From Candidatus Planktophila sp. (GTDB lineage: Bacteria; Actinomycetota; Actinomycetes; Nanopelagicales; Nanopelagicaceae), in the NCBI GenBank assembly GCA_044353885.1, contig JBILBC010000001.1:2544-66543 (forward strand): a DNA stretch of 64,000 nucleotides. The letters are read 5' to 3'. Positions 1 to 64,000 of this stretch are shown here, one piece after another; positions within the stretch are counted from its first letter, which is position 1, and the number at the start of each line of letters is the position of its first letter. The notes below the pieces were generated by a model. That model did no database searches. It saw nothing but the letters and a program-made list of their open reading frames with translations, and was not told the origin of the DNA. A program made the position numbers and the translations under genes.

Positions 1-998
1 ACTTCACCTGTGCCTGGGCGGATGGCAACGAGGGCAGTGTGCAGATTAGATGGGGCGGGTGTGGGGGTGAACTTATTGACTGCATCGACTGCAGATTGTT
101 GTGCTCGCTGATCCAGAGTTGTCTTAATGACATAGCCACCCACGAGAAGTTGATCTTGGGTAAATCCAAGCTTGCTCAACTCTTTCTGAACAGCATCGAT
201 GATGTAACCCTTAGGGCCACTGAGTTGTCCGGATGTAGTGCGAGGTGCAATCGGTGGAAGCTTTGCAGCCTTAGCCTCTGCCTCAGTGATCCACTTCTTA
301 TCAAGCATTCCTTGAATGACGTAGGCAAAGCGTCTTTCTAGCCTCTCGGCATTCTCTTTTGAGAGCACTGGGTCGTAATAACCAGGTGAGCGCAAAATAC
401 TTGCAATCACCGCGCTCTGTGAAATAGAGAGTTGGTTGGCATTACGGTTGAAGTACTGCTGCGCAGCTGTCTGCACGCCATATGAACCGCGACCAAAGTA
501 AATAGTGTTTAAGTAATTTTCAAGAATTTGATCTTTGGTGAGCGCATTCTCTAATTTGAGTGAGATAACAAGTTCTTTAATCTTTCGTTGAATGGTGCGG
601 CTCGGTGTTAGGAATGCAGTCTTTGCATACTGCTGAGTGATGGTGGAGCCACCTTCTCCATTGAGTGAACCAGATTTCAAGTTATTGAGCAGTGCTCGTG
701 CAATACCTGTTGCACTAAATGCACGGTTGGAATAGAAGTTGCGATCTTCTGCCGCCATCACTGCATTGCGAAGTCGTAGTGGAATCTTTGAAAGCGGCAA
801 GATCTGTCGGTTCTGAGTTCCGATGCGACCGATTTCAGATCCGTTGGAGTATTGAATGATGGTGGATTGACTATTGACGTATGCATTGGGATCAGGGATT
901 GAAACAGTGAACCACGCAAAGGCAAAGAGAGTTGCGCCGGCGACAAAGCCAAAGCCTGCAAGGAATACTCCGGCGCGGATTAACTTTGTCTTGAGCAT
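1..998 (-). CDS. ponA: Class A penicillin-binding protein (transglycosylase domain; truncated by window start)
   Basis: Not in the ORF track; translated by hand from ATG 998: MLKTKLIRAGVFLAGFGFVAG (TM anchor), then GT51 motifs EDRNFY, GGSTITQQYAK, RKIKE, KDQILENYLNTIYFG. The frame runs off the window. Confidence 0.92.
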   Translation of the reverse strand, partial: MLKTKLIRAGVFLAGFGFVAGATLFAFAWFTVSIPDPNAYVNSQSTIIQYSNGSEIGRIGTQNRQILPLSKIPLRLRNAVMAAEDRNFYSNRAFSATGIARALLNNLKSGSLNGEGGSTITQQYAKTAFLTPSRTIQRKIKELVISLKLENALTKDQILENYLNTIYFGRGSYGVQTAAQQYFNRNANQLSISQSAVIASILRSPGYYDPVLSKENAERLERRFAYVIQGMLDKKWITEAEAKAAKLPPIAPRTTSGQLSGPKGYIIDAVQKELSKLGFTQDQLLVGGYVIKTTLDQRAQQSAVDAVNKFTPTPAPSNLHTALVAIRPGTGE

Positions 999-1024
999 AT
1001 GACTAGATTACTGGGGAAATAGAA

Positions 1025-1441
1025 CTACTTCAGCGAGGCAAAGTCTTCGTCTTCAAGTGTTCGTGTTTTGCGAGGCGCTTTACGCTCGCGACCGTCTCCG
1101 AGTAAGTAGGTGGCGCAGAGATGATTCCACGAACAGTCGCGGCAAACCTCAACTACATACACAGAGAATTCTCCGAATTTAGATTCCATCTCTAATAACT
1201 CATCGCCATTCTTAATGCGCCCTGAGTACTGGCCGAGTTGATCGCCAAATGTGTAGCGAAGTTCAACGAGTGAATCCTTCTTGCAGACCGGGCACTTTCT
1301 CCCCGCCTTCTCACCATGGTGCTTGGCAGCGCGCATCAAGTAAGGATCTGCATCGCATGCATCGACTACTCCACGAAAGAGTGCGAGCAGGGTCGCGCGC
1401 TTATCAAGTGAATAGTCGATGAACCCACGCTTTGTTTTCAT
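1025..1441 (-). CDS. DUF5318 family protein (Rv0049-like, usually next to ponA)
   Basis: IDYSLDKRATL, DACDADPYLMRAAKHHGE, CPVC, YVVEVCRDCSWNHL. ATG 1441 preferred over the ORF-track TTG at 1462. Confidence 0.8.
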   Translation of the reverse strand: MKTKRGFIDYSLDKRATLLALFRGVVDACDADPYLMRAAKHHGEKAGRKCPVCKKDSLVELRYTFGDQLGQYSGRIKNGDELLEMESKFGEFSVYVVEVCRDCSWNHLCATYLLGDGRERKAPRKTRTLEDEDFASLK

Positions 1442-1484
1442 AGCAGGAGAAGAATAATCCAAATTCTTTAACTACGCTTACTTC

Positions 1485-2762
1485 ATGACCTTTTGGCAGC
1501 TGTTACGAGATGTCAAACTCTTTCGCCTGCTTCGCGTGCGGTGGACAGGTCAACTCACAGATGGAATCTTTCAAAGCGCACTTGCATCCTTTGTTCTCTT
1601 CTCTCCAGAGCGACAAGCACGTGCGGTAAATGCTGCAGTTGCATTTGCTGTCGTCTTACTTCCATATTCCATCGTTGGTCCATTTGTTGGCACCATCTTG
1701 GATCGGTTCTCAAGACAGCGTGCAATCTTCTTTGCCAACATCACTCGCGCTGCAACGCTTGTAATTATTGCCTTACTTATGTTTAACGATTACACAGGTG
1801 TTGAGATAACAGTCTTTGTACTTATTGCATTCGGTGTGAATAGATTAATTCTTGCAGGACTTTCTGCAGGTATTCCTTTAGTAACAACTCCACATTCCCT
1901 TATCTCTGCAAACGCTATTGCCGTCACGGGTGGATCTGTCTGGGTTGTGCTCGGTGGTGGAATTGGTCTTGGCGTTCGCCAATTACTTGACGCCAGTGCA
2001 TCTGCCGATCATGCCGATGCCATCATTATTCTTCTTGGTGCATGTGGTTTTCTTGCTGCAGCACTCCTTGCAGGGCTGCTCAAGAAAGATGAAATTGGCC
2101 CACTTCCTCATGAGAAAGTTCGAGGAAGCTTTACGCAGGGCCTGCGCGAGATGCGCGATGGATATAAATTCCTTGAAGAACATGCAGATGCTGCGCGCGG
2201 CATTGCAGCAACTGCTATCCATCGCGGTGGCCTGACAGCTTTTACTCTGACTGCACTTTTATTAGAGCGCAATACATTTAATGATCCTGCAGATAGTGAG
2301 GCAGGCCTTACTGGCTTAAGTCTTACGCTCTCCATCGCTGCAGTGGGCTTTGTTATCGGTGCCATTGCCGCTCCTTATGGCGTGAGAAAGGTAGGACGCC
2401 ATCGCTGGATGCGCTTATCTATTGGGGCCGCAAGTATCAGCGCACTCTTTCTCGTCTTTGATCGCACTCCAGTATTACTCGCACTCACCGCTTTCTTTAC
2501 AGCGCTCTGTGGACAGAGTGTGAAGGTGACAAATGATGCACTTGTGCAATCGAAGATTGATGATGTATTCCGTGGTCGCGTCTTTGCTGTCTATGACGTA
2601 TTAGTCAATGGCGCAATTGTTACAGGCGCATTGATTGCTGCATGGGTATTACCTATCAGTGGCGACACATGGATATTGCCGCTGATGATCTCTGTGGCAT
2701 GGGCACTTGTTGCACTTGTGCTCTTGCGCCCACAGAAGTTCTTTCTTAAGGGTGTCGCCTAG
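1485..2762 (+). CDS. MFS transporter
   Basis: 425 aa, about 12 hydrophobic segments, MFS motif A-like GTILDRFSRQR, C-half RGRVFAVYD. Confidence 0.85.
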   Translation: MTFWQLLRDVKLFRLLRVRWTGQLTDGIFQSALASFVLFSPERQARAVNAAVAFAVVLLPYSIVGPFVGTILDRFSRQRAIFFANITRAATLVIIALLMFNDYTGVEITVFVLIAFGVNRLILAGLSAGIPLVTTPHSLISANAIAVTGGSVWVVLGGGIGLGVRQLLDASASADHADAIIILLGACGFLAAALLAGLLKKDEIGPLPHEKVRGSFTQGLREMRDGYKFLEEHADAARGIAATAIHRGGLTAFTLTALLLERNTFNDPADSEAGLTGLSLTLSIAAVGFVIGAIAAPYGVRKVGRHRWMRLSIGAASISALFLVFDRTPVLLALTAFFTALCGQSVKVTNDALVQSKIDDVFRGRVFAVYDVLVNGAIVTGALIAAWVLPISGDTWILPLMISVAWALVALVLLRPQKFFLKGVA

Positions 2763-4194
2763 CTTTCCACCACTGCAATAGTTCTTCTGTGGCGCGTTCT
2801 TCACCTAGCGGCCCATGTTCCATGCGCAGCTCCATGAGAAAATCAAGTGCTTTACCGACATCAGCTGATGGTTTCAGTGCAAGCAGTGACATCACTTGGG
2901 CACCATCGAGATCAGGGCGAATCTTTGACAACTCTTCTTCCTCAGAAAGTTTTGCAATACGCGCTTCAAGTCCATCATAGATGCGAGCAAGGCGATCAGC
3001 TTTCTTTGCATTACGAGTTGTGCAATCTGCGCGAGTGAGAACATGTAAATGTGTGAGTAATTCACCAGCATCGCGCACATATCTGCGCACGGCAGAGTCA
3101 GTCCACTCACCATCGCCATAACCATGGAAGCGAAGGTGAAGTGCCACAAGGGTTTCAACTGCATCGATAGTCTCATTATCAAAGCGCAACGCCTTCATAC
3201 GGGCCTTAGATAGGCGCGCACCAACGACTTCGTGATGATGGAAGGAAACCCCACCACCATCAATGAGATTACGAGTCTTTGGTTTTCCAATGTCATGCAG
3301 TAGCGCAGCTAAGCGAATAACAAGGTTGGGACCACCCAGTCGTTCTTCTTGTGCGATGGCTTGCTCAAGAACGGTAATGGAGTGCTCATAGACATCTTTA
3401 TGGTGATGGTGTTCATCAATTTCAAGACGTAGCTTAGGAATTTCTGGCAGAACTAGCTCTGCAATTCCTGTGTCAACCAAGATAGTGATTCCACTACGAG
3501 GATGATCTGACATGAGCAACTTAGTAAATTCTTCGCGCACACGCTCTGCAGAGATAATGGAGATGCGAGATGCCATCGAACTCATGGCAGTAAGAACATC
3601 TTCATGGATATCAAAGTTAAGTTGGCTTGCAAAACGTGCAGCGCGCATCATGCGAAGTGGATCATCGGTAAATGATTGTGTTGCACTCGCTGGTGTGCGC
3701 AGGATGCGTCTACCTAAATCGCCTAGGCCATCGAATGGATCGATAAATTCTGGTTTTGCTCCCGTTAACTCAAGTGCCATTGAGTTGACGGTGAAGTCAC
3801 GACGAGAGAGATCGCCTTCAATGGTGTCACCGAATTCAACATCGGGGTTGCGAGATTCTTCTTCATACTTTTCTGTGCGATATGTTGTTACTTCAACAGT
3901 GGTATCACCGCGTTTGCCTGCAACGGTTCCAAAGAGAATTCCTGTATCCCAGGTGTTATCTGCCCACGCGTTAAGAATCTTCTTGCTCTGATGCGGATGC
4001 GCATCAGTTGTGAAATCTAAATCATTTCCGAGGCGACCAAGAATTGCATCGCGCACAGGACCACCGACGAGGGCGAGGCGAAATCCCTCTCTCTTAAATT
4101 CTGCAGCGAGTGAGCTCGCAAGGGGAGCGCGTTCGATCAGGGAGCGAATAGCTAATTCGCCCGCTGCTCCTAAATTGACCTTCTCAGCGCTCAC
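2746..4194 (-). CDS. cca: CCA tRNA nucleotidyltransferase with HD domain
   Basis: LVGGPVRD, DLDF, RRDFTVN, DDPLRMMRAARF, HD motif ALLHDIGKP. GTG 4194 chosen because the ORF-track start (4239) overlaps the divergent gene. Confidence 0.93.
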   Translation of the reverse strand: MSAEKVNLGAAGELAIRSLIERAPLASSLAAEFKREGFRLALVGGPVRDAILGRLGNDLDFTTDAHPHQSKKILNAWADNTWDTGILFGTVAGKRGDTTVEVTTYRTEKYEEESRNPDVEFGDTIEGDLSRRDFTVNSMALELTGAKPEFIDPFDGLGDLGRRILRTPASATQSFTDDPLRMMRAARFASQLNFDIHEDVLTAMSSMASRISIISAERVREEFTKLLMSDHPRSGITILVDTGIAELVLPEIPKLRLEIDEHHHHKDVYEHSITVLEQAIAQEERLGGPNLVIRLAALLHDIGKPKTRNLIDGGGVSFHHHEVVGARLSKARMKALRFDNETIDAVETLVALHLRFHGYGDGEWTDSAVRRYVRDAGELLTHLHVLTRADCTTRNAKKADRLARIYDGLEARIAKLSEEEELSKIRPDLDGAQVMSLLALKPSADVGKALDFLMELRMEHGPLGEERATEELLQWWKARRHP

Positions 4195-4226
4195 AATAGA
4201 TAAGGGTAGTCGCGTACGATTACTCC

Positions 4227-4835
4227 ATGACCCCGGCACCTGGTGCGGGCAGCGAAGGTACGAAAAAGAAACGCAGGCGCAGACGCCCAGCTAATCGCTC
4301 TCCGCAATCTCAAGATTTAGCGAGCTCTTCCAACCCTGATTCACAGACCCCAAAAGCTGCGCCAAAGAGTTCCAAGGCGAAGGCTCCCTATGCCAAGCGG
4401 GTAGATGAAGTCAGCGCAGGCGGACTCGTCATCGACACAACAGGAAAACTTGGATTGCTGATTGGCCGGCGCGATCAGAAAGATGCATCTGGCAAACGCA
4501 TTCTCTGGTCACTTCCTAAGGGACATATCGAAGAGGGTGAATCACCGGAACAAGCTGCACTTCGCGAAGTGCAGGAAGAGACCGGAATTGAATCAGTGAT
4601 TGAAAAATCTCTCGGTGTCATTGATTTCTGGTTTATGGCAGGTGGCAAGCGCATCCACAAAACTGTTCACCATTATCTCTTCCGTGAAAGTGGAGGTCTT
4701 CTTGCACCGCAAGAGACTGAAGTTGATGAGGTTGCATGGTTTCCCCTTGCAGAGATCGTTGAGCGACTTGCATACCCCGATGAGAAGAAGCTGATTGCGC
4801 GCACCAATGCATCACAAGAGTTGAGTGCGATATGA
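4227..4835 (+). CDS. NUDIX hydrolase (MutT4-like)
   Basis: Nudix box GHIEEGESPEQAALREVQEETG, SAGGLV, WSLPKG; basic N-terminal extension; conserved actinobacterial position divergent from cca. Confidence 0.9.
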   Translation: MTPAPGAGSEGTKKKRRRRRPANRSPQSQDLASSSNPDSQTPKAAPKSSKAKAPYAKRVDEVSAGGLVIDTTGKLGLLIGRRDQKDASGKRILWSLPKGHIEEGESPEQAALREVQEETGIESVIEKSLGVIDFWFMAGGKRIHKTVHHYLFRESGGLLAPQETEVDEVAWFPLAEIVERLAYPDEKKLIARTNASQELSAI

Positions 4836-5932
4836 GAAAACTCCTCGTTGCACTCTTCACTCTCTCACTTATAGCAATGCCAAGTGCGCAGGCAGAAACA
4901 CCTGTTATTCGCATCGTTGATAAAGCACATACTAATTTTGATGGAACATTTAGAAACAATGAGTTAGCTGTGACGCTCTTGCCTAATGGCAAACTTGGAA
5001 AATTAATCTATGGGCCAACATCAACACGGCGCACATATGTCATCGATGCAGCACTTATCGATGAAATTCAAAATATGGCAGATGGTTACTCCTTTGCCGG
5101 TGAAGAAGATCCTGCAGGTGCACTCACTGCTCGTGATTGGCTCTCTCGCTTGCGAAGCGTTGTTGCATATAACGATGTTGTGGCACTTCCTTATGGAAAT
5201 CCAGATGAGAAGTTGGCTAAATCTCTTGCGCCGAGTGAACTCAAGTTTTATTCACTCTATGCGCAGACTCAATTAGAAGAGGCGCTAAGGCGCCCTGTCA
5301 GCGCTCAAAATGGTTGGGGAGCGGGTGCTGCACGCGTTGGAAATGAAATCATTTATAACTACACACAGAACCGGCGCATGCTCAGTGGTCTTTCGACCAT
5401 TATTGAATCAGATGAGATTTTCCAAGCTCGTGCTCGTCTTGCAATTGTATTGAACCCACTTCTTACTCGTGATGATCGCGCCTACTTTAGTTATAACCTC
5501 ACAGCGGCAGTTGAAAAGTTATCTAATCGCTTGAAAGTTATTCCTGGTCGCTACCAAATCACATCAAAGAGTGTGAAGCTGCCAATCACTCTGGTTAATA
5601 ACTTTGATACCGCATCTGTTGTGAGCGTCTCATTGATTCCCATGAATTCACGTATGCAGGTGGAGAACATCAATAACATCACTATCGCTGCTAAATCTCG
5701 CCAGCAGATTCTTGTACCAGTTGATGTGATTGCACCAGGTTCAACTCTGGTCCTTGCTCAGTTGATGAATTCAAAGGGGCAGTTAGTCGGTCAGTCCTCT
5801 AAGTTAAATCTGACTGCAACCATTATTGATTCGCGTGTTGCGTGGTTTACAACGGGAGCTGCAGTTCTACTCTTCTTAGGTGCTGTCACACAATCTGTGC
5901 GACGCGTGAGGAGGTCTCGAAATGAAAAATAA
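4832..5932 (+). CDS. Exported, C-terminally anchored protein (short DUF6049/Rv3909-like)
   Basis: Signal peptide (AQA-ET), C-terminal TM helix plus RRVRR; sits between NUDIX and murJ as in other actinobacteria. Family call rests on synteny. Confidence 0.65.
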   Translation: MRKLLVALFTLSLIAMPSAQAETPVIRIVDKAHTNFDGTFRNNELAVTLLPNGKLGKLIYGPTSTRRTYVIDAALIDEIQNMADGYSFAGEEDPAGALTARDWLSRLRSVVAYNDVVALPYGNPDEKLAKSLAPSELKFYSLYAQTQLEEALRRPVSAQNGWGAGAARVGNEIIYNYTQNRRMLSGLSTIIESDEIFQARARLAIVLNPLLTRDDRAYFSYNLTAAVEKLSNRLKVIPGRYQITSKSVKLPITLVNNFDTASVVSVSLIPMNSRMQVENINNITIAAKSRQQILVPVDVIAPGSTLVLAQLMNSKGQLVGQSSKLNLTATIIDSRVAWFTTGAAVLLFLGAVTQSVRRVRRSRNEK

Positions 5933-7556
5933 TGAGCTCTTCCGTGCCTCAGGGATTATGGCTATCGGCACGATCCTCTCTCGCATCACAGGATTTATTC
6001 GTGCACTCCTTGCAGTCGCTGTTCTCGGAACGGCGCTGCTTGCAGATACATACAACGTGGCAAACACAATGCCTAATATTTTATATAACTTACTTGTCGG
6101 TGGGGCCCTGACTGCAATCTTTGTTCCTCAATTAGTTCGATCATTTTCTGACGAAGATGGTGGCCATGCATTTGCATCCCGCCTTGTCACAACAATTTCA
6201 GGAATTCTCTTTGCACTCGTTGTTATTGGAGTGATCTTTGCACCCGCTCTCGTGCGCCTCTATGCACCAGAATTTTCAACACCGGGCTTTGAAACTGAGC
6301 AACATATCGCTGTGGCATTTACTCGCTACTGCCTGCCACAGATCTTCTTCCTGGGACTCTTTACGATGCTGGGCCAAGTTGCCAATGCGCGGGGCTCATT
6401 TGCACCTCTTATGTGGGCTCCGATTGCGAACAATCTCGTTGTTATCGCAGTCTTTGCAGCAATTCTTGCTGTGCAGAACGCAATCACCATCGACTCCATT
6501 ACTGATTACCAAGTGCAGTTACTGGGGTGGGGAACGACCCTCGGTGTTGTGATTCAAGCTTTGATTCTTATTCCTGTTGTGAAGCGATCTGGAATTCACC
6601 TGCGCCCGATGTTGGGTGTGAAGGGTCTCGGTAAATCATTTGGGCTTGCTGGTTGGACTTTGGTCTATGTCCTTGTCTCACAGCTTGGTTACTTAGTAAC
6701 GGTCAATGTTGCAACAAGTGCTGCAGTGCGAAGTGCGCAAGCTGGAATAACAACAGGTGTGGGCTTTACTCCTTATACAAGTGCCTACTACATCATGTTA
6801 TTGCCGTATTCGATTGTCACCATCTCTATCGTGACAGCGCTGCTGCCACATCTATCTAAACTTGCAATTGCTAAGAATGTGGAAGGGGTGCGTAAACAAC
6901 TTATTCGCGCTATCCGCATGGTCGGTGTTGTCACTGTGCCGAGCGCAGTTGCGCTACTTCTCTTTGGCCCACTGATGACAGAAGTTCTCTATATGGGAAT
7001 TAGCCTTGAAGATTCTCGCTATATCGGTTTTGTTCTATCGGCGCTGAGCCTGGGCCTCGTTGCATTTTCTATTAACTTAATCCTTATCCGCGGATTTAAT
7101 GCCTTTGAAGATACGAAGACTCAAGTGACTTCCATTGTGATTATCAATGTGATCTCAGTTGGTCTCTCCTATGTATTCCTTGCAACGCTAGATAGTGACT
7201 GGGTAACAGTTGGTTTAGGTATTGCATTTTCTGCAAGTTACATCGTCGGTCTCTTTATTACGATCTCACTGCTGAAGAAGCATGTTGGTAAGTTGCAGAT
7301 CAGTGAATTTGCATCCCAACATGTCCGCCTCTTGGTGGCAGCACTCATAGGAATGCTTCCTTTCTTTGCACTGGCCCAATACTTCGGCTGGGCATATGAA
7401 GAGACAACGCTGACTATTCGCGCACTTCGACTGCTATTTGTTCTGGTGGGAAGTGGTCTGGGTTACTTACTCTGCGCCAAGCTCTTAAAGGTGAGTGAAA
7501 TCGCAGGTCTTAGAGGCTTCGCCACATCTGTTCTGCAACGACGTCGCAAGAAGTAG
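5922..7556 (+). CDS. murJ: Lipid II flippase MurJ (MviN)
   Basis: SRITGFIR, YNVANTMPNILY, GGALTAIFVP, LLPYS; about 14 TM segments. Confidence 0.93.
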   Translation: MKNNELFRASGIMAIGTILSRITGFIRALLAVAVLGTALLADTYNVANTMPNILYNLLVGGALTAIFVPQLVRSFSDEDGGHAFASRLVTTISGILFALVVIGVIFAPALVRLYAPEFSTPGFETEQHIAVAFTRYCLPQIFFLGLFTMLGQVANARGSFAPLMWAPIANNLVVIAVFAAILAVQNAITIDSITDYQVQLLGWGTTLGVVIQALILIPVVKRSGIHLRPMLGVKGLGKSFGLAGWTLVYVLVSQLGYLVTVNVATSAAVRSAQAGITTGVGFTPYTSAYYIMLLPYSIVTISIVTALLPHLSKLAIAKNVEGVRKQLIRAIRMVGVVTVPSAVALLLFGPLMTEVLYMGISLEDSRYIGFVLSALSLGLVAFSINLILIRGFNAFEDTKTQVTSIVIINVISVGLSYVFLATLDSDWVTVGLGIAFSASYIVGLFITISLLKKHVGKLQISEFASQHVRLLVAALIGMLPFFALAQYFGWAYEETTLTIRALRLLFVLVGSGLGYLLCAKLLKVSEIAGLRGFATSVLQRRRKK

Positions 7557-7584
7557 TCCACCTTCAGGCACTATTCTTTCGGCC

Positions 7585-8514
7585 ATGAGCACTGAAGTTC
7601 GCGAACTCGTCATTGTTGGATCAGGTCCTGCCGGATATACCGCTGCAATTTATGCAGCGCGTGCGCAGTTAAACCCTGTTATGTATGAAGGCTCTGTCAC
7701 TGCAGGTGGCGCGCTAATGAACACCACTGAGGTAGAGAACTTCCCGGGATTTATCGACGGCATCATGGGTCCAGATCTAATGGATAACATGCGCAAGCAA
7801 TCAAAGCGCTTTGGCACAGAACTTATTACCGATGATGTTGTTGAGATGGATCTGACTGGTGATATCAAGATCATTAAAGATGGTTCAGGAAATACCGTGA
7901 AAGCTAAGGCTGTCATCCTTGCAATGGGCTCTGCTTATCGTGAGATTGGTCTTGAGAACGAGAAGCGTCTATCTGGCCGCGGTGTTTCATGGTGTGCCAC
8001 ATGTGATGGCTTCTTCTTCCGCGATCAAACAATTGCTGTTGTCGGCGGCGGAGACTCTGCAGTTGAGGAAGCAACGTTTCTGACAAAGTTTGCAAGCAAA
8101 GTTGTTCTCATCCACCGCCGCGATTCACTTCGCGCATCAAAGATTATGCAAGAGCGCGCCTTTGCCAATCCGAAGATTGAAATGTTGTGGGATACCGAAG
8201 TCACAGATGTCTTAGGAGCTGAGAAGGTAGAAGCTTTACAGCTTCGTAATCTCAAGACTGGTGAGGTTAGCAAGCGTGATTTCACAGGGCTCTTTGTTGC
8301 AATCGGGCATATTCCGCGCTCTGAACTTGTTACATCTTCTGTAACTCTTAATAGCGAGGGTTACGTACAGGTGGAGGGGCGTTCAACGAAAACAAATCTT
8401 GCAGGAGTCTTTGCTTGTGGCGACTTGGTCGATTACACCTACCGCCAAGCAATTACTGCAGCAGGCTCTGGCTGCCAAGCGGCGCTAGACGCTGAGAAAT
8501 TCTTATCCCACTAG
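7585..8514 (+). CDS. trxB: Thioredoxin reductase
   Basis: GSGPAGYTAA, SWCATCDG, GGGDSAVEE, FACGD. Start set at ATG 7585 (MSTEVRELVIVG). Confidence 0.97.
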   Translation: MSTEVRELVIVGSGPAGYTAAIYAARAQLNPVMYEGSVTAGGALMNTTEVENFPGFIDGIMGPDLMDNMRKQSKRFGTELITDDVVEMDLTGDIKIIKDGSGNTVKAKAVILAMGSAYREIGLENEKRLSGRGVSWCATCDGFFFRDQTIAVVGGGDSAVEEATFLTKFASKVVLIHRRDSLRASKIMQERAFANPKIEMLWDTEVTDVLGAEKVEALQLRNLKTGEVSKRDFTGLFVAIGHIPRSELVTSSVTLNSEGYVQVEGRSTKTNLAGVFACGDLVDYTYRQAITAAGSGCQAALDAEKFLSH

Positions 8515-8563
8515 TAACCTTTGAGCCATAGACTTAATTAACGAAAGATAAATAGGAGTAAAG

Positions 8564-8887
8564 ATGAGCGCACCAACTAAGGTCACAGCAGCTGATTTCG
8601 ATCAGGTCGTCCTCAAGAGCAGCATCCCCGTTTTAGTTGATTTCTGGGCTGAATGGTGTGGACCATGCCGCGCAATCGCTCCCATCCTCGATGACATCGC
8701 AGCAGAGCACGGCGCAAAGCTAAAAATCGTAAAGCTCAACACTGATGAAGAGTCAGCAATCGCTATTAAGTATGGAGTGACATCAATTCCAATGCTTAAT
8801 GTGTATGTCAACGGTGAAGTTGTAAAGACAATCATCGGTGCAAAGCCAAAGCCAGCTCTTCTCAAAGAGCTCGAAGGCTTCATTTAA
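8564..8887 (+). CDS. trxA: Thioredoxin
   Basis: WAEWCGPC active site; SD AGGAG upstream. Confidence 0.97.
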   Translation: MSAPTKVTAADFDQVVLKSSIPVLVDFWAEWCGPCRAIAPILDDIAAEHGAKLKIVKLNTDEESAIAIKYGVTSIPMLNVYVNGEVVKTIIGAKPKPALLKELEGFI

Positions 8888-8915
8888 TCAACGCCCTCGC
8901 GGGACGGATTAATTT

Positions 8916-9917
8916 ATGAAAGAGATGTCTCCAGATGAGATTCGCTCTTTCCAACAAGAACGTGGCCTGCATGTAACAGGTGATCTCAACGATGCAACTA
9001 TCCGTGCACTTGATGAATCGCGCTGGAAGCTCGGTGATCGCTCGCTCTATCTACAAGCCTCTCCCTTTATGCGCGGAGATGATGTTGCAGCGTTGCAATC
9101 TCGTTTAACAGAGATGGGCTTTAACTGCGGCCGTGTTGATGCAATTTTTGGTGTGATGACAGAGGCTGCCGTAAAAGAGTTCCAGCAATCAGTGGGTGTC
9201 AAAGTCGATGGTAAGTGTGGTCCTGCGACCATCATCGCACTTCTTCGTCTTACAAAAATTGTTTCAGGTGGAGCACCTGCTGCCCTTCGCGAAAGTGCGG
9301 CACGTAAAAATCGCGGACCAGCACTTGCCGATAAAGTTATTGTCATTGATCCTGCATCAAGTAGCTATGAAAAGGAGATTGTCTATGACATTGCTCAGCG
9401 CCTTGAAGGGCGTTTGCTAGCACTAGGTGCAAGTGTCTTCTTAACGCGCGGTGCTAATAACAATCCGAGTGAAGCAGAGCGAATTACCTTTACCAATCAG
9501 AACAATGCAGATCTTTTAATCTCACTCCACGTTGATACCCACACAAACTCTGCAGCGCGCGGTGTTGCTACCTTCTTCTATGGCAGTGATCAACACGGTG
9601 TGCACTCAATTGTGGGTGAAAGATTTGCATCCCTTGTGCAGCGCGAGATTTGTGCGCGTACTGATTTTCTAAACTGTCGCACCCATGCAAAGACCTGGGA
9701 TTCACTGCGCCTGACCAAGGCTCCTGCTGTGCGCGTTGATCTTGGATATGCATCCAATTCTGGCGATGTTGACCGTCTTGCCCGCCCTGATTTTCGAAAT
9801 ACCGTCGCTGAAAGTTTTGTTATTGCTATTCAGCGCCTGTATTTAGCTGCTGAAGATGATGCAAAGACTGGAACTCTGCGAATTTCTGACCTTCGTAGCG
9901 CTGGCATCCGCCGATAA
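8916..9917 (+). CDS. cwlM: CwlM-like N-acetylmuramoyl-L-alanine amidase family protein with peptidoglycan-binding domains (probably degenerate)
   Basis: PG-binding repeats (FQQERGL..G; GDDVAALQSRL..GF..G.VD..FG..TE.AVKEFQ) followed by Amidase_3 fold (ISLH); located directly after trxA as in mycobacteria. Confidence 0.75.
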   Translation: MKEMSPDEIRSFQQERGLHVTGDLNDATIRALDESRWKLGDRSLYLQASPFMRGDDVAALQSRLTEMGFNCGRVDAIFGVMTEAAVKEFQQSVGVKVDGKCGPATIIALLRLTKIVSGGAPAALRESAARKNRGPALADKVIVIDPASSSYEKEIVYDIAQRLEGRLLALGASVFLTRGANNNPSEAERITFTNQNNADLLISLHVDTHTNSAARGVATFFYGSDQHGVHSIVGERFASLVQREICARTDFLNCRTHAKTWDSLRLTKAPAVRVDLGYASNSGDVDRLARPDFRNTVAESFVIAIQRLYLAAEDDAKTGTLRISDLRSAGIRR

Positions 9918-9959
9918 TCGACGAGCAGGCATCTCAATCTTTGTGGGAGACTAGGTCTT

Positions 9960-11219
9960 ATGTCCGATCTTTCAATTCGCTATCAAACTGGTGCCCCACA
10001 ACATCTCGAGACGAGATTTGCTGCGCGAGCTGCCGGAATGTTGCCATCTGAAATTCGCTCACTCTTTGCTGTTGCATCCCGTCCTGAAATTGTTTCTCTC
10101 GCAGGTGGAATGCCAAATCTTTCAGCACTTCCTATGGAGATGATGGCTGGTGTTGTGAATGAACTTATTCTCACCAATGGCGCTGAAGCTCTTCAATATG
10201 GAAGCGGTCAGGGACATCCCAAGCTTCGCGAACAGATCTGTGATGTGATGGCACTTGAAGGAATTCGCGCAAACGCTGATGACATTGTTGTCACAACTGG
10301 TTCCCAACAAGCGCTCGACCTTATTTCACGTATCTTTATTGATCCAGGCGATGTTGTTCTCGTTGAAGCACCTTCTTATGTGGGAGCACTAGGAACTTTC
10401 CGCCAATATGAAGCATCCGTTGTTCACGTTGAGATGGATAACGATGGATTAATCCCTGAATCTCTACGTGCTGCAATTAAGAGTGTGCGCGCTGCAGGGC
10501 GCAAGATTAAATTCCTATATTTGATCCCTAACTACCAAAACCCAACAGGTGTCTGCCTTCCAGCAGATCGCCGCACAGAGATTCTTGCCATCTGCCGCGA
10601 AGCTGAGATCTTTGTTGTTGAAGATAACCCTTATGGCCTTCTTGGCTTTGATAAGCCATCACCAAATGCGATGCGCGCTGAAGATTCAGAGAATGTCATC
10701 TACTTAGGTTCATTTTCCAAGACCATCGCATCAGGTCTTCGCATTGGCTGGGCACTTGTTCCACAATCACTCAAAGATAAGTTGGTGATTGCATCTGAAT
10801 CTTCGATTCTTTGTCCATCAAACTTCACACAACTCACAATCTCTAGCTATTTAGCTGATCAGCCATGGCGCGATCAGATTGCAAGTTTCTGTGAGCTCTA
10901 TAAGGTGCGCCGCGATGCGATGCTTGAGTCCCTTGAACAACATTTCCCAGCAGAGGCAACATGGACAAAGCCTGGCGGCGGTTTCTATGTCTGGGTCAAT
11001 CTTCCTGCTGAGATCGATACAAAAGCTCTTATGCCAAAGGCGATTGTTGCCAAGGTTGCATACGTTCCAGGCAATGCCTTCTATGCAGATGGACTTGGTT
11101 CATGGGCGATGCGTCTTTCCTACTGCCACCCAACTCCTGAGCGAATCCGCGAAGGTGTCAAAGCACTTGGTGGAGTTATCAAGCAAGAGATGCAGCGCCG
11201 CGGCACTGCAATTAATTAA
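9960..11219 (+). CDS. PLP-dependent aminotransferase class I/II (LysN/MocR-like catalytic domain)
   Basis: SLAGGMP, GSQQALD, IPNYQNPTG, EDNPY, GSFSKTIASGLRIGW. Confidence 0.9.
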   Translation: MSDLSIRYQTGAPQHLETRFAARAAGMLPSEIRSLFAVASRPEIVSLAGGMPNLSALPMEMMAGVVNELILTNGAEALQYGSGQGHPKLREQICDVMALEGIRANADDIVVTTGSQQALDLISRIFIDPGDVVLVEAPSYVGALGTFRQYEASVVHVEMDNDGLIPESLRAAIKSVRAAGRKIKFLYLIPNYQNPTGVCLPADRRTEILAICREAEIFVVEDNPYGLLGFDKPSPNAMRAEDSENVIYLGSFSKTIASGLRIGWALVPQSLKDKLVIASESSILCPSNFTQLTISSYLADQPWRDQIASFCELYKVRRDAMLESLEQHFPAEATWTKPGGGFYVWVNLPAEIDTKALMPKAIVAKVAYVPGNAFYADGLGSWAMRLSYCHPTPERIREGVKALGGVIKQEMQRRGTAIN

Positions 11220-11224
11220 ACTTT

Positions 11225-12091
11225 TTACTTTCCTTCGATCAAATCAACAATACGTTGTAGATCTTCACTGCCTGCAAATTCAATAACAATCTTTCCCTTA
11301 CCCTTACCGCTCTCAACACTGACGCGCGTATCTAGGTAATCACTTAACAACTCAGCGGCTGCAAGCCCCGCACCAGAGACACCCTTAGTTGCAGACTTTT
11401 TTGTTATCTTAGTTGAAGGCTTCATCGTTGCAATGATCTCCTCCACTGCGCGCACAGATAAGCCTTCAGCGACGATGCGTGATGCCAGCTTTTCAATATC
11501 GGCTGAATCTGTAAGACCTAAGAGTGCACGTGCATGTCCTGCAGAGATAACTCCTGCTGCCACCTTGCGCTGCACAGCATCTGGCAGATTAAGAAGACGA
11601 ATAGTGTTGGAGATCAGTGGGCGCGAGCGTCCCAACTTGAGTGCGAGCTCATCATGGGTGCAACCAAAATCAGAAAGTAGTTGTGCGTAGGCAGCGCCTT
11701 CTTCCAGTGGGTTGAGATTGCTGCGATGAATATTTTCAATGAGAGCATCACGAAGTAATTCATTATCTGGAGTCTGGCGAATAATGACAGGGATAGATGT
11801 CAGGCCTGCAGCTTTTGCTGCGCGGAAGCGTCGCTCTCCCATAATGAGTTCATATTTATTCTCTGCCACTTTGCGAACAACAGGTGGTTGCAAGATGCCG
11901 ATTGATTTAATGGATGCGATTAATTCATTAAGCGCAGTCTCATCAAAGACTGTGCGGGGCTGGCGTGGGTTAGGAAAGATTTGGTTAACAGGAATCTCAT
12001 TCTGTTGTGCAACTTCTGTGCCTGCAACAGTTAAGGATGTTGGGATAAGTGAATCAAGATTTGTTCCAAGACCACCACGCTTAACTGCCAT
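11225..12091 (-). CDS. parB: Chromosome partitioning protein ParB
   Basis: KRGGLG, PNPRQPR, GERRFRA, ENIHRSNL, HTH SRPLISNTIRLL, GHARALL. Confidence 0.96.
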   Translation of the reverse strand: MAVKRGGLGTNLDSLIPTSLTVAGTEVAQQNEIPVNQIFPNPRQPRTVFDETALNELIASIKSIGILQPPVVRKVAENKYELIMGERRFRAAKAAGLTSIPVIIRQTPDNELLRDALIENIHRSNLNPLEEGAAYAQLLSDFGCTHDELALKLGRSRPLISNTIRLLNLPDAVQRKVAAGVISAGHARALLGLTDSADIEKLASRIVAEGLSVRAVEEIIATMKPSTKITKKSATKGVSGAGLAAAELLSDYLDTRVSVESGKGKGKIVIEFAGSEDLQRIVDLIEGK

Positions 12092-13005
12092 TACGCGATT
12101 CCACCTTTGTAATTGATGCTGACGACATTTCCATCAAATACCACTTCATCTTTAGCTTTTCCGCGCTCTGCAATCTCTCGCGCAACCTGCATATATGCAA
12201 TAGCACCAGGTGAGAGTGGGTCATATGTCATCACTGTCTGGCTATAAGAGGGCGCTTCAGATACTCGCACTGCGCGAGGAATAGGAATATCAATGAGTTC
12301 ATTAGGAAAGTGTGATCGCACATTTGCTGCAACATCATTGGATAGTCGCGTGCGCGAATCAAACATTGTTAAGACAATCGTTGAAAGATTTAAGTTTGGA
12401 TTCAATCGCTTCTTCACAACACCATACGTTTCAAGAAGTTGTGACAAGCCTTCAAGTGCGTAGTACTCAGTTTGAATAGGAATTAACAATTCCTTTGATG
12501 CAGCAAATGCATTGATGGTAAGTAGCCCAAGAGATGGTGGGCAATCGATAAAGATGTAATCGTAATTAACGCTAATACTTTCAATTGCCTCTTTGAGTTG
12601 TAGCTCGCGCGCAACCATGGAGACTAAATTAATTTCAGCGTTAGCAAGTGAAGTATTTGATGAAACACAATCAAGAACAGGAAAGCCTGCAACTTTCTGA
12701 ACAACATCTAACATCTGCGCATTGCCCATCAATACTTCATAGACACCTGCGCTCTCGCGATGTTCAACACCGAGGGCAGTGGATGCATTTCCTTGTGGGT
12801 CGAGATCAATGACTAGAACTCGTAGGCCGCCCATAGCAAGGGCTGCTGCCACATTGACGGTGGTGGTGGTCTTACCCACCCCGCCCTTCTGGTTGGCCAC
12901 GGTGAAGATGCGGGTGGAGGCAGGCTTTGCCATGGGGTCTTTCAGGCGCCTAACCCCTACGACCTTCTGGCCGTTATTGGTTTCACGTGAATCATCGCCA
13001 GCCAT
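12091..13005 (-). CDS. parA: Chromosome partitioning ATPase ParA (Soj)
   Basis: NQKGGVGKTT, DLDPQGN, DCPPSLG, RVSEAPS. Stop overlaps the parB start; an alternative start exists at 12933. Confidence 0.96.
   Translation of the reverse strand: MAGDDSRETNNGQKVVGVRRLKDPMAKPASTRIFTVANQKGGVGKTTTTVNVAAALAMGGLRVLVIDLDPQGNASTALGVEHRESAGVYEVLMGNAQMLDVVQKVAGFPVLDCVSSNTSLANAEINLVSMVARELQLKEAIESISVNYDYIFIDCPPSLGLLTINAFAASKELLIPIQTEYYALEGLSQLLETYGVVKKRLNPNLNLSTIVLTMFDSRTRLSNDVAANVRSHFPNELIDIPIPRAVRVSEAPSYSQTVMTYDPLSPGAIAYMQVAREIAERGKAKDEVVFDGNVVSINYKGGIA
12979..12994. promoter_or_regulatory. parS site (centromere-like ParB binding site)
   Basis: GGTTTCACGTGAATCA, 14/16 match to TGTTTCACGTGAAACA; lies in the 5' end of parA. 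Confidence 0.75.
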
Positions 13006-13020
13006 GGACGAATCTAATCA

Positions 13021-13611
13021 TTAAAGAGGGGCGCTTCCTTTACGAAGCTCAACGATGCGCCCGAGTCCGATTCCCTCAAGGGTAATTTCATGCAATTTAG
13101 CGTTCTTCATATCAGCCATCTCAGCTGCTGCCCCCTCCCCCTTCATGGCAAGAAGGGATCCATTGGTCTTGACCATATGCCAGCTCATCTTCTTTAACTT
13201 CTCAAGGGGTGCAACCGCTCGGGCTGTGACGAAATCAGCCACCTTCTTCACATCTTGGGCTCTGCCTCGAATGACCTCGATATTGGTGCCGGCCGTTGCC
13301 TCTTTGAGGAATTCCACTCGGCGCTCAAGGGGTTCAATTAGAGTTACCTGCAGATCTGGACGGGCTAAGGCGATGACAATGCCAGGTAGGCCTGCCCCTG
13401 ATCCAATATCAAAGAGGGATGCGCCCTGCGGCAGCAAGGTGGTGATATGAAGGCAGTTGAAGATATGGCGATCCCAGATGCGCTCGCCTTCGCGAGGGCC
13501 TATCAGACCACGCTCAATTCCGGCGGTGACCAAAAACTCGGCAAAGGCTGCAATCTCAGCTTCTCGCTCTGGGAAGTAGCGGCCGACTAGCCCCTCTACT
13601 GATTGTTCCAC
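13021..13611 (-). CDS. rsmG: 16S rRNA m7G527 methyltransferase RsmG (GidB)
   Basis: RGLIGPRE, WDRHI, DIGSGAGLPG, TARAVAPL. Confidence 0.95.
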   Translation of the reverse strand: MEQSVEGLVGRYFPEREAEIAAFAEFLVTAGIERGLIGPREGERIWDRHIFNCLHITTLLPQGASLFDIGSGAGLPGIVIALARPDLQVTLIEPLERRVEFLKEATAGTNIEVIRGRAQDVKKVADFVTARAVAPLEKLKKMSWHMVKTNGSLLAMKGEGAAAEMADMKNAKLHEITLEGIGLGRIVELRKGSAPL

Positions 13612-13619
13612 GTGAAACT
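13604..13619. promoter_or_regulatory. parS site
   Basis: TGTTCCACGTGAAACT, 15/16 match to TGTTNCACGTGAAACA; overlaps the rsmG start and jag stop. Confidence 0.88.
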
Positions 13620-14142
13620 ACGCTGGGTAGATTACGACGAAGCGGTTTGGGTCTTCTCCATCAGATTCTGATGTGAGCCCCAAGGTCTGGATTGTGTCGT
13701 GGATAATCTTGCGCTCAAAGGCGTTCATTGGGTCTAACTTGATTGAGCTTCCTGTGGTATTTGCCTGCTCAGCCATCTTCTCAGCAAGGGCTGTGAGCTC
13801 CTTGCGGCGGCCAGCGCGGAATCCATCGATATCAAGCATCAGGCGGCTGCGATCTCCTGTGGAGGTCTGAACTGCCAGGCGTGTGAGCTCCTGGATTGAA
13901 TCAAGGACCTCGCCTTCAGCCCCAACGAGGTGCTTAAGCTTGCCACCGACGATTGCTAGGGATGCGCGACCATTCTCCACATCGATATCGATATCTCCAT
14001 CGAGATCTGCGATATCGAGTAGGCCCTCGAGGTAGTCGGCTGCGATATCGCCCTCTTCCTCAAGCTTTGCCACGCTCTTTGGAGCTTTAGCTACTGCATC
14101 AACAGTCTCTTCTACTTCTACAACTTCTGTTACATCTGACAT
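13618..14142 (-). CDS. jag: Jag/KhpB RNA-binding protein (KH + R3H)
   Basis: EEEGDIAADYLEGLLD, LVGAEGEVLDSIQEL, R3H motif ERKIIHD. Confidence 0.92.
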   Translation of the reverse strand: MSDVTEVVEVEETVDAVAKAPKSVAKLEEEGDIAADYLEGLLDIADLDGDIDIDVENGRASLAIVGGKLKHLVGAEGEVLDSIQELTRLAVQTSTGDRSRLMLDIDGFRAGRRKELTALAEKMAEQANTTGSSIKLDPMNAFERKIIHDTIQTLGLTSESDGEDPNRFVVIYPA

Positions 14143-14193
14143 TTCATGCCCCTTTTATCCTTATAAAGCGTTATTAATAGTATTTGTCTGAAT

Positions 14194-15126
14194 TTACTTC
14201 TTCTTCTTTTTCTTCTTCTTTGGTTGTTCTCGTTGTCCCTGAACTTCTGGCTCAATTGCCTCGTCCTGGTCAATTCCTTCTGCGCCTTTGGCATCGAGCT
14301 TGTCCTTATGGGCGCGCTTTCTCTGAAGCTCCTCATAGGCGGGAGATCCCGGCGTTGGGTTTCGCTTAATGACGTAGTACTGCTGTCCCCATGTCCAGAG
14401 GTTTGTTGTCGACCAGTAAATCAAAACTCCTACAGGGAAGTTCACACCTGAGATTGCAAAGATGACTGGGAATAAATACAACATGATTTTTTGCTGTTGA
14501 AGCATCATGTTATTTGATGCATCCATCTTTGGCATTCCCTTAACCATCAACTGACGTTGAGTTGTAAAGGTTGTTGCTGACATAAAGATGATGAGAAGAA
14601 CTGTGACAATCTTTACTGTGGTGTCAGTTGAACCAAGGAAGCTCTGTGAAATCTTTGCACCGAAGAATGCCGCTTGTGCTGCGCTATCAAGATATTCACC
14701 TTTAAGGAATCCGCGTGCAATAGGTGCTGAGACACCTTCAGGTGTCTTTGCTGCGATTCCATTAAGAACGGTAAAGAGTGCAAAGAAGATTGGTGCTTGG
14801 GCAAGGATTGGAAAACATGATGCAAGTGGGTTTGTCTTATGCTCTTTATAGAGCTTCATCATCTCTTCAGATTGCTTCTGGCGATCATCTTTATACTTCT
14901 TTTGAATCTCTTTCATATGTGGTTGCAGCGCTGTCAGAGCGCGCTGGCTCTTGATCTGCTTGACGAAGAGTGGAATCAAAATAATACGGATAAGAACAAC
15001 AAGTCCCATGATGGAGAGCGTCCATGTCACACCTGAGTCTGCACCGAATAGTGGCTCAAGAAGTTTATGGATAAAGACAATAACGCCAGAGACGATGTTA
15101 TAGAGAGGATTGAGAATAAAGCCCAT
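14194..15126 (-). CDS. yidC: Membrane protein insertase YidC
   Basis: VLIRIILIPL, QPHMKEIQKKY, NPLASCFP, GVLIYW; poly-Lys C-terminus. Confidence 0.95.
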   Translation of the reverse strand: MGFILNPLYNIVSGVIVFIHKLLEPLFGADSGVTWTLSIMGLVVLIRIILIPLFVKQIKSQRALTALQPHMKEIQKKYKDDRQKQSEEMMKLYKEHKTNPLASCFPILAQAPIFFALFTVLNGIAAKTPEGVSAPIARGFLKGEYLDSAAQAAFFGAKISQSFLGSTDTTVKIVTVLLIIFMSATTFTTQRQLMVKGMPKMDASNNMMLQQQKIMLYLFPVIFAISGVNFPVGVLIYWSTTNLWTWGQQYYVIKRNPTPGSPAYEELQRKRAHKDKLDAKGAEGIDQDEAIEPEVQGQREQPKKKKKKKK

Positions 15127-15398
15127 TAGTTAGCGCCCACCGCTTCTTTTTCGTTATCGCGAGTTAAGTTCTTTGCATCAGCACAGTCAAGGTGAGCGTC
15201 GACATAATCAACACCACCTTGTGACCATGGATTACAGCGCACGATGCGCCAGGTGGCCATGGCAATTCCTTTAAATCCATAGCGACCAATTGCTGTGATC
15301 GCATAGTTTGAACATGATGGGTAGTACTTACAACGTGGTGCAAAGTTAGATGTTGCCACCTGGTATGCGCGCACAAGGGCTGTCAGAATCATTCTCAT
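15126..15398 (-). CDS. yidD: Membrane protein insertion efficiency factor YidD
   Basis: RCKYYPSCSNY, RIVRCNPWSQGGVD. Confidence 0.93.
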   Translation of the reverse strand: MRMILTALVRAYQVATSNFAPRCKYYPSCSNYAITAIGRYGFKGIAMATWRIVRCNPWSQGGVDYVDAHLDCADAKNLTRDNEKEAVGAN

Positions 15399-15754
15399 TA
15401 CTTGGCCGCTACTTTCTCGGCGCGCGAAATGAGCTTTGCAATCAACTCTGAGATTTCAGTTTCGATATTGGAATCGCCCTCTTGTCCAAGTGCTCGGATT
15501 ACTAGAAGGGATCCGGTTGGAAGAGTTGGGATAAGTGGGGTGATCGCATGGCGTACTTTGCGTGCAACGCGATGGCGCTTTACTGATCCGCCGACTGCCT
15601 TACTAATAATGAGTCCGCACTTTGCACTTGCTGCATTTGTGACAGGTGAGATGTAGAGATATCCAACGAAGTGTTGTGTGGTAACTCGGATGCCGCTCTT
15701 AGTTGCACGAGCGAAATCTGAGCTTTGCGTTAAACGTGCGTCTACTGGGAGCAC
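15398..15754 (-). CDS. rnpA: Ribonuclease P protein component
   Basis: MLP...RL..SSDF, GLIISKAVG, RNR-like KRHRVARKVR; located between rpmH and yidD. Confidence 0.9.
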   Translation of the reverse strand: MLPVDARLTQSSDFARATKSGIRVTTQHFVGYLYISPVTNAASAKCGLIISKAVGGSVKRHRVARKVRHAITPLIPTLPTGSLLVIRALGQEGDSNIETEISELIAKLISRAEKVAAK

Positions 15755-15781
15755 GAGAAGTTGCCGTTGCGCTCTTTAAAC

Positions 15782-15919
15782 TTACGCTGAGAGCTTTATG
15801 CGGCCCTTAGCGCGACGAGCAGAGAGAACTGCACGTCCTGCGCGTGTTGCCATGCGGGCGCGGAAGCCGTGCTTCTTGGCGCGACGACGCGTATTTGGCT
15901 GGAAGGTGCGCTTTGTCAT
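15782..15919 (-). CDS. rpmH: 50S ribosomal protein L34
   Basis: Below the ORF-track cutoff; hand translation [45 protein letters not shown]; SD GGAG. Confidence 0.98.
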
Positions 15920-15999
15920 GAGAACTCCAAAATCTGTGAGGCGCTAATTACGCCTATCGGGTCATAAGTACGGGGGAAGCAAGGAGGTAACGGTAAGGG

Positions 16000-16184
16000 T
16001 GTGGATAGGTGTGGGTCAAACTCGCGATCTAGCCCCTGGCAACCCTCAACTTGTGGATAACCACTTGCTATTTGGGGCAATCGGGTCTACTTTGCGGGTT
16101 CTCCACAGGTATCCGTCATTTTCGGCCTAAATCAAGGGTAAACCCCAACTTTAGACCACAGCCTGTGGATAACATTGTGGATAG
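16000..16184. promoter_or_regulatory. DnaA-box cluster upstream of dnaA
   Basis: Perfect TGTGGATAA at 16052-16060 and 16164-16172; single-mismatch boxes at 16000-16008, 16099-16107 and 16176-16184. Confidence 0.9.
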
Positions 16185-16199
16185 ACCTGGGGGCTTGAA

Positions 16200-17603
16200 A
16201 TGGCAGTTGTTGGCGTTGAGCTAACTGAGCTCTGGGATCGCATCGTTGAGCATGTCTCAGCCGGTGAGCCCCAGCATCGCGCCTTCTTAGCGATGACTAA
16301 GCCCCTCGGTCTTCTACAAAATGAAGGTGGCGCCACATCCCTTCTGGTTGCAGCACCTAATGCCTTTGCAAAAGATGTTCTTGAATCCAGACTTCGCGCA
16401 GTTGTTAATGAAGTTCTCACCAATGAATTAGGTGAGAAGGCAAATATTGCAGTGATGGTCGATGAGACTTTAGAGCTTGCAGATCTTCCAGCTCCCACCA
16501 TTGTTGTTGAGAGTGTCTCCACACGACCTGGCACAGGCCGCGATGATGAAGGCTCCCGTAAGACAGATGAGCCATCACAACTCAATGCTCGCTACATCTT
16601 TGAAACATTTGTTATCGGTGCATCTAATCGCTTTGCACATGCTGCAGCAGTTGCTGTGGCGGAGGCGCCAGCGAAGGCATATAACCCACTCTTTATTTAT
16701 GGTGAGTCAGGTCTTGGTAAGACTCACTTGCTCCACGCAATTGGTGCTTATGCCAAAGAGCTCTATGGCAATACTCGCGTGCGCTATGTCTCCTCTGAAG
16801 AATTTACCAATGACTTTATTAACTCTATCCGTGATGATAAAGCTACAGCTTTCCAGCGTCGTTATCGCGACCTCGACATCTTGCTTGTCGATGATATTCA
16901 ATTCTTAGAAAATAAAGAGCGCACACAGGAAGAGTTCTTCCACACCTTTAATACGCTCTATAACGCTAATAAACAAATAGTTATTTCATCCGATCGCCCG
17001 CCCAAGCAATTAACCACACTGGAAGATCGCCTGCGTTCACGATTTGAGTGGGGTTTGATTACAGATATCCAGCCACCAGAACTAGAAACTCGTATTGCAA
17101 TTCTTCGCAAGAAAGCTGCGCAAGATAAATTAAATGCACCCGATGATGTTCTTGAATTTATCGCATCGAAGATCTCTACCAATATCCGCGAGCTTGAAGG
17201 TGCACTAATTCGCGTGACAGCATTTGCATCCCTTAACCGCCAGGTCGTTGATATGGGTCTTGCTGAAATCGTATTGAAGGATTTGATTCCTAATGAGATT
17301 AACTCTGAGATTACTGCGCCCACCATCATGGCTCAGACTGCTGCTTATTACAGCCTGACGATTGATGACCTCTGTGGAACATCTCGATCTCGCGCACTAG
17401 TAAATGCTCGCCAGATTGCGATGTATCTATGTCGCGAACTCACTGAGTTATCACTACCGAAGATCGGCCAGACATTTGGCGGCCGCGATCACACCACTGT
17501 GATGCATGCTGATCGAAAGATCCGCGAGCTTATGGCTGAGCGCCGCTCGATCTATAACCAGGTTAATGAGTTGACCACCCGTATTAAGCAGCAGATGAAG
17601 TAA
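16200..17603 (+). CDS. dnaA: Chromosomal replication initiator DnaA
   Basis: [44 protein letters not shown]. Confidence 0.99.
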
Positions 17604-17964
17604 ATTCCTAAATAGGGGTTATGTCCGTTTTCACCCCCTTTACCCCCAGATGGGGATAAGTTGTGGATAACTGTGGATATAGGCGCTATTTATGTGGGTA
17701 ACAGGCTTTGATCAGCACAAGTAGAGAAAAGGGAGTTTTAGTGGCGGTAGTAGCGCACACCTTTACCCACAGCCAGCGCGGTGTTTCCCACAGCGCCCCA
17801 CAGGCAAATAAAGGCTCTGACCAGCACTTTTACCGTTTTTCCACAGTTTTACCTCGCGGTTACTACTACTACCTTTATATATATAAATCCCGTTTCCAAG
17901 CGGACCGCTTCCACATTAGATTTCCACTACTAATAAACACCTACATGGATCTGAGGGCTACGGC
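17604..17964. other. oriC (dnaA-dnaN intergenic region)
   Basis: DnaA boxes at 17651, 17662 (perfect), 17672, 17693, 17763, 17784 and 17837, followed by trio repeats and an AT-rich element. Confidence 0.92.
17837..17888. promoter_or_regulatory. Basal unwinding system: DnaA box, GC spacer, DnaA-trios, AT-rich DUE
   Basis: TTTTCCACA (17837-45), CGCGG, (TAC)x4 at 17861-72, TTTATATATATAAAT at 17874-88. Confidence 0.8.
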
Positions 17965-19095
17965 GTGAAATTTACTGTTGATCAACATTCACTAACAGAG
18001 GGAGTGAACTGGGTTTCACGAAGCCTGTCCACGCGCCCCATTAAAACCGAGCTGCTCGGAATCAAGATTGATGCAACCGGTGATGACGTAGTTTTAAGTG
18101 GTTCAGATTTAGAGACATCTTCTAAAGCGCATTTTAAAGCAGATATTTTAGAAAAAGGCGCAGTGCTAGTTCCTGGAAAGTTACTTGCAGAAATCTGCCG
18201 CTCACTTCCAAATAAACCAATCTCCATCACACTAGATGGCACACGAGTACTAGTCACATCAGGCTCTGCAAAATTTACTCTTCCCACACTTTCACTCTCA
18301 GAGTATCCAAATCTTCCGGAACTTCCTGAGACAACAGGATCAGTTGCAAGCGACACATTTGCAACAGCTGTTGCACAAGTTGCAATCGCAGCTGGCCGCG
18401 ATGATTCACTACCCACGCTTACTGGTGTTCATGTTGAAATCAATGAAGAGACAATCACACTCGCGGCCACAGATCGCTATCGCCTTGCAGTGCGTGAATT
18501 TAATTGGAACCCTGCAACACCAGGATTTTCAACATCAGCACTCATGCGCGCTCGCACGCTAGCTGATGCTGCTAAATCACTTGTAGGTTCAAAGAATGTT
18601 TCACTTTCTTTTGCGCCCACCACTTCGAATGATCGCCTTGCTGGATTTAGTGGCGACGGTAAGACAATGACTTCTCGAATGCTTGATGGAACTTTCCCTC
18701 CATACCGCCACCTACTACCAACTGAAACAGTCACCACTGCAGTAGTTGAAGTAGCACCTTTCCTTGATTCAGTACGCCGCGTTGCACTTGTGACAGATAA
18801 GACTGTTCCACTACGTCTTGAATTTAAAGATGGTGGGGTCTCACTTGAAGCAGGTGCAGGGGAAGAAGCACAAGCAACCGAAACTATTGATGTGCTTCTT
18901 AACGGTGAGCCAATCTCAATCGCATTTAATCCAGTCTTCTTAGCTGATGGCCTGCAAGCGGTGGGAACACCATTTGTGCAGATCTCATTTACCGGCTCCA
19001 ACAAACCTGCGATTCTCACAGGGCGCACAGAACCAAACGGCGCATCTATTGAGAACTATCGCTATCTGTTGATGCCTATGCGTTACGCCTCGTAA
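17965..19095 (+). CDS. dnaN: DNA polymerase III beta clamp
   Basis: GSDLE, SAKFTLP, AATDRYRL, FNPVFL, YLLMPMR; GTG start. Confidence 0.98.
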   Translation: MKFTVDQHSLTEGVNWVSRSLSTRPIKTELLGIKIDATGDDVVLSGSDLETSSKAHFKADILEKGAVLVPGKLLAEICRSLPNKPISITLDGTRVLVTSGSAKFTLPTLSLSEYPNLPELPETTGSVASDTFATAVAQVAIAAGRDDSLPTLTGVHVEINEETITLAATDRYRLAVREFNWNPATPGFSTSALMRARTLADAAKSLVGSKNVSLSFAPTTSNDRLAGFSGDGKTMTSRMLDGTFPPYRHLLPTETVTTAVVEVAPFLDSVRRVALVTDKTVPLRLEFKDGGVSLEAGAGEEAQATETIDVLLNGEPISIAFNPVFLADGLQAVGTPFVQISFTGSNKPAILTGRTEPNGASIENYRYLLMPMRYAS

Positions 19096-19108
19096 CTAAA
19101 GGTTCACT

Positions 19109-20203
19109 GTGCGCGTAACCCGGCTAACGCTGACAAATTTTCGCTCCTATAAAAACCTCGAGCTGGAATTTTCATCTGGCCCTACAACCTTTATTGGTAA
19201 TAACGGCAGTGGTAAAACAAATATTGCAGAGAGCCTTATCTATCTTGCATACCTGTCATCCCACCGCGTCTCTAATAATCAACCACTGGTTTCACTCGGC
19301 GCAGATCAAGCAATTATTCGCGCAGAGATTGAAAGCCAAGGAAGAACACTCCAGGTTGATCTTGAGATCAATGCAAATAAAGCTAACCGCGCACGGCTTA
19401 ATGGCAATGCAGTGAAGTCACAGCGCGAGATATTAGGCGCTCTGCAAATCATCTACTTCTCCCCTGAAGATCTAGATCTAGTTCGAGGTGAGCCCACACA
19501 CCGCCGTGATTTCCTGGACAAACTTCTTATTACTCAATCACCACGCCTTGCAGGTGTGATCTCTGATTATGAACGCGTTGTGAAGCAGCGCAACACACTG
19601 CTTAAAACAAGAGCGCCAGAGAATGCGCTTGTGCCATGGACCGAACAACTAATCTCATACGGTGCACAGTTATCGGCAGAGCGCATCAAGTTGGTGGATG
19701 AGCTAGGTCCTTATGTTGCAGCAAATTATGCAAACCTCAACGAAGTAAAAGCTGCATCGATTTCATATAAATCATCTACCGATAACTTATCTGCAGATAT
19801 TGAACATAATGTTGAGATTATGACCGCGCGCCAATTAGAAGTTGCACGCCAAGAGCAAGAGCGTGGAGTTTCATTGATTGGCCCACACCGCGATGATCTA
19901 CATCTCCAACTTGGAGACTTTCCTGCAAAAGGTTATGCAAGCCATGGTGAATCCTGGTCGATGGCCATTTCACTACGCATTGGTTCTTATAACTTACTTA
20001 AATCAGAAGGTGCAGAGCCCGTCTTAATTCTCGATGATATTTTTGCTGAGCTCGATACTGCGCGCCGCCAACAACTCACATCCGTCACGCAGATGGCAGA
20101 GCAAACTTTTATTACTGCAGCTGTTGAAAGTGATTTACCGGCAGAGTTACTATCAACCAAGTTCTATGTGACACCAGGTAGTGCTGTGAAGGGGGAGGCT
20201 TAA
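19109..20203 (+). CDS. recF: DNA replication/repair protein RecF
   Basis: LTNFRSY, GNNGSGKTN, GPHRDD, LILDDIFAELD. Confidence 0.98.
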   Translation: MRVTRLTLTNFRSYKNLELEFSSGPTTFIGNNGSGKTNIAESLIYLAYLSSHRVSNNQPLVSLGADQAIIRAEIESQGRTLQVDLEINANKANRARLNGNAVKSQREILGALQIIYFSPEDLDLVRGEPTHRRDFLDKLLITQSPRLAGVISDYERVVKQRNTLLKTRAPENALVPWTEQLISYGAQLSAERIKLVDELGPYVAANYANLNEVKAASISYKSSTDNLSADIEHNVEIMTARQLEVARQEQERGVSLIGPHRDDLHLQLGDFPAKGYASHGESWSMAISLRIGSYNLLKSEGAEPVLILDDIFAELDTARRQQLTSVTQMAEQTFITAAVESDLPAELLSTKFYVTPGSAVKGEA

Positions 20204-20205
20204 CA

Positions 20206-20655
20206 ATGAAGCGCGATCTCGCTCACGACCTCTTTCAAAGTTATAAGACGGGATTTACTAAGAAGAAGAAAGTTATTGAAGAGCGCAGCCAGACACCAGG
20301 AGATCCAACCCTTATTGCCAGCGTTTTAAGTGAGCTGATCCAGCAACGCGATTGGGATGAGGGACTTGCTGAAGGAACACTCTTTGCAACCTGGCCACAA
20401 GTAGTCGGCCCTGAGATTGGCCAACACACAACACCTTTATCAATGCTCGATGGACGCCTCTTGGTTCAGTGTTCATCGACTGCCTGGGCGACCCAACTCA
20501 ATCTTGTGGGGCCATCGCTGCTTGAGAAGATCCGATCCAGCGCACCGGGCGCCCTAGTGGAATCCCTAGATTTTATTGGCCCCCAGGCACCTTCCTGGAA
20601 GCGCGGTCTTCGCACCATCTCAAACGGGCGCGGGCCCCGCGATACCTACGGCTAG
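20206..20655 (+). CDS. dciA: DciA / DUF721 family protein
   Basis: W..VVG..I..HT.P, LVQCSSTAWATQL, GP.APSW..G; follows recF. Confidence 0.85.
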   Translation: MKRDLAHDLFQSYKTGFTKKKKVIEERSQTPGDPTLIASVLSELIQQRDWDEGLAEGTLFATWPQVVGPEIGQHTTPLSMLDGRLLVQCSSTAWATQLNLVGPSLLEKIRSSAPGALVESLDFIGPQAPSWKRGLRTISNGRGPRDTYG

Positions 20656-20694
20656 GGAATAAAGCTCTCCCACCTGCTGTTCAACTCTATGAAA

Positions 20695-20738
20695 CCTGAG
20701 TCGACTCGACTCAACTCTTTGCGTAGACTCGACTCAGG
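20695..20738. promoter_or_regulatory. Two tandem HAIR (HspR-associated inverted repeat) operators
   Basis: CCTGAGT-N7-ACTCAAC (20695-20715) and TTTGCGT-N7-ACTCAGG (20718-20738) versus consensus CTTGAGT-N7-ACTCAAG; upstream of a dnaK operon that ends in hspR. Confidence 0.85.
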
Positions 20739-20817
20739 TTACAAAAGCCCCTCAAAAAGGCAGCCTCGACCCAGATCGGCTCGAGAGATCAACATTTCTA
20801 TAGAAGGAGCAAGATAA

Positions 20818-22650
20818 ATGGCTAGAGCAGTCGGAATCGACCTAGGAACAACAAATAGCTGCGTATCAGTACTCGAAGGTGGAGAACCAACGGTTATTGC
20901 AAATGCAGAAGGCGCTCGCACAACCCCATCGATTGTGGCATTTGCTAAGAACGGTGAAGTTCTTGTCGGTGAAGTTGCAAAGCGTCAATCAGTAACGAAC
21001 GTTGATCGCACAATCCGTTCGGTAAAGCGCCACATGGGTACTAACTGGTCGATGGATATCGACGGTAAAAAGTACACCGCACAAGAAATTTCAGCACGTG
21101 TATTGCAAAAACTTAAGCGCGATGCAGAGGCATACCTCGGTGAGACAGTCACAGATGCTGTCATTACTGTTCCTGCCTACTTCAATGATGCACAGCGCCA
21201 AGCAACAAAAGAAGCTGGCGAAATCGCTGGCCTTAATGTTCTTCGTATTATCAACGAGCCAACCGCTGCAGCTCTTGCATACGGTCTTGATAAGGCAGAT
21301 CAAGAACAGACAATCCTTGTATTCGACCTCGGTGGTGGAACATTTGACGTCTCACTTCTTGAAATCGGTGATGGTGTTGTTGAAGTAAAGGCAACCAATG
21401 GCGATAACAACCTTGGTGGAGATGACTGGGATCAATCACTTGTTGATCACTTAGTTAAGACATTCGGATCTGCAAATGGCATTGACCTGACAAAAGATAA
21501 GATGGCGATGCAGCGTATTCGTGAAGCAGCAGAAAAGGCGAAGATTGAACTCTCATCTTCACAATCGGCCACAATTAACTTGCCATACATCACAGTTGAT
21601 TCAGATAAGAACCCATTGTTCTTGGATGAAACGATTACTCGTGCACAGTTCCAGTCACTGACTGCAGATCTACTTGAGCGATGCAAGAAGCCATTCCAAG
21701 CTGTTTTAAAGGATGCTGGAATTCCTATTGCAAATATTCAATCAGTTGTTCTTGTTGGTGGATCTACTCGTATGCCAGCTGTCGTTGACCTAGTTCGCGA
21801 ACTTACAGGCGGAAAAGAGCCTAATAAAGGCGTTAACCCTGATGAGGTAGTTGCAGTTGGTGCATCTCTTCAAGCTGGTGTTCTTAAGGGTGAAGTAAAA
21901 GATGTATTACTCCTTGATGTGACACCACTGTCACTTGGTATTGAAACCAAGGGTGGAGTGATGACAAAGTTAATCGAGCGCAACACAACTATTCCCACAA
22001 AGCGTTCAGAGATTTTCACAACTGCTGATGACAATCAACCAGCTGTGCAGATCCAGGCCTACCAAGGTGAGCGCGAGATGGCTGCATATAACAAGAAGCT
22101 CGGCATGTTTGAGCTCACTGGAATTGCACCAGCTCCACGTGGAGTCCCACAAGTTGAAGTGACATTTGATATCGATGCAAACGGAATCGTTCACGTCTCT
22201 GCAAAGGATCTTGCAACAGGTAAAGAGCAAGGAATGACCATCACTGGTGGTTCTGCTCTATCTAAGGATGAGATTGCACAGATGATGGCAGATGCTGAAG
22301 CACACGCTAATGAAGATAAGCAGCGTCGTGAAGAAGCAGAAATCCGTAACACGGGAGATTCACTTGTCTACCAGACAGAGAAGTTCTTAACAGAGAATGC
22401 AGATAAGTTCACCGAAGGTGAAGCTGCAACGAAGAAGGCAGAGCTGGATGAAGCTCTTGCTCTTCTTAAGACAGATCTCGGTGGAGCAAACTTCGAGTCA
22501 ATTAAGACAAATACTGAAAAGGTTTCAACCATCTCACAGGCACTGGGTGCAATGATGTATGCAAATGCATCAGCGCAAGCAGAAGGTGCTGCAGGTTCTG
22601 AAGATCATGTTGAAGATGCTGAAGTAATCGACGCTGAAGAAGCTAACTAA
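20818..22650 (+). CDS. dnaK: Chaperone DnaK
   Basis: [33 protein letters not shown]. Confidence 0.99.
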
Positions 22651-23144
22651 TGTCAGATACAACAGATCAAGTTGTCGATGAGACAACACCTGTTGTTGAA
22701 GAAGTTGTGGAGGCTGCACTGGAGCAAGAGATTGATCCGGTTGCAGCGCTCACAGCTGATTTACAACGACTTCAGGCTGAATATGCCAACTACCGAAAGC
22801 GTGTAGAGCGCGATCGCGCAGTTGCCCATGAGATGGCTATTGGTTCAGTACTTACTGAGCTACTAGCAATCCTTGACGATATTGATCGCGCCGCAGAACA
22901 TAATGAACTCACCGGTGGCTTCAAGGCCGTTGCAGATCAGATGGCTGCCATCACCAATCGTTTTGGTCTTGAGAAATACGGTACTGAAGGCGATGCCTTT
23001 GACCCACAGATTCATGAGGCGTTACTGCATGACACATCCAGTGATGTAACAGTGCCAACTGCATCAAAGATTTTGCAGCCTGGATATAAATTTAAGGAAC
23101 GCATCTTGCGCCCAGCACGCGTTGCGGTAACGGATCCCGAATAA
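22650..23144 (+). CDS. grpE: Nucleotide exchange factor GrpE
   Basis: RLQAEYANYRKR, FDPQIHEA, GYKFKERILRPARV. Confidence 0.97.
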   Translation: MSDTTDQVVDETTPVVEEVVEAALEQEIDPVAALTADLQRLQAEYANYRKRVERDRAVAHEMAIGSVLTELLAILDDIDRAAEHNELTGGFKAVADQMAAITNRFGLEKYGTEGDAFDPQIHEALLHDTSSDVTVPTASKILQPGYKFKERILRPARVAVTDPE

Positions 23145-23147
23145 AAA

Positions 23148-24074
23148 ATGGCCGCTAAAGACCTGTATGAGAAGGATTTCTACAAGATCCTCGGTGTGGA
23201 TAAGAAAGCATCTGCCGATGAGATTAAGAAGAAGTACCGCTCTTTAGCGCGCGATCTACATCCTGATAAGAACCAAGGCGATAGTACGTTAGAAGATAAA
23301 TTCAAAGCAGTCTCTGAGGCTTATGACATCCTCTCTGATTCTAAAAAGCGCGCTGAATACGATGAAGCTCGCTCCTACTTTGAACGTGGTGGATTTCGAG
23401 CACCACAAGGTGGTGGACAGAACTTCCAAGGTGGAGATTTCTCAGACATCTTCGGTGGCGGAAACCCACAAGATATCTTTGCAAATCTCTTTGGTGGAGG
23501 CGGCCGTCGCGGTCCTCGCAAAGGAAGTGACTTACAGACAGAGGCCACCATTACATTTAAAGAATCTGTCTATGGCACAACTCTTGATTTGAAACTCAAC
23601 ACTGACGGTAATGGACCACAGAGTATCTCTGCTCGCGTTCCAGCAGGTGTGAATGACGGCGCAAAGATTCGCGTGAAAGGAAAAGGAGCACCAGGGGAAG
23701 CTGGACCTGGAGATCTCTTCATTGAGCTGACAGTAAAGCCCCACGCTGCTTTCTCACGTAAGGGTGAAAACTTGTTATTAACTCTCCCTGTTACATTTGC
23801 AGAAGCTGCATTAGGTGCAGACATTAAAGTGCCAACACTTTCAGGCGATGATGTCACTGTGCGCTTAGCTGGTGGAACCCCAACAGGTCGCGTGCTGCGC
23901 GTTAAAGGTCGCGGCATTAAAAAGGGTGCAGTTATTGGAGATTTACTAGTCACAGTTGAAGTGCAAGTACCACGCCGCGTTGAAGGAAAGGCAGAAGATG
24001 CCATTAAGGCATTTGCTTTAGCCACTGCAGATCACGATATCCGTGCAGAGTTTGTCATGAAGGCAAAGTCATGA
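23148..24074 (+). CDS. dnaJ: DnaJ co-chaperone lacking the zinc-finger domain
   Basis: J domain with HPD, G/F region and C-terminal domains; no cysteine in 308 aa. Confidence 0.93.
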   Translation: MAAKDLYEKDFYKILGVDKKASADEIKKKYRSLARDLHPDKNQGDSTLEDKFKAVSEAYDILSDSKKRAEYDEARSYFERGGFRAPQGGGQNFQGGDFSDIFGGGNPQDIFANLFGGGGRRGPRKGSDLQTEATITFKESVYGTTLDLKLNTDGNGPQSISARVPAGVNDGAKIRVKGKGAPGEAGPGDLFIELTVKPHAAFSRKGENLLLTLPVTFAEAALGADIKVPTLSGDDVTVRLAGGTPTGRVLRVKGRGIKKGAVIGDLLVTVEVQVPRRVEGKAEDAIKAFALATADHDIRAEFVMKAKS

Positions 24075-24466
24075 CAAAAGATTTGCCACACGAGGATCAC
24101 CCCGATGATGATGCGGGGCTATATGTAATTTCAGTTGCCGCAGAGCTTTCTGGACTGCACCCGCAGACTCTTCGTCAATATGATCGTTTAGGTTTGGTCT
24201 CCCCTGATCGCACAATAGGGCGCAATCGTCGTTACTCACTTCGCGATATTGCATCGTTGCGTATGGTGCAGCGCCTAGTCGGTGAAGGAATTAATCACGC
24301 AGGAATCAAACGCATCATTGAGTTAGAGGCGGCGATGGCAAATATGGCTGTTGAAGTTGCCAAGCTACGTATTGAAGTGGATGCACTCCTTATTGAAAAT
24401 CCACCAAAAGGATTGGCAACACGGAAGAAATCAGATGTCATCATTTACAGAGAAGAAGATAAGTAG
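24071..24466 (+). CDS. hspR: Heat-shock repressor HspR (MerR family)
   Basis: YVISVAAELSGLHPQTLRQYDRLGL, RRYS..D, EGINHAGIKRI; last gene of the dnaK operon. Confidence 0.95.
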   Translation: MTKDLPHEDHPDDDAGLYVISVAAELSGLHPQTLRQYDRLGLVSPDRTIGRNRRYSLRDIASLRMVQRLVGEGINHAGIKRIIELEAAMANMAVEVAKLRIEVDALLIENPPKGLATRKKSDVIIYREEDK

Positions 24467-24481
24467 AGATAAGGTCACCCA

Positions 24482-25015
24482 ATGAGCGCACGCGAGAATC
24501 TAAAGAACGAGATAGTGAAGAAGGCTGTTGTCCACGGCAAAGTTATTTTGTCTTCAGGCAAAGAGGCTGACTACTACGTCGACCTACGCCGCGTGACACT
24601 CGATCACATTGCAGCCCCACTTGTTGGTGAAGTAATGCTTGAACTCACCAAAGATCTTGATTATGAGGCAGTTGGTGGGCTCACACTCGGCGCAGATCCA
24701 GTAGCCACTGCGATGATGCATGTTGCAGCATCTAAGGGTCGCGCTATTGATTCTTTTGTAGTTCGCAAAGCAGAGAAAGCTCACGGTCTTCAACGCCGCA
24801 TTGAAGGCCCTGATGTGAAAGGAAAGAAAGTCCTTGCAGTGGAAGACACCTCAACAACAGGTGGTTCAGTCCTCACCGCAGTCGAAGCTTTGATTGAAGC
24901 TGGCGCAATCATTGTGGGAGTTGCCGTCATTGTTGAGCGCGGTGCAAAGCAGGCAATCCTTGATGCAGGTTATAAGTATTACGCGGCCTACTCACCTGAA
25001 GATTTAGGTCTATAA
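24482..25015 (+). CDS. pyrE: Orotate phosphoribosyltransferase
   Basis: LSSGKEADYYVD, VRKAEKAHG, PRPP loop VEDTSTTGGS. Confidence 0.95.
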   Translation: MSARENLKNEIVKKAVVHGKVILSSGKEADYYVDLRRVTLDHIAAPLVGEVMLELTKDLDYEAVGGLTLGADPVATAMMHVAASKGRAIDSFVVRKAEKAHGLQRRIEGPDVKGKKVLAVEDTSTTGGSVLTAVEALIEAGAIIVGVAVIVERGAKQAILDAGYKYYAAYSPEDLGL

Positions 25016-25018
25016 ACC

Positions 25019-25669
25019 TTAAGAGTGGTGCTTTCGAGTACTCCACTCGCGGAAGAATTCGATTGCTACAGGAATAACGCTCACAATAATAATGAGCCCC
25101 ACAACAGGCAGTAGGTATCTATCTACTGATCCTTCAAGCCTCTCACCCAATAAATAACCAAGACCAATAATTCCTTGCGTCCAGATGATGGCACCGAGCA
25201 CATTCCAGAAGAAGAACTTCTTCACTGGAATGCCAACAACACCGGCTAATGGATTAATCAAGGTTCGAACAAAAGGAATGAAGCGAGCTAGAACAAGTGC
25301 TTTACCTGTTCCATACTTATTGAGCCACTTCTCAGTTGCAGCAACCTTTGATTGAGTGAAGAAGCGTCCATCAGGGCGGTTAAACAACTTTCTCCCATAA
25401 GTGGCACCAAACCAATAGCCAACCTGTGAACCAAGAATTGCTGCAATGGGCGCCCCAATAAAGAGAACAACGGGGTTAAGAGATGCTGCACCTAAAATTG
25501 CAGCACCTGAACCAGATGCCGCAACACCTGCAATGAAAAGAAGTGAATCGCCAGGAAAAGCTAAGCCAACTAATAATCCAGTTTCGGCAAAGATGATGGC
25601 AAGAATGCCGATAAGGCCAAGATCGCCAACGATGGAATGTGCATCAAAGAGGTTTGCAGCAAAGTTCAT
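25019..25669 (-). CDS. DedA/VTT family membrane protein
   Basis: FAETGLL, FPGDSLLF, YG..ALVLARFIPFVRT. Confidence 0.92.
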   Translation of the reverse strand: MNFAANLFDAHSIVGDLGLIGILAIIFAETGLLVGLAFPGDSLLFIAGVAASGSGAAILGAASLNPVVLFIGAPIAAILGSQVGYWFGATYGRKLFNRPDGRFFTQSKVAATEKWLNKYGTGKALVLARFIPFVRTLINPLAGVVGIPVKKFFFWNVLGAIIWTQGIIGLGYLLGERLEGSVDRYLLPVVGLIIIVSVIPVAIEFFREWSTRKHHS

Positions 25670-25692
25670 ACCGTTGAGGATAGAGGATGAAA

Positions 25693-26694
25693 CTAGATTT
25701 TTGCAGTTGTCTCGCGCACAACAAGGCTTGTAGGCACAATAATATTCTTACGCTCGTGTGCCGGGTTTGTAATCTCAGCAATCACAGCAGCTGCAGCCAT
25801 CTGACCTTCAAATTGTGGAGGCTGAGCCACTGTTGTTAAACCGATGTATTGCGCAATCTCGTGATCATCAAAACCAATCACAGACATATCTTCAGGAACA
25901 CGCAAACCCTTCTTACGTATTGCTTTTAAGGCGCCAAAGGCCATCTCATCAGAGTGACAGAAGATGGCGCTAGGTAATTTCTTGCGGCCTAGAAAAGAGT
26001 CCATCGCAATTTCAGATGTGTAGATATTGAAATCTCCACGGATTTCAAGCTCTGGATTCCATTCAACACCGACAGCATTGAGCATTTCAACATATCCAAT
26101 GGTTCTATGTTCTGAGACAACAAAGTTATATGCAGTCTCACGTTGACCAGAAAGAATCGCAATCTCGCGGTGTCCTAAATCAGTCAAATGTTTTGTTGCA
26201 ATACGGCCACCTGAAAGATCATCGATAGAGACCGAACTACACCCCTCATGAGAAAAACCAATTGTTGTAATGGGGATTCCTAAACTTAAAAGCGCTGTGA
26301 ACTCTTCATCGGTAGGCGGCATGCTGACCACGATGATGGCATCAACTTTTCCTCGTAGCTTCTTCTGCTGGAAGATTCTCTGGCGCGCATCAACTTGCGA
26401 GAAGTTAAAGAGAAGTAGATCCATCCCCACTTCGCGCAAGCTCTGCTCAATGCCGTTAATTGCTTGAGAGAAGAACCAACGAGAGATATAAGGAGCTATC
26501 ACACCCACTCTGTTCGTTCTCTTAACTAAACCTTCCGGAATAAGATCAGGACGCAACGGATAATTAAGTTCCATTGCAGCAGCAACAATCTTTGAACGAG
26601 TACTTTCATTCACGTGATTCATTCCGCGCAGTGCGCGAGAGACAGTGGCAGGAGAGACGCCAGCCTTCTTGGCGATCTCAACGACTCCGCTCAT
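25693..26694 (-). CDS. LacI-family transcriptional regulator
   Basis: HTH VEIAKKAGVSPATVSRAL, AIFCHSDEMAFG, SVIGFDD. Start set at ATG 26694 with a G-rich SD. Confidence 0.95.
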   Translation of the reverse strand: MSGVVEIAKKAGVSPATVSRALRGMNHVNESTRSKIVAAAMELNYPLRPDLIPEGLVKRTNRVGVIAPYISRWFFSQAINGIEQSLREVGMDLLLFNFSQVDARQRIFQQKKLRGKVDAIIVVSMPPTDEEFTALLSLGIPITTIGFSHEGCSSVSIDDLSGGRIATKHLTDLGHREIAILSGQRETAYNFVVSEHRTIGYVEMLNAVGVEWNPELEIRGDFNIYTSEIAMDSFLGRKKLPSAIFCHSDEMAFGALKAIRKKGLRVPEDMSVIGFDDHEIAQYIGLTTVAQPPQFEGQMAAAAVIAEITNPAHERKNIIVPTSLVVRETTAKI

Positions 26695-26941
26695 GGCCAA
26701 TCCCCCCCTGAAAATTTCTGCAAAACCTCTGCAAAAGGTACTCCGCAAGGCTCATTTTTGATAGAGCGTGGGGTGATAGGCGAGCGTGGAAAGTAGTGCG
26801 TAACGCTCTTTATAACACTTTCATCACGTAGGGCCTTTGAAATAGCAACACGCAAAGCGTGGGTAATACCGTTGCCCCACGTTCAGGGCCTTCTGGGTTC
26901 TCCAGTTGGTCTTAACAACCCTCAATAGAAAAGGTACCCAC

Positions 26942-28240
26942 ATGCTAAAGAAAAAGGGTCTACTTGTTGGAACTGCAGTTGCAGTTCTTTCACTCGTAGC
27001 AACTACTTTCACAGCAACATCAGCATCAGCTGCTGGCTGTGACGAATATTCAAAGTGGAAGGGCACAGGAACAGTAAAGATTTTCGCTGGTATCCGTGAT
27101 CCTGAAGCATCAGTTATGGAAAAGATTTTCGCTGAGTTCACAAAGTGCACAGGCATCAAGATTGCTTACGAAGGCACAGACCAGTTCGAAACTCTTCTTC
27201 CAGTACGCGTTAAGGGCGGAAACGCACCTGACCTCGCAATCATTCCTCAACCAGGTCTAGTAGCAACAATGGTTGCAACAGGTAAGGCTGTTCCAATTTC
27301 AGCTGCAACTCGTTCAAACCTAACTAACTACTACAACCCAGCTTGGGCATCATTTACAACAATCAACGGACGTATCTACGGTGCACCATTTGGCGCATCA
27401 TCGAAGTCACTTGTTTGGTACTCACCAGCACAGTTCAAGAAGCTTGGCGTAACAATTCCTGACACATGGAAGGAAATGGAAGCAATCGCTACCAAGTTTG
27501 AAAAGGCTGGAGCTAACCCATGGTGTGCTGGTATTGAATCAGGCGCAGCAACAGGTTGGCCAGCAACTGACTGGATCGAGCAGATGGTTCTCCGCGAGCA
27601 GGGTCCAAAGAAGTACAACCAGTGGTGGCAAGGCAAGCTCAAGTTCTCATCACCAGAAATTCTTGGTGCAATGAACAAGGTAGCTGCTTGGCTCGGAACT
27701 AAGGACCAGGTCGGTGACCTCAAGTCAGTAGCAACACGTAAGTTCCAGGATGCAGGCGTTCCAGGACTCAAGGCAGGAACTTGCGGCATGTTGCAGCAGG
27801 CTTCTTTCTACTCATCAATGTACCCAGCAGGAACCACATTCGGTCCTTCAGGTGATGCTGATGCGTTCTATCTCCCACCAACAAACTCTAAGTTTGGTAA
27901 GCCAATCATGGGCGGCGGAGAGTTCCCAGTTGCATTCTCAAAGAAGAAGGAAGTTGGATTCGTCCAGGATTACCTATCTTCACCTGTATACGGCATTGAG
28001 CGCGCAAAGGCAGGCGGATGGACATCAGCTAACACTGGTATTCCTCTATCAAACTACTCAGATCCAGTTCTTAAGGTTGTGGCAGCACAGCTTCAGAACA
28101 AGTCTGGCGCAATCGTGTTCGACGCATCTGACTTGATGCCAACTGCTGTTAACGGTGCTTTCTGGAAGGAAATGACCAAGTTCTACGCAGAAGGTAAGTC
28201 AATGAAGGATGTTGCTGCAGGAATTGACGCTAACTGGTAA
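26942..28240 (+). CDS. Sugar ABC transporter substrate-binding protein (AglE/GgtB-like)
   Basis: Signal peptide; PDLAIIPQPG, PWCAGIESGAATGWPATDWIE. ATG 26942 with SD GAAAAGG. Confidence 0.85.
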   Translation: MLKKKGLLVGTAVAVLSLVATTFTATSASAAGCDEYSKWKGTGTVKIFAGIRDPEASVMEKIFAEFTKCTGIKIAYEGTDQFETLLPVRVKGGNAPDLAIIPQPGLVATMVATGKAVPISAATRSNLTNYYNPAWASFTTINGRIYGAPFGASSKSLVWYSPAQFKKLGVTIPDTWKEMEAIATKFEKAGANPWCAGIESGAATGWPATDWIEQMVLREQGPKKYNQWWQGKLKFSSPEILGAMNKVAAWLGTKDQVGDLKSVATRKFQDAGVPGLKAGTCGMLQQASFYSSMYPAGTTFGPSGDADAFYLPPTNSKFGKPIMGGGEFPVAFSKKKEVGFVQDYLSSPVYGIERAKAGGWTSANTGIPLSNYSDPVLKVVAAQLQNKSGAIVFDASDLMPTAVNGAFWKEMTKFYAEGKSMKDVAAGIDANW

Positions 28241-28270
28241 TTAATTACCAACTAGCTCTACAGCAGTAAG

Positions 28271-28317
28271 AAGTAATGATGCCGGGGTCCACTCCTTGTG
28301 GGCCCCGGTATTTACTT
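28271..28317 (+). terminator. Stem-loop after the SBP gene (terminator or mRNA-stabilising hairpin)
   Basis: ATGCCGGGGTCCAC-TCCTT-GTGGGCCCCGGTAT, extended by AAGTAA/TTACTT. Confidence 0.7.
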
Positions 28318-28385
28318 AGATAATGTCCCCCGCATCTAGTTATTAGTTTTTTATTTAATGCACTCACAGAAAGGAAGAATCTTAA

Positions 28386-29372
28386 ATGATCACATGGTCA
28401 AGTTTTCTTGAGTCTTCCTTTCCAAAGATTCTTCAGATCCTTGCTGTGCTCGCGATCTTCTTCGGTTTCTACGGAATCGCATTTGCAGCTGGAGCACGCA
28501 TCCAAGGCAAGAAGCAAAACATTCTTGCGCTCTCACTCTTCTTAGTTCCAGCAATCATCCTTGCGATGACCGGTCTTGGAATTCCAGCAGTACAAACATT
28601 TATCGAATCATTTAAAAACGCGGACTCTTCCAAGTGGGTTGGTCTTGCCAACTACACACGCGCTGTGAAAGACCCAGATATTCTCCTTGCTTTCCGCAAC
28701 ACCATGGCCTGGGTGATTATCTCCCCACTGGTTGCTACATCCCTTGGCTTAGCACTTGCAACCATGCTCAATAAGATGAAGCGCGAAGCGCTAGCTAAAT
28801 CACTGATCTTTATGCCGATGGCAATCTCATTTGTGGGTGGCTCACTGATCTGGAACTTGATGTATCAATATCAAGAGCCCAACATGAACCAGACCGGTCT
28901 TGTTGGTCAGGTTATGAAATCACTCGGTATTCCCTTGCAGCATCTGCTCTTGTGGTATCCGTGGAACAACCTCCTACTTATGGTCGTCTATATCTGGGGC
29001 TTCACAGGTTTCGGTATGGTTATTTTGTCTGCTGCCATTAAAAATATCCCGCAAGATATTGAAGAGGCAGCTCAGCTAGATGGTGCTTCAGGTTTTCGCC
29101 TATTTCGCACAGTCACAGTGCCGATGGTCAAGACAACCATCATCGTGGTCCTCACCACCGCAATGGTTGGCACGCTCAAGCTCTTTGATGTTATCCACAC
29201 AATGACAGGTGGAAACTTTAAGACTGACGTTCTCTCCAACCGCATGTTTGATGAGCACTTCGTCTATCTCAACAATGGTCGCGGATCAGCCCTTGCGATG
29301 CTTATCTTCTTAGGCGTATTGCCGATTACCTATTACAACATCCGCTCTATTCGCGCAGAACGGAAGCACTAA
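28386..29372 (+). CDS. Carbohydrate ABC transporter permease (MalF-like)
   Basis: GLANY, EAA loop IEEAAQLDGAS, LKLFD. Confidence 0.93.
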   Translation: MITWSSFLESSFPKILQILAVLAIFFGFYGIAFAAGARIQGKKQNILALSLFLVPAIILAMTGLGIPAVQTFIESFKNADSSKWVGLANYTRAVKDPDILLAFRNTMAWVIISPLVATSLGLALATMLNKMKREALAKSLIFMPMAISFVGGSLIWNLMYQYQEPNMNQTGLVGQVMKSLGIPLQHLLLWYPWNNLLLMVVYIWGFTGFGMVILSAAIKNIPQDIEEAAQLDGASGFRLFRTVTVPMVKTTIIVVLTTAMVGTLKLFDVIHTMTGGNFKTDVLSNRMFDEHFVYLNNGRGSALAMLIFLGVLPITYYNIRSIRAERKH

Positions 29373-29374
29373 CC

Positions 29375-30316
29375 ATGGCAAAGCTAACTGTGAAGAAGAA
29401 TAAGCCACTTCTTGCTCCAACGAGCTCGAAGCCATTCACATCACCTATTGCATCAGCTGTCGTCACAGTCATTGCATTGCTTTGGACTGTTCCAACTCTT
29501 GGCCTTGTTGTTACATCATTTCGCACCAAGGAAGACATTCTCTCCTCTGGTTGGTGGACTTCATTTACCAATCCATCATTTACCTTAGATAACTTCCGTG
29601 CAGTATTGCTCACAGGTGGTGGATCACTCGGTTCAGAGGGAATGATTCCTTTTGCAGTGAACTCACTTGCAATCACAATTCCTGCTGTAGTTCTCTCGGT
29701 TGGCTTTGGACTGATGGCTGCCTATGCACTTGCCTGGATCCCATTCCGCTTTAGTAACCACGTCTTCTATGGCCTCTTTGCACTGCAAGGTGTTCCACTG
29801 CAGTTATCACTCCTGCCACTACTCACATTCTTTGCAACAGGTGTTCAGCTCTTTGGAGTTCAAATCCTTCCACCACTCGGAATTGTGGGATCCCTCGCCG
29901 CAGTCTGGTTCCCACACGTGATGTTTGGTCTTCCTCTTGTTACCTACTTACTTCACAACTTTGTTTCAGCCCTTCCAAGAGAGCTTCTTGAGGCAGCGCG
30001 CGTTGATGGAGCAAATCACTTTGAAGTATTTCGCAAGATTGTTCTCCCGCTCTCACTTCCAGCAATTGCATCTATCTCAATCTTCCAATTCCTATGGATC
30101 TGGAATGACCTGCTTGTAGCACTTGTATTTGCTGGTGGCACAGATGATGTTGCACCGTTAACACTTCACCTTGCAAACCTTGGTGGATCACTGGGCTCTA
30201 AGTGGGAGAACGTAGCCCCTGCTGCGCTCTTCTCAATCATCATTCCTTTGATCGTCTTCTTCTCACTCCAGCGCTACTTCGTGCGCGGACTCCTTGCAGG
30301 TTCTGTTAAGAGCTAA
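29375..30316 (+). CDS. Carbohydrate ABC transporter permease (MalG-like)
   Basis: EAA loop LLEAARVDGAN, FLWIWNDL, LQRYFVRGL. Confidence 0.93.
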   Translation: MAKLTVKKNKPLLAPTSSKPFTSPIASAVVTVIALLWTVPTLGLVVTSFRTKEDILSSGWWTSFTNPSFTLDNFRAVLLTGGGSLGSEGMIPFAVNSLAITIPAVVLSVGFGLMAAYALAWIPFRFSNHVFYGLFALQGVPLQLSLLPLLTFFATGVQLFGVQILPPLGIVGSLAAVWFPHVMFGLPLVTYLLHNFVSALPRELLEAARVDGANHFEVFRKIVLPLSLPAIASISIFQFLWIWNDLLVALVFAGGTDDVAPLTLHLANLGGSLGSKWENVAPAALFSIIIPLIVFFSLQRYFVRGLLAGSVKS

Positions 30317-30795
30317 CGAATAAACCTGTAGGACTTCTTCTCATACAAAATGTCATACAGCATGGCGTAGTTCTTTCCATCTTGGCTATTTGGATCAAAG
30401 GCTGATTCCTGTGGCCCTACAACACTTACCGCCATCCCATCTTCTGCAATTAACTTAAAACCATACGGTGGCACCTCATCTGGTCTCATAGTTTTATCAA
30501 GATCTTTCTCATTAAAGTAGTAAGCAGTCATAAACCAAGCCTTCTCACCTTCAATCGGCTGATAAGAAGCACTCACAACACCGATTGCACCATCAATCTT
30601 TGCCTGCTTAAGAAGTTCAGTGTCAATTGCTTCCTCCTGCACTGTTATTCGATTGGCGAGATCTGAAGGCACCTTCATCTCATAGGGGATCGAAGCCAGA
30701 TTTATCCAGGTGTGGCTTGTTCTCGTCAGACCTATTGCACTAGCCATCAATATAAAGAGAAGAGGTGCAATGAGTAGAAAGCGTTTGTTTTTCAT
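30313..30795 (-). CDS. Hypothetical exported or membrane-anchored protein
   Basis: 160-aa ORF with basic plus hydrophobic N-terminus and purine-rich SD, 17 bp downstream of the GH1 gene; no family recognised. Confidence 0.6.
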   Translation of the reverse strand: MKNKRFLLIAPLLFILMASAIGLTRTSHTWINLASIPYEMKVPSDLANRITVQEEAIDTELLKQAKIDGAIGVVSASYQPIEGEKAWFMTAYYFNEKDLDKTMRPDEVPPYGFKLIAEDGMAVSVVGPQESAFDPNSQDGKNYAMLYDILYEKKSYRFIR

Positions 30796-30812
30796 AACTA
30801 TCTCTTCTTCAG

Positions 30813-32189
30813 TTAGGAAATATTTGAACCATTGGCCTTAATTGTTTCTGAATACCAATACCCAGAGTCCTTAATGGTGCGCTTTTGTGTATCAAAATCG
30901 ACGTGGACAATGCCAAATCGCTTTGCATACCCTAGTGCCCACTCAAAGTTATCCATCAGTGACCATTCGTAATAACCCTTCACAGGTGAGCCCTGTGCAA
31001 TGGCATCTGCCACAGCTGATAGATGTGACTGTAAGTAATCAATACGACGCTGGTCGTGACATTTTCCATCTTCACTGATTCCTTCATCGTATGCAACACC
31101 GTTTTCAGTGATGTAGAGATCAGGAAGTGCGCTGCCATACTCTTTATGCCAGCGCACGAGAAGCTTTGTTAAACCAGATGGAGTCAGTGGCCAACCCATA
31201 TCTGTAAGCGGTCCAGGGGCTGCCTCATCGATATCAAGGCCAAAGAGTCCTGCAATGGAATGCCATTGATTGGCAGCACCTTTGGATGGGTGGATGAAGT
31301 TATCGAAGTAGTAGTTAATTCCGATAAAGTCATTTTTAATTGTTGCAGACTCTAGGTCTCCTGGCTTAATCACTGATGCGAGTTCGTCATCATAGGTATC
31401 GAGCAAGATCTGTGGGTAGCTACCTTTCATAAAGGCATCCATCCAGAATCTATTTTGGTGGGCATCGGCAATATCGAGTGCATGCTTTTGAATAGGTTCA
31501 CTCGGGTCATCGGCAATACTGTTTGCTTGATTAAGCACTGGGCCTGTCAAGATATCGCTGCGCACAGCGCGCATCGCTTTCGTTGATGCAACGTGAGCTA
31601 AGACTGTGTGGTGGGCTGCTGCAAATGCTGCTTTTCGATCTTTCACACCGGGTGCGTGGATACCAATTCCGTATCCGAGCCATGAAACTACCCACGGTTC
31701 ATTAATCGGTGTCCACTTCTTCACGCGATCACCAAAGTGCTCAACAACAGCCGTTGAGTAATCAGCAAATGACTTTACGATCTCGCGATTAGTCCAACCA
31801 CCTTTATCTTCTAGCGCTTGTGGTAAATCCCAGTGATACAAAGTAGCGAGTGGTTCAATGCCAGCATCAAGGAGTGCGTTGATAAGACGGTCATAGAAAG
31901 CAAAGCCGCGTTCTTCGCGCACGCCATCACCGTTTGGAAACATGCGAGGCCATGCAAATGAGAATCGGTATGACTTAAGCCCAAGCTCTTTCATCAGCGC
32001 AATATCTTCGAGATAGCGGTGATAGTGATCATTTGCCACATCGCCTGTATCGCCACCCGCAACCTTGCCTGGGGTCTTTGAGAATGTGTCCCAGATTGAT
32101 GGGCCGCGCCCATCTACATTGGCGGCTCCCTCGATCTGATAACTGGAGGTCGCAGCGCCCCAGATGAAGTCCTGTGGAAAATTGGCCAT
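30813..32189 (-). CDS. GH1 beta-glucosidase
   Basis: WGAATSSYQIEG, YRFSFAWPR, acid/base INEP, nucleophile ITENG, WSLMDNFEW. ATG 32189 preferred. Confidence 0.96.
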   Translation of the reverse strand: MANFPQDFIWGAATSSYQIEGAANVDGRGPSIWDTFSKTPGKVAGGDTGDVANDHYHRYLEDIALMKELGLKSYRFSFAWPRMFPNGDGVREERGFAFYDRLINALLDAGIEPLATLYHWDLPQALEDKGGWTNREIVKSFADYSTAVVEHFGDRVKKWTPINEPWVVSWLGYGIGIHAPGVKDRKAAFAAAHHTVLAHVASTKAMRAVRSDILTGPVLNQANSIADDPSEPIQKHALDIADAHQNRFWMDAFMKGSYPQILLDTYDDELASVIKPGDLESATIKNDFIGINYYFDNFIHPSKGAANQWHSIAGLFGLDIDEAAPGPLTDMGWPLTPSGLTKLLVRWHKEYGSALPDLYITENGVAYDEGISEDGKCHDQRRIDYLQSHLSAVADAIAQGSPVKGYYEWSLMDNFEWALGYAKRFGIVHVDFDTQKRTIKDSGYWYSETIKANGSNIS

Positions 32190-32333
32190 GGGGCTGAGCG
32201 TACTTAGTTGTGATTGTTTTGACTGCAATAAATATGTATAGATTTGCTTAAAGGGACCCCTTTGACCCTAAACTTCCCTCATCTTCGCGCCCCTCCCTAG
32301 AGGGCGCCCTGACTCTCCAATGGAGGAGACAAC

Positions 32334-34619
32334 ATGAGTGCTTCTTATGCACTATCGACAGTCCAAGTGACTGGTGCCAATCTCAACATCACCTATGTGG
32401 TCCTAGCAGTCGCACTCGGTGCACTGGCAATCGCCTTCACCCTTCGCCAGCAAGTCCTTGCAGCAAGTGAAGGAACTGCAAAGATGCAAGAGATTGCAGA
32501 AGCTGTCCAAGAAGGAGCAGCGGCATATCTTGCCCGCCAGTTCCGCACACTCTCCTACTTCGTAGGAATCGTCTTCTTCTTACTTCTAGCCCTTCCTGCC
32601 GACACACTCTCACTTCGCATCGGCCGCTCCATCTTCTTCCTCCTCGGTGCAGGTTTCTCAGCACTCGTTGGTTATAACGGCATGTGGCTTGCAGTTCGCG
32701 CAAATGTTCGCGTTGCAGAAGCTGCTCGCCAGAAGGATGGCGCTAAGGCTGTTCAGATCGCTTTCCGCACAGGCGGCGTCGTTGGTATGACAACGGTGGG
32801 CCTAGGCCTCGTTGGTGCTTCAACTGTAGTTATTTTATTCCGCGAGAACGCACCTGTTGTTCTTGAAGGATTTGGTTTTGGCGCTGCCATGCTTGCAATG
32901 TTTATGCGCGTCGGCGGTGGAATCTTCACAAAGGCAGCAGATGTTGGAGCAGACCTCGTCGGTAAGGTTGAAAAAGGTATTCCTGAAGATGATCCACGAA
33001 ATCCTGCAACAATTGCAGATAACGTAGGAGATAACGTCGGTGACTGCGCTGGAATGGCAGCAGACCTCTTTGAGTCATACGCGGTAACACTTGTTGCAGC
33101 GCTCATCTTGGGTAAGGCTGCCTTTGGTAATGAAGGCCTTATCTATCCACTGATCGTTCCTGCAATCGGAATCATCACAGCTGTCATCGGTATCTTTGCA
33201 ACACGCTTGCGCTCTACAGATAAGTCAGCGATGAGCGCAATTAACCGCTCATTCTTTATGTCAGCAATTATCTCTGCAGGGCTAACAGGCCTTGCAACAT
33301 TTACTTACCTTCCAGGTAAGTTCAACTTACTTACAAATTACTCACCTACAGTTCTTGAAGATGCAGGAAACATCAACCCACGTGTTCTCGCCTTTGGCGC
33401 GGTCATCATCGGCATTGTTTTAGCTGCAGCTATTCAGGTACTGACAGGCTTCTTTACAGAGACTGGTAAGCGCCCAGTCAACGATGTTGCAGCATCCTCT
33501 CAGACAGGCGCCGCCACAGTGATTTTGGCTGGTATCTCAGTTGGTTTTGAATCAGCTGTCTACTCAGCACTTCTTATTGCAGCAGCAGTATTTGGCGCCT
33601 TCTTACTCGGTGGCGGATCTGTTGTCCTCTCACTCTTTGCAATCGCACTCGCAGGCACTGGTCTTCTTACAACAGTAGGTGTGATCGTTGCGATGGATAC
33701 ATTCGGTCCAATCTCAGATAACGCTCAAGGCATTGCAGAGATGTCAGGAGATGTTAAGGGTGAAGGCGCACAGATACTTACATCACTCGATGCAGTAGGT
33801 AATACAACAAAGGCAATTACTAAGGGCATTGCAATCGCTACAGCGGTACTTGCAGCTACGGCGCTGTTCGGTGCATTTACCGATGCAATCAAGGAAGCAG
33901 TTATTAAGGCAGTGGGTGAGGGCACAACAGTCGCCCTTGAATACCAAGGCATCTTAGATATTGCGTCCCCTCGCAACCTTGTTGGTCTGATTATTGGAGC
34001 CGCAGTTGTATTCCTCTTCTCAGGTCTAGCTGTTAACGCTGTATCGCGCGCCGCAGGTGCTGTAGTAGTTGAAGTGCGTAATCAATTTAAACTTCACCCA
34101 GGAATCATGAAGGGCACAGAGAAGCCTGAGTACGGTCGCGTTGTCGATATCTGTACTCGTGACTCACTTCGTGAACTTGTCACTCCAGGGTTACTTGCAG
34201 TGATGGCACCAATTGCTGTGGGCTTCGGTCTTGGCGTTGGCGCACTCGGTGCATACCTTGCTGGTGCAATCGGCACGGGAACACTGATGGCTGTCTTCCT
34301 CTCAAACTCAGGCGGAGCTTGGGATAACGCAAAGAAGATGGTTGAAGATGGACATTACGGCGGCAAGGGCACAGATGCCCATGCTGCAACAATCGTTGGT
34401 GACACTGTCGGTGATCCATTTAAGGACACTGCAGGGCCTGCAATTAACCCACTCATCAAGGTAATGAACCTTGTTGGTCTATTGATTACACCTGCGATTG
34501 TGAGCTTTGCTCTTCCTACGCAATCATCACAATCGATGATCATTGCACTTGTTGCAACGCTTGTGATTATCGGAGCACTCATTCGCAATCGTCGTCAATC
34601 CACATCTATCGAGTACTAA
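32334..34619 (+). CDS. hppA: Membrane-bound pyrophosphatase, K+-independent H+-pumping type
   Basis: DVGADLVGKVE, DNVGDNVGD, GNTTKAITKG (Lys at the GNxx[K/A] determinant). Confidence 0.93.
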   Translation: MSASYALSTVQVTGANLNITYVVLAVALGALAIAFTLRQQVLAASEGTAKMQEIAEAVQEGAAAYLARQFRTLSYFVGIVFFLLLALPADTLSLRIGRSIFFLLGAGFSALVGYNGMWLAVRANVRVAEAARQKDGAKAVQIAFRTGGVVGMTTVGLGLVGASTVVILFRENAPVVLEGFGFGAAMLAMFMRVGGGIFTKAADVGADLVGKVEKGIPEDDPRNPATIADNVGDNVGDCAGMAADLFESYAVTLVAALILGKAAFGNEGLIYPLIVPAIGIITAVIGIFATRLRSTDKSAMSAINRSFFMSAIISAGLTGLATFTYLPGKFNLLTNYSPTVLEDAGNINPRVLAFGAVIIGIVLAAAIQVLTGFFTETGKRPVNDVAASSQTGAATVILAGISVGFESAVYSALLIAAAVFGAFLLGGGSVVLSLFAIALAGTGLLTTVGVIVAMDTFGPISDNAQGIAEMSGDVKGEGAQILTSLDAVGNTTKAITKGIAIATAVLAATALFGAFTDAIKEAVIKAVGEGTTVALEYQGILDIASPRNLVGLIIGAAVVFLFSGLAVNAVSRAAGAVVVEVRNQFKLHPGIMKGTEKPEYGRVVDICTRDSLRELVTPGLLAVMAPIAVGFGLGVGALGAYLAGAIGTGTLMAVFLSNSGGAWDNAKKMVEDGHYGGKGTDAHAATIVGDTVGDPFKDTAGPAINPLIKVMNLVGLLITPAIVSFALPTQSSQSMIIALVATLVIIGALIRNRRQSTSIEY

Positions 34620-34646
34620 GAGAAAGCCACTTTCCCCAAAGTAGTT

Positions 34647-37415
34647 ATGGCAAAAACCTTAAAGACGCTGGTGATTGTTGAGTCCCCTGCGAAAGCACGC
34701 AAAATTGGCGGCTACCTCGGCGATGGTTACATCGTCGAGGCTAGCGTTGGCCATATTCGTGATCTGCCACAGAGAGCAGCTGATATCCCTAAAGAGGTGA
34801 AGAAGCTCGCCTGGTCTAAAGAGGGCGTCGATATTGAAAATGATTTCGCACCTTTATATGTCATCAACCCAGATAAGCGGGCGAAAGTTGCTGAGCTCAA
34901 AGAGTTGATGAAGGGCGCTGATGAGATCCTTCTTGCAACGGATGAGGACCGCGAAGGTGAAGCAATCGCTTGGCACTTAGTTGAAGTACTACAACCAAAG
35001 ATTCCTATTAAGCGCATGGTCTTTAATGAGATTACAGAAGATGCCATCAAGGCAGCGGTTGAAAACACACGAGATCTTGATTACAACCTCATTGATGCAC
35101 AAGAGACTCGTCGCGTATTAGACAGACTCTTTGGTTACCGTCTGTCACCGGTACTGTGGAAGAAAGTAATGCCACGAATTTCAGCAGGGCGCGTGCAATC
35201 TGTTGCAACGCGTCTCATTGTTGAAAAAGAACGCGAACGCATGGCCTTTATCTCATCCTCTTGGTGGGATTTGAATGCAAAGACAGATCTTGGCTTTACC
35301 GCGCGCTTATTGTCAGTAGATGGCAAGAAAGTAGCCTCCACTGCGGACTTTGGAGCAGATGGGGCAGTTAAAGAGAAGTCCCTCAAAGACATCTTGTTAT
35401 TAGATGAAAAACAAGCAAGAGCGCTTACTGAGAGTTTAAAGAACACACCACTAACTGTGAAGTCGATGGAGGAATCCCCTCGCACAGAGCGTCCAAAGCC
35501 ACCTTTTACAACGTCCACAATGCAGCAAGATGCTGGTTCAAGACTTGGGTGGGGCGCGCAGATCACGATGCGTATTGCACAGCGCCTCTATGAAAACGGT
35601 TACATCACCTATATGCGTACTGACTCCATCAACTTATCTGAGCAGGCAATCAAGGCAGCGCGCCAAGCAGCATCTTCCCTCTATGGAAAAGATCATGTCT
35701 ATGAGAGTGCACGTGTTTACCAAGGAAAGTCAAAGAATGCGCAAGAAGCACATGAAGCAATTCGCCCAGCAGGAGATGTCTTTAAGACTCCAGGTGAGTT
35801 AGCGCCAGAGCTCTCTCGAGATGAGTTCGCACTCTTTGACCTCATCTGGAAGCGCACCGTTGCTTCCCAAATGGCTGATGCCAAGAAGATGCAGATGCGC
35901 GTGGACTTTGATGCAAAGACTGCAGATAAGAAAGAGACAATCTTTCGTGCTAACGGTTCTGTGATTATCTTCCCAGGATTCTTGGCCGCCTACGATGACA
36001 TTGCAACGGATGAGAATAAAGATGAAGAATCTGAGGATCGACGATTGCCTGCAATGACTATCGGTCAATCAGTAAAGGTTGATGAGTACTCATGCGAAGG
36101 CCATGAGACTAAGCCTCCTGCGCGCTATACCGAACCAACCCTTGTTAAGAAGTTAGAAGAGCTCGGTATCGGTCGCCCATCAACATTTGCATCCATCATT
36201 CAAACGATTCAAGATCGTGGTTATGTTTCAAAGCGCGGGCGCGCACTAGTTCCAACCTTCCTGGCATTTTCAGTAACAGGCTTACTTGAAACCCACTTCA
36301 CCAAGCTTGTGGACTATGACTTCACAGCATCGATGGAAGAGGACTTAGACAAGATTGCAGCGGGGGAAGCTGGACGTGTCGATTGGCTCCGTGATTTCTA
36401 CTACGGCGTTGATGGTCAACCAGGGCTAAACGAACTATCTCTTGACCTCGGTGTGATTGATGCGAGAGCCACAAACACAATGAATTTATCTGACACGATT
36501 GAAATTCGTGTTGGTCGCTACGGTGCGTACTTACAAGAGAACTTACCGGATGTAGATCGCAAGCTTGCAAATATCCCTGAAGGTTTGGCACCGGATGAGT
36601 TAACACTTGCAAAGGCGATCGAACTACTTGCTGCCCCATCAGGGGAACGCGAACTCGGAGTGGATCCCAAGACAAACTTTGAAGTTGTTGCAAAGTCAGG
36701 ACGCTTTGGTCCATACATCACTGAGATCTTTCCTGAAGAGCCAGTTGAACTCAATGACAAGGGCGAGGTAAAGAAGAAGCGCAAGAAGAAAGATGCACCG
36801 AAGCCAAAGACGGCATCGCTTCTGTCCACAATGAACCTGGATACCATCACACTCGATGATGCACTTCAACTTCTTTCACTACCTCGCTTACTTGGTACCA
36901 ACACTGCAGGAGATGACATCACCGTGCAGAACGGTCGCTATGGTCCCTATCTCAAAGCTGGCGCTGATTCACGCACACTCACATCTGAAGATCAACTCTT
37001 CTCCATCAATCTTGATGAAGCACTTGAGATTTACTCAAAGCCAAAGGAGCGCCGCCGCGGTGTTGCAAAGCCACCACTGAAAGAACTGGGCGCAGATCCT
37101 GGAACTGAAAAACAAGTCATTATTAAGGATGGACGTTTTGGTATGTATGTCACCGATGGTGAAACCAATGCAACGCTTCGTCGTGGTGACACATTAGAGG
37201 CAATGACTCTTGAGCGCGGTCTTGAACTCCTTGCAGGACGCCGTGCGTGGGAGGCCGAGAACGGCCCATCTCCTAAGAAATCACGTAAGAAGGCTGCAAA
37301 GGCAAAGCCGGGCGATACTGCGCCAACTCTGACAAAGAACACAGTGAAGAAGGCTGCAACAAAGAAGAAGGCAGCCAAGAAGGCGTCAGGAAAAGCAAAG
37401 AAGAGCGCAGAGTAG
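34647..37415 (+). CDS. topA: DNA topoisomerase I (actinobacterial type with C-terminal repeats and Lys-rich tail)
   Basis: IVESPAKA, LATDEDREGE, SAGRVQS, ITYMRTDS, AHEAIRP; repeated GRYGPY-like units. Confidence 0.98.
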   Translation: MAKTLKTLVIVESPAKARKIGGYLGDGYIVEASVGHIRDLPQRAADIPKEVKKLAWSKEGVDIENDFAPLYVINPDKRAKVAELKELMKGADEILLATDEDREGEAIAWHLVEVLQPKIPIKRMVFNEITEDAIKAAVENTRDLDYNLIDAQETRRVLDRLFGYRLSPVLWKKVMPRISAGRVQSVATRLIVEKERERMAFISSSWWDLNAKTDLGFTARLLSVDGKKVASTADFGADGAVKEKSLKDILLLDEKQARALTESLKNTPLTVKSMEESPRTERPKPPFTTSTMQQDAGSRLGWGAQITMRIAQRLYENGYITYMRTDSINLSEQAIKAARQAASSLYGKDHVYESARVYQGKSKNAQEAHEAIRPAGDVFKTPGELAPELSRDEFALFDLIWKRTVASQMADAKKMQMRVDFDAKTADKKETIFRANGSVIIFPGFLAAYDDIATDENKDEESEDRRLPAMTIGQSVKVDEYSCEGHETKPPARYTEPTLVKKLEELGIGRPSTFASIIQTIQDRGYVSKRGRALVPTFLAFSVTGLLETHFTKLVDYDFTASMEEDLDKIAAGEAGRVDWLRDFYYGVDGQPGLNELSLDLGVIDARATNTMNLSDTIEIRVGRYGAYLQENLPDVDRKLANIPEGLAPDELTLAKAIELLAAPSGERELGVDPKTNFEVVAKSGRFGPYITEIFPEEPVELNDKGEVKKKRKKKDAPKPKTASLLSTMNLDTITLDDALQLLSLPRLLGTNTAGDDITVQNGRYGPYLKAGADSRTLTSEDQLFSINLDEALEIYSKPKERRRGVAKPPLKELGADPGTEKQVIIKDGRFGMYVTDGETNATLRRGDTLEAMTLERGLELLAGRRAWEAENGPSPKKSRKKAAKAKPGDTAPTLTKNTVKKAATKKKAAKKASGKAKKSAE

Positions 37416-37427
37416 ACTCATCACATG
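37413..37427 (+). repeat. Left copy of an imperfect 15-bp direct repeat bounding glycan island 1
   Basis: TAGACTCATCACATG, starting at the topA stop codon; 13/15 identical to 45260-45274. Confidence 0.55.
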
Positions 37428-37443
37428 AAAACGGGGAGTATCA

Positions 37444-38427
37444 ATGTCAGTATTTAAAGACTCGGCAATCTTGATTACTGGAGGCACGGGCTCCCTCGGC
37501 AAAGCCCTGATTGAAGAACTACTCGCCAACTCTGGGGCGCGCAAGATTGCTATTTTCAGTCGAGACGAACTAAAACAACTACAGCTGAAGAATCACTTTA
37601 ACAACGATTCGAGGCTCCGATGGTTCCTTGGAGACATTAGAGATCAACAACGCCTATCAAGAGCAATGCACGGAATTGATTATGTAATTCATGCAGCAGC
37701 ACTCAAACAGGTGGACACCGGTGAATACAACCCAATGGAATTCATCAAAACTAACGTCCTTGGAAGCCAAAATGTGATTGAGGCATCTATCGATGCGAAA
37801 GTGAAGAAAGTGGTCGCTCTTTCGACCGATAAAGCATCATCACCAATTAACCTTTATGGGGCAACCAAATTGACTGCTGACAAATTATTTGTTGCAGCAA
37901 ACAACTACAGCCAAGGGTATGGCACAAGTTTCGCAGTAGTTAGATATGGAAATGTGATGGGAAGTCGCGGCTCTGTAATTCCATATTTTCAAGATTTAGT
38001 TGCTGAAGAAAAACCACTCCCAATTACTGACATCCGCATGACTAGATTTTGGATTAGCCTCGCAGACGCCGTAAAATTCGTACTAGATTCTTTTTCAATC
38101 ATGCAAGGCGGCGAGCTTTATGTACCACGCATCCCAAGTATGAAAATTGTAGATCTCGCACGCGCAATTGGGCCCAAGTCAGAATTAGTTGAAATAGGTA
38201 CTCGCCCGGGTGAAAAGTTACATGAAGAAATGATTTCGGCTGAAGACAGCCCTCGAACAAAACTCATTGACGGAAGTCGTTACGTTGTGTTACCCGTCGT
38301 CGCAGAATGGAACTTTAAAGAGCCTGCAGGTGAATCTCTCCCTGAACGCTTCGCCTACGCCTCAGATACAAATAGCCAGTGGATGACGGTCTCCGATATT
38401 CAGAAATTCATTGCCTCTAATCAGTGA
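37444..38427 (+). CDS. pseB: UDP-N-acetylglucosamine 4,6-dehydratase (inverting), PseB family
   Basis: ITGGTGSLG, HAAALKQV, STDKASSPINLYGATK, VRYGNVMGSRGSV, RPGEKLHE. Confidence 0.92.
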   Translation: MSVFKDSAILITGGTGSLGKALIEELLANSGARKIAIFSRDELKQLQLKNHFNNDSRLRWFLGDIRDQQRLSRAMHGIDYVIHAAALKQVDTGEYNPMEFIKTNVLGSQNVIEASIDAKVKKVVALSTDKASSPINLYGATKLTADKLFVAANNYSQGYGTSFAVVRYGNVMGSRGSVIPYFQDLVAEEKPLPITDIRMTRFWISLADAVKFVLDSFSIMQGGELYVPRIPSMKIVDLARAIGPKSELVEIGTRPGEKLHEEMISAEDSPRTKLIDGSRYVVLPVVAEWNFKEPAGESLPERFAYASDTNSQWMTVSDIQKFIASNQ

Positions 38428-38428
38428 A

Positions 38429-39322
38429 ATGAAAAATGACAAGGTTCTTGTACTCGGAGCAACTGGATTTTTAGGTAGCTATTTTCAAGAGGCATTAGGG
38501 AATCTCGGGATAGGTCATACATCGAGGAACGATAATCCGACAGGAAGAGAATCCGACCAATATATTTCATCGAAACTTGAAACAAAAAATGATGTTGAGA
38601 GACTTCTTGATTCTGTCAACGTCTCCAAAGTTATCAATTGCATTGCATTGAGTGACATTGATCAATGCGAACAAAATCCACAAGCAGCAAGTTGGCTGAA
38701 CACAGAGTTACCGCTGGCCTTATCTAAGAAATGCAAAAGTATTGGGGCCCAATTTATCCATATTTCAACTGATGCAGTGTTTTCAGGTGAGGAGCAGCTA
38801 GCAAAAGAGACAAGTGAGCCCAAGCCAAAATCTGTATACGGGCTCACGAAGTATCTAGGCGAAACAGCTGTATGCAAAGAAGATTCAAGCTCCCTAATTT
38901 GTAGAGTTAATTTTGTGGGATGGAACCCAAGAGGAAAATCGCTTTTTAATTTCTTTTACACAAATCTAAAGGCAAATACTACAGTAACTGGGTTTCAGGA
39001 TATTTTTTTTACACCAATGTATGCAGCGGATACAGTTGCTGCAATCCTGAATCTAGCTATTAGAGGTCAATCAGGTTTATTTCACATCGCCGGAAGTGAA
39101 AGAATTTCTAAATTTGAATTTGGGAGACTTGTGGCAGAGAGAATGAATATGGATCAGTCACTCATCCGAGGAGGCTCCTTCCAAGATTCCCAGTTTGCTG
39201 CCACCCGTACCCCAGACTTAAGTCTTTCAAATGTTAAGATTAAATCTCTTGGGATCGAAATTCCAACTTTAGCCAATGGAATCGAAAGACTCGTGAAGGA
39301 AGTGGAAAGCAAGAATGCCTAA
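38429..39322 (+). CDS. RmlD-like NAD(P)H-dependent 4-keto-sugar-nucleotide reductase
   Basis: VLGATGFLG, HISTDAVFSG, YGLTK, FTPMY, GLFHIAG. ATG 38429 preferred over TTG 38411. Confidence 0.85.
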   Translation: MKNDKVLVLGATGFLGSYFQEALGNLGIGHTSRNDNPTGRESDQYISSKLETKNDVERLLDSVNVSKVINCIALSDIDQCEQNPQAASWLNTELPLALSKKCKSIGAQFIHISTDAVFSGEEQLAKETSEPKPKSVYGLTKYLGETAVCKEDSSSLICRVNFVGWNPRGKSLFNFFYTNLKANTTVTGFQDIFFTPMYAADTVAAILNLAIRGQSGLFHIAGSERISKFEFGRLVAERMNMDQSLIRGGSFQDSQFAATRTPDLSLSNVKIKSLGIEIPTLANGIERLVKEVESKNA

Positions 39323-40385
39323 ACTCAATTTAGATTTCCAAACTTCTGTAAATTCGCCGACCTATTTCATTGCAGATATCGCGGCGAATCATGATGGTTC
39401 CCTGGAGCGGGCTCTCGAGCTCATCAAACTAGCGGCCCAAGCAGGGGCAGATGCGGCTAAGTTTCAGAACTTTAAGGCCGAGACCATAGTCTCGTCCCAA
39501 GGGTTTAAAGATCTTGGGAAGAAAATGACCCATCAAGCGAAATGGGAAAAAGATGTCGTTGAAGTTTATAAAGACGCTGAATTACCGATGGAATGGACTG
39601 AAGCGCTAGTTAATGCCTGTAAAGAGAACAATATTGATTATTTCACTGCTCCTTACGACCTGAAATTTATTCCTTACTTTGCGAACACAATGCCATATTT
39701 CAAGGTTGGTTCCGGTGACATAACCTGGAAAGAGTCTCTTGAATTGATGGCTAGGCAAGGGAAGCCAATTCTTCTTGCAACTGGTGCCAGCGAATTTTGG
39801 GAAGTAGAAAGAGCCGTCCAGTTGATTTCGAAATTTGATGTGCCGATAGTGCTAATGCAATGCAACACGAACTACACCGGCAACGAAGACAACTTTGACC
39901 ATCTAAACCTGCTCGCTCTCAACGAGTTCAAGGATAAATTTCCTCAAGTGATTTTAGGTTTATCAGACCATTCGGTAGGACATGTAGCAGTCCTTGGAGC
40001 TGTGGCACTGGGAGCTCGGGCGATAGAGAAACACTTTACGGATGACACGCAAAGACCTGGCCCAGATCATGGCTTTTCACTTGATCCAATTACCTGGAAA
40101 AAGATGGTTGAAGAGACTCGAATCCTTGAGAGATGTCTTGGAAGTGGACACAAACGAGTTGAGGAGAATGAACTAGAGGCCCGCATTGTGCAACGAAGAG
40201 CCTTGCGGTTTAGTCGAGACATAAAAGCTGGCGAGGTAGTCAATTCAGATGATTTAGTCGCACTTCGACCCTGTCCTATTGACGGTATCGACCCATTTGA
40301 GAAAGAAAATTATGTTGGAAAATCTTTGAATCAAGCTGTTGTGAGAGATCAACTTGCAAGGAAGTCAGATTTTGGCGGCCACTGA
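39315..40385 (+). CDS. Nonulosonic acid synthase (NeuB/PseI/SpsE family) with C-terminal SAF domain
   Basis: IAANHDG, ADAAKFQ, GLSDH, IEKHFT, GPDH, RRAL...DIKAGE. Confidence 0.92.
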   Translation: MPKLNLDFQTSVNSPTYFIADIAANHDGSLERALELIKLAAQAGADAAKFQNFKAETIVSSQGFKDLGKKMTHQAKWEKDVVEVYKDAELPMEWTEALVNACKENNIDYFTAPYDLKFIPYFANTMPYFKVGSGDITWKESLELMARQGKPILLATGASEFWEVERAVQLISKFDVPIVLMQCNTNYTGNEDNFDHLNLLALNEFKDKFPQVILGLSDHSVGHVAVLGAVALGARAIEKHFTDDTQRPGPDHGFSLDPITWKKMVEETRILERCLGSGHKRVEENELEARIVQRRALRFSRDIKAGEVVNSDDLVALRPCPIDGIDPFEKENYVGKSLNQAVVRDQLARKSDFGGH

Positions 40386-41355
40386 AGCCCTCTATATATC
40401 CAAATCTAAATCAACTCACGATGATCGATTTGTCGAAGCTTTGCGCGAGGTTTTAGAACTGAGAGAAATATACCTAGATAAACCCACCTCGAATCAAGCT
40501 GAATTGATTACAGGTGAGCAAAATCTAATTATCGCAAGCCCACTTTCCACAGGAATAAACAGCATTCCTCAGTCCTCGAATGCCACGATTATAGGCATCT
40601 GTATGGCTTACGAGATAAATGAAGAAGCCAAGGAAAAAAATAAGTTCGATGAGATTTACGAGAACATCAATAGGTGTTCTGCCATTGTATGCGATTGCGA
40701 TTACATTGAAAATGAACTTAGAGGTAGGTTTGCATTTGCAGGCGAGATATTGAAAATCGCCTATGGGTGCGACCAGGAAATTTTTCAGAGCGTCCCTTTT
40801 GAAAATCAGGAAAAATTGCGAATAATCTCGACTCGAAATTGGACACCGATACATTCAAATACAACAAGTATTGAAGCTCTCCGAGAACTCCAAGAGGGCA
40901 CCCTAAAATTTGAAGCTAAGTTTTATGGGGTAGGTATCGAATTTACACAAGAACTTAGAGAAAGCGTGAGTTCAGAATTCTCCGACAAAATTCAATTTCT
41001 AGGTAGATTTGTTCAAGAAGATCTTCCAAGTGCCTTCTCGAAATCAGAGATCTATCTTTCTGCCTCCATTAGCGATGGAACTTCAGTGTCTTTATTGGAA
41101 GCAATGGCAGCTGGGCGTTTATGTATCTGTAGAGATTTTCCATCCAACCGAGAATGGATAAAGAACGGAGTAAACGGATTTCTTTTTACAACACCAAGCG
41201 ACCTGGCAGAGATCTTGACTTCAATTTCCCAGCTCTCATTCGAGGAGAAGTCGCTTATCTCAAATGCTTCAAGAGAGTCAGTTCTTACCCGTGGGAATTG
41301 GGAAATCATGAGAACTAACTTAATCAATTTCATTAAAAACTGGATTAAACAATGA
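40354..41355 (+). CDS. GT4-like glycosyltransferase (GT-B fold)
   Basis: SISDGTSVSLLEAMAAG, NGVNGFLF; N-terminal domain atypical; start uncertain. Confidence 0.75.
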   Translation: MQGSQILAATEALYISKSKSTHDDRFVEALREVLELREIYLDKPTSNQAELITGEQNLIIASPLSTGINSIPQSSNATIIGICMAYEINEEAKEKNKFDEIYENINRCSAIVCDCDYIENELRGRFAFAGEILKIAYGCDQEIFQSVPFENQEKLRIISTRNWTPIHSNTTSIEALRELQEGTLKFEAKFYGVGIEFTQELRESVSSEFSDKIQFLGRFVQEDLPSAFSKSEIYLSASISDGTSVSLLEAMAAGRLCICRDFPSNREWIKNGVNGFLFTTPSDLAEILTSISQLSFEEKSLISNASRESVLTRGNWEIMRTNLINFIKNWIKQ

Positions 41356-42197
41356 GACTACTTGTTTTAGGTTGCGCCCAATTTGGCAAGGGGTATGGGT
41401 TCTACGTGAAGACACCACAAATAAGCAGCGGGGAACTTAGCAAGATTTTAGAATTTGCAGCCTCAAATGATGTAAATGAATTGGATTTAGCTCAAAATTA
41501 CGAAGGGGTTGTCGAAAATCTTGCAGAACAAAGTTCCATCGGCGCATTCCAACTAGGGACAAAAATCAAATACAGTCAGTCAAGCGAACTGGAAATTACC
41601 AATCTATTACGCACTAATCTAAAGGCGTTTGGCGTGGGCTACTTTGAAAGCATTCTTATTCATAACTGGGCACAACTCAACAAGGCGGAAAGAAATCAAG
41701 CGCTTGCGTATCTTTCAAATCTACGAACTGAAGGGATAACAAGAAGCATTGGAATATCTGTTTACGAAACCAAGGAACTTCTTGAATTAGATGCGAAAAT
41801 TGATATCGTGCAGGCGCCCTTAAGTTATTTCAACACAAAATTCCTACACGATGAGAATGCTGTTCAACTAAAAAATCAAGGCGTCATATTTGTTGCGCGA
41901 AGCATTTTCCATCAAGGGACATTACTGAATCCCGACGCTCTACCAACAGAATTCACTGCATTTATAGATGAGTTTGAGGATTTTTGTGCAAGACATAATT
42001 ATTCACACTTGCAGGCGGCGCTTTCTGTCTTCGATACACAATCAGTGTTTTCGAAATTGGTGATAGGAGTAGCGGAATGCAACCAATTTGAACAAATTGT
42101 TAAATGTGAATTTGAAGCCCCTAAATCTCTTCAAGCGGAAATCCCATTGCACTTCCCTGATCAGTTATCAGATCCTAGACAATGGGTTGCTAAATGA
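41352..42197 (+). CDS. Aldo/keto reductase
   Basis: LGCAQFG; catalytic-tetrad-like D(LAQN)Y, TK, LIH; SIGISVY, Q.PLS. Confidence 0.88.
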   Translation: MRLLVLGCAQFGKGYGFYVKTPQISSGELSKILEFAASNDVNELDLAQNYEGVVENLAEQSSIGAFQLGTKIKYSQSSELEITNLLRTNLKAFGVGYFESILIHNWAQLNKAERNQALAYLSNLRTEGITRSIGISVYETKELLELDAKIDIVQAPLSYFNTKFLHDENAVQLKNQGVIFVARSIFHQGTLLNPDALPTEFTAFIDEFEDFCARHNYSHLQAALSVFDTQSVFSKLVIGVAECNQFEQIVKCEFEAPKSLQAEIPLHFPDQLSDPRQWVAK

Positions 42198-42955
42198 AAT
42201 TAGCTATATTGCAGGCTCGCATGTCCTCTACTCGCCTGCCTGGAAAAGTCTTACAAGAAATCAATGGGATGCCGATGATTCATTGGCAACTAAAAAGGAT
42301 TTCAAAGGCAAAGTCTTTGAGCGAAGTTGTCGTGGCGACATCGACAGATATTTCTGACGACCCCTTAGTAGAGTTTCTATCTTCCCAAAAAGTATCTTTT
42401 GTTAGAGGTTCTTTGGATAATGTGAAAGAACGTTTTGATCTAGTATTAGACAAGTTCCCCTCACAGTCGTTTATTCGCTTAACCGGCGACTGCCCTCTGG
42501 TTATGCCAGACCTCATTGATGACTTAGTTCATTCTTTCGACGAAGCTGAAGTTGATTACCTTTCAAATACGATTGACCCGACCTATCCGGATGGGCTAGA
42601 TATCGAGGTTGTCGCGACTAAGGCTTTCAATCAACTCGGGATTGGCGGTTTATCTAGAGCTGAAATGGAGCATGTCACTTACGGCCTGTATTCGAGAGTT
42701 GGCCAGTTCCGAATTCAAAACTTTGCCAACTCCGAAGATTTGAGCCACCTAAGGTGGACTGTTGACTACGAAGAGGATCTTGATTTTGTGCGGCAGGTAT
42801 TTGCACACTTCAAAGGCCGAGAAACCTCTTTTACGTACCCTGAACTCCTAAATTACTTGATAGATAATCCTGAGCTCAAGAGTAGAATCGACGGCAGCAG
42901 GCGCAATGAATCCCTCACCTCAATGCTAAAGGAAGGAGATTCTCTCAATGAGTAG
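42194..42955 (+). CDS. SpsF-like cytidylyltransferase (CTP_transf_3 family)
   Basis: ILQARMSSTRLPGKVL, RGSLDNV..RF, RLTGDCPL, YPDGLDIEV, EHVT, RWTVDYEED. Confidence 0.87.
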   Translation: MKLAILQARMSSTRLPGKVLQEINGMPMIHWQLKRISKAKSLSEVVVATSTDISDDPLVEFLSSQKVSFVRGSLDNVKERFDLVLDKFPSQSFIRLTGDCPLVMPDLIDDLVHSFDEAEVDYLSNTIDPTYPDGLDIEVVATKAFNQLGIGGLSRAEMEHVTYGLYSRVGQFRIQNFANSEDLSHLRWTVDYEEDLDFVRQVFAHFKGRETSFTYPELLNYLIDNPELKSRIDGSRRNESLTSMLKEGDSLNE

Positions 42956-44234
42956 ATACTCTAAATCTGAAAAACAGCTGTTAGCAGCAGAGGCAGTTAT
43001 TCCTTTAGGTTCGCAAACTTTTAGTAAGTCCAGAACTCAGTACCCAGTCGGAATTTCCCCCCTGTTTGCAAAAAAAGCAAAAGGTTCACGGATTCAAGAC
43101 CTCGATGGCAATTGGTATGTAGATCTAGTAAATAGTCTTGCTGCCATCACGATTGGATACGGGGATAGAGAGATAGCCAAAGCTGTTAGAGGGCAACTTT
43201 CCAATGGAATCATTTTTTCACTTCCAGGTACGCTGGAAGAAGAAGTTGCATCTTTGATTGTGGAACTTGTTCCATCTGCAGAGTCGGTTCGGTTTGGAAA
43301 GAATGGGACTGATGCGACATCCGCAGCCGTCAGGCTGTCACGTGCCTATACCGGCCGGGACTTAATTGCCGTCTGTGGTTATCACGGCTGGCAAGACTGG
43401 TACATCGGATCAACCTCACGCGATAAAGGCGTCCCAGATTTAACAAAATCTTTAACAAAAAGCTTCAAATTCAACGATATCTCCAGCCTGAAACAACTAA
43501 TTTCAGAATTTCCACAACAATTTGCTGCTGTTGTTATGGAACCGATGAATCTTAATTACCCCGCTGAAAATTTCTTAGGAGACGTACGAAGAATTTGTAA
43601 CGAAAACGGAATAGTGCTCGTTTTTGACGAAACAATTACTGGATTTAGATTTTCTAGAGGGGGCGCCCAAGAGCTATTTGGAGTTACACCCGACCTGTCT
43701 ACTTTTGGGAAAGGGTTAGCAAACGGCTATCCACTTTCCGCGATTGTAGGTAAGAAAGAAATTATGAAGGAGATGGAGGAAATTTTCTTTTCAGGCACTT
43801 TTGGTGGAGAGCTCCTTTCTCTTGCTGCGGCAAAGGTGGTGCTTGAGAGGCACAAGAGTCAAAATGTCTCATCTGAACTTGATTCCATTGGTAAAAACCT
43901 TAAAGAAAAGGTCGAAGAAATTATTCGGGAATGTGACCTTGAAAATGTTCTCGGCCTTTCAGGACATCCAAGCTGGGTATTCTTAAATTGGTCAGCAGTC
44001 GGAGACTATTCGGTTGAAGAAATAAAGACGTTCTTTATGCAAGAAATGTTCAAGCGTGGAGTCCTTATTCTAAATACCCACAACATCTCACTTGCATTTA
44101 GTAAAAAGGATTTAAAAGTTGTGCTAAAAGCTTATTCTGAAACCTTGCATGCTCTTTCGGAAGCCATTAATTTGCAGAATTTACGTGAAAGACTAGAGGT
44201 TAAGCCTTTGATACCTTTATTTAAGGTTCGGTAA
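42948..44234 (+). CDS. Class III PLP aminotransferase (glutamate-1-semialdehyde aminomutase-like)
   Basis: VRFGKNGTDAT, GYHGWQDW, VFDETITGFR, PLP Lys in STFGKGLANG, SGTFGG. Confidence 0.9.
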   Translation: MSRYSKSEKQLLAAEAVIPLGSQTFSKSRTQYPVGISPLFAKKAKGSRIQDLDGNWYVDLVNSLAAITIGYGDREIAKAVRGQLSNGIIFSLPGTLEEEVASLIVELVPSAESVRFGKNGTDATSAAVRLSRAYTGRDLIAVCGYHGWQDWYIGSTSRDKGVPDLTKSLTKSFKFNDISSLKQLISEFPQQFAAVVMEPMNLNYPAENFLGDVRRICNENGIVLVFDETITGFRFSRGGAQELFGVTPDLSTFGKGLANGYPLSAIVGKKEIMKEMEEIFFSGTFGGELLSLAAAKVVLERHKSQNVSSELDSIGKNLKEKVEEIIRECDLENVLGLSGHPSWVFLNWSAVGDYSVEEIKTFFMQEMFKRGVLILNTHNISLAFSKKDLKVVLKAYSETLHALSEAINLQNLRERLEVKPLIPLFKVR

Positions 44235-44261
44235 GTAACTTAAAGGCACTAGAATTCACAC

Positions 44262-45230
44262 ATGACCCAAGAGACGTGGCTACTTACAGGCGGTGCTGGA
44301 TATATCGGCACACATATTGCCGATGAGTTCATCCGCGCAGGCAAGTCAGTTGTTATCTATGACTCGCTCTATCAGGGCCTTGAATCCCGCATCGTCTATC
44401 TACGTGCTAAGCACAAGGTAGAGATCCCATTTATCAAGGGCGATATCCGCGATTACAACGAACTTGAAAGCGTAATCCGCACCCACAAAATTGATGGCAT
44501 CGTCCACACCGCAGCCCTTAAGGCTGTCGGTGAATCAATGGAGAAGTCAGATGAGTATTTCCAAGTAAATTTAGAGGCAACAACAGAACTGATTGCCATT
44601 GCAAAGCGCAACAATGTAAAGAAATTTATCTTCTCATCAACCGCTGCTGTCTATGGCAGTCCAGATTCAATGGATCCTTGCAAAGAGGATGGACCAAAGG
44701 CTCCAATCTCTCCTTATGGGGATTCTAAGTACCAAGCAGAGTCGGCGGTTACGGCATTTATCAATACAGCCGGTAACCATGGAACATCACTGCGTTTCTT
44801 CAACGTTGTAGGAGCTGCTGCCCCAGAACTACTTGATAACTCAGTGGAGAACTTAGTTCCTATTGTTCTTGGCAAGCTCAATAAAGGTGAAGCACCAACA
44901 ATCTTCGGTACCGATTACCCAACACCTGATGGCACATGTGTCCGTGACTACGTTGATGTTCGCGATATCGCCCGAGCACATCTGGCTGTAGCAGATGCCA
45001 CAACAAAATTGCCTGAGACCATGAATATCGGCACAGGGCGTGGTGCATCAGTGCGAGAGATCATCAAGCTTGTATTGGATGCAACTAAGAAGAGCGATAC
45101 CAAGGTCATTGAGGTAGAGCGCCGTGCAGGAGATCCAGCATTCTTGTGTGCGGATGTAACCCTGGCAAAGAGCGCCATGGGCTTTGAATCTAAGTACTCA
45201 TTGGAAGCCAGCGTCAGAAGCCTCTTTTAG
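44262..45230 (+). CDS. galE: UDP-glucose 4-epimerase
   Basis: TGGAGYIGTH, ALKAVGES, SSTAAVYG, YGDSK, GTDYPTPDGTCVRDY, RRAGD. Confidence 0.92.
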   Translation: MTQETWLLTGGAGYIGTHIADEFIRAGKSVVIYDSLYQGLESRIVYLRAKHKVEIPFIKGDIRDYNELESVIRTHKIDGIVHTAALKAVGESMEKSDEYFQVNLEATTELIAIAKRNNVKKFIFSSTAAVYGSPDSMDPCKEDGPKAPISPYGDSKYQAESAVTAFINTAGNHGTSLRFFNVVGAAAPELLDNSVENLVPIVLGKLNKGEAPTIFGTDYPTPDGTCVRDYVDVRDIARAHLAVADATTKLPETMNIGTGRGASVREIIKLVLDATKKSDTKVIEVERRAGDPAFLCADVTLAKSAMGFESKYSLEASVRSLF

Positions 45231-45259
45231 CCCTTCCTAGGCGTGACAGCTACGCCCGA

Positions 45260-45274
45260 TAGACTCAACCCATG
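45260..45274 (+). repeat. Right copy of the imperfect direct repeat (also the -10 element and ATG of MFS-tmk)
   Basis: TAGACTCAACCCATG, 13/15 identical to 37413-37427. Confidence 0.55.
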
Positions 45275-47410
45275 CCTGCAAGCCTGCCAACCCCTGCTGC
45301 ACCCGCACAGGATGCACGCCGCAGCGTCCTTGCTATCCCAGCCTTTCGCAAGCTCTGGAACTCCATGCTCTTCTCATCCCTTGGTGATTGGCTAGGCCTT
45401 CTTGCAACTACGGCGCTCGCACAGCAACTCTCTGGTGGCTCCTATGCAACTGCAAACTTTGCAATCGCTGGTGTCTTTATTGCACGCCTTCTACCTGCAG
45501 TCTTTCTAGGTCCTATTGCTGGTGTGATCGCAGATCGCTTTGATCGCAGGCGTTTGATGGTCTCAGTAGATGTGATGAGAGCTGGGCTCTATATATCTAT
45601 TCCAATCGTTCACACATATTTCTGGCTCTATACAGCGATGATCTTGGTTGAGTGCCTCACTCTCTTCTGGTCACCGGCTAAAGAGGCATCAGTTCCTAAT
45701 CTTGTCCCAAGGGACAAGTTAGAGAACGCAAATCAAGTCTCACTTCTAGCTGCCTATGGCACAGCGCCTATCGCTGCAATCTTGTTCTCACTGCTCACAC
45801 TTCTCTCAGGAGCAATTGCAGCAGTGAGTCCACTGCTGCCAAGTAACTCTGTCGATATTGCCCTCTATATCAACGCACTCTCATTCCTCTTTGCTGCTTG
45901 GACCATTAGGGGTCTTAAAGAGATACCAAAGGGTGCTGCGTCTAAATCTCATAAAGATGAGAACGTTGGACAATCACTGATTCAGGGGTGGAAAACTGTC
46001 TCTGAATCAAAAATCATCCGAGGATTGATTATCGGTATGGTCGGTGCATTCTCAGCAGCAGGTGCTGTTATTGGCCTTGCTCGCACATTTGTAGGAGACC
46101 TCGGTGGAGGAGATGCTGCATACGGTGTTCTCTTCGGTTCAGTCTTTACGGGACTTGCAATCGGTATTGCATTTGGCCCCAAGATATTTGCGCAGTTCTC
46201 ACGCCGGCGTCTATTTGGTGCTTCCCTTACAACGTCAGGTGTATTCCTAGTCCTGCTTGCACTGATCTCTAACTTAGTTCTCTCTGTTGTCATCGTTGCA
46301 ATTCTTGGAGCCTTTAGCGGAATTGCTTGGGTTACAGGCTTCACCATGCTTGGTATGGAGGTCCATGATGATGTGCGTGGGCGTACCTTTGCCTTCGTGC
46401 AATCACTGATCCGAATTACTTTGGTGGCTGTCCTTGCTATTGCACCCATCATCGCTGCGACAATCGGTGTGCACAGCTATGAATTTGAAAACATTAAGCT
46501 CAACTACAACGGAGCACAGATCACCATGCTCCTTGCAGGTCTTATTGCAGCTCTCATTGGCTCTATCTCTTATCACCAGATGAAAGATCGCCCCACAGTC
46601 TCTCTATGGTCTGACATCTTGGCTGCGATACAAGGTGAGCTAGGTAGCATCACAGGGGCTCCCACACAAGGAATCTTCATCGCATTTGAAGGTGGCGAAG
46701 GAACAGGCAAGTCAACACAATCTAAGTTGTTACAAAAATGGTTAGAGCAAGAAGGTGAGAGTGTTGTTCTCTCACGAGAACCCGGTGGCACAGACCTCGG
46801 AAAAGATTTAAGGAAGATTCTTCTAGGACATGAGACAGGTGCGATATCACCAAGAGCTGAAGCACTTCTCTATGCAGCAGATCGTGCGCACCACGTCTTC
46901 TCAGTTATTCGCCCAGGACTAGCGGAAGGCAAAGTAGTTATCTCTGATCGCTACTTTGATTCATCTGCTGCCTACCAAGGCGCAGGTCGCGTACTTAATC
47001 CATCAGAGGTTGCACGTATCTCACGATGGGCAACGGAGAGTTTGTATCCAACTCTGACAATCCTTATCGATGTTCCTGCAGAGGTGGGCTTAAGTCGACT
47101 TCAATCACGCGATCGCTTAGAGGCAGAACCAACAGAATTCCACGAACGAGTACGTCAAGAGTTTTTGCAAATTGCCATGATGGATCCAGAGCGCTACTTC
47201 GTTGTCGATGGCACACAATCAGTTGAAGAAATCCACACACAAATCATCGCTCGAGTGGCAGAGCTTCCAGCGCTGAAGCGCAATGCAGAAGGACCACAAC
47301 AGAATAAGTTCCTTAAACCAATTCGCATTGCAACACATGCAGTGACAACAACAGTTACAAGAGCGGCAAAGGCAAGCAAGTCAGCGACAACAAAGAAGAA
47401 AAAGAAGTAA
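45272..47410 (+). CDS. tmk: Fused MFS transporter / thymidylate kinase
   Basis: N-terminal ~430 aa MFS (GVIADRFDRRR) in one frame with dTMP kinase motifs FEGGEGTGKST, REPGGT, DRY, DRLE. Confidence 0.93.
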   Translation: MPASLPTPAAPAQDARRSVLAIPAFRKLWNSMLFSSLGDWLGLLATTALAQQLSGGSYATANFAIAGVFIARLLPAVFLGPIAGVIADRFDRRRLMVSVDVMRAGLYISIPIVHTYFWLYTAMILVECLTLFWSPAKEASVPNLVPRDKLENANQVSLLAAYGTAPIAAILFSLLTLLSGAIAAVSPLLPSNSVDIALYINALSFLFAAWTIRGLKEIPKGAASKSHKDENVGQSLIQGWKTVSESKIIRGLIIGMVGAFSAAGAVIGLARTFVGDLGGGDAAYGVLFGSVFTGLAIGIAFGPKIFAQFSRRRLFGASLTTSGVFLVLLALISNLVLSVVIVAILGAFSGIAWVTGFTMLGMEVHDDVRGRTFAFVQSLIRITLVAVLAIAPIIAATIGVHSYEFENIKLNYNGAQITMLLAGLIAALIGSISYHQMKDRPTVSLWSDILAAIQGELGSITGAPTQGIFIAFEGGEGTGKSTQSKLLQKWLEQEGESVVLSREPGGTDLGKDLRKILLGHETGAISPRAEALLYAADRAHHVFSVIRPGLAEGKVVISDRYFDSSAAYQGAGRVLNPSEVARISRWATESLYPTLTILIDVPAEVGLSRLQSRDRLEAEPTEFHERVRQEFLQIAMMDPERYFVVDGTQSVEEIHTQIIARVAELPALKRNAEGPQQNKFLKPIRIATHAVTTTVTRAAKASKSATTKKKKK

Positions 47411-48568
47411 ATGACTTCAGTCTTTGATGACCTTGTAGGTCAAGAACACATCATTGAAATCTTGCAGGGCGCGGTAGCGGCCTCTCGCACAGGCGAGGAA
47501 TCACAGGAAATGACCCACGCATGGGTCTTTACGGGACCTCCTGGGTCGGGTCGTTCCTCAGCTGCAGTTGCTTTCGCCCAATCGCTCATCTGCCCAAACA
47601 ATGGGTGTGGCACATGCTCTGATTGCAACTCGGCCAAAACCAGTGGACATCCAGATGTTGAAATCATTCGCACCGAAGGTTTATCAATCAAAGTAGAAGA
47701 AGTCCGTGAGCTTCTGACCCGTGTTGCATGGGCACCATCAATGGGCGGATGGCGCGTTGTTGTGATGGAAGATGCTGATCGACTTACCGAATCAGCAGCT
47801 AACGCACTTCTTAAGGCAATTGAAGAACCGGGAACTAGAAAAGTTTGGTTGCTTTGCGCACCGACTCTGCACGATGTATTGCCAACGATTCGTTCACGTT
47901 GTCGCCACCTGCAACTTCGCACACCAAGTCTCGAAGCAGTTACAAAAGTTCTCATTAATCGCGACAACATTGCTCCAGGAATGGCTGACTTCGCAGCCCG
48001 TGTGAGCCAAGGCCATATTGGACGGGCAAAATATTTGGCAACAAATGAAAGTGTCCGAAGCAACCGCAAGCTCATCATGCAGTTGCCGCTTCAGCTCGGC
48101 TCACTTGCGGAAGCATTTCAAGCAGCACAAATACTTGTAGATATAGCAACCACAGAAGCCAACTCATCATCAGATGAACGCGATGAAAATGAAGTCGAGA
48201 AACTTCAAGAAGCTTATGGAAAAGGCGCAACGGGCCGCGGGATGGCAACTGGTGGAGCCAAGGCAGTGAAGGAACTTGAGAAAGAACAGAAATCACGCTC
48301 TACCCGATTGGTCCGCGACTCCATAGATGGTGCGCTCCTTGATATCGCCACCTTCTACCGTGATGTCATGATGGCTCAAGCGGGTAAAACCGAATCTATG
48401 ATCAATACCGATATGCGAGAAGAAATTGAAAGATACGCGCTTTCGCACCCAGAGCACTCAACAATCATGAAATTCAACGCACTTATGGAAGCCCGAACCA
48501 ACCTTGCACGTAATGCCGCTCCGTTGGTCACATGCGAAGCGCTTATGTGTCAATTGGCGCGTAAGTAA
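47411..48568 (+). CDS. holB: DNA polymerase III subunit delta'
   Basis: HAWVFTGPPGSGRS, Zn cluster CPNNGCGTCSDC, ANALLKAIEEP, PTIRSRC. Confidence 0.95.
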   Translation: MTSVFDDLVGQEHIIEILQGAVAASRTGEESQEMTHAWVFTGPPGSGRSSAAVAFAQSLICPNNGCGTCSDCNSAKTSGHPDVEIIRTEGLSIKVEEVRELLTRVAWAPSMGGWRVVVMEDADRLTESAANALLKAIEEPGTRKVWLLCAPTLHDVLPTIRSRCRHLQLRTPSLEAVTKVLINRDNIAPGMADFAARVSQGHIGRAKYLATNESVRSNRKLIMQLPLQLGSLAEAFQAAQILVDIATTEANSSSDERDENEVEKLQEAYGKGATGRGMATGGAKAVKELEKEQKSRSTRLVRDSIDGALLDIATFYRDVMMAQAGKTESMINTDMREEIERYALSHPEHSTIMKFNALMEARTNLARNAAPLVTCEALMCQLARK

Positions 48569-48630
48569 CTATCTAAACCAGCACTTGAGGGTGGTCATGA
48601 GCACCCCTTGCTATAAGGCAGAATTCCACC

Positions 48631-49275
48631 ATGCGTCTAGACCATGTTTCTTATGTGACTTCCCACGATCAACTTGCTGACACAGTTCAACGCTTAGGCT
48701 CACGCCTCGGTAGCACTTTCGTTGATGGTGGCATCCACCCACGATTTGGAACACGTAACTTCACAGCATCATTAAAGAACGGTCAGTACATTGAAGTAGT
48801 TTGCCCACTTGATCACCCTGCGACAGAGCAAACTCCGTGGGGTAAGGCAGTTTCAAAGAAAGCCAACGAAGGTGGCGGATGGTTCACTTGGGTTTTTAGC
48901 ACAAAAGACATCGCACCAATTGCAGCCAAGTTCGGCCGCGATGCAACAGAGGGCCACCGGACACGGCCTAATGGCTCAGATTTAAAGTGGAAGCAAATCG
49001 GAGTTAAGGAAATTGCGGATACTCGCGAATTCCCATTCTTCATTCAATGGCTTTCGGCAGATCATCCTTCACAAGATGGAACACCACTTGCGGAGATTGA
49101 GAAGATTGTAATTGCTGATACAGATCAGCTTGCAGATTCTTGGTTCAAAGAAGACATCCTTGCTTCACTGGGCGATGTAAACATCGAGTGGGTAGATCCT
49201 TCAGCTAATGATGGTCAGTCAGGAATCGTTGCGGTGCATCTTTCAACCCCAAGCGGCGTTGTAGTCCTTGACTAA
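48631..49275 (+). CDS. VOC / glyoxalase-like domain protein
   Basis: LDHVSY, GGIHPRFGTRN, YIEVV, PFFIQW. Confidence 0.85.
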   Translation: MRLDHVSYVTSHDQLADTVQRLGSRLGSTFVDGGIHPRFGTRNFTASLKNGQYIEVVCPLDHPATEQTPWGKAVSKKANEGGGWFTWVFSTKDIAPIAAKFGRDATEGHRTRPNGSDLKWKQIGVKEIADTREFPFFIQWLSADHPSQDGTPLAEIEKIVIADTDQLADSWFKEDILASLGDVNIEWVDPSANDGQSGIVAVHLSTPSGVVVLD

Positions 49276-49422
49276 GTCTTAGGCCGAACTGTTTTGTTTT
49301 TTCACAGCCAGAATTAGTCTATTTCTTCATAACAGTAAATCACCGAAACTGTAATTTTGGGGCAACTAGGAGCGCGCGTATTTTCTAGTGCAGAATGTTT
49401 AGCCAATAAAAAAGATATTAAC

Positions 49423-50736
49423 CTAGGAGTTCCTAATTTTCGGATTCGTGAGCAAGTTAACTGAAACATAGAGTAGAGCGAGAGCTAAACATGTAGTGAC
49501 CACTGGGGCGATAGAGAGTCTAATTGTGAAAACAGTCGTTAAAGTCAACGCCAAAAGTATCTTCCCAATTTTCCTGTCTTGATATTGGTGCTTAGACAAA
49601 ATGATCACAATTGGAACCAGGGCTACCAGTCGATAGGCGAAACTATCTCCCACTAACCAGATAACAAAAAAGTTTAACGAATAGGCAGCAAGAATCTTAG
49701 AATCACTCCGATTGATATCTGCAAAAGATTCAAAATCAACAACCTTTAAGTTCCTGAAGACAACATATGACATAGTCAATAGAAAAAGTAGGAGAAATAA
49801 GAGTATTGATATCTTGGACTCAGATAAAATCCACAATTTAAACCCAAAAGAATTCCCAAATAAGGATCCAGCCTGCGTACTTTTAATCATTGCAAAAGCT
49901 TCCGAAGAGTTACTCAACCAATAAAATATTGGTGCACTTAATAGTAATTTCTCAAATTTTGATATCTGACTCCGGAATAGCACCAGTAAGACATAAATGA
50001 CAAATGTCGGCCACAATTTAAATGCACTCGCCATGAACAACAGGAGTATCCCCAGTAAGCGAAACTGAAAATTCTTACCTAGAAGCAATTGGAACCCCAA
50101 CACTAACAGCGAAATTGTCAATAGCTCATTTCCACGTTCTATCGCTAACAATATCGAAGGGGAAGAAACAAACAGGAGAATAGGTATACGGCTTGTTGAA
50201 TTTTGCTTCAAACTAACGGCTAGTATACAAATAAATAGGAGAAAGAAGAAGATCCCAACCAGGGGCAAGTTTGTTAAATTCAGAATGCGGAAGACATTAA
50301 CAACATCGGTATTCTGGTTAAGCAATCGTAGCCACGGATCACAGACAACTTTCCCGACTTCAATCGGCACTTGGCAATTAGCGGCAGCCGTAACTTGCGC
50401 TAGATCTCCGAGCGGGTATACCTTTCCATCGAGAGTCATAGACCCCGCGGTTAACTTGCTCCATAAATAATAGGGCTTTTCAATCTGATATAAATAGAGC
50501 AGGCTAATTGGAGCTAAGTACGAGATTATTGGAATAACAAACCAGATTTCTTCCCAGCGAATACTAGGTTTATTGAACCCAGATGAAATGGCATAAAAAG
50601 CAAATACAAAAACCATCAACAGCAGAAAGGATAGACAAATTCCCAAAACCGTCTCACTTGACTGGAAGTGAGGAAAAACGAGAGAGATAGCCCAGATAAT
50701 GGCCAATGCAATCCACCCAGTTCGAACCTGTGTCAT
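49423..50736 (-). CDS. Polytopic membrane protein, GT-C / GT87 (DUF2029)-like
   Basis: About 10 TM segments; SPSILLAIERGN and AFKLWP resemble the GN/GQ and KxxP motifs of GT87-like proteins. Weak family call. Confidence 0.5.
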   Translation of the reverse strand: MTQVRTGWIALAIIWAISLVFPHFQSSETVLGICLSFLLLMVFVFAFYAISSGFNKPSIRWEEIWFVIPIISYLAPISLLYLYQIEKPYYLWSKLTAGSMTLDGKVYPLGDLAQVTAAANCQVPIEVGKVVCDPWLRLLNQNTDVVNVFRILNLTNLPLVGIFFFLLFICILAVSLKQNSTSRIPILLFVSSPSILLAIERGNELLTISLLVLGFQLLLGKNFQFRLLGILLLFMASAFKLWPTFVIYVLLVLFRSQISKFEKLLLSAPIFYWLSNSSEAFAMIKSTQAGSLFGNSFGFKLWILSESKISILLFLLLFLLTMSYVVFRNLKVVDFESFADINRSDSKILAAYSLNFFVIWLVGDSFAYRLVALVPIVIILSKHQYQDRKIGKILLALTLTTVFTIRLSIAPVVTTCLALALLYVSVNLLTNPKIRNS

Positions 50737-50854
50737 CCCGTAATCCTATAGAAGCTAGAATTTCGGACACATTAATCGAAGACTTTTAGGTAGGAATTTT
50801 CTCTGGAGTAGGCGTAGATGCGCAAGTCAATTTTTTTAGTTGATACAATCAGGG

Positions 50855-51814
50855 GTGTCGCTCATTGGTTCTAACCTTTCTAATGAAATGCGCGTTCTAG
50901 TAACAGGTGCCTCAGGGTTTATCGGTCGTACCGTGACGACATTGCTGCAAACCAGGAGCATTAATGTAATTGGAGCAAGTAGCCGGTCAGATCCGAAAAG
51001 TGGCTTATTTTATATCGATTATCAGAATTTAAATGCCGTCCAATTGGCCCTATCGGAAATCGCACCGACCCACATAATTCATCTCGCAGGTACCAATTTG
51101 AAGAGGATACAAAAATCAGAATGGAAAATTTCAGCAGATTCTGACTTTCGAATGAACTCGAATCTATTCATTGCTGCAAGTAGGTCAAAGAACTTGCCAC
51201 ATGTAATTTACCTTGGAAGTTGTGAAGAATACGGCGTTTTAAAATCTCCTTTCGCAGAACACGATAGCTGCAGACCAGTAACTGCATATGGTGACAGCAA
51301 GCATAAGTCCACTAATCTGTTACTGGAAATTACAAATCAAGTAGGAATGTATTCAATTGTCTTACGACCCTCTGTGGTTTACGGAATAGGACAACAAAAT
51401 GGGATGTTAATTTCAAATCTTGTTGAAAATCTACTAACTCAAACTACGTTTAAGATTTTAAACCCCAAGCAAATCAGAGACTTCATTCACGTGGATGATG
51501 TGGCTCGCGCAATCCTGATGGCTTTAGAAAGTGATATTCCATATGAAGAGCCTATATTGAATATTGCTTCCGGAATGTCGATTTCAGTTGAAGAGGTAGT
51601 TCAAAAAGTGATTAACATATTGGGTGTAAACTTAAGCAAATATGTAATTTTTGAGCCTGAAGAAGACGGGCAGAATAACGCAGAGTATTACAGTGTAGAA
51701 AACAAGTTGGCATTCAAAAGTTTAGGTTGGAAGCCGGATGTCAACTTTGAAGTGGGTCTAGCGCAATACATCGAATGGAGCAGCAAGGAAATGACAAGGT
51801 TTTCTCAGTCATGA
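50855..51814 (+). CDS. NAD-dependent epimerase/reductase (extended SDR)
   Basis: VTGASGFIG, HLAG, GSCEEYG, YGDSK, RDFIHVDD. Start is GTG 50855 or ATG 50888. Confidence 0.88.
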   Translation: MSLIGSNLSNEMRVLVTGASGFIGRTVTTLLQTRSINVIGASSRSDPKSGLFYIDYQNLNAVQLALSEIAPTHIIHLAGTNLKRIQKSEWKISADSDFRMNSNLFIAASRSKNLPHVIYLGSCEEYGVLKSPFAEHDSCRPVTAYGDSKHKSTNLLLEITNQVGMYSIVLRPSVVYGIGQQNGMLISNLVENLLTQTTFKILNPKQIRDFIHVDDVARAILMALESDIPYEEPILNIASGMSISVEEVVQKVINILGVNLSKYVIFEPEEDGQNNAEYYSVENKLAFKSLGWKPDVNFEVGLAQYIEWSSKEMTRFSQS

Positions 51815-53055
51815 AAGTACATTTTCACACAGACTCTCCTTTCGTTGGCGGTTCTGAGAATATGCTGCTATTACTTCTAAATTCAGTCAAAGTTAGAAAC
51901 TATTGCCAACCGAGCCTTAGTTATCGTTATTCGCGTCGATATGAGGAAGGATTGCAAAGTAAGCTTGAGACTCCAGTAGATATTTTCAGAATTCGGGCAA
52001 TCGATCCAATGCGTTTCGTCTATTACTCGAGCCTCAATGATGTTTTTGCGTATAGGTTGATTCTTAGCGTAATTCGTAAGTTGATATTTTATCCAACTTT
52101 TATTTTTCAATGCATCAAATTGTTCTTCTTGTTTTTGAGAATCAAACCAGATATTCTGCACATCAACAGTGGAGGTTATCCCGCCGCCCTATCTACACGT
52201 GCAGCTGCTCTAGCGGGTAGAATCGCAGGGGTAAAAAATATAATTTATGTTGCGAATAACTTGGCGGTTCCATATGATTCAATTCAGCGATATATGGAAT
52301 ATCCCATAGATTTTCTAGTTCAAAAATCTGTGAAACTATTTGTTACGGGTTCTTCTATTGCGCTCCAAGAACTGAAGAGGGTTCTAAATAGATCTAAATC
52401 AATTTTTAAAGTTATCAACAATGGAATTAGTGTTAGTGAGCGTTTTCAGCATCCGGTAAGTCATCCCAGCGAATTCAAAAACGACTCGAGAGTGATAGTG
52501 GCTGTTATTGCAATTCTAGAACCCCGTAAAGGGCACCAGGTACTTTTAGAAAGTATTTATCTTTTATCCTCGTCCAATAAGATTGATGGTGAAAATTTCC
52601 TACTTGTGATAGAGGGAGAGGGTGACCTATCTGAAGAAATTGAGCAGAATATTGCAAGAATGAAGATTTCTCATCTGGTTAAAATGGTAGGAAAAGTTGA
52701 AAATATCTACGATTTTATTGTAAAGTCTGACATAGTGATATTGCCTTCGCTATATCAGGAAGATTTCCCAAACGTGATACTTGAAGCCATGGCATTGTCA
52801 AAACCAGTAATTGCCACAAGGGTAGGTGGAATACCCGAACAAGTGGTGGACGGGATCACAGGATATTTGGTGGCTCCTAACAATCCCTTAGGTCTCGCCG
52901 AAAGTATTCTTTCCCTGCTGAATAACCATGAACTACGAGTACAAATGGGTGTCAATGGCTATAGGAGATTTATTGATAATTTCACCGCAGAGCGAGCCAT
53001 TGAACGGTATCTTGAAGAGTACGATTGGCTTCTAAAGAGTCAGGATGCTATCTAG
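51811..53055 (+). CDS. GT4 glycosyltransferase
   Basis: GGSE, RKGHQVL, EDFPNVILEAM, ATRVGGIPE; ATG overlaps the upstream TGA. Confidence 0.9.
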   Translation: MKVHFHTDSPFVGGSENMLLLLLNSVKVRNYCQPSLSYRYSRRYEEGLQSKLETPVDIFRIRAIDPMRFVYYSSLNDVFAYRLILSVIRKLIFYPTFIFQCIKLFFLFLRIKPDILHINSGGYPAALSTRAAALAGRIAGVKNIIYVANNLAVPYDSIQRYMEYPIDFLVQKSVKLFVTGSSIALQELKRVLNRSKSIFKVINNGISVSERFQHPVSHPSEFKNDSRVIVAVIAILEPRKGHQVLLESIYLLSSSNKIDGENFLLVIEGEGDLSEEIEQNIARMKISHLVKMVGKVENIYDFIVKSDIVILPSLYQEDFPNVILEAMALSKPVIATRVGGIPEQVVDGITGYLVAPNNPLGLAESILSLLNNHELRVQMGVNGYRRFIDNFTAERAIERYLEEYDWLLKSQDAI

Positions 53056-54125
53056 TGAATTCAAGTTTCTCCCAGTTTGCAGGCCAAAAAGTTTTTATCA
53101 CTGGCCACACTGGTTTTAAAGGCACATGGCTTACTTTTATTCTGAAGGAGCTCGGAGCAGAAATCTGCGGTTATTCACTAAAGCCCGATCTAAGCAATAA
53201 GCACTTTAATGATCTTGGGCTGAAAGAGGAAATTCTGCACATCGAGGCAGATATTCGCGAGCAGAGACAGCTTGTCTCAGAGATGAAAGCTTTTCAGCCA
53301 ACTTATGTTTTTCATTTGGCAGCGCAAGCATTAGTAAGAAAATCTTATGTAGATCCAACTCTTACTTTTGAAACGAATGTATTGGGATCATTGAATTTAC
53401 TAGAAGCTGTCAGAGAAACGCAAAGTGTTAAATCTCTTGTTTATGTCACCTCCGATAAATGCTATGAGAACAAGGAGTGGGTTTATGGGTATAGAGAATC
53501 AGATGAATTAGGCGGATTAGATCCATATAGCGCCTCAAAATCTTCAGCCGAGATTCTATTCTCTAGTTTCACGCGATCTTTCTTGGAGACTCGAGAAAAT
53601 CTTGGCTTTGCTTCAGTCCGTGCGGGAAATGTGATCGGGGGCGGAGATTGGTCCGAAGATAGAATTATTCCAGACTGCGTTCGGGCAATTTCAGATAGCC
53701 AGCCCATCACACTCAGGAGTCCAAACTCAACACGACCTTGGCAGCATGTGCTTGAGCCGCTGTCAGGATATTTACTCCTTGCGCAGAAGTTGTATCAAGA
53801 ACCTCTTAAATGGAGAGGGTCTTGGAACTTTGGCCCTAATGCTTCGGATGTTTTAACGGTAAAGGAGGTTGCATTGTCAATGATTTCAGAGTTTGGAGGA
53901 GGAAGTATTGAAATCCAGAATCCTGGCACCGGCGAGCATGAGGCGGGATTTCTGAAACTTAACTGCGACAAAGCGCACGAAATTCTTAAGTGGTGGCCAA
54001 CCTGGAATTCAAGGAAAACTCTCTCAGAAACTGCCAATTGGTACAAAAGAGTAATGGCAGGAGAGGACGCACTCACTGTAACAAGAGATCAAGCTACGGA
54101 ATTCTTTGGAGGCTCAAGTGATTGA
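53055..54125 (+). CDS. rfbG: CDP-glucose 4,6-dehydratase
   Basis: ITGHTGFKGTWL, HLAAQALVRKSY, TSDKCYEN, DPYSASK, RAGNVIGGGDW, RPWQHVLEPL. Confidence 0.95.
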   Translation: MNSSFSQFAGQKVFITGHTGFKGTWLTFILKELGAEICGYSLKPDLSNKHFNDLGLKEEILHIEADIREQRQLVSEMKAFQPTYVFHLAAQALVRKSYVDPTLTFETNVLGSLNLLEAVRETQSVKSLVYVTSDKCYENKEWVYGYRESDELGGLDPYSASKSSAEILFSSFTRSFLETRENLGFASVRAGNVIGGGDWSEDRIIPDCVRAISDSQPITLRSPNSTRPWQHVLEPLSGYLLLAQKLYQEPLKWRGSWNFGPNASDVLTVKEVALSMISEFGGGSIEIQNPGTGEHEAGFLKLNCDKAHEILKWWPTWNSRKTLSETANWYKRVMAGEDALTVTRDQATEFFGGSSD

Positions 54126-54567
54126 TGGAGTAGTACTTACCCCTCTCAAGCAAATTTTCGACGAGAGGGGGAAGGTTATGCACATGCTTGATGTAAATTC
54201 TTCAACTTTTTCCAGTTTTGGAGAAATCTATTTCTCATGCACCTATCCGGGCGTTGTCAAAGCCTGGCATTTACACAAAGAAATGACACTCAACTATGCG
54301 GTTATTCAAGGAGAAATAAAGATTGTACTTTTTGATGATCGACCTACAAGCCCAACGCGAGGACAAGTAGAGGAGATATTTGTTTCACCAGAGAATTACA
54401 TGCTTGTCACAGTGCCTCCAAAAGTTTGGAATGGTTTTAAATGCGTAGGCTTAGAAACGGCGATTGTTGCGAACTGCGCAACAATCCCGCATGACCCTTC
54501 AGAGATTTCTCGGCTGGAGCCGACGGATTCCTCAATCCCGTATTCGTGGGATCTTAAGCATCGTTGA
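54106..54567 (+). CDS. RmlC-like cupin sugar-nucleotide epimerase
   Basis: DERG, VKAWHLH, VPPKVWNGF, HDP. Confidence 0.85.
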   Translation: MEAQVIDGVVLTPLKQIFDERGKVMHMLDVNSSTFSSFGEIYFSCTYPGVVKAWHLHKEMTLNYAVIQGEIKIVLFDDRPTSPTRGQVEEIFVSPENYMLVTVPPKVWNGFKCVGLETAIVANCATIPHDPSEISRLEPTDSSIPYSWDLKHR

Positions 54568-54588
54568 AATTAAGGGAAAGAGGCTAAC

Positions 54589-55356
54589 TTGAAAGTAGTT
54601 ATATTGGCAGGCGGGTATGGAACCAGGCTGGGTGAATACACAACGCTCATTCCCAAGCCCATGGTAAAAATTGGACATAAACCAATTATTTGGCACATAA
54701 TGGAGCATTACGCAGAGTATGGCCATAAAGAATTCTTCCTAGCCTTAGGTTACAAAGCCGAATACGTAAAAGAATACTTTCTAAACTATAGATCGTTAAA
54801 TTCTGATTTTTCAATAGATCTGCTTTCGGGGGATATCGCTACAACCAAAGAGCCAGCGGTTGACTGGAGAGTCAATCTAGTAGATACAGGGATTGACACC
54901 TTAACTGGAGGAAGAATAAAACGCTTAAGGGAGTATGTTGGAGAAGAAACATTTATGGTCACTTATGGAGACGGCTTGTCCGACATAAACCTTGACAGGT
55001 TGCTGGAATTTCATAGAAATCACGGAAAACTTGTAACAATTACCGCCGTACATCCCACAGCTCGATTTGGGGAACTCAATTTAGATGGAGACAGGGTGCT
55101 TACATTTCAGGAGAAACCGCAACTTCATGATGGCTGGATAAACGGCGGCTTCATGATTATTGAGCCTGAATTTTTGGATTTCATTGAAGGTGATTTAACT
55201 ATGCTAGAAAAGGAACCATTAGAGAGGGCTGCCTCTGTGGGAGAACTAATGGCATACCACCACCCTGGCTTCTGGCACTGTATGGATACCAAGCGCGATC
55301 ACGAGCTACTTGAAAGCATGTGGGAGAGCGGAGCCCCTTGGGCTGCTAGAACTTAA
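54589..55356 (+). CDS. rfbF: Glucose-1-phosphate cytidylyltransferase
   Basis: ILAGGYGTRL, PKPMVKIG, TYGDG, FQEKP, WINGGF, FWHCMDT. Confidence 0.95.
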   Translation: MKVVILAGGYGTRLGEYTTLIPKPMVKIGHKPIIWHIMEHYAEYGHKEFFLALGYKAEYVKEYFLNYRSLNSDFSIDLLSGDIATTKEPAVDWRVNLVDTGIDTLTGGRIKRLREYVGEETFMVTYGDGLSDINLDRLLEFHRNHGKLVTITAVHPTARFGELNLDGDRVLTFQEKPQLHDGWINGGFMIIEPEFLDFIEGDLTMLEKEPLERAASVGELMAYHHPGFWHCMDTKRDHELLESMWESGAPWAART

Positions 55357-56306
55357 TGAAAGTCCTTGTAACTGGCGCGGGCGGGTTTCTGGGCTCTCGA
55401 ATCATCAAAGCCCTAAGTTGCTTAAAGCATGAAGTTACTGGAGTAACAACAAAGGTTGAGTTAGGTAAAAAGTTCCAAGGGGACTTCGAACTTAAAATAA
55501 TTGATTGGGACAGTGCACAATCTCTACGTGACAGCTGCGTAGGTCAAGACGTTGTAATCCATGCAGCAGGTATGAATTTTATAGAATGTGTGGCAGATCC
55601 AAATCAGGCAAATAAATTCAATGGGGAAGCAACCCAAAATCTTATTGAGGCAGCAGTAGAAAGTAGGGTAGAGAGTTTTATTTACCTATCAACTGTTCAC
55701 GTATACGCCGACCCACTTACGGGAAAATTTCTTGAGAACTCCGCCACGACTGCTACACATGCATATGCAACATCGCACTTGCTTGGGGAGAAAGCAGTAT
55801 TGGAGAAAATAGGAAATAATGAAATAGCTGGAAAGATTCTACGTGTCGGAAACGCCTTCGGCACGCCAGTTATCCATAGTCAAGATTCCCCATGGAGCAA
55901 CCTTATTAACCAATGTTGTAAGACTTTAGTGGATACCAACATGATAGAGATTAAGAACAATCCCAATGTTCAAAGAGACTTTATTCCAGTTGGATACTTT
56001 CTGACTGAGCTCGATCATATACTAAATAAGAAAATGGATTCACCCTCAAAGATCATAAATCTCGTTTCTAGAAGTAGCCTTTCAATTTTCCAAGTAATAG
56101 AAATAATCATAAAAATATTTCGAAATTACTCCAAATTCGAAGATGAACCAACTTTGTTATTCAATCAATCAATTAGAAGTGCCAAGCATCTAGAAATAGA
56201 GAATTCTGATTCGACAATATTGAGTCCATTTCTGATTATCTACCTTGAAGACGAGATAAATTCCATTTTTAAATACTTGTCACGGAAGAAAATAAATGTC
56301 AGGTGA
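55356..56306 (+). CDS. NAD-dependent epimerase/reductase (extended SDR)
   Basis: VTGAGGFLG, HAAG, LSTVHVY, YATSH (YxxxK Lys replaced by His), QRDFI. Confidence 0.8.
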   Translation: MKVLVTGAGGFLGSRIIKALSCLKHEVTGVTTKVELGKKFQGDFELKIIDWDSAQSLRDSCVGQDVVIHAAGMNFIECVADPNQANKFNGEATQNLIEAAVESRVESFIYLSTVHVYADPLTGKFLENSATTATHAYATSHLLGEKAVLEKIGNNEIAGKILRVGNAFGTPVIHSQDSPWSNLINQCCKTLVDTNMIEIKNNPNVQRDFIPVGYFLTELDHILNKKMDSPSKIINLVSRSSLSIFQVIEIIIKIFRNYSKFEDEPTLLFNQSIRSAKHLEIENSDSTILSPFLIIYLEDEINSIFKYLSRKKINVR

Positions 56307-57183
56307 ATCAACCAAATTTTCGATAATTATGCCAACTTACAACCAGGCTGATTATATATTGCAATCAATCGCCACAGTGTTGAGTCAAGATTTTACGGAG
56401 TGGGAACTTATAGTAATTGATAACTCTTCAGACGATGGGACTGAATCCTTGCTTGCAGGGATTAATGATTCCAGAGTGAGAGTGATTAACTGTAACAATG
56501 GGGGAATTATTGCGCGATCCCGGAACTTAGGAATTGAAAGCGCATCAAACCCATGGATTGCATTTTTAGATTCAGATGACTTGTGGGATTCGAGAAAATT
56601 AAGTCACATGGCAAGAATAATCCAGAGGTTTAATCCAGATTTGATTTATCATCAGATGCGTTATGTCTCAGATGATATCTCAGGAAAGAAAGTTAAAACT
56701 CGTAAACTTAAGAGCAACGCTTTTGAAGATCTTTTAATTGCGGGAAACCCGATTGCAAACTCTTCAGTTGTGGTCCGTAAAAGTATTTTAAATCAAGTTG
56801 GATTAATGAGCGAGGAGAGAGAATTGGTAGGATGCGAAGACTATAACTCTTGGCTGAAGATTGCCAAATTGAAAGCAACTTTCTATTTCGCTAAACAAAC
56901 TCTAGGTGGATACAGGATTCATGAAAACAATTTTTCTACTTCTGCGCAGAAGGTTATTCATCTAGGTGCTACAAAAGAGTTCATTTTGGATCTCCCGATC
57001 AGAGTAAAGACTAAAATGAATAGCCACAACGCTTACTTACTAGCGAGACATTTTGCAAGTAACAGCAACTACGCGAAGGCAAAAGAAAACTATCTTCTCA
57101 CCATTAAGGGCGGAAGCATTTTGCTTAGGTTTAAAGCGACCCTACTATTAGTAATTTGCTTTTTTAGAAGCCATAGTGACTAG
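56296..57183 (+). CDS. GT2 glycosyltransferase
   Basis: [28 protein letters not shown]. Confidence 0.92.
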
Positions 57184-57884
57184 TGGTGAGTCTTAAACAA
57201 ATTGTACTTCAAGATGCAGTACAAAGCGCGGAATCCATCTTTCCACCCAATTTTTTTGCCCTCATCGTAAGTTCTTCCGTAATATGAAATCCCAACTTCA
57301 TAGACTCGTATATTCATGCGAGCAATTTTGGCTGTAACTTCAGGTTCAAAACCAAATCTATCTTCATGTATGTTGATTCTGCTTACGACGTCTCTACGAA
57401 AGACTTTATAGCAAGTCTCCATATCTGTAAGATCTAGATTTGTAAACACATTCGACAGGGTAGTCAAGACAGAGTTGCCTAGACGATGCCAGTAGTACAG
57501 GACTCTTCGTGGCCCCGTACTCAGAAAGCGAGAACCATAAACAACATCAGCCTTACCCTCCAAGATTGGCTGAATTAGCCTTGGATACTCTTGAGGGTCA
57601 TATTCTAAATCTGCATCTTGAATTAGAACAATGTCGCCAGTGGCAAGTGCTAAACCATCGCGAAGTGCGGCACCCTTTCCGAGGTTGCGTTCCTGCAAGT
57701 GCAATATAGATATTTGTTCACTCAGCTCACCTTGAAGTAATTCTCTTGTGCCATCAGTTGACCCATCGTCAACAACTATAACTTCCAACGACATTTCAAT
57801 TTTGGAAGCATGAACTCGAGCAAGTAGCTCCGAAATCGTATTGACTTCGTTAAAACAAGGAATTACAACGGACAATTTTTTCAT
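57180..57884 (-). CDS. GT2, polyprenol-phosphate glycosyltransferase (Dpm1/ArnC-like)
   Basis: [61 protein letters not shown]. Confidence 0.88.
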
Positions 57885-58813
57885 TGTGCAATCCTCATTT
57901 CAGAAATCGTGCGTACGAGGCCCTCTTCGATTCCAACTTTAGGCTCCCATTTTAACCAAGACTTTGCGAGCTGAATATCTGGCTTCCGACGGGAAGGGTC
58001 ATCTTCGGGGAGCGGCAAAAATTTGAGTTCAGACTTCGAATTTGTGAGAGTAATTATGAGATTGGCCAAATCAATCATGGATATCTCTGTGGGATTCCCT
58101 AGGTTTACAGGACCAAGTTCGCTCTTTTCTTTCAAAATGATTTGCATAAACCCAGAAATCAAGTCAGAAACATAGCAAAAACTTCGAGTCTGAGTACCTT
58201 CGCCGTAAAGTGTTAAAGCATCTCCGCGAAGTGCTTGAGAAATAAAGTTGCTGACTACGCGTCCATCATCCTTAGACATTCGGGATCCATACGTATTAAA
58301 TATTCTTACAATCGTAGTATTAACCTTGTATTGCTTCCGGAAATCTGAACAAAGTGTTTCAGCGGCACGTTTGCCTTCGTCGTAACAGCTTCGAGGACCA
58401 ATTGGATTAACGTTTCCCCAGTAGTCTTCTTTTTGCGGATGAGTAAGCGGCTCACCATAAATTTCACTTGTAGAAGCTTGAATAAATCGCGCATTGTTTG
58501 CCCTTGCAAGTTCCAAGGCATTAAAAGTTCCCAAGAAATTGGTTAGCAAAGTACCAACAGGATTTAGTTGATATCTAGGAGGAGAAGCCGGGCTCGCCAT
58601 ATTTACGATCACCTCACACTTTATGGAAAATCTCTCTTTCACGTCATGTTCAATAAAAGTAAAATTAGGTTGAGATGTCATTTTCTTTAAATTTTCCGTG
58701 CGACCGGTCGAGAGGTTGTCTACACAGATAACCGAGAAATTCGCATCCAAAAGGGACTCACATAAATGAGAACCCAAAAATCCGGCTCCTCCAAGCACTA
58801 AAACCGTTGTCAT
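57881..58813 (-). CDS. uxs: UDP-glucuronate decarboxylase (UDP-xylose synthase family)
   Basis: [68 protein letters not shown]. Confidence 0.9.
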
Positions 58814-58890
58814 GTCTTAATCCTATATCGCAACTTGGACAAAGCGTTGAATATGGTTGCGGATCCATTCTTCTCATGTATCTTTCAATC

Positions 58891-60318
58891 GTGACCAAGT
58901 TTCCTAATGTCTTAACTCAGCTTCGATTACCCCCTTACACACGGGTTGTGTATACACACCTTGCGTTGCTAATGATTGTTGTTTCTAATTTAATCCAATA
59001 TTTACTCAAGCCTGCCGGATTTAGACAGGGCGATTCTTGGGCATACGGGTTCTCTGGTGAGAGAGATTGGGGTTTGGTTTCATTTACAGGTCACGCTCTT
59101 CGAAAATGGCCGTTAGTACTAGTAAACACAATTTTAGGGAACGTCGAACTACAAGTTTTATTCCAAACCTTGTTTTCTTGTTGCGCTTGGATCTTTTTGG
59201 TTTGTGTGATTTCTAAGTTATATGGTTCAAATAATCTAGCCGTCTTGGCGACTGGAGTCTTAGGATCGATTAAGCAAATTGTAAGCTGGAACTCAATTCA
59301 ACTTTCAGAGTCATGGTCGATATCGAGCTTGATCATGGTTATTGCATTAAGTCTTTCTATTTCATACAAGCGATCTCGTACCAAAATTTTACTACTTCTA
59401 ATGTTTCTTCTCATTACCCTTAACACCAAACCTTCCACTCTACTGGCCCTAGTAGTGTTAATTCCACTTATTTTGCTAGGTATGGCCCTACTGAAACAAA
59501 CTACAAGGCTTCGCAAAAACGAGTCTTTAACATTGGCGATAATCGGAATAGTTGTGTATTCATGCTTTCTAAATGTCAATCAAGCTAACGAGAACCTCCA
59601 AAATGAGGGATCAGGTCAGTCCTATTCGGCTGCTCAAGCAGTAGCGGTTATTTCAAATATCAATCCAGAAGCCAAAAGAGTAATCAGCAAGCTATCCACG
59701 GTGGATGAAATCACCTGCCTTGATATAACTGCGCTCAAGTCTCCTATCGAAATCACTGAATTGATGAAGTTCAAATGCCAGACGTCAGAGAGCTGGCTTA
59801 CCGAGAATTTTGCGAAATGGTATCTCCGCTACCTGATTGAGAATCCCCAATACGTAATGAAGATATTTGCTACTTCCTTAAGCGCAGGCAATTCGCCTTT
59901 TTCCATGTACGCAGGCTCAATAAGTATTGTGCCTACTCCTGTAGAAGGATTGTTCTTCGGTTCCCGAAATTATGCTAATCGCCTGAATCAAGATTCAGCG
60001 CAGAATATTGATGTGGATAAAATTGAAATAACTTCACCACTCTTTGTCTGGATAATCGCAGGATTACTGCTCCTTACTTATTTAACATTTCGTACTCGTT
60101 TCATTAGATCGGATGGCCCAAGGGTTCCAGGGAGTACCTATGGTCTTTTGATCTGTCTTGGCCTTATCACCATTTTAATAAGCGGAGTGTTGATTCCAAA
60201 TGAATGGTTTAGGCAATCCATAGTCGGACAGATAGAAATTTTCGTAGGGACAATTCTTCTCTATGCCGAGTATTCGACAACCAATTCGCTGGATAACACT
60301 CGGACTAAAAATCAATGA
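58891..60318 (+). CDS. Polytopic membrane protein with a large extracytoplasmic loop (GT-C/polymerase-like, unassigned)
   Basis: About 9-11 TM segments, early loop RQGDSWAY, soluble loop ENLQNEG...; GTG 58891 fits a leaderless -10. The ORF-track start (58807) overlaps uxs. Confidence 0.6.
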   Translation: MTKFPNVLTQLRLPPYTRVVYTHLALLMIVVSNLIQYLLKPAGFRQGDSWAYGFSGERDWGLVSFTGHALRKWPLVLVNTILGNVELQVLFQTLFSCCAWIFLVCVISKLYGSNNLAVLATGVLGSIKQIVSWNSIQLSESWSISSLIMVIALSLSISYKRSRTKILLLLMFLLITLNTKPSTLLALVVLIPLILLGMALLKQTTRLRKNESLTLAIIGIVVYSCFLNVNQANENLQNEGSGQSYSAAQAVAVISNINPEAKRVISKLSTVDEITCLDITALKSPIEITELMKFKCQTSESWLTENFAKWYLRYLIENPQYVMKIFATSLSAGNSPFSMYAGSISIVPTPVEGLFFGSRNYANRLNQDSAQNIDVDKIEITSPLFVWIIAGLLLLTYLTFRTRFIRSDGPRVPGSTYGLLICLGLITILISGVLIPNEWFRQSIVGQIEIFVGTILLYAEYSTTNSLDNTRTKNQ

Positions 60319-60366
60319 AGCGCCTTACTATATTATTGGCAGCCATAAATTCTAGAAAGTATTTTG

Positions 60367-61242
60367 ATGCAAGGTAAGAGTCGCCAAAGAAAAGTGGTAA
60401 TCAGATTATATGGCGGATTAGGAAATCAGATTTTCCAATACCTATTCGGCATGCTTTTATCTTCTAAAGATTTGGCTGAAGTATATTTCGATAAAAACTG
60501 GTTAAATAATCAGCCTTCTCATTCCGGATCAGATTTGCGCAATTTTAAATTTACTGAAGAAGTTATGTTTGTTCGAGAGAGAGGTACTTTCGCAATCAAG
60601 TGCGATGAACTACTTACAAGACTAGCAAGAGTTATTAAGCCGCTAAGTAAAATTAGTAGAATCAAGTTTGAATGTTCGTTGGAAGAATTAAATTATGACT
60701 TAACCAAGAAATATTCAAGATTCCGTGGCTACTATCAAGAATTGAACTATCCAGAGAATTTAATTGGCGAATTAAGAAGTATGGACTGGGACCTTGACTG
60801 TTATTCAGAAAGTTTCACAAACATACTTGGCGATCTGCAGAGTAAAAAGTTCATCGCACTACATGTGAGAGGAGGAGATTATCTTTCTATTGGTTCAATT
60901 CACGAAAATCTAGGTACTGAATATTACGAAAAATCACTAAAGTACATAACAAAAGAATTGCCTGAAGCTTCAATTCTGATTTTTACCGACGATAGATTGC
61001 ACGCGCAAGAAGTCCTTCCAGCTAATGAAAAGTTTCAGTATGTCTCTGAGCTCAGTTTAAGCATTTCTGAGGAATTTCTATTGATGTCCAAAGCAAGCGC
61101 TCACATAATTGCCAATTCCACTTTTTCCTACTGGTCTGCGCAACTATCAAGGACCTCCTCGTTTTTTGTTTGCCCGCGAGCTTGGTACAGAGCCCCTGGA
61201 GGGGCTAGGCCAATCTATCCAATAAATTGGGTAGTTATTTGA
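60367..61242 (+). CDS. GT11 alpha-1,2-fucosyltransferase family protein
   Basis: LYGGLGNQIFQY, GYYQ, ALHVRGGDY, IFTDD, IIANSTFSYW. Confidence 0.92.
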   Translation: MQGKSRQRKVVIRLYGGLGNQIFQYLFGMLLSSKDLAEVYFDKNWLNNQPSHSGSDLRNFKFTEEVMFVRERGTFAIKCDELLTRLARVIKPLSKISRIKFECSLEELNYDLTKKYSRFRGYYQELNYPENLIGELRSMDWDLDCYSESFTNILGDLQSKKFIALHVRGGDYLSIGSIHENLGTEYYEKSLKYITKELPEASILIFTDDRLHAQEVLPANEKFQYVSELSLSISEEFLLMSKASAHIIANSTFSYWSAQLSRTSSFFVCPRAWYRAPGGARPIYPINWVVI

Positions 61243-62209
61243 AAGTGCCCAGGCGGTAGTTTTTCCGCAGTTGTTGAAATTTTCGCATTTCAATACCTGT
61301 ACTAAACCACTCGTTTCGATATTGTGAAAGAATTTGTAGGGAAATCTCTGCGCATTTGATTTTATTTCGAGTGTTACTAAATCGATACAATGTGATTAAG
61401 TCTCGCAAGAGTGAGAGAAACCTTTCAGGAGTGCCACTCGAAACACTGTAGATGGAATGTAATCTTGTTGTTTCCTCTTGAATTTTGTCCAGATCCAAGT
61501 TCTGCGAGATTTGAGATTGAAATCTCCTTAAGTTTCGAAGCATCATCTCTTGTGATACCGCACTTATTCCACTTGGGTTAAGCGTGTAATTCAAAAGAGG
61601 TAATGGCAAACTTGCAATTTCAGAATAGCTTGATACCTTCACCCAAAGTGCGAGATCTTCCGTCGGGTAGTGTTCTTCTTGATAGCCTCCCAGCTCTTGA
61701 ATTACAGATTTACGAAAAATCACACTGGGGTGTGGTGTTCTAGAAGATGTTATCAAGGATAGTTTGGTTAAATTCGGCAAAATGGCAGTACGCACGTCTC
61801 CCAAGAACTGTGAGTTCATACCCCTAATTGAATAATCTGAAAATGCGGCTGCAACATTCTGGTTAGTTGACATAAAGTTACTCAACTTTTCAATTCGATT
61901 GGGTGCATAGAAATCATCTATATCTGCACGTGCAACCAGCTCGAAATCACAACATTCGAGACCGTAATTTAAAGTATTGACCAAACCAAAGTGTTGTCTT
62001 GTTCTAAAAACTATTCTGGAATCCCGCTCCGCCGACTTTCTAACCAAGGCGGCTGTATTGTCTGAGGAGCCGTCATCAACAACAACGATCTGATCTATTC
62101 CTCTGGCACTTGAAACTATCGAAGCCAGTCCTTCTAGGATGTGCTTTTCCGCATTGAAGACAGGAACTAAAATCGAGCAAGGTACTGGCTGTGAATTTTC
62201 AAAGGTCAT
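61235..62209 (-). CDS. GT2 glycosyltransferase
   Basis: LVPVFN, VDDGSSDNT, ARADIDD, HPSV, EDLALW. ATG 62209 overlaps the GT6 stop. Confidence 0.9.
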   Translation of the reverse strand: MTFENSQPVPCSILVPVFNAEKHILEGLASIVSSARGIDQIVVVDDGSSDNTAALVRKSAERDSRIVFRTRQHFGLVNTLNYGLECCDFELVARADIDDFYAPNRIEKLSNFMSTNQNVAAAFSDYSIRGMNSQFLGDVRTAILPNLTKLSLITSSRTPHPSVIFRKSVIQELGGYQEEHYPTEDLALWVKVSSYSEIASLPLPLLNYTLNPSGISAVSQEMMLRNLRRFQSQISQNLDLDKIQEETTRLHSIYSVSSGTPERFLSLLRDLITLYRFSNTRNKIKCAEISLQILSQYRNEWFSTGIEMRKFQQLRKNYRLGTFK

Positions 62210-63008
62210 TCCGGGATTCCTTCTTATCAACAGCAATCACAATTGGTGATAACTTTTTAAGTTGTGGATAAGTTGGATCAAAGCAAAGAGCAGGTGGTAC
62301 CAAAGTCACCCGGCCGAAGGCATTAAAGTGATTCAAATGACTCTCATCATGATATTTTGCAATTATTCCTTTATCCAAATCATGATTAGTTGCTCTGCTC
62401 AACTGGCTACACATATTGAAGATTGCGTCACTTTTTCCAAACCAGATACCGCCACAAACGTACGCTTTCCTGAAAGCCCTAGGGACGTAAGCAGTTGAAT
62501 CCCTATTTGTTTCCCATGTGCCTATTGCGCCGAACCTGATTGACAAAACTAGGTCTCTAATTGCATACCTGGGATTTAGCACGTAAAAATGAAGTCTATC
62601 GATACCAGCCTCTCGGTAGAAGCCAGGGTGACGTACAAGCACAAGGGGACTGTCATTTAGAAGCGTCATTATTGAAGATACAAAATCTTTAGAAGTAATC
62701 AACATGTCAGCATCGAGATAAACAAAACTAGAGGTTGAAATATCCTGAAGCGAGTCCAAAATATGTTGATATCGCATTAGTGTGGGATAGGGCCATTCAG
62801 AATGTTGAATTTGTCGGACAATGAGATTCTCTCCCAAAGTGTTCGAAATACGTTCAGGGATTTCGTTCGGCCGATCCGTCAGTAGAAGCCATTTGACGCT
62901 TGGATTTGTTGAACCAGTCGAGAAGTAAGAATCAATGAGATTTACCCAATAGTCAAGGTATTTGCTTGTCGCAATCGAAAATATGGTCAAGCCGCTTAGT
63001 TTATGCAT
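62199..63008 (-). CDS. GT6 family glycosyltransferase (ABO / alpha-1,3-Gal(NAc) transferase family)
   Basis: IATSKY, WPYPTLMRY, YLDADM, HPGFY, E...STAY, YVCGGIWFG, IIAKYHDESHLN, AVDK: all hallmark GT6 blocks in the expected order. Confidence 0.88.
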   Translation of the reverse strand: MHKLSGLTIFSIATSKYLDYWVNLIDSYFSTGSTNPSVKWLLLTDRPNEIPERISNTLGENLIVRQIQHSEWPYPTLMRYQHILDSLQDISTSSFVYLDADMLITSKDFVSSIMTLLNDSPLVLVRHPGFYREAGIDRLHFYVLNPRYAIRDLVLSIRFGAIGTWETNRDSTAYVPRAFRKAYVCGGIWFGKSDAIFNMCSQLSRATNHDLDKGIIAKYHDESHLNHFNAFGRVTLVPPALCFDPTYPQLKKLSPIVIAVDKKESRNDL

Positions 63009-63083
63009 TCACATGAATTCCCTTAAGAAGCTTGCGGTGTGGATAGAATATACACTCCAACCTCTCGGGAAAAGGTAATAGCG

Positions 63084-64000
63084 GTGGCTTTTCGAACTGA
63101 AGATTTGCGGCGCTGCATTAGATTGTTACCGAAACGCGACCGGAGAAAGATCAAGATAGTTATTGCTGCTCAGTTAGCACTCGCTGGTTTAGATCTTCTT
63201 GGCGTCGCTTCGGTTGGTATTTTGGGCGCACTTGCGGTGAGAGGTATTCAATCAGCTGCACCCGGCGATCGAGTTTCAAGCATTCTTCAAATTCTCAATA
63301 TTCAGAATTTGAATTTTCAGCAGCAAGTTATGATTTTGGGCCTGATTGCTGCTGGAGTATTTGTTGTGAGAACAATCGCTTCTGTTTACATAACAAAAAG
63401 GACTTTTGTATTCCTTAGCTACAGAAGCGCTGAGATCTCTTCTGAGCAGATATCAAAAATACTATCTAACCCGAGGTTAATTCTGGAAGAGCTTAACCCC
63501 CAAGAGATTATTTATGCTGCGACATCGGGTGTATCCGCTTTAGTCTTAGGTGTCATAGGTTCTGGGGTGGTATTTATTTCCGATGCAGCCCTATTGATTG
63601 TGATTGCAGTCGGATTATTAGTTGTGGATACATCAATTGCGATAAGCACAATTCTCATTTTTGGAGTTATAGGATATTTTGTATTTAAGCTTCTAAGCAA
63701 CAAGGCACGGCACTTAGGTTCAAGGAACACGCAATTAAACGTTGAAAGCAATAATCTAATTGTAGAACTTTTGGGCGCGTATAGAGAAAACCAAGTGAAA
63801 AGCCGGCAGAAATTCTATTCACTCAAAGTAGGGAAAAAAAGATTTGAACTTGCGGAAGTTATGGCAGAGGTGCAATTTCTTCCAAATATTAGTAAATATG
63901 TAATTGAATCAACTTTGATTATTGGCGCTTTATTTGTGAGCGCAATTCAATTTAGGGCACAGGATGCCTCACACGCTGTAGCTGCATTATCTGTTTTTCT
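63084..64000 (+). CDS. ABC transporter, fused permease/ATPase type, PglK-like glycan flippase candidate (truncated by window end)
   Basis: Not in the ORF track; hand translation from GTG 63084: MAFRTEDLRRCIRLLPKRDRRK...LDLLGVASV...LLGAYRE..V...FLPNISKYVIE, open to the window end. Only the TM domain is visible. Confidence 0.75.
   Translation, partial: MAFRTEDLRRCIRLLPKRDRRKIKIVIAAQLALAGLDLLGVASVGILGALAVRGIQSAAPGDRVSSILQILNIQNLNFQQQVMILGLIAAGVFVVRTIASVYITKRTFVFLSYRSAEISSEQISKILSNPRLILEELNPQEIIYAATSGVSALVLGVIGSGVVFISDAALLIVIAVGLLVVDTSIAISTILIFGVIGYFVFKLLSNKARHLGSRNTQLNVESNNLIVELLGAYRENQVKSRQKFYSLKVGKKRFELAEVMAEVQFLPNISKYVIESTLIIGALFVSAIQFRAQDASHAVAALSVF

What the first reader, a model, noticed from the sequence alone, without database searches (positions are those of the whole stretch)
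37444..44234. Non-canonical nonulosonic-acid pathway: PseB and NeuB, but a 4-ketoreductase instead of PseC/PseH
Seen: a tightly coupled operon pseB - RmlD-like reductase - NeuB - GT4 - AKR - SpsF-like cytidylyltransferase - class III aminotransferase. There is no DegT-family aminotransferase (PseC), N-acetyltransferase (PseH), PseG or typical NeuA/PseF. Established: PseB makes a UDP-4-keto-6-deoxy-L-HexNAc. Inference: reducing C4 instead of aminating it, followed by PEP condensation, would give a 9-deoxy-7-hydroxy nonulosonate (fusaminic-acid-like) rather than pseudaminic acid, possibly modified further. This is a candidate undescribed sialic-acid-like pathway.
Basis: partly seen in the sequence, partly recalled or inferred. 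Interest (0 to 1): 0.8.

Follow-up and report, generated by a model that had tools for sequence, protein, structure and literature searches.

The report
Reductase-type sialic-acid-like sugar operon
A seven-gene mobile operon in a tiny freshwater actinobacterium most likely makes a sialic-acid-like nine-carbon surface sugar by reducing, not aminating, a key intermediate, a route not described in the literature I could search, and adds a widespread untested enzyme pair that probably tailors the sugar further.

Summary
Seven overlapping + strand genes at 37444-44234 encode PseB, an RmlD-like reductase, a NeuB-family synthase, a short GT4-like protein, an aldo-keto reductase (AKR), an SpsF-type cytidylyltransferase (CT) and a class III aminotransferase (AT3).

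This genome and a complete sister genome with the same operon have no PseC, PseH, PseG, PseF or NeuC.

The core PseB-reductase-NeuB-GT4-CT recurs colinearly in about 80 Chloroflexota and other genomes, with almost no aminotransferase nearby. Its synthase forms its own clade and fails both the PseI and NeuB models.

Sister freshwater genomes carry PseG-PseB-PseC-PseH-PseI in front of the same AKR-CT-AT3 trio. So PseC+PseH are swapped for the reductase, PseG for the GT4-like protein, and PseI for the new synthase.

The best reading is a CMP-activated 7-hydroxy-9-deoxy (fusaminic-type) nonulosonic acid. AKR and AT3 probably tailor it further, perhaps converting a hydroxyl to an amine.

No chemistry was done, and the papers I could search assign no genes to this sugar class. 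I rate it a new variant of a known kind of pathway. Earlier notes of this scan report the core and the trio separately in other genomes. New here are their fusion in one operon and the natural swap.

The parts
37444..38427 (+). [quoted passage not shown]
   Evidence: TIGR03589 462.7 bits, cut-off 407.75. The best solved relative is H. pylori FlaA1/PseB 2gn4 at 340.7 bits, against 225.5 for Pen 6bwc. T128-D129-K130 and Y138xxxK142 match the PseB fingerprint given in PMC8987622. It is 73% identical to the PseB of a classic PseC/PseH/PseI locus.
38429..39322 (+). RmlD-like SDR: proposed C4 ketoreductase acting on the PseB product
   Evidence: PF04321 1.8e-47. TIGR01214 rmlD scores 145 bits, below its cut-off of 224. 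G10xxG13xxG16, S113/T114, Y137 and K141 are invariant among homologues. The best solved relatives are dTDP-4-dehydrorhamnose reductases, and no Pal-like hit appears. It lies directly after PseB in 59 of 72 evaluable genome loci.
39315..40385 (+). NeuB-family nonulosonate synthase of a separate clade (NeuB*)
   Evidence: PF03102 4.2e-66. It falls below both equivalog cut-offs: NeuB 264.3 against 399.65, PseI 227.5 against 340.25. It is 50-78% identical to the synthases that follow the reductase elsewhere, but only 28-34% identical to the true PseI of PseC-type loci. Clade-invariant residues are D21, D27, Q182, N184, T185, N186, T188 and H252. The metal-ligand histidines H219 and H240 are kept.
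40354..41355 (+). Short GT4-like GT-B protein: proposed UDP-sugar hydrolase (PseG counterpart); the start codon is uncertain
   Evidence: PF00534 1e-17. AF2 model pLDDT 95.5. The top Foldseek hits are retaining GT4 enzymes with UDP-GlcNAc donors (BshA, SdgB, MshA), and PseG is not in the top 50. The family has an invariant His15 with a consensus Asp next to it in the beta1-alpha1 loop, and D-X7-E in place of E-X7-E. It sits after NeuB* in 41 of 55 evaluable loci. It occupies the pathway slot that a PseG-like gene fills in PseC-type sister loci.
41352..42197 (+). Aldo-keto reductase, first gene of the AKR-CT-AT3 trio
   Evidence: PF00248 1.2e-15. Asp45, Tyr50 and Lys71 are invariant among five trio AKRs. 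The fourth tetrad residue, His, is present in four of the five (Trp in L019). There is no solved relative at E<=0.001. The same AKR-CT-AT3 order occurs in L011, L013, L019, L100, L101 and G031.
42194..42955 (+). SpsF-type cytidylyltransferase: proposed CMP-nonulosonate synthetase
   Evidence: PF02348 6.2e-28, and the only CTP_transf_3 in the genome. The best solved relative is the 'cytidylyltransferase' 6oew at 1.7e-27. In the same cassette elsewhere, this slot holds either an SpsF-type CT (Anaerolineae) or a true PseF (L017 and L082; L017 scores TIGR03584 252.7 against 205.7). B. subtilis spsF is needed for display of legionaminic acid (PMC7439481).
42948..44234 (+). Class III (GSA-aminomutase-like) aminotransferase: proposed tailoring transaminase
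   Evidence: PF00202 3.2e-48. NF004856 scores 374 bits, below its cut-off of 486. A lysine stands in the TFGKG motif, where I expect the PLP Schiff-base lysine from memory of GSA aminomutases. More than 7,900 relatives score E<=1e-40. It is 57-65% identical to the AT3 of loci that also carry PseC (all), PseH and a PseG-like gene (L011, L101) and a true PseI.
37413..37428 (+). Left island border: a copy of the GalE leader plus ATG (TAGACTCATCACATGA) that overlaps the topA stop codon
   Evidence: Sequence read. Island-free G007 has GTAGACTCCACTCATGA directly in front of galE.
44248..44264 (+). Right island border: the second copy of the leader (TAGAATTCACACATGAC), running into the galE start
   Evidence: Sequence printed; compare the G007 empty site in the same call.

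Best explanation
The seven genes form a mobile operon that makes a CMP-activated nonulosonic acid of the 7-hydroxy-9-deoxy (fusaminic) type. The proposed steps are:

1. PseB converts UDP-GlcNAc to UDP-2-acetamido-2,6-dideoxy-beta-L-arabino-hex-4-ulose. The enzyme assignment is shown by family membership and motifs.
2. The RmlD-like SDR reduces C4 with NAD(P)H to a UDP-6-deoxy-L-HexNAc, most likely 6-deoxy-L-AltNAc. This is inferred from synteny and from the absence of any PseC or PseH.
3. The short GT4-like protein releases UDP and so takes the role of PseG. This is inferred from the gene swap in sister loci.
4. The NeuB* synthase condenses the free sugar with PEP to a 5-acetamido-3,5,9-trideoxy-non-2-ulosonic acid (inferred).
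5. The SpsF-type CT makes the CMP-sugar (inferred).
6. AKR and the class III aminotransferase tailor the acid, before or after activation. The likeliest chemistry is oxidation of a hydroxyl followed by transamination. The target should be a position shared by pseudaminic-type and fusaminic-type acids, so C8 rather than C7. This step is speculative, at about 0.3.

The sugar is then presumably added to a surface glycan encoded in the neighbouring variable region.
For: Families and coupling.

No canonical partners:
- None in the own genome.
- None in the complete sister genome G017.

Cassette conservation in 80 genome loci, mostly Anaerolineae plus Pontimonas:
- PseB lies upstream in 59 of 72 evaluable loci.
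- NeuB* lies downstream in 69 of 72.
- All five genes are present in 38 of 55.
- A DegT is present in 1 of 55, and AKR or AT3 in 0 of 55.

NeuB* is a separate clade:
- It fails the PseI and NeuB cut-offs in the window, L017, L069, L082 and L100.
- Synthases next to PseC pass the PseI cut-off at 374-466 bits.
- Clade-specific invariant residues surround intact metal ligands.

Other points:
- L017 adds PseF, HisH, HisF and WbuX, which fits an acetamidino derivative. From memory of the 2017 structure paper, the F. nucleatum 25586 residue carries that group.
- Natural swap in sister loci: PseG-like, PseB, PseC, PseH and PseI stand in front of AKR-CT-AT3 in L011 and L101. PseB, Red, NeuB* and GT4 stand in front of the same trio here and in G017, G031 and L100.
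- The CT slot holds either a PseF-type or an SpsF-type enzyme.
- PseB is closest to FlaA1, not Pen, and the reductase has no Pal-like relative.
- Chemical precedent: Fus equals Pse with a 7-OH and inverted C4, and it was reported from the F. nucleatum O-antigen in the same paper as 6-deoxy-L-AltNAc (PMC9912281).
- An 8-amino nonulosonic acid exists in Flexibacter maritimus (PMC3210612).
- Lake metatranscriptome contigs match six of the seven genes or their junctions.
Against: - No enzyme here or in any orthologue has been assayed, and no sugar has been measured.
- The GT4-like fold matches transferases, not PseG, so the hydrolase role rests on position and the swap only.
- A 35% relative of the reductase sits in a locus (L019) with PseC, PseF and a true PseI, so the reductase does not always replace amination.
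- I could not test whether F. nucleatum ATCC 25586 carries this gene set.
- The stereochemistry at C4 of the hexose and C4 of the acid is unknown.
- The roles of AKR and AT3 are guesses. Metatranscriptome contigs did not cover AKR or CT, and such libraries can carry DNA.
Confidence: 0.6

Rival explanations
1. There are two separate products. PseB, the reductase and the GT4 make UDP-6-deoxy-L-HexNAc and transfer it directly to a glycan. NeuB* and the CT make a different ulosonic acid, for example a Kdn-like one, from an unrelated free sugar.
For: The GT4-like model resembles retaining transferases that use UDP-GlcNAc, such as BshA, MshA and SdgB. 6-deoxy-L-AltNAc is itself a glycan residue in F. 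nucleatum. In L019 a reductase relative sits beside a complete PseC/PseI/PseF set.
Against: NeuB* follows PseB-reductase in 69 of 72 loci across phyla and forms a clade of its own tied to them. The genome has no NeuC-type epimerase or any other evident source of a free N-acetylhexosamine. In sister loci the GT4 slot corresponds to a PseG-like gene.
Confidence: 0.12
2. The class III aminotransferase stands in for PseC. It would aminate the 4-keto sugar, or a 7-keto acid made with the AKR. The product would then be a diamino, pseudaminic-like acid with a free 7-amine.
For: An aminotransferase and an oxidoreductase are in the operon.
Against: AT3 orthologues at 57-65% identity sit in loci that already have PseC and a true PseI (L011, L101 and L019; L011 and L101 also have PseH). 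The cassette works without any aminotransferase in L017 and in 54 of 55 evaluable genome loci, mostly Anaerolineae. The AT3 of reductase-type G031 (59%) is more distant than those of PseC-type loci (65%), so AT3 does not track the front end. This reading leaves the reductase without a role.
Confidence: 0.1
3. PseB-like plus the SDR act as a Pen/Pal-type pair that together only make the 4-keto sugar. The pathway would then be incomplete or completed by unknown genes.
For: B. thuringiensis uses two SDR enzymes for this step (PMC7439481 and PMC8987622).
Against: The window's PseB scores 340.7 bits to FlaA1 against 225.5 to Pen. It is 73% identical to a PseB that works with PseC alone. No Pal-like structure is among the reductase's solved relatives, which are RmlD enzymes.
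Confidence: 0.05

Closest known systems
CMP-pseudaminic acid pathway (PseB, PseC, PseH, PseG, PseI, PseF) of Campylobacter and Helicobacter
   Same: The first enzyme is the same (PseB above its equivalog cut-off). The logic is the same: modify a UDP-6-deoxy-L-hexosamine, remove UDP, condense with PEP through a NeuB-family enzyme, then activate with CTP.
   Different: There is no PseC, PseH, PseG or PseF. An RmlD-like reductase stands where amination plus acetylation would be. A GT4-like protein stands where PseG would be. The synthase fails the PseI model (227.5 against 340.25). The CT is SpsF-type.
Fusaminic acid and 6-deoxy-L-AltNAc of the Fusobacterium nucleatum ATCC 25586 O-antigen (chemistry only; PMC9912281)
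   Same: The predicted intermediate (the PseB product reduced at C4) and the predicted product class (5-amino-3,5,9-trideoxy acid with a 7-OH) match these two sugars. The relative L017 also encodes acetamidino-forming enzymes.
   Different: The papers I could search give no genes for these sugars, and I could not examine that genome. The window's operon has no amidotransferase but has AKR and AT3, so its end product should differ.
Aeromonas group I polar-flagellin glycosylation islands (pseB-pseC-AKR-pseF-class III aminotransferase-...; PMC7874193)
   Same: The same AKR, SpsF-type CT and class III aminotransferase trio sits next to a NeuB-family synthase.
   Different: There the trio accompanies PseC and PseI (diamino acids). 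Here it accompanies the reductase and NeuB*. The trio is untested in both.
RmlD, dTDP-4-dehydrorhamnose reductase
   Same: Same domain family (PF04321), catalytic Ser/Thr-Tyr-Lys and cofactor loop. Both reduce C4 of an L-configured 6-deoxy-4-keto nucleotide sugar.
   Different: It scores below the rmlD equivalog cut-off (145 against 224). The predicted substrate is a UDP-2-acetamido sugar, not a dTDP sugar, and the gene neighbours are pseB and neuB rather than rmlABC.
Oxidise-then-transaminate pairs such as KdnB/KdnA (Kdo8N) and WbpB/WbpE (recalled from memory, not tested here)
   Same: A dehydrogenase coupled to a PLP aminotransferase turns a sugar hydroxyl into an amine. This is the mechanism I propose for AKR plus AT3.
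   Different: The enzyme families differ (AKR and class III here), and the substrate is unknown.

Membership tests
CMP-pseudaminic acid pathway | [quoted passage not shown] | tested here: met
   TIGR03589 462.7 bits, above the 407.75 cut-off. TDK and YxxxK motifs present. Closest solved relative is FlaA1.
CMP-pseudaminic acid pathway | PseC, DegT-family C4 aminotransferase | tested here: not met
   The best PF01041 hit is 36.9 bits in the own genome and 32.9 bits in the complete genome G017. True DegT genes score about 290-300 bits. tblastn with a PseC from a related freshwater locus finds nothing.
CMP-pseudaminic acid pathway | PseH N-acetyltransferase and PseG UDP-sugar hydrolase | tested here: not met
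   TIGR03590 gives no hit in G000, G017 or G031. tblastn with PseH and PseG-like proteins from related freshwater loci finds nothing in the own genome.
CMP-pseudaminic acid pathway | PseI equivalog synthase and PseF equivalog cytidylyltransferase | tested here: not met
   PseI model 227.5 bits against a cut-off of 340.25. PseF model 23.2 bits against 205.7. Control loci pass: PseI 374-466 bits, PseF 252 bits.
Neu5Ac (NeuC/NeuB/NeuA) or legionaminic acid pathway | Hydrolysing UDP-GlcNAc 2-epimerase, and a NeuB equivalog | tested here: not met
   No PF02350 hit in the genome. The NeuB model scores 264.3 bits against a cut-off of 399.65.
Reductase-type cassette PseB-Red-NeuB*-GT4-CT (uncharacterised; seen in genomes and in earlier notes of this scan) | The five genes are colinear, the synthase belongs to the NeuB* clade, and no DegT lies nearby | tested here: met
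   Gene order in the window. NeuB* is 50-58% identical to the Anaerolineae members and shares their invariant residues. Statistics.
AKR-CT-AT3 trio of pseudaminic-acid loci (Aeromonas group I type) | Adjacent AKR, SpsF-type CT and GSA-like class III aminotransferase beside a NeuB-family gene | tested here: met
   Same order with 4-8 nt overlaps. AT3 is 65% and CT 54-56% identical to those of the PseI loci L011 and L013. Described in PMC7874193.
AKR-CT-AT3 trio of pseudaminic-acid loci (Aeromonas group I type) | Association with PseC and a true PseI | tested here: not met
   Here the trio follows the reductase, NeuB* and GT4 instead.
RmlD (dTDP-4-dehydrorhamnose reductase) | Equivalog score, and an rmlABC context | tested here: not met
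   TIGR01214 scores 145 bits against a cut-off of 224. The neighbours are pseB and neuB. The catalytic triad and GxxGxxG loop are present.
GT4 retaining glycosyltransferases | GT-B fold with a GT4 C-terminal domain and the E-X7-E motif | tested here: inconclusive
   The fold is met: Foldseek probability 1.0 to BshA, MshA and SdgB, TM about 0.8. The motif reads D-X7-E, and the Gly-rich beta1-alpha1 loop is replaced by an invariant His followed by a consensus Asp.
Fusaminic-type nonulosonic acids | Product is a 5-amino-3,5,9-trideoxy-non-2-ulosonic acid with a 7-OH | not testable with these tools
   Needs LC-MS and NMR of enzyme products or cell hydrolysates. The chemistry of the class is described in PMC9912281.

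The most novel reading that the evidence does not exclude
The operon makes a nonulosonic acid not yet seen in nature: a fusaminic-type core (7-OH, 9-deoxy) that AKR and the class III aminotransferase convert to an amino derivative, for example 5-acetamido-8-amino-3,5,8,9-tetradeoxy-nonulosonic acid. UDP release would be carried out by a GT4-family protein acting as a hydrolase, an activity I know of no report of for GT4. Together with the reductase and the NeuB* clade, this would define a fourth general route to bacterial sialic-acid-like sugars, beside the Neu, Leg and Pse routes. It would be carried on a swappable cassette in one of the most abundant groups of freshwater bacteria.
Probability: 0.2. 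Interest if true: 0.8.

Novelty: new variant of a known kind. Interest (0 to 1): 0.62.

Why it matters
- Sialic-acid-like sugars shape how bacteria are seen by phages, grazers and immune systems. Genes are known for only three routes (Neu, Leg, Pse).
- This operon gives a concrete, testable gene set for the 7-hydroxy-9-deoxy (fusaminic) class. In the papers I could search, that class is described only from Fusobacterium nucleatum O-antigens.
- The same core is common in Chloroflexota and occurs in streamlined freshwater actinobacteria.
- The natural swap between sister genomes (PseC/PseH/PseG/PseI against reductase/GT4/NeuB*, in front of the same AKR-CT-AT3 trio) assigns a role to each unknown gene.
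- The swap also shows that the widespread trio does not depend on the C7 substituent. That narrows what the trio can do.
- The island sits in a hypervariable surface-glycan region. It is present in 3 of 36 species of the genus, which fits strain-level surface variation.

Tried and rejected
- **Standard Pse pathway completed elsewhere in the genome:** rejected. There is no DegT, PseG, PseH, PseF or second NeuB in G000, and none of the first two in the complete genome G017.
- **Neu or Leg route:** rejected, because there is no Epimerase_2.
- **Pen/Pal-type two-enzyme dehydration:** weak.
- **GT4-like protein as a remote PseG homologue:** not supported. hhalign of an acI PseG-like protein against the GT4-like family gave probability 1.2%, and Foldseek does not rank PseG in the top 50. 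I keep it only as a functional analogue.
- **GalE as part of the operon:** rejected. It is backbone.
- **Survey with a 17-sequence reductase alignment:** failed for lack of a conserved stretch.
- **Literature:** ten searches found no paper assigning genes to fusaminic acid or testing the AKR-CT-AT3 trio. The Pen/Pal papers themselves were not held.
- **F. nucleatum ATCC 25586 genome:** I could not reach it with the tools left.
- **AKR against solved structures:** no hit.

Full report
**What is there**

The window is contig C10 of a 1.3 Mb, 48% G+C genome in 119 contigs, 90% complete. Close protein relatives are labelled Candidatus Nanopelagicaceae, and the stretch occurs nearly unchanged in many lake-water metagenomes.

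Seven + strand ORFs lie between topA (34647-37415) and galE (44262-45230). Pfam and NCBIfam assign them as follows:

| Gene | Coordinates | Evidence |
|---|---|---|
| PseB | 37444-38427 | TIGR03589 462.7 bits, cut-off 407.75 |
| RmlD-like SDR | 38429-39322 | PF04321 1.8e-47; rmlD equivalog 145, below 224 |
| NeuB family | 39315-40385 | below the NeuB cut-off (264.3 vs 399.65) and the PseI cut-off (227.5 vs 340.25) |
| GT4-like | 40354-41355 | PF00534 1e-17 |
| Aldo-keto reductase (AKR) | 41352-42197 | PF00248 1.2e-15 |
| SpsF-type cytidylyltransferase (CT) | 42194-42955 | PF02348 6.2e-28 |
| Class III aminotransferase (AT3) | 42948-44234 | PF00202 3.2e-48; GSA-aminomutase-like |

The reductase ATG lies one base after the pseB stop, and later junctions overlap by 4-8 nt. 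No + strand terminator-like site lies inside the operon. The genes have 40-45% G+C against 48% for the genome.

**The canonical partners are absent**

- The genome has no true DegT; the best hit is 36.9 bits.
- It has no PseG, no second CTP_transf_3 and no second NeuB.
- It has no UDP-GlcNAc 2-epimerase.
- tblastn with PseC, PseH, PseG-like and PseF proteins from related freshwater loci finds nothing.
- Incompleteness is not the reason. G017, a single-contig, 99% complete genome of the same genus with the same operon, also lacks DegT (best 32.9 bits) and PseG.

**The core is a conserved cassette**

Reductase relatives fetched from species-representative genomes gave 80 loci. Nearly all are Anaerolineae or other Chloroflexota, plus Pontimonas and another Microbacteriaceae. 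I annotated them with the window's proteins:

- PseB lies directly upstream in 59 of 72 evaluable loci.
- A NeuB 50-58% identical to the window's lies downstream in 69 of 72.
- All five of PseB, reductase, NeuB, GT4-like and CT are present in 38 of 55.
- A DegT appears in 1 of 55, and AKR or AT3 in none.

**The synthase is a clade of its own (NeuB\*)**

- In the window, L017, L069, L082 and L100 it fails both equivalog models.
- The synthases beside PseC in L011, L013, L019 and L101 pass the PseI model at 374-466 bits.
- Across 75 NeuB* sequences, D21, D27, Q182, N184, T185, N186, T188 and H252 are invariant or nearly so and differ from PseI. The metal-binding histidines are kept.

**The first two enzymes fit the proposed chemistry**

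- PseB is far closer to H. pylori FlaA1 (340.7 bits) than to Pen (225.5).
- It carries the TDK...YxxxK fingerprint listed for inverting dehydratases.
- It is 73% identical to the PseB of a classic locus.
- The reductase keeps GxxGxxG and Ser/Thr-Tyr-Lys.
- Its solved relatives are RmlD enzymes, which reduce C4 of an L-configured 6-deoxy-4-keto sugar. No Pal-like protein appears among them.

**A natural swap assigns the roles**

Two metagenome loci carry a different front end. L101 has the same tmk-holB-glyoxalase backbone as the window, and L011 is similar. Both read: PseG-like (TIGR03590 71-82 bits over its full length, on the other strand), PseB, PseC, PseH, true PseI, then AKR-CT-AT3.

The window, G017, G031 and L100 read: PseB, reductase, NeuB*, GT4-like, then the same AKR-CT-AT3.

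Three replacements follow:

- PseC plus PseH are replaced by the reductase.
- PseI is replaced by NeuB*.
- PseG is replaced by the GT4-like protein.

Its AF2 model is confident (pLDDT 95.5). The model resembles retaining GT4 enzymes with UDP-GlcNAc donors (BshA, MshA, SdgB), and PseG is not among the top 50 matches. The family replaces the Gly-rich beta1-alpha1 loop with an invariant His followed by a consensus Asp, and reads D-X7-E for E-X7-E. From memory, PseG's catalytic His sits in the same loop. That is a lead, not a test.

**The CT is probably the activating enzyme**

- The same slot holds a true PseF in L017 and Pontimonas (L082) and an SpsF-type CT in Anaerolineae.
- It is the only CT in this genome.
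- B. subtilis spsF is needed for display of legionaminic acid (PMC7439481).

**Link to known chemistry**

Fusaminic acid differs from pseudaminic acid only in the stereochemistry at C4 and in having a hydroxyl instead of an amino group at C7. It was reported from the F. nucleatum O-antigen in the same paper as 6-deoxy-L-AltNAc (PMC9912281). These are the product class and the intermediate that the gene set predicts.

L017 adds PseF, HisH, HisF and a WbuX-type amidotransferase, a set that makes acetamidino groups. From my memory of the 2017 structure paper's title, the residue in strain 25586 is the 5-acetimidoyl form. No paper I could search assigns genes to this sugar.

**The trio**

- AKR-CT-AT3 is widespread. 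AT3 has more than 7,900 relatives at E<=1e-40.
- It occurs in Aeromonas group I flagellin islands (PMC7874193) and in a Legionella serogroup 6 LPS cluster. An AKR-CT fusion occurs in a Vibrio.
- Asp, Tyr and Lys of the AKR catalytic tetrad are invariant among five trio AKRs, and the His is present in four of them. AT3 has a lysine in the TFGKG motif, where I expect the PLP-binding lysine.
- AT3 is 57-65% identical between loci with PseC and loci with the reductase. The reductase-type G031 copy (59%) is more distant than the PseC-type copies at 65%.
- The trio therefore does not track the C7 substituent and is unlikely to replace PseC.
- My best guess is oxidation of a shared hydroxyl followed by transamination. 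An 8-amino nonulosonic acid is known from Flexibacter maritimus (PMC3210612). This step remains speculative.

**Island biology**

- NeuB* and AT3 occur in only 3 of 36 species representatives of the genus.
- Island-free genomes read topA-galE-tmk. The seven genes sit exactly between two copies of the galE leader TAGACTCAnCnCATGA.
- In G031 the same seven genes lie after holB. In L101 the PseC-type set lies after the glyoxalase gene.
- The seven genes therefore behave as a movable cassette within a variable surface-glycan region.
- Freshwater metatranscriptome contigs at 95-100% identity cover the topA/pseB junction, the reductase, the reductase/NeuB junction, NeuB, GT4, AT3 and galE, but not AKR or CT. 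DNA carry-over cannot be excluded.

**Earlier notes of this scan**

Earlier notes report the five-gene core in at least 19 findings and the trio in at least 37. They are unchecked leads and not independent support. My own survey reproduces their main counts. New here are the fusion of both modules in one operon, the front-end swap in sister genomes, and the exact island borders.

**Verdict**

It is a new variant of a known kind of pathway and still needs chemistry.

Noticed in passing
window 37413-37428 and 44248-44264; also 45260-45274: The seven-gene island is bracketed by two copies of a short leader (TAGACTCAnCnCATGA). In island-free relatives this leader directly precedes galE, and a third similar copy precedes the tmk fusion gene. 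It looks like a -10 box placed for leaderless transcripts. The left copy keeps an orphan ATG that overlaps the end of topA.
   Followed up: partly
window 45272-47410: An MFS transporter is fused to thymidylate kinase in one 712-aa ORF. The fusion is conserved in relatives (L009, L101, G031, G007).
   Followed up: no
window 49423-50736 (- strand): A 437-aa protein with about ten hydrophobic segments has no family hit. A 40% identical homologue lies directly after the PseC-type nonulosonate cluster in L101. It could be a polymerase, ligase or GT-C-like enzyme for the glycan.
   Followed up: partly
L011 3752-4708 (-) and L101 2732-3709 (-): These divergent PseG-like genes get no Pfam hit in the precomputed tables. 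They match TIGR03590 over its full length at 71-82 bits, below the cut-off, and keep the GSGH motif. 'PseG-less' pseudaminic loci may simply have unrecognised PseG genes.
   Followed up: partly
L017 9017-16385: A variant of the cassette reads PseB, reductase, NeuB*, GT4-like, true PseF, HisH, HisF, WbuX amidotransferase and a methyltransferase. Among the loci I examined, this one best fits a 5-acetamidino fusaminic-type acid.
   Followed up: partly
L019 6060-14875: One locus holds the AKR-CT-AT3 trio, a reductase relative, PseB, PseC, a formyltransferase, a true PseI and a true PseF. It therefore has two cytidylyltransferases and both the reductase and PseC. It may make two products from one PseB.
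   Followed up: no
window 50840-64000: A second low-G+C block of sugar genes follows: SDRs, an RmlC-like epimerase, a nucleotidyltransferase and several glycosyltransferases. L101 shares part of it. It is probably the glycan assembly region that would use the activated acid.
   Followed up: no

What the first reader, a model, noticed from the sequence alone, without database searches (positions are those of the whole stretch)
41352..44234. AKR plus class III aminotransferase as a possible oxidation/transamination module on the ulosonate
Seen: an AKR with its catalytic tetrad and a GSA-aminomutase-like aminotransferase flank the cytidylyltransferase, with overlapping stop/start codons. Established precedent: Shewanella converts Kdo to 8-amino-Kdo with a dehydrogenase (KdnB) plus a PLP aminotransferase (KdnA). 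Inference: the pair may install an amine on the finished nine-carbon sugar (e.g. at C8 or C7), a late-amination route distinct from the Pse/Leg pathways.
Basis: inference. Interest (0 to 1): 0.65.

Follow-up and report, generated by a model that had tools for sequence, protein, structure and literature searches.

The report
Reductase-activase-aminotransferase trio for a sialic-acid-like sugar
Three overlapping genes in a freshwater actinobacterium are one copy of a very widespread, biochemically untested gene trio that probably puts an extra amino group on a sialic-acid-like surface sugar and then activates that sugar for transfer.

Summary
AKR (41352-42197), an SpsF-type cytidylyltransferase (CT, 42194-42955) and a GSA-aminomutase-like class III aminotransferase (AT, 42948-44234) are translationally coupled inside a low-GC, 8-gene nonulosonic-acid island between topA and tmk.

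The trio is not special to this genome. Of 60 well-flanked loci from many phyla, 57 have the CT and 56 the AKR beside the AT. The usual order is PseB-PseC-AKR-CT-AT-PseG/H-PseI. Natural CT-AT, AKR/CT and AKR-CT-AT (980 aa) fusions exist. Where the AKR is missing, a Gfo/Idh/MocA oxidoreductase takes its place.

The AT is not HemL. It scores below the family cut-off, forms a separate clade, coexists with a true HemL in other genomes, and this genome has no hemB. It is not a PseC substitute either, because it coexists with PseC in 53 of 60 loci.

The closest tested relative is EpaA (a CT+AKR fusion) with EpaB, which act on finished pseudaminic acid at C8. An 8-amino nonulosonate is known from Tenacibaculum. 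Aeromonas hydrophila AH-1 carries the trio and has an odd-mass (403 Da) Pse-like glycan.

Late oxidation and transamination, most likely at C8, is therefore the best reading. It remains untested. KdnA/KdnB is an analogy, not a homology.

The parts
37444..38427 (+). PseB-type inverting UDP-GlcNAc 4,6-dehydratase; first gene of the island
   Evidence: TIGR03589 PseB scores 462.7 bits against a cut-off of 407.75. PF02719 is also matched.
38411..39322 (+). RmlD-like SDR, a probable C4 ketoreductase. It occupies the place that PseC/PseH hold in canonical operons.
   Evidence: PF04321 scores 162 bits. Among well-flanked AT loci, this gene is present without DegT only in L055, L085 and L087.
39315..40385 (+). 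Divergent NeuB-family nonulosonate synthase
   Evidence: PF03102 scores 223 bits. It falls below both the NeuB cut-off (264 against 400) and the PseI cut-off (227.5 against 340).
40354..41355 (+). GT4 (GT-B fold) protein: either a glycosyltransferase or a UDP-sugar-releasing enzyme that stands in for PseG
   Evidence: PF00534 and PF13692 are matched. It travels with the RmlD-like gene and NeuB in L055 and L085-L087. Its stop overlaps the AKR start as ATGA.
41352..42197 (+). Aldo-keto reductase of the AKR-CT-AT trio; proposed to oxidise a secondary hydroxyl of the nonulosonate to a ketone
   Evidence: PF00248 is matched. The tetrad D45/Y50/K71/H104 is invariant in 46 of 46 members. The protein is found fused to the CT, and to CT-AT, elsewhere.
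42194..42955 (+). SpsF-type (COG1861) cytidylyltransferase; the CMP-nonulosonate synthetase of the island
   Evidence: PF02348 scores 98.5 bits. The best PDB match is 6oew. It is the only CTP_transf_3 gene in this genome. Its start overlaps the AKR stop as ATGA.
42948..44234 (+). GSAM-like class III PLP aminotransferase; proposed to aminate the keto-nonulosonate
   Evidence: PF00202 scores 164.8 bits, and all GSAM models score below cut-off. It forms a clade distinct from HemL with 100/99 support. K255, D227 and R29 are conserved. It overlaps the CT by 8 nt and has a ribosome-binding site upstream.
44262..45230 (+). GalE-type extended SDR; last gene of the island. Its role relative to the trio is unknown.
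   Evidence: TIGR01179 scores 286 bits against a cut-off of 262. The gene is kept in L085 and L087 but not in L086.

Best explanation
The AKR, the SpsF-type cytidylyltransferase and the GSAM-like aminotransferase form one functional unit. That unit tailors and activates the nine-carbon 2-keto-3-deoxy sugar acid made by the island's PseB, RmlD-like reductase and NeuB-family synthase.

Proposed steps, with their status:
1. The AKR uses NAD(P)+ to oxidise a secondary hydroxyl of the finished nonulosonate, most likely C8-OH, to a ketone (inferred).
2. The PLP aminotransferase converts that ketone to an amine, which pulls the unfavourable oxidation forward (inferred).
3. The cytidylyltransferase loads the sugar onto CMP, either before or after the tailoring (inferred from family membership and from being the only such enzyme in the genome).
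4. A glycosyltransferase then puts the sugar on a cell-surface polymer (inferred).

In this island the product would be a 5-acetamido-8-amino (7-hydroxy) 9-deoxy-nonulosonate with a free amine, because the island encodes no N-acyltransferase.

Shown here: the three genes are a conserved, often fused module of Pse-type clusters; the AT is neither HemL nor a PseC replacement; the CT is the only candidate CMP-sugar synthetase.
For: 1. Module conservation. The AT family has at least 8000 database relatives at 52-65% identity across phyla. In 60 well-flanked loci the CT is present in 57, the AKR in 56, PseB in 54 and NeuB in 52.
2. Fusions. CT-AT proteins of about 680 aa are numerous. AKR-CT-AT proteins of 980 aa have the domain order AKR 2-267, CT 307-478, AT 590-877. 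GNAT-CT-AT proteins of about 863 aa exist. AKR/CT fusions of about 540 aa lie next to an AT.
3. Non-orthologous displacement. In the three AKR-less Pse operons examined (L030, L045, L084), a Gfo/Idh/MocA oxidoreductase sits directly upstream of the CT. From memory, this family classically pairs with sugar aminotransferases, as in WbpB/WbpE and NtdC/NtdA.
4. Tested relative. EpaA (CTP_transf_3 + AKR) with EpaB converts Pse5Ac7Ac to its 8-epimer, shown by NMR. So CT+AKR proteins act on the finished sugar at C8 (PMC12053666).
5. An 8-amino-3,5,7,8,9-pentadeoxy-manno-nonulosonate exists in Tenacibaculum maritimum (PMC3210612).
6. Aeromonas hydrophila AH-1 belongs to flagellin-glycosylation subgroup IA (suppl. 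Table 1). Subgroup IA has only the AKR and the class III AT as extras in pseBCFGI. Its flagellin carries one Pse-like sugar of 403 Da (oxonium m/z 404), with fragments one unit off the Pse fragments. By the nitrogen rule an odd mass implies an odd number of N atoms. That last step is my inference.
7. The AT keeps the Arg (R29) that aligns with the carboxylate-binding R32 of GSAM, which fits an acidic substrate. It is about 9 residues shorter in the region I recall as the GSAM gating loop.
8. The CT is the only CTP_transf_3 gene in this genome, and in two Gram-positive genomes that carry the trio it is the only strong one.
Against: - No enzyme of the trio has been assayed anywhere that I could find.
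- From memory, AKRs usually work as NADPH-dependent reductases in vivo, so the oxidative direction is an assumption.
- Triamino nonulosonates are very rarely reported although the module is ubiquitous. A Pse-producing Accumulibacter enrichment showed essentially only CMP-Pse5Ac7Ac. Whether that organism has the trio could not be checked.
- The AH-1 mass of 403 Da fits neither 8-amino-Pse5Ac7Ac (315) nor 8-acetamido-Pse5Ac7Ac (357) without further unknown substituents, and the published data are low resolution.
- In Inquilinus the GNAT-AKR-CT-AT unit lies about 270 kb from the only NeuB gene.
Confidence: 0.47

Rival explanations
1. The trio tailors the nonulosonate without adding an amine. The AKR is a stereospecific ketoreductase, as is presumed for EpaA. 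The AT supplies the ketone by deaminating an amine, or acts as a PLP-dependent epimerase. The net result is an epimer or a hydroxyl in place of an amine.
For: EpaA/EpaB give an 8-epimer, not an amine. From memory, AKRs are typically reductases. The class III fold includes epimerases and racemases, which appear in the PDB hit list.
Against: In this island no free amine is available, because there is no PseC and the 5-N is acetylated. A deamination-first order therefore has no substrate, yet the AT is 55-65% identical to those of canonical operons. Replacement of the AKR by Gfo/Idh/MocA enzymes fits a dehydrogenase role. The odd-mass glycan in AH-1 argues for an added N.
Confidence: 0.15
2. The trio makes a separate CMP- or CDP-activated small substituent, such as an amino-alditol phosphate, by the reductase-plus-cytidylyltransferase logic of CDP-ribitol or CDP-glucitol synthases. 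That substituent decorates the glycan, and the nonulosonate is not the trio's substrate.
For: From memory, reductase-cytidylyltransferase fusions are the hallmark of CDP-alditol synthases. In Inquilinus, GNAT-AKR-CT-AT lies far from any NeuB or Pse genes. Relative L086 has a second CTP_transf_3 gene just downstream.
Against: In this genome and in two Gram-positive genomes with complete PseB/C/G/H/I operons, the trio's CT is the only (or only strong) CTP_transf_3 protein, so nothing else could make the CMP-nonulosonate. The module is tied to NeuB in 52 of 60 loci. EpaA, a CT-AKR fusion, demonstrably works on Pse.
Confidence: 0.12
3. In this PseC-less island the class III AT is the missing 4-aminotransferase. 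It acts on the UDP-4-keto sugar made by PseB, so the product is an ordinary 5,7-diamino nonulosonate.
For: The island has no DegT-type aminotransferase. From memory, some class III enzymes aminate sugar ketones and aldehydes; C-6' aminotransferases appear among the PDB hits.
Against: The same AT family coexists with PseC in 53 of 60 loci. It is the RmlD-like reductase that alternates with PseC. The AT is fused to the CMP-synthetase, not to UDP-sugar enzymes. The island has no N-acetyltransferase and no PseG to process a 4-amino UDP-sugar.
Confidence: 0.07
4. The AT is a true glutamate-1-semialdehyde 2,1-aminomutase (HemL) for tetrapyrrole synthesis, as automatic annotation names it.
For: The best family and PDB hits are GSAM. 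Public databases name homologues HemL.
Against: - It scores 263 bits against the hemL cut-off of 527.
- It forms a separate clade with 100/99 support.
- Five of six genomes that carry the trio have a real hemL (589-668 bits) elsewhere, and their trio AT scores 246-278 bits.
- This genome has no hemB/ALAD.
- The gating-loop region is shortened.
Confidence: 0.01

Closest known systems
EpaA/EpaB of Acinetobacter baumannii prophages (Pse5Ac7Ac to 8-epi-Pse5Ac7Ac; PMC12053666)
   Same: EpaA joins the same two Pfam families, CTP_transf_3 and Aldo_ket_red, that are adjacent here and fused in many relatives. It acts on the finished pseudaminic acid at C8 and supplies its own CMP-activating domain.
   Different: The partner of EpaA is a short-chain dehydrogenase (EpaB) and the outcome is an epimer. 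Here the partner is a class III aminotransferase. I could not obtain the EpaA sequence, so identity to the window proteins was not measured (one search found nothing in the phage collection).
Aeromonas polar-flagellin glycosylation islands, group I subgroups IA-IE (Forn-Cuni et al. 2021, PMC7874193)
   Same: The gene trio is the same and in the same order ('alpha/keto reductase', pseF, class III aminotransferase) inside a Pse cluster. The genes were noted but left without a function. Strain AH-1 (subgroup IA) carries a 403 Da Pse derivative.
   Different: The Aeromonas islands keep PseC and, in most subgroups, PseG/H, and they glycosylate flagellin. The window island has an RmlD-like reductase and a GT4 instead, in an acI/Nanopelagicaceae actinobacterium whose acceptor for the sugar is unknown.
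   Same: The logic is the same: a dehydrogenase makes a carbonyl on a finished 2-keto-3-deoxy sugar acid, a PLP aminotransferase aminates it, and the sugar is then CMP-activated.
   Different: The enzymes are not homologous. KdnA is a DegT-family enzyme (PDB 5k8b matches a PseC-like protein at 152 bits) and is absent from the class III AT's PDB hits. From memory, KdnB is an Fe-dependent alcohol dehydrogenase, not an AKR. The sugar there has eight carbons and the alcohol is primary.
SpsF of Bacillus subtilis and PDB 6oew (Leptospira 'cytidylyltransferase'): COG1861-type CMP-nonulosonate synthetases
   Same: The CT matches 6oew over residues 5-228 (100 bits, E = 1.7e-27) and carries the N-terminal ARxxSxRLPxK motif.
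   Different: From memory, SpsF works without AKR or AT partners. The canonical PseF model (TIGR03584) is barely matched, at 23 bits against a cut-off of 206.
Glutamate-1-semialdehyde 2,1-aminomutase (HemL)
   Same: The fold is the same, and the PLP lysine, aspartate and N-terminal arginine are shared. Identity to the true HemLs found here is 29-37%.
   Different: The AT falls below the family cut-off, forms a separate clade, is shorter in the gating-loop region, has no heme pathway around it in this genome, and coexists with a real HemL in other genomes.

Membership tests
Aldo-keto reductase superfamily (PF00248) | Match to the family profile above the curated cut-off | tested here: met
   57.9 bits against a cut-off of 24, over residues 4-251.
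Aldo-keto reductase superfamily (PF00248) | Catalytic tetrad Asp-Tyr-Lys-His | tested here: met
   D45, Y50, K71 and H104 are each identical in 46 of 46 aligned family members.
Glutamate-1-semialdehyde 2,1-aminomutase (HemL, TIGR00713) | Score above the curated equivalog cut-off | tested here: not met
   263.1 bits against 527.3. PRK06209 scores 374.4 against 486.
Glutamate-1-semialdehyde 2,1-aminomutase (HemL, TIGR00713) | Groups with bona fide HemL in a tree | tested here: not met
   The 29 trio ATs and the 5 true HemLs are separate clades, each with 100/99 support, joined by long branches.
Glutamate-1-semialdehyde 2,1-aminomutase (HemL, TIGR00713) | Tetrapyrrole pathway context (hemB and others) in the genome | tested here: not met
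   There is no ALAD/hemB hit in the 90%-complete genome. No hemL-like hit exceeds the cut-off.
Glutamate-1-semialdehyde 2,1-aminomutase (HemL, TIGR00713) | Full-length active-site gating loop that retains the diamino intermediate | tested here: inconclusive
   The alignment to Synechococcus GSAM shows about 9 fewer residues in the loop region. No structure was examined.
Class III aminotransferase fold (PF00202) | Profile match, plus the PLP Schiff-base lysine and the pyridine-N aspartate | tested here: met
   164.8 bits. K255 (TFGKG) and D227 (FDETITGF) are invariant in the family alignment.
KdnB/KdnA Kdo8N system | The aminotransferase belongs to the KdnA (DegT/AHBA-synthase) family | tested here: not met
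   KdnA (5k8b) matches a DegT protein at 152 bits. It does not appear among the 58 PDB hits of the window AT at E <= 1e-20.
KdnB/KdnA Kdo8N system | The oxidant is an Fe-dependent alcohol dehydrogenase (KdnB) | tested here: not met
   The oxidoreductase here is an AKR. That KdnB belongs to the Fe-ADH family is recalled from memory.
SpsF/COG1861-type CMP-nonulosonate synthetase | CTP_transf_3 profile match and the N-terminal nucleotide-binding motif | tested here: met
   PF02348 scores 98.5 bits. R9, R14, K18 and D99 are conserved in at least 40 of 41 members. The best PDB match is 6oew.
Canonical PseF (TIGR03584) | Score above the equivalog cut-off | tested here: not met
   23.2 bits against 205.7, with only residues 3-50 matched.
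EpaA/EpaB-type C8 tailoring system | A cytidylyltransferase coupled or fused to an AKR | tested here: met
   The two genes are adjacent with an ATGA overlap. Homologues are fused as proteins of about 540-555 aa and 980 aa.
EpaA/EpaB-type C8 tailoring system | An EpaB-like short-chain dehydrogenase (adh_short_C2) partner | tested here: not met
   The partner is a class III aminotransferase. The only nearby SDR is a GalE-type extended SDR.
AKR-CT-AT trio of Pse-type operons (Aeromonas FGI group I type) | Three adjacent co-directional genes in the order AKR, CT, AT | tested here: met
   The same order is seen in most of the 60 loci and within the 980-aa fusion.
AKR-CT-AT trio of Pse-type operons (Aeromonas FGI group I type) | Embedded in a complete PseB/PseC/PseH/PseG/PseI pathway | tested here: not met
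   PseB and a NeuB-family synthase are present. PseC, PseH and PseG are absent, and an RmlD-like SDR and a GT4 take their places.

The most novel reading that the evidence does not exclude
The oxidoreductase + SpsF-type cytidylyltransferase + class III aminotransferase module is the unidentified genetic basis of 8-amino-8-deoxy nonulosonic acids. These sugars would then be a widespread, overlooked class rather than a curiosity of Tenacibaculum. In this acI island, which has no PseC, the module would be the only amination step. The product would be a 5-acetamido-8-amino-7-hydroxy-9-deoxy nonulosonate with a free, positively charged amine, a structure I have not seen described, on the surface of one of the most abundant freshwater bacteria.
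Probability: 0.3. Interest if true: 0.75.

Novelty: new variant of a known kind. Interest (0 to 1): 0.55.

Why it matters
Nonulosonic acids such as pseudaminic and legionaminic acid decorate flagella, capsules and O-antigens. They shape recognition by phages, grazers and immune systems.

The reductase/aminotransferase pair studied here sits in a large share of Pse-type clusters across at least ten phyla, and it has no assigned function. If it installs a third amino group, several things follow:
- Many clusters now annotated as 'pseudaminic acid' would in fact make a different, possibly zwitterionic, sugar.
- The rare 8-amino nonulosonate would gain a genetic marker.
- Unexplained glycan masses, such as 403 Da in Aeromonas hydrophila AH-1, would become interpretable.
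- HemL mis-annotations in thousands of genomes could be corrected.

For acI Actinobacteria the island lies in a strain-variable, low-GC region full of surface-glycan genes. It would add a charge-modifying sugar to the surface chemistry thought to matter for phage and grazer avoidance.

The question can be tested directly with available substrates (Pse5Ac7Ac, CMP-Pse5Ac7Ac).

Tried and rejected
1. HemL function was rejected.
2. A PseC-substitute role is unlikely.
3. I looked for EpaA in the phage collection, using the CT as a tblastn query, in order to measure identity. Only two distant marine or uncultured phage hits came back, and no EpaA.
4. I wanted to test whether Tenacibaculum maritimum, which makes the 8-amino sugar, and Ca. 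Accumulibacter, which makes plain Pse5Ac7Ac, carry the trio. The T. maritimum O-antigen paper mentions only 'aminotransferase, oxidoreductase' in a second locus. This remains undecided.
5. In Inquilinus the only NeuB lies 270 kb from the trio, and no other Pse genes are near it. This was uninformative.
6. Full-text searches for an assigned function found no biochemical study. The Geobacillus and Clostridium flagellin-glycosylation papers do not mention these genes.
7. The AKR has no PDB relative at E <= 0.001.
9. The extra GNAT that is often fused or adjacent could be the N-acetylase of the new amine. It also travels with WbuX/HisH/HisF amidotransferase genes, so it is not decisive.

Full report
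**What is in the window.**
Eight co-directional genes lie on the + strand between topA (34647-37415) and an MFS-thymidylate-kinase fusion with holB (45272-48568). Their GC content is 41-43%, against 47-49% for the flanking DNA. In order they are:
- PseB (TIGR03589, 463 bits, above cut-off)
- an RmlD-like SDR
- a NeuB-family synthase that falls below both the NeuB and the PseI cut-offs
- a GT4 protein
- the AKR (41352-42197)
- a CTP_transf_3 cytidylyltransferase (CT, 42194-42955)
- a class III aminotransferase (AT, 42948-44234)
- a GalE-type SDR

The junctions were read directly from the sequence. GT4/AKR and AKR/CT overlap as ATGA. CT/AT overlap by 8 nt, with an AAGGAAGGA ribosome-binding site upstream. 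The AKR tetrad is D45/Y50/K71/H104, and each residue is identical in 46 of 46 relatives. The AT has the PLP lysine K255 and D227.

**The trio is a widespread module.**
The AT has more than 8000 database relatives. Most are named 'glutamate-1-semialdehyde aminomutase', and they share 52-65% identity across Proteobacteria, Firmicutes, Acidobacteria, Nitrospirota, Elusimicrobia, Leptospirales, Margulisbacteria and others. I mapped gene families onto 87 loci by tblastn. In the 60 loci with at least 6 kb on each side of the AT, the counts are: CT 57, AKR 56, PseB 54, DegT-type PseC 53, NeuB 52, and a PseG-PseH fusion 46. The CT ends within 200 nt of the AT start in 42 loci.

The canonical order is PseB-PseC-AKR-CT-AT-PseG/H-PseI. 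The window belongs to a subclade (with L001-L006 and L068) in which, in L001-L006 as here, the order is NeuB-AKR-CT-AT and PseG is absent. The whole 8-gene island is conserved at the same topA-tmk site in other Nanopelagicaceae, at 74-77% AT identity.

**Evidence that the three proteins work on one metabolite.**
A search with a concatenated CT+AT query returned several kinds of natural fusion:
- dozens of CT-AT proteins of about 680 aa
- five AKR-CT-AT proteins of 980 aa, with the domains in the same order as the genes here (AKR 2-267, CT 307-478, AT 590-877)
- GNAT-CT-AT proteins of about 863 aa

A 980-aa fusion sits exactly where the three separate genes sit in a canonical Pse operon. AKR/CT fusions of about 540-555 aa are also common, and they lie beside an AT.

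Of the four AKR-less loci, L054 has only a CT-AT fusion with no Pse genes nearby. In the other three (L030, L045, L084) a Gfo/Idh/MocA oxidoreductase occupies the slot directly upstream of the CT. What is conserved, then, is 'an NAD(P) oxidoreductase + CT + AT', not the AKR fold as such.

**What the AT is not.**
It is not HemL, for five reasons:
- It scores 263 bits against a cut-off of 527.
- In a maximum-likelihood tree, 29 trio ATs (including the window's) and five true HemLs form separate clades, each with 100/99 support.
- Five of six other genomes that carry the trio have a real hemL (589-668 bits) elsewhere, while their trio AT scores 246-278 bits.
- This genome has no hemB/ALAD and no hemL-like hit above cut-off.
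- The region that aligns to what I recall as the GSAM gating loop is about 9 residues shorter.

It is not a PseC substitute. It coexists with PseC in 53 of 60 loci. The gene that alternates with PseC is the RmlD-like reductase, in the window, L055, L085 and L087.

It is not a KdnA homologue. KdnA (PDB 5k8b) is a DegT-family enzyme and does not appear among the AT's PDB hits. The Shewanella precedent is therefore analogy only.

**What the CT is.**
It is an SpsF/COG1861-type enzyme whose best PDB match is Leptospira 6oew. It is the only CTP_transf_3 gene in this genome and in Bacillus litorisediminis, and the only strong one in Anoxybacteroides. Both of those genomes have complete Pse operons. 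It must therefore be the CMP-nonulosonate synthetase. This argues against the idea that the trio makes a separate CDP-alditol-like substituent.

**Published anchors.**
- EpaA of A. baumannii prophages is a CTP_transf_3 + AKR fusion. Together with the SDR EpaB it converts Pse5Ac7Ac to 8-epi-Pse5Ac7Ac, as shown by NMR. CT+AKR proteins therefore act after the synthase, at C8, presumably through an 8-keto intermediate. A Vibrio Pse cluster has the same fusion followed by a dehydrogenase.
- Tenacibaculum maritimum O-antigen contains an 8-amino-3,5,7,8,9-pentadeoxy-manno-nonulosonate, so 8-amination occurs in nature.
- Aeromonas flagellin-glycosylation islands of subgroups IA-IE carry exactly this trio, with no function assigned. 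A. hydrophila AH-1 is in subgroup IA. Its flagellin bears a single Pse-like sugar of 403 Da (oxonium m/z 404), with several fragments one mass unit away from Pse fragments. An odd nominal mass implies an odd number of nitrogens. By contrast, Pse5Ac7Ac is 316 Da, and the sugar of strain AH-3, whose group II island is not described as containing the AKR or AT, is 376 Da. This nitrogen-rule reading is my own inference from low-resolution data, and 403 Da needs further substituents beyond a simple amino or acetamido group.
- The trio is also listed, unassigned, in the L. pneumophila serogroup 6/12 LPS cluster.

**Mechanism proposed.**
The NeuB-family synthase makes the nine-carbon acid. The AKR oxidises a secondary hydroxyl, most likely at C8. 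The AT aminates the resulting ketone. The AT keeps an Arg (R29) at the position that I recall as the substrate-carboxylate-binding R32 of GSAM, which suits an acidic sugar. The CT makes the CMP-sugar.

Shown: module conservation, the fusions, the exclusion of HemL and PseC roles, and the CT being the sole candidate synthetase. Inferred: the oxidative direction of the AKR, the position attacked, the order relative to CMP activation, and the product.

My confidence is about 0.75 that the module acts on the nonulosonate. It is about 0.47 for the full oxidation/transamination statement, and about 0.3 that the site is C8.

**Weaknesses.**
- I found no assay of any member of the trio.
- AKRs are usually reductases.
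- Triamino nonulosonates are rarely reported despite the module's abundance.
- A Pse-producing Accumulibacter enrichment shows only CMP-Pse5Ac7Ac, and I could not determine whether it has the trio.
- Inquilinus keeps GNAT-AKR-CT-AT far from its only NeuB.
- I could not reach the T. maritimum genome.

**Relation to earlier scan notes.**
After I had found EpaA independently, the scan's notebook showed that other agents had reached the same '8-amino' idea for this trio in other genomes. That is not independent evidence. I used two of their leads and checked both myself: the Aeromonas group I islands and the Gfo/Idh/MocA replacement.

**Verdict.**
The feature is real and correctly described. Its Kdo8N precedent is analogous rather than homologous. 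The module is a widespread, already noticed but unsolved component of Pse-type clusters, not a speciality of this island. What is particular to this island is that the trio sits in a PseC-, PseH- and PseG-less pathway, so the AT would be the only aminating enzyme.

Noticed in passing
window 45272-47410: A single 712-aa ORF fuses an MFS transporter (MFS_3/MFS_1, residues about 20-430) to a complete thymidylate kinase (residues 466-658). The same fusion is present in relatives L085 and L087.
   Followed up: no
L030 6581-9114; L045 4047-6409; L084 5767-8264: In Nitrospirota and Brocadiaceae Pse operons the AKR slot is filled by a B12-binding radical SAM enzyme followed by a Gfo/Idh/MocA oxidoreductase. 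A cobalamin radical-SAM methylase could extend the carbon chain. [quoted passage not shown]
   Followed up: partly
whole genome G000: There is no ALAD/hemB hit and no hemL-like hit above cut-off in the 90%-complete genome. This fits heme auxotrophy, which I recall has been reported for acI Actinobacteria.
   Followed up: partly
L086 10407-14263: A 71%-identical relative of the island lies at a different genomic site. Directly downstream of the trio it carries a second CTP_transf_3 gene, an unassigned ORF, a Gfo/Idh/MocA oxidoreductase and a DegT aminotransferase. This looks like a second oxidoreductase/aminotransferase/activase set.
   Followed up: no
L004 10825-12588; L094 14694-16478; L095 14901-16478: A PF27859 (LIC12162 family) protein of about 525-594 aa follows the NeuB gene directly in L094 and L095, and lies about 7 kb downstream of it in L004. 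It is a candidate nonulosonate transferase or polymerase.
   Followed up: no
L052 7010-11275 and G001:C1:1337930-1338646: In Inquilinus a GNAT-AKR-CT-AT unit sits next to ETF genes, about 270 kb from the genome's only NeuB-family gene. No Pse genes lie near either site.
   Followed up: partly
13 of 60 loci each, e.g. L041 13306-14663: A formyltransferase and a PIG-L/BshB-like deacetylase are each found in 13 of the 60 loci, usually side by side between PseG/H and NeuB. This matches the deacetylase/formyltransferase pair proposed for free-amine and N-formyl nonulosonates in Ca. Kuenenia.
   Followed up: no
window 37444-45230: The island has 41-43% GC against 47-49% in the flanking housekeeping genes. 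It sits at the same topA-tmk junction in other Nanopelagicaceae. This suggests an old horizontally acquired cassette at a fixed site.
   Followed up: partly

What the first reader, a model, noticed from the sequence alone, without database searches (positions are those of the whole stretch)
60367..64000. Histo-blood-group-like glycan cassette (GT11 + GT2 + GT6 + ABC flippase) in an apparently free-living streamlined actinobacterium
Seen: four contiguous genes encoding GT11, GT2, GT6 and a PglK-like ABC TM domain. Established: GT11 enzymes make the H antigen (Fuc-alpha1,2-Gal) and GT6 enzymes extend it to A or B antigens; the same pairing gives E. coli O86 its B-active O-antigen. GT6 genes are rare in bacteria and mostly known from host-associated taxa. 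Inference: this organism may display an A/B/H-like epitope on a lipid-linked, ABC-exported glycan, for phage or protist evasion rather than vertebrate mimicry.
Basis: partly seen in the sequence, partly recalled or inferred. Interest (0 to 1): 0.85.

Follow-up and report, generated by a model that had tools for sequence, protein, structure and literature searches.

The report
Blood-group-type glycan cassette, freshwater actinobacterium
A tiny free-living lake bacterium (acI/Nanopelagicaceae) carries an intact four-gene module with the enzyme types that make human H and A/B blood-group sugars, plus a PglK-like exporter. The find is solid but not exceptional, because the same enzyme pair sits side by side in many environmental bacteria and cyanophages.

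Summary
HMMs assign GT11 (60364-61242 +), GT2 (61235-62236 -) and GT6 (62199-63008 -). The last gene (63039 onward, +) is a fused TMD-NBD ABC exporter, cut by the contig end.

The GT6 model (pLDDT 95) matches BoGT6a and human GTA/GTB. It keeps the catalytic Glu, the DXD metal motif and the residues that admit a 2'-fucosylated acceptor. It also has a clade-specific insertion of about 25 aa.

The genome encodes gmd and fcl, so GDP-fucose can be made.

Linkage is strong:
- All 7 GT6-positive genomes among 301 Nanopelagicaceae also have GT11 (p = 3e-7), and in 6 of them it lies within 2.5 kb.
- The four-gene module recurs, shuffled and only 25-50% identical, in four other genomes of the family.
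- 50 of 80 GT6 loci from many phyla have GT11 within 10 kb.

A profile of the exporter's membrane domain hits only PglK in the PDB, weakly. The four cavity arginines of PglK align with conserved basic residues.

My reading is a lipid-linked oligosaccharide capped by an A-like (possibly B-like) fucosylated branch. It would be flipped by the ABC and displayed on the wall as a strain-variable epitope.

The premise that this is rare and host-associated is outdated: DXD-type GT6 in aquatic microbes and phages has been known since 2010-2012. This is a new member of a known kind, of moderate interest.

The parts
60364..61242 (+). GT11 alpha-1,2-fucosyltransferase-like gene (292 aa)
   Evidence: PF01531, 61.4 bits. 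The family motifs GGLGNQ, HVRGGDY, FTDD and NSTFSYW are conserved; the second Arg of the usual HxRRGDY is Gly in this clade. It is the only GT11 in the genome.
61235..62236 (-). GT2 inverting glycosyltransferase ('GT2b', 333 aa), co-transcribed downstream of GT6
   Evidence: PF00535, 79 bits. NCBIfam gives only generic hits. An orthologue travels with GT6, GT11 and the ABC in G059, G119, G016 and G071. Its role as the beta-Gal(NAc) transferase that builds the acceptor is inferred by analogy.
62199..63008 (-). GT6 retaining alpha-1,3-Gal/GalNAc-transferase-like gene (269 aa), DXD type
   Evidence: PF03414, 55.8 bits. Best PDB match is BoGT6a, E = 1.4e-11. AF2 model pLDDT 95.2, TM 0.72-0.83 to BoGT6a and about 0.75 to GTA/GTB. 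Key residues: D99-A-D101, H127, G129, T164, Y183, C185-G186-G187, Y219, E222, A259, K262. Insertion of about 25 aa at residues 134-160.
63039..64000 (+). Fused TMD-NBD ABC exporter, PglK/Wzk-like; runs past the window and is cut by the contig end
   Evidence: 523 aa are readable, with about six hydrophobic segments, Walker A at residue 416 and LSGG at 521. PF00005. PglK aligns over residues 85-523, E = 1.3e-27. A profile of the TMD alone hits only PglK, E = 0.0015. R111, K286, R326 and R333 align with PglK R86, R260, R302 and R309.
57180..60318 (.). Neighbouring accessory set: Dpm1-like GT2 (57180-57884 -), UXS-like decarboxylase (57881-58813 -) and a polytopic membrane protein (58807-60318 +)
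   Evidence: Pfam. Weak WsfD hit for the membrane protein (18.8 bits, cut-off 80). Syntenic with the cassette in contigs whose GT6 is 84% and 60% identical, but not in more distant relatives. Possibly decorates the same glycan outside the membrane (inference).
44262..45230 (+). GalE-like UDP-hexose 4-epimerase, a candidate source of UDP-Gal or UDP-GalNAc
   Evidence: PF01370, 178 bits, and PF16363. Substrate range not tested.

Best explanation
The four genes form a portable module for an ABH-type glycan cap.

Proposed pathway (inferred unless marked):
1. On the cytoplasmic face, an oligosaccharide is built on a polyprenyl-pyrophosphate carrier. It would be primed by one of the genome's phosphoglycosyl transferases encoded elsewhere.
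2. The GT2 adds the beta-linked Gal (or GalNAc) acceptor.
3. The GT11 adds L-fucose alpha-1,2 from GDP-fucose, which the genome's own gmd/fcl can make.
4. The metal-dependent DXD-type GT6 adds an alpha-1,3 GalNAc. This A-like donor is predicted from the small Cys-Gly-Gly at the positions equivalent to GTA Leu266-Gly267-Gly268; Gal (B-like) is not excluded.
5. The PglK/Wzk-like ABC half-transporter flips the finished lipid-linked glycan.
6. A Wzy_C-type membrane protein, or another ligase, transfers it to a wall polymer or protein.

The result would be a strain-variable surface epitope in the known replacement island GI1 of Planktophila/Nanopelagicaceae.

Shown here: gene families, fold, catalytic motifs, presence of the GDP-fucose genes, and conserved linkage. 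Inferred: sugar identities and linkages, order of steps, carrier, final acceptor and ecological role.
For: - Family and fold assignments.
- The GT6 keeps the catalytic Glu (E222 in HDESHLN), the DXD motif and the C-terminal Lys.
- It also has His, Gly and Ala at the three positions that separate enzymes taking fucosylated acceptors (GTA, GTB, BoGT6a) from alpha3GT (PMC3516806 section 6).
- The only characterised DXD-type bacterial GT6, PaGT6, is metal-dependent. It transfers GalNAc to H trisaccharide or 2'-FL and is inactive on LacNAc.
- gmd (56% identity to E. coli) and fcl (48.5%) are present in G000. In G071 they lie directly beside the cassette.
- All 7 of 7 GT6-positive Nanopelagicaceae genomes have GT11, against 31 of 294 others (Fisher p = 3e-7). 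In 6 of the 7 it lies within 2.5 kb.
- GT11+GT2+GT6+ABC are conserved, with shuffled order and 25-50% identity, in G059, G119, G016 and G071.
- 50 of 80 GT6 loci across phyla have GT11 within 10 kb, 46 of them within 2.1 kb. One locus holds a single open frame matching both the GT11 and GT6 profiles.
- The ABC membrane-domain profile hits only PglK in the PDB, and four basic residues align with its functional arginines.
- A Wzy_C protein lies 4-9 kb from the cassette in four relatives. In G000 it is on contig C20 with the same neighbours as in G016.
- Neither GT has a signal or membrane segment, so both should act in the cytoplasm.
- Short lake metatranscriptome contigs match GT6 and the GT11/GT2 junction (weak evidence).
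Against: - There is no biochemical or glycan-structure evidence.
- The insertion of about 25 aa replaces the acceptor loop of BoGT6a and could change acceptor specificity.
- The Trp that stacks on the acceptor (BoGT6a W189) is Tyr here.
- The GT11 has HVRGGDY instead of HxRRGDY.
- The island also encodes a CDP-6-deoxyhexose pathway whose transferase is not assigned.
- The TMD match to PglK is weak (E = 0.0015). The TMD alone finds nothing by phmmer and has no Pfam ABC_membrane hit.
- No priming transferase or ligase lies in the window, and the contig ends inside the ABC gene.
- One GT6-positive genome (G019) has its only GT11 42 kb away.
Confidence: 0.58

Rival explanations
1. Both enzymes decorate the same glycan, but the product is not an A/B/H branch. 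The GT6 would put an alpha-linked Gal or GalNAc on a non-fucosylated or otherwise different acceptor, and the GT11 would fucosylate another residue.
For: The clade-specific insertion of about 25 aa sits where BoGT6a has its acceptor loop. The acceptor-stacking Trp is Tyr. 30 of 80 GT6 loci show no GT11 within the DNA fetched, up to 10 kb each side and less where the contig is short. Vertebrate GT6 members such as alpha3GT act on non-fucosylated acceptors.
Against: His127, Gly129 and Ala259 match the enzymes that take fucosylated acceptors, not alpha3GT. GT6-GT11 linkage is very tight in this family. Every bacterial GT6 characterised so far requires Fuc-alpha1,2-Gal.
Confidence: 0.2
2. The GT11 homologue transfers a different 6-deoxyhexose, for example the product of the island's CDP-glucose pathway or another GDP-sugar. 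The glycan would then carry no L-fucose.
For: HVRGGDY replaces the canonical HxRRGDY. rfbF, rfbG, an RmlC-like epimerase and reductases lie 5-7 kb upstream with no dedicated transferase assigned, and they are syntenic with the cassette in close relatives.
Against: gmd and fcl are present, and this is the only GT11 in the genome. G071 has the same HVRGGDY variant with gmd/fcl directly adjacent. Other substitutions at that position (I, L, M) occur in GT11s paired with GT6 in gut Firmicutes. The CDP pathway is absent from the more distant cassette-bearing relatives.
Confidence: 0.07
3. The ABC protein is not a flippase for this lipid-linked glycan. It would be a general exporter, or a flippase for another envelope precursor, that merely lies in the island.
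For: The similarity to PglK is carried mostly by the ATPase domain. The genome has a paralogue in a second glycan locus on C61. Some GT6-GT11 loci in other phyla have no such ABC.
Against: An orthologue scoring over 300 bits lies within 5 kb of GT6 in five Actinomycetota loci (L004, L005, L006, L008, L009) and in L012, which is labelled Bacteroidota. It also stays with the three GTs through gene-order shuffling. PglK is the only TMD hit in the PDB, and its four functional arginines align with conserved basic residues. No Wzx-type flippase was detected in the island.
Confidence: 0.1
4. The cassette is vertebrate-host mimicry acquired from, or used in, a host-associated lifestyle.
For: The best-studied bacterial GT6-GT11 pairs are in gut or pathogenic bacteria.
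Against: The organism is a streamlined planktonic Nanopelagicaceae found in lake metagenomes. Its GT6 belongs to the environmental DXD clade, not the NXN clade of host-associated bacteria. Its closest homologues are all environmental.
Confidence: 0.02

Closest known systems
PaGT6 of Parachlamydia acanthamoebae and the cyanophage P-SSM2 / marine-metagenome GT6 group (the DXD prokaryotic clade; PMC3516806, PMC3961637)
   Same: A single catalytic domain with no C-terminal membrane-binding domain. The DXD motif is retained, which implies metal dependence. Catalytic Glu and C-terminal Lys are conserved. GT11 is often adjacent.
   Different: Only about 25-30% identical. The window's clade has an insertion of about 25 aa after HPGFY and a YVCGGxW(F/M)G donor loop instead of GGFxGG. 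The host is a monoderm actinobacterium.
BoGT6a of Bacteroides ovatus (PDB 4AYL, 4AYJ, 4CJ8), a blood-group-A synthase
   Same: It is the best sequence and fold match (E = 1.4e-11; TM 0.72-0.83). It shares the acceptor-contact residues H122, G124, T134, Y153 and E192, and a small residue at position A7.
   Different: BoGT6a has NXN and is metal-independent, whereas the window protein has DAD. BoGT6a lacks the insertion, and its W189 is Tyr here.
E. coli O86 O-antigen genes: WbnI (GT6, alpha-1,3-Gal, B-like) with WbwK (GT11) and a GT2 beta-1,3-Gal transferase (PMC4202792; the GT2 role is from my own knowledge)
   Same: The same three GT families are combined to give Gal/GalNAc-alpha1,3-(Fuc-alpha1,2)-Gal-beta on a lipid-linked unit.
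   Different: O86 uses the Wzx/Wzy route and ligation to lipid A-core (my own knowledge). Here an ABC half-transporter accompanies the GTs and the organism has no outer membrane.
Helicobacter pylori Wzk pathway: WecA, cytoplasmic GTs including FutC (GT11), the PglK homologue Wzk, and WaaL (PMC2841628)
   Same: A fucosylated histo-blood-group-type glycan is completed on Und-PP in the cytoplasm. It is flipped by a PglK-type ABC and transferred by a Wzy_C-family ligase. This is the closest analogue for the system as a whole.
   Different: The acceptor in Helicobacter is lipid A-core; here it is unknown. The Helicobacter genes are scattered, whereas here they form a compact mobile module. Assigning the ABC to the PglK/Wzk group rests on a weak TMD match.
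Replacement genomic island GI1 of Planktophila (PMC12817590)
   Same: It lies near the chromosome origin, is rich in glycosyltransferases, has strain-specific content and is thought to diversify phage and grazer recognition sites. The cassette lies next to topA-tmk-holB, at 39-53 kb in three complete relatives and about 90 kb from the end of the record in a fourth.
   Different: The main text of that paper names neither GT6/GT11 nor fucose. The specific cassette has not been described there.

Membership tests
CAZy GT6 (Pfam PF03414) | Profile score above the curated threshold | tested here: met
   55.8 bits against a cut-off of 25. All 120 listed homologues carry PF03414.
CAZy GT6 | GT-A fold superposable on solved GT6 enzymes | tested here: met
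   AF2 pLDDT 95.2. Foldseek top hits are BoGT6a (TM 0.72-0.83), then GTA/GTB at about 0.75.
CAZy GT6 | Catalytic Glu (GTA E303, BoGT6a E192) and C-terminal Lys (alpha3GT K359, BoGT6a K231) | tested here: met
   E222 in the invariant HDESHLN motif, and the invariant K262.
GT6, metal-dependent DXD group (versus the bacterial NXN group) | Asp-X-Asp at the junction of the subdomains | tested here: met
   D99-A-D101 aligns with N95-A-N97 of BoGT6a and is invariant in the 39-sequence alignment. Metal dependence itself cannot be tested here.
GT6 enzymes that take 2'-fucosylated acceptors (GTA, GTB, BoGT6a, PaGT6) | His at A1, a small residue at A2 and a small residue at A7 (alpha3GT has Gln, Trp, Trp) | tested here: met
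   H127, G129 and A259 by alignment to BoGT6a H122, G124 and I228. The insertion next to A1/A2 is a caveat.
GT6 enzymes that take 2'-fucosylated acceptors | Measured alpha-1,3 transfer to Fuc-alpha1,2-Gal | not testable with these tools
   Needs an enzyme assay.
NCBIfam NF041524 (Gltr_6 subfamily) | Score above the curated cut-off of 250 bits | tested here: not met
   100.6 bits. The protein lies outside that narrowly trained subfamily, although it is inside GT6.
CAZy GT11 (Pfam PF01531), alpha-1,2-fucosyltransferases | Profile score above threshold and the family motifs | tested here: met
   61.4 bits against 23.9. GGLGNQ, H-x-R-x-G-D-Y, FTDD and NSTFSYW are present. The second Arg of HxRRGDY is Gly.
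CAZy GT11 | GDP-L-fucose is available in the cell | tested here: met
   gmd and fcl at C31:23106-25000 (Pfam). manC was not detected by tblastn with E. coli CpsB, so the source of GDP-mannose is unresolved in this 90%-complete genome.
PglK/Wzk-type lipid-linked-oligosaccharide flippase | Half-transporter with an N-terminal six-helix TMD fused to one NBD | tested here: met
   About six hydrophobic segments, then Walker A and LSGG. Orthologues are 607-621 aa.
PglK/Wzk-type lipid-linked-oligosaccharide flippase | The membrane domain is specifically related to PglK | tested here: inconclusive
   The TMD profile hits only PglK in the PDB, but at E = 0.0015 and 20.7 bits. A single-sequence TMD search finds nothing. 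There is no PF00664 hit.
PglK/Wzk-type lipid-linked-oligosaccharide flippase | Four cavity arginines (R86, R260, R302, R309) that probably bind the pyrophosphate | tested here: met
   They align with R111, K286, R326 and R333. The last three positions are invariant in six orthologues and the first is always K or R. This rests on a weak alignment.
Wzx/Wzy-dependent O-antigen unit (E. coli O86 type) | Wzx flippase and Wzy polymerase in the locus | tested here: not met
   No Wzx-type Pfam family was found on any ORF of at least 140 aa between 37.4 and 64.6 kb. A single Wzy_C protein lies on another contig.

The most novel reading that the evidence does not exclude
The most abundant freshwater bacterioplankton may carry a mobile four-gene ABH cassette coupled to a PglK-type flippase and a Wzy_C transferase. 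That would be an en-bloc glycosylation route in a monoderm, putting blood-group-like caps on a wall polymer or protein.

The population would be polymorphic for A-like and B-like alleles. At the positions equivalent to GTA 266-268 the family shows CGG or AGG in four genomes, CGA in two, and HGA in a genome of the same genus. Among 120 homologues the counts are 103, 9 and 4, with 6 switches by parsimony.

On this reading, phage- or grazer-driven frequency-dependent selection maintains the polymorphism. This would be a microbial parallel to the human ABO polymorphism.
Probability: 0.2. Interest if true: 0.7.

Novelty: new member of a known kind. Interest (0 to 1): 0.4.

Why it matters
If the prediction holds, histo-blood-group-type determinants are ordinary currency in microbe-phage and microbe-grazer recognition in open water, not a speciality of vertebrate mimicry. 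That bears on where the vertebrate GT6 family came from, because the DXD prokaryotic clade has been proposed as its ancestor.

It would also give a concrete, testable content to the "glycan island" of acI Actinobacteria. That island has so far been described only as rich in glycosyltransferases.

Practical points:
- Cultured Planktophila strains and their first phages now exist, so the link between epitope and phage adsorption can be tested.
- The enzymes are small, soluble candidates for chemo-enzymatic synthesis of A/B/H glycans.

The step beyond existing knowledge is modest. The enzyme pair, its linkage and its occurrence in aquatic metagenomes and cyanophages are already known.

Tried and rejected
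1. Looking for the missing C-terminus of the ABC on other contigs. The match at the start of C5 is an unrelated tandem-NBD ATPase. The ABC on C61 overlaps residues 148-523 and is therefore a paralogue. No contig end overlaps the end of C10.
2. Joining C10 to C61 (a second glycan locus with a Bac_transf primer, a Wzz-type kinase and WecG). I rejected this because none of the C61 genes lie near the cassette in relatives.
3. Single-sequence search of the membrane domain against the PDB found no hit. A six-sequence profile was needed.
4. Pfam ABC_membrane was not detected on the window protein.
I replaced it with local HMMs built from 120 homologues each.
6. The HVRGGDY variant as a sign of a non-fucose donor. 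I considered this but it is not supported, because G071 has the same variant beside gmd/fcl.
7. Supplementary CAZy tables of the Planktophila paper are not held.
8. Repeated Gly/Ala switching at the donor site. Parsimony needs 6 changes, but well-supported branches force only 1, so multiple origins are suggested and not shown.
9. Expression. Only four short metatranscriptome contigs match, which is weak evidence and could include DNA carry-over.

Full report
**What is there.** The last 3.6 kb of the window holds four intact, tightly packed genes:
- GT11 at 60364-61242 (+)
- GT2 at 61235-62236 (-)
- GT6 at 62199-63008 (-)
- an ABC transporter from 63039 (+)

Pfam places the first three above the curated thresholds: PF01531 at 61.4 bits, PF00535 at 79 bits and PF03414 at 55.8 bits. 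The window ends inside the ABC gene. Reading to the end of the contig, 609 nt further, shows about six hydrophobic segments followed by an ATPase domain with Walker A and LSGG. It is therefore a fused TMD-NBD half-transporter, still lacking about 85-100 residues compared with orthologues of 607-621 aa. The genes form three transcription units, not one operon. The stretch has 39-41% GC against 48% for the genome.

**The organism.** The assembly is 1.30 Mb in 119 contigs and about 90% complete. The cassette itself is found nearly complete in more than 20 lake-water metagenomes. "Free-living streamlined freshwater actinobacterium" is therefore correct.

**The GT6.** The best solved relatives are BoGT6a (E = 1.4e-11) and the human A and B transferases. 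An AlphaFold model built on 39 homologues has pLDDT 95.2. Its top fold matches are BoGT6a (TM 0.72-0.83) and GTA/GTB at about 0.75.

The alignment to BoGT6a gives these equivalences:
- D99-A-D101 where BoGT6a has N95-A-N97
- H127-P-G129-F-Y, equal to H122-P-G124-F-Y
- T164 = T134, and Y183 = Y153
- C185-G186-G187 = A155-G156-G157, which correspond to Leu266-Gly267-Gly268 of GTA
- Y219 = W189
- E222 = the catalytic E192
- A259 = I228 (position A7), and K262 = K231

According to Thiyagarajan et al. (PMC3516806), His at A1, Gly or Ser at A2 and a small residue at A7 distinguish the enzymes that accept 2'-fucosylated galactose from alpha3GT, which has Gln, Trp and Trp. The window protein has the fucose-tolerant set. 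The small residue at the 266-equivalent position and Gly at the 268-equivalent position suggest UDP-GalNAc (A-like). This is an inference by homology.

Two features differ from all characterised enzymes. An insertion of about 25 residues (134-160) is modelled as two helices. It sits where BoGT6a has its short acceptor loop. The donor loop reads YVCGGIWFG instead of GGFxGG. The insertion is clade-specific: the spacing from HPG to HDESHLN is 93-95 residues in the window's clade against 65-69 in most others.

**What the literature already says.** GT6 has been divided into three groups:
1. single-domain DXD enzymes of cyanophage P-SSM2, marine metagenomes and Parachlamydia (PaGT6)
2. vertebrate enzymes
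3. bacterial NXN enzymes with a C-terminal membrane-binding domain

PaGT6 needs Mn2+ or Mg2+. It transfers GalNAc to H trisaccharide or 2'-FL and is inactive on LacNAc. The window protein belongs to group 1. In 2014 all but one of the bacterial GT6 then known came from Gram-negative species, so an actinobacterial set is an addition, not a new kind.

**How common it is.** A degenerate-pattern scan of one genome per species found 345 GT6-encoding stretches in 185,579 species. That is rare, but the taxa are diverse. They include Nanopelagicales, Microbacteriaceae, Opitutae, Verrucomicrobia, Chitinophaga, Pedobacter, Moorena, Planctomycetes, Chlamydiae and Dependentiae, as well as gut Lachnospiraceae, Akkermansia and Francisella. 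About half of the 80 best loci are DXD type and about half NXN. The metagenome protein collection holds at least 173 clusters related to the window protein, and DXD is invariant in the 39 that I aligned. Seventy phage records, nearly all cyanophages, encode a GT6, and in several the adjacent gene is annotated GT11. Earlier notes of this scan list 29 GT6+GT11 findings in at least 24 genomes. I treated these as leads and repeated the test myself.

**Linkage of GT6 and GT11.** Among 301 genomes of the window's family, 7 have GT6 and 38 have GT11. All 7 GT6 genomes have GT11 (Fisher one-sided p = 3e-7). In 6 of the 7 the two genes are within 2.5 kb. The exception is G019, whose only GT11 is 42 kb away. 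The GT6 proteins of these genomes are only 27-42% identical to the window's, so this is not one recent inheritance.

Across phyla, my local HMM scan found GT11 within 10 kb of GT6 in 50 of 80 loci. In 46 of these it lies within 2.1 kb, in 24 within 100 bp, and in L061 one open frame (stop to stop) matches both profiles. The top GT11 and GT6 metagenome hits also sit on contigs of identical length down to about 40% identity.

**The GT11 and its donor.** The protein keeps the family motifs GGLGNQ, H-x-R-x-G-D-Y, FTDD and NSTFSYW. The second Arg of the usual HxRRGDY is Gly throughout its clade. G000 encodes gmd (56% identical to E. coli Gmd) and fcl (48.5%) side by side on contig C31, in a housekeeping neighbourhood (asd, ask, recR, dnaX). 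This is the only GT11 in the genome. In G071, whose GT11 has the same HVRGGDY variant, gmd and an fcl fragment lie directly next to the cassette. That argues against a non-fucose donor.

**The four genes are a module.** Orthologues of GT11, the GT2, GT6 and the ABC lie together in four other Nanopelagicaceae genomes. The gene order differs and the identities are only 25-50%:
- G059: GT2-GT6-GT11-ABC
- G119: GT6-GT11-GT2-ABC
- G016: GT11-GT6-GT2-GT2-ABC
- G071: GT11-GT2-GT6-GT2-ABC

An ABC orthologue scoring over 300 bits lies within 5 kb of GT6 in five Actinomycetota loci, and in L012, which is labelled Bacteroidota. In close relatives (GT6 84% and 60% identical) a longer block is syntenic: GT4, the CDP-hexose genes, GT2, Dpm1-like GT2/uxs, the membrane protein, GT11, GT2, GT6 and ABC. 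In the three complete genomes the cassette lies 39-53 kb from the start of the chromosome, and in a fourth about 90 kb before its end. In the window it lies beside topA-tmk-holB. This matches the replacement island GI1 of Planktophila, which is described as rich in glycosyltransferases and linked to cell-surface variation. The main text of that paper mentions neither fucose nor GT6/GT11.

**The ABC.** Against the PDB the full protein hits many ABC exporters through its ATPase domain. PglK/WlaB gives the longest alignment, over residues 85-523 (E = 1.3e-27). The membrane domain alone finds nothing. A profile of six orthologous membrane domains hits only PglK among all solved structures, weakly (E = 0.0015). 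In that alignment the four arginines of the PglK cavity, thought to bind the pyrophosphate of the lipid-linked oligosaccharide (R86, R260, R302, R309; PMC5395944), fall on R111, K286, R326 and R333. The last three are invariant in the six orthologues and the first is always K or R. "PglK-like" is therefore a reasonable reading but a weakly supported one.

**What may follow export.** No Wzx-type flippase or priming transferase was found in the island. Elsewhere the genome has one Bac_transf enzyme and three MraY/WecA-family enzymes. A Wzy_C-family membrane protein lies 4-9 kb from the cassette in G016, G119, G059 and L003. In G000 the single Wzy_C gene is on contig C20, with the same UGDH and epimerase neighbours as in G016.

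The closest whole-system analogue is the Helicobacter pylori route. There a fucosylated Lewis-type glycan is finished on Und-PP, flipped by the PglK homologue Wzk and ligated by WaaL (PMC2841628). Here the acceptor cannot be lipid A-core and is unknown.

**Donor-site variation.** Within the family the 266-268 equivalents read:
- CGG in G000, G059 and G016
- AGG in G054
- CGA in G071 and G019
- HGA in G119, of the same genus

Among 120 homologues the counts are CGG 103, CGA 9, HGA 4 and QAA 1. A tree needs 6 changes by parsimony, but well-supported branches force only one. His plus Ala resembles the Gal-using alpha3GT, and small plus Gly resembles the GalNAc-using enzymes. A mixture of A-like and B-like alleles is therefore possible but unproven.

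**Expression.** Two lake metatranscriptomes contain short contigs (151-248 nt, 1-2 mismatches) on GT6 and on the GT11/GT2 junction. This is weak evidence.

**Verdict.** The biosynthetic reading is well supported for a purely computational case: an H-like fucosylation extended by GT6 on a lipid-linked, ABC-exported glycan. I put it at about 0.58, and the main rival is a non-ABH product of the same enzymes. The claim of surprise does not hold, because the pair is widespread in environmental bacteria and cyanophages and the DXD clade is in the literature.

What is new here is the lineage (acI Actinobacteria, a monoderm), the compact conserved four-gene module with a PglK-like exporter, and an insertion-bearing GT6 subclade. 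I class it as a new member of a known kind, with interest 0.4.

Noticed in passing
window 37444-44234: An operon with a PseB-like dehydratase, an RmlD-like reductase, a NeuB-family synthase, GT4, an aldo-keto reductase, a CTP_transf_3 cytidylyltransferase and a class-III aminotransferase. It is a nonulosonic-acid-type pathway with an unusual enzyme set, inserted between topA and tmk.
   Followed up: partly
window 53025-56306: A CDP-glucose pathway (rfbF, rfbG, an RmlC-like epimerase and an SDR reductase) without the 3-deoxygenation genes. It probably makes a CDP-6-deoxyhexose. It is syntenic with the cassette in close relatives.
   Followed up: partly
window 57180-60318: A UXS-like decarboxylase and a Dpm1-like GT2 lie divergent from a 503-aa polytopic protein with a weak WsfD hit (18.8 bits, cut-off 80). 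This may be a polyprenyl-phosphate-sugar branch added outside the membrane.
   Followed up: partly
window 45272-47410: A 712-aa ORF whose N-terminal two-thirds is rich in hydrophobic, membrane-like segments and whose C-terminal part reads like a thymidylate kinase. It sits between the two halves of the glycan island.
   Followed up: no
contig ends: G000 C10, and the contigs: Three of the four assemblies examined end within or 100-156 nt after the ABC gene. The fourth, the 31.9-kb contig, ends one gene further on. This suggests a hypervariable or repeated island boundary there.
   Followed up: no
L061:8147-10819: One open frame (stop to stop) in an Alphaproteobacteria MAG matches both the GT11 and the GT6 profiles, so it is an apparent GT11-GT6 fusion. 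L065 and L072 also have very long frames at their GT11 matches.
   Followed up: no
L009:8555-10292: A Nanopelagicales MAG has two divergent GT6 genes back to back (8555-9364 on - and 9429-10292 on +), next to one GT11.
   Followed up: no
G000 contig C61 (L101:391-12041): A second glycan locus with a Wzz/BY-kinase, an LMW phosphatase, a Bac_transf priming enzyme, an AsnB-like amidotransferase, GT2, WecG/TagA, two GT4s and a paralogue of the cassette's ABC (about 35% identical), also cut by a contig end.
   Followed up: partly
L012 (record labelled Bacteroidota MAG): Its ABC scores 491 bits against the window's, as high as the best actinobacterial orthologue (L004, 498 bits). GT11, a GT2 and GT6 lie within about 1 kb of it. 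This is either a mis-binned actinobacterial contig or a recent transfer.
   Followed up: no
L099:14225-15835 (G071): Next to the cassette's ABC and gmd lie an apparently truncated fcl-like ORF (151 aa) and fragments of a second ABC copy. This suggests decay or rearrangement at the island edge.
   Followed up: no
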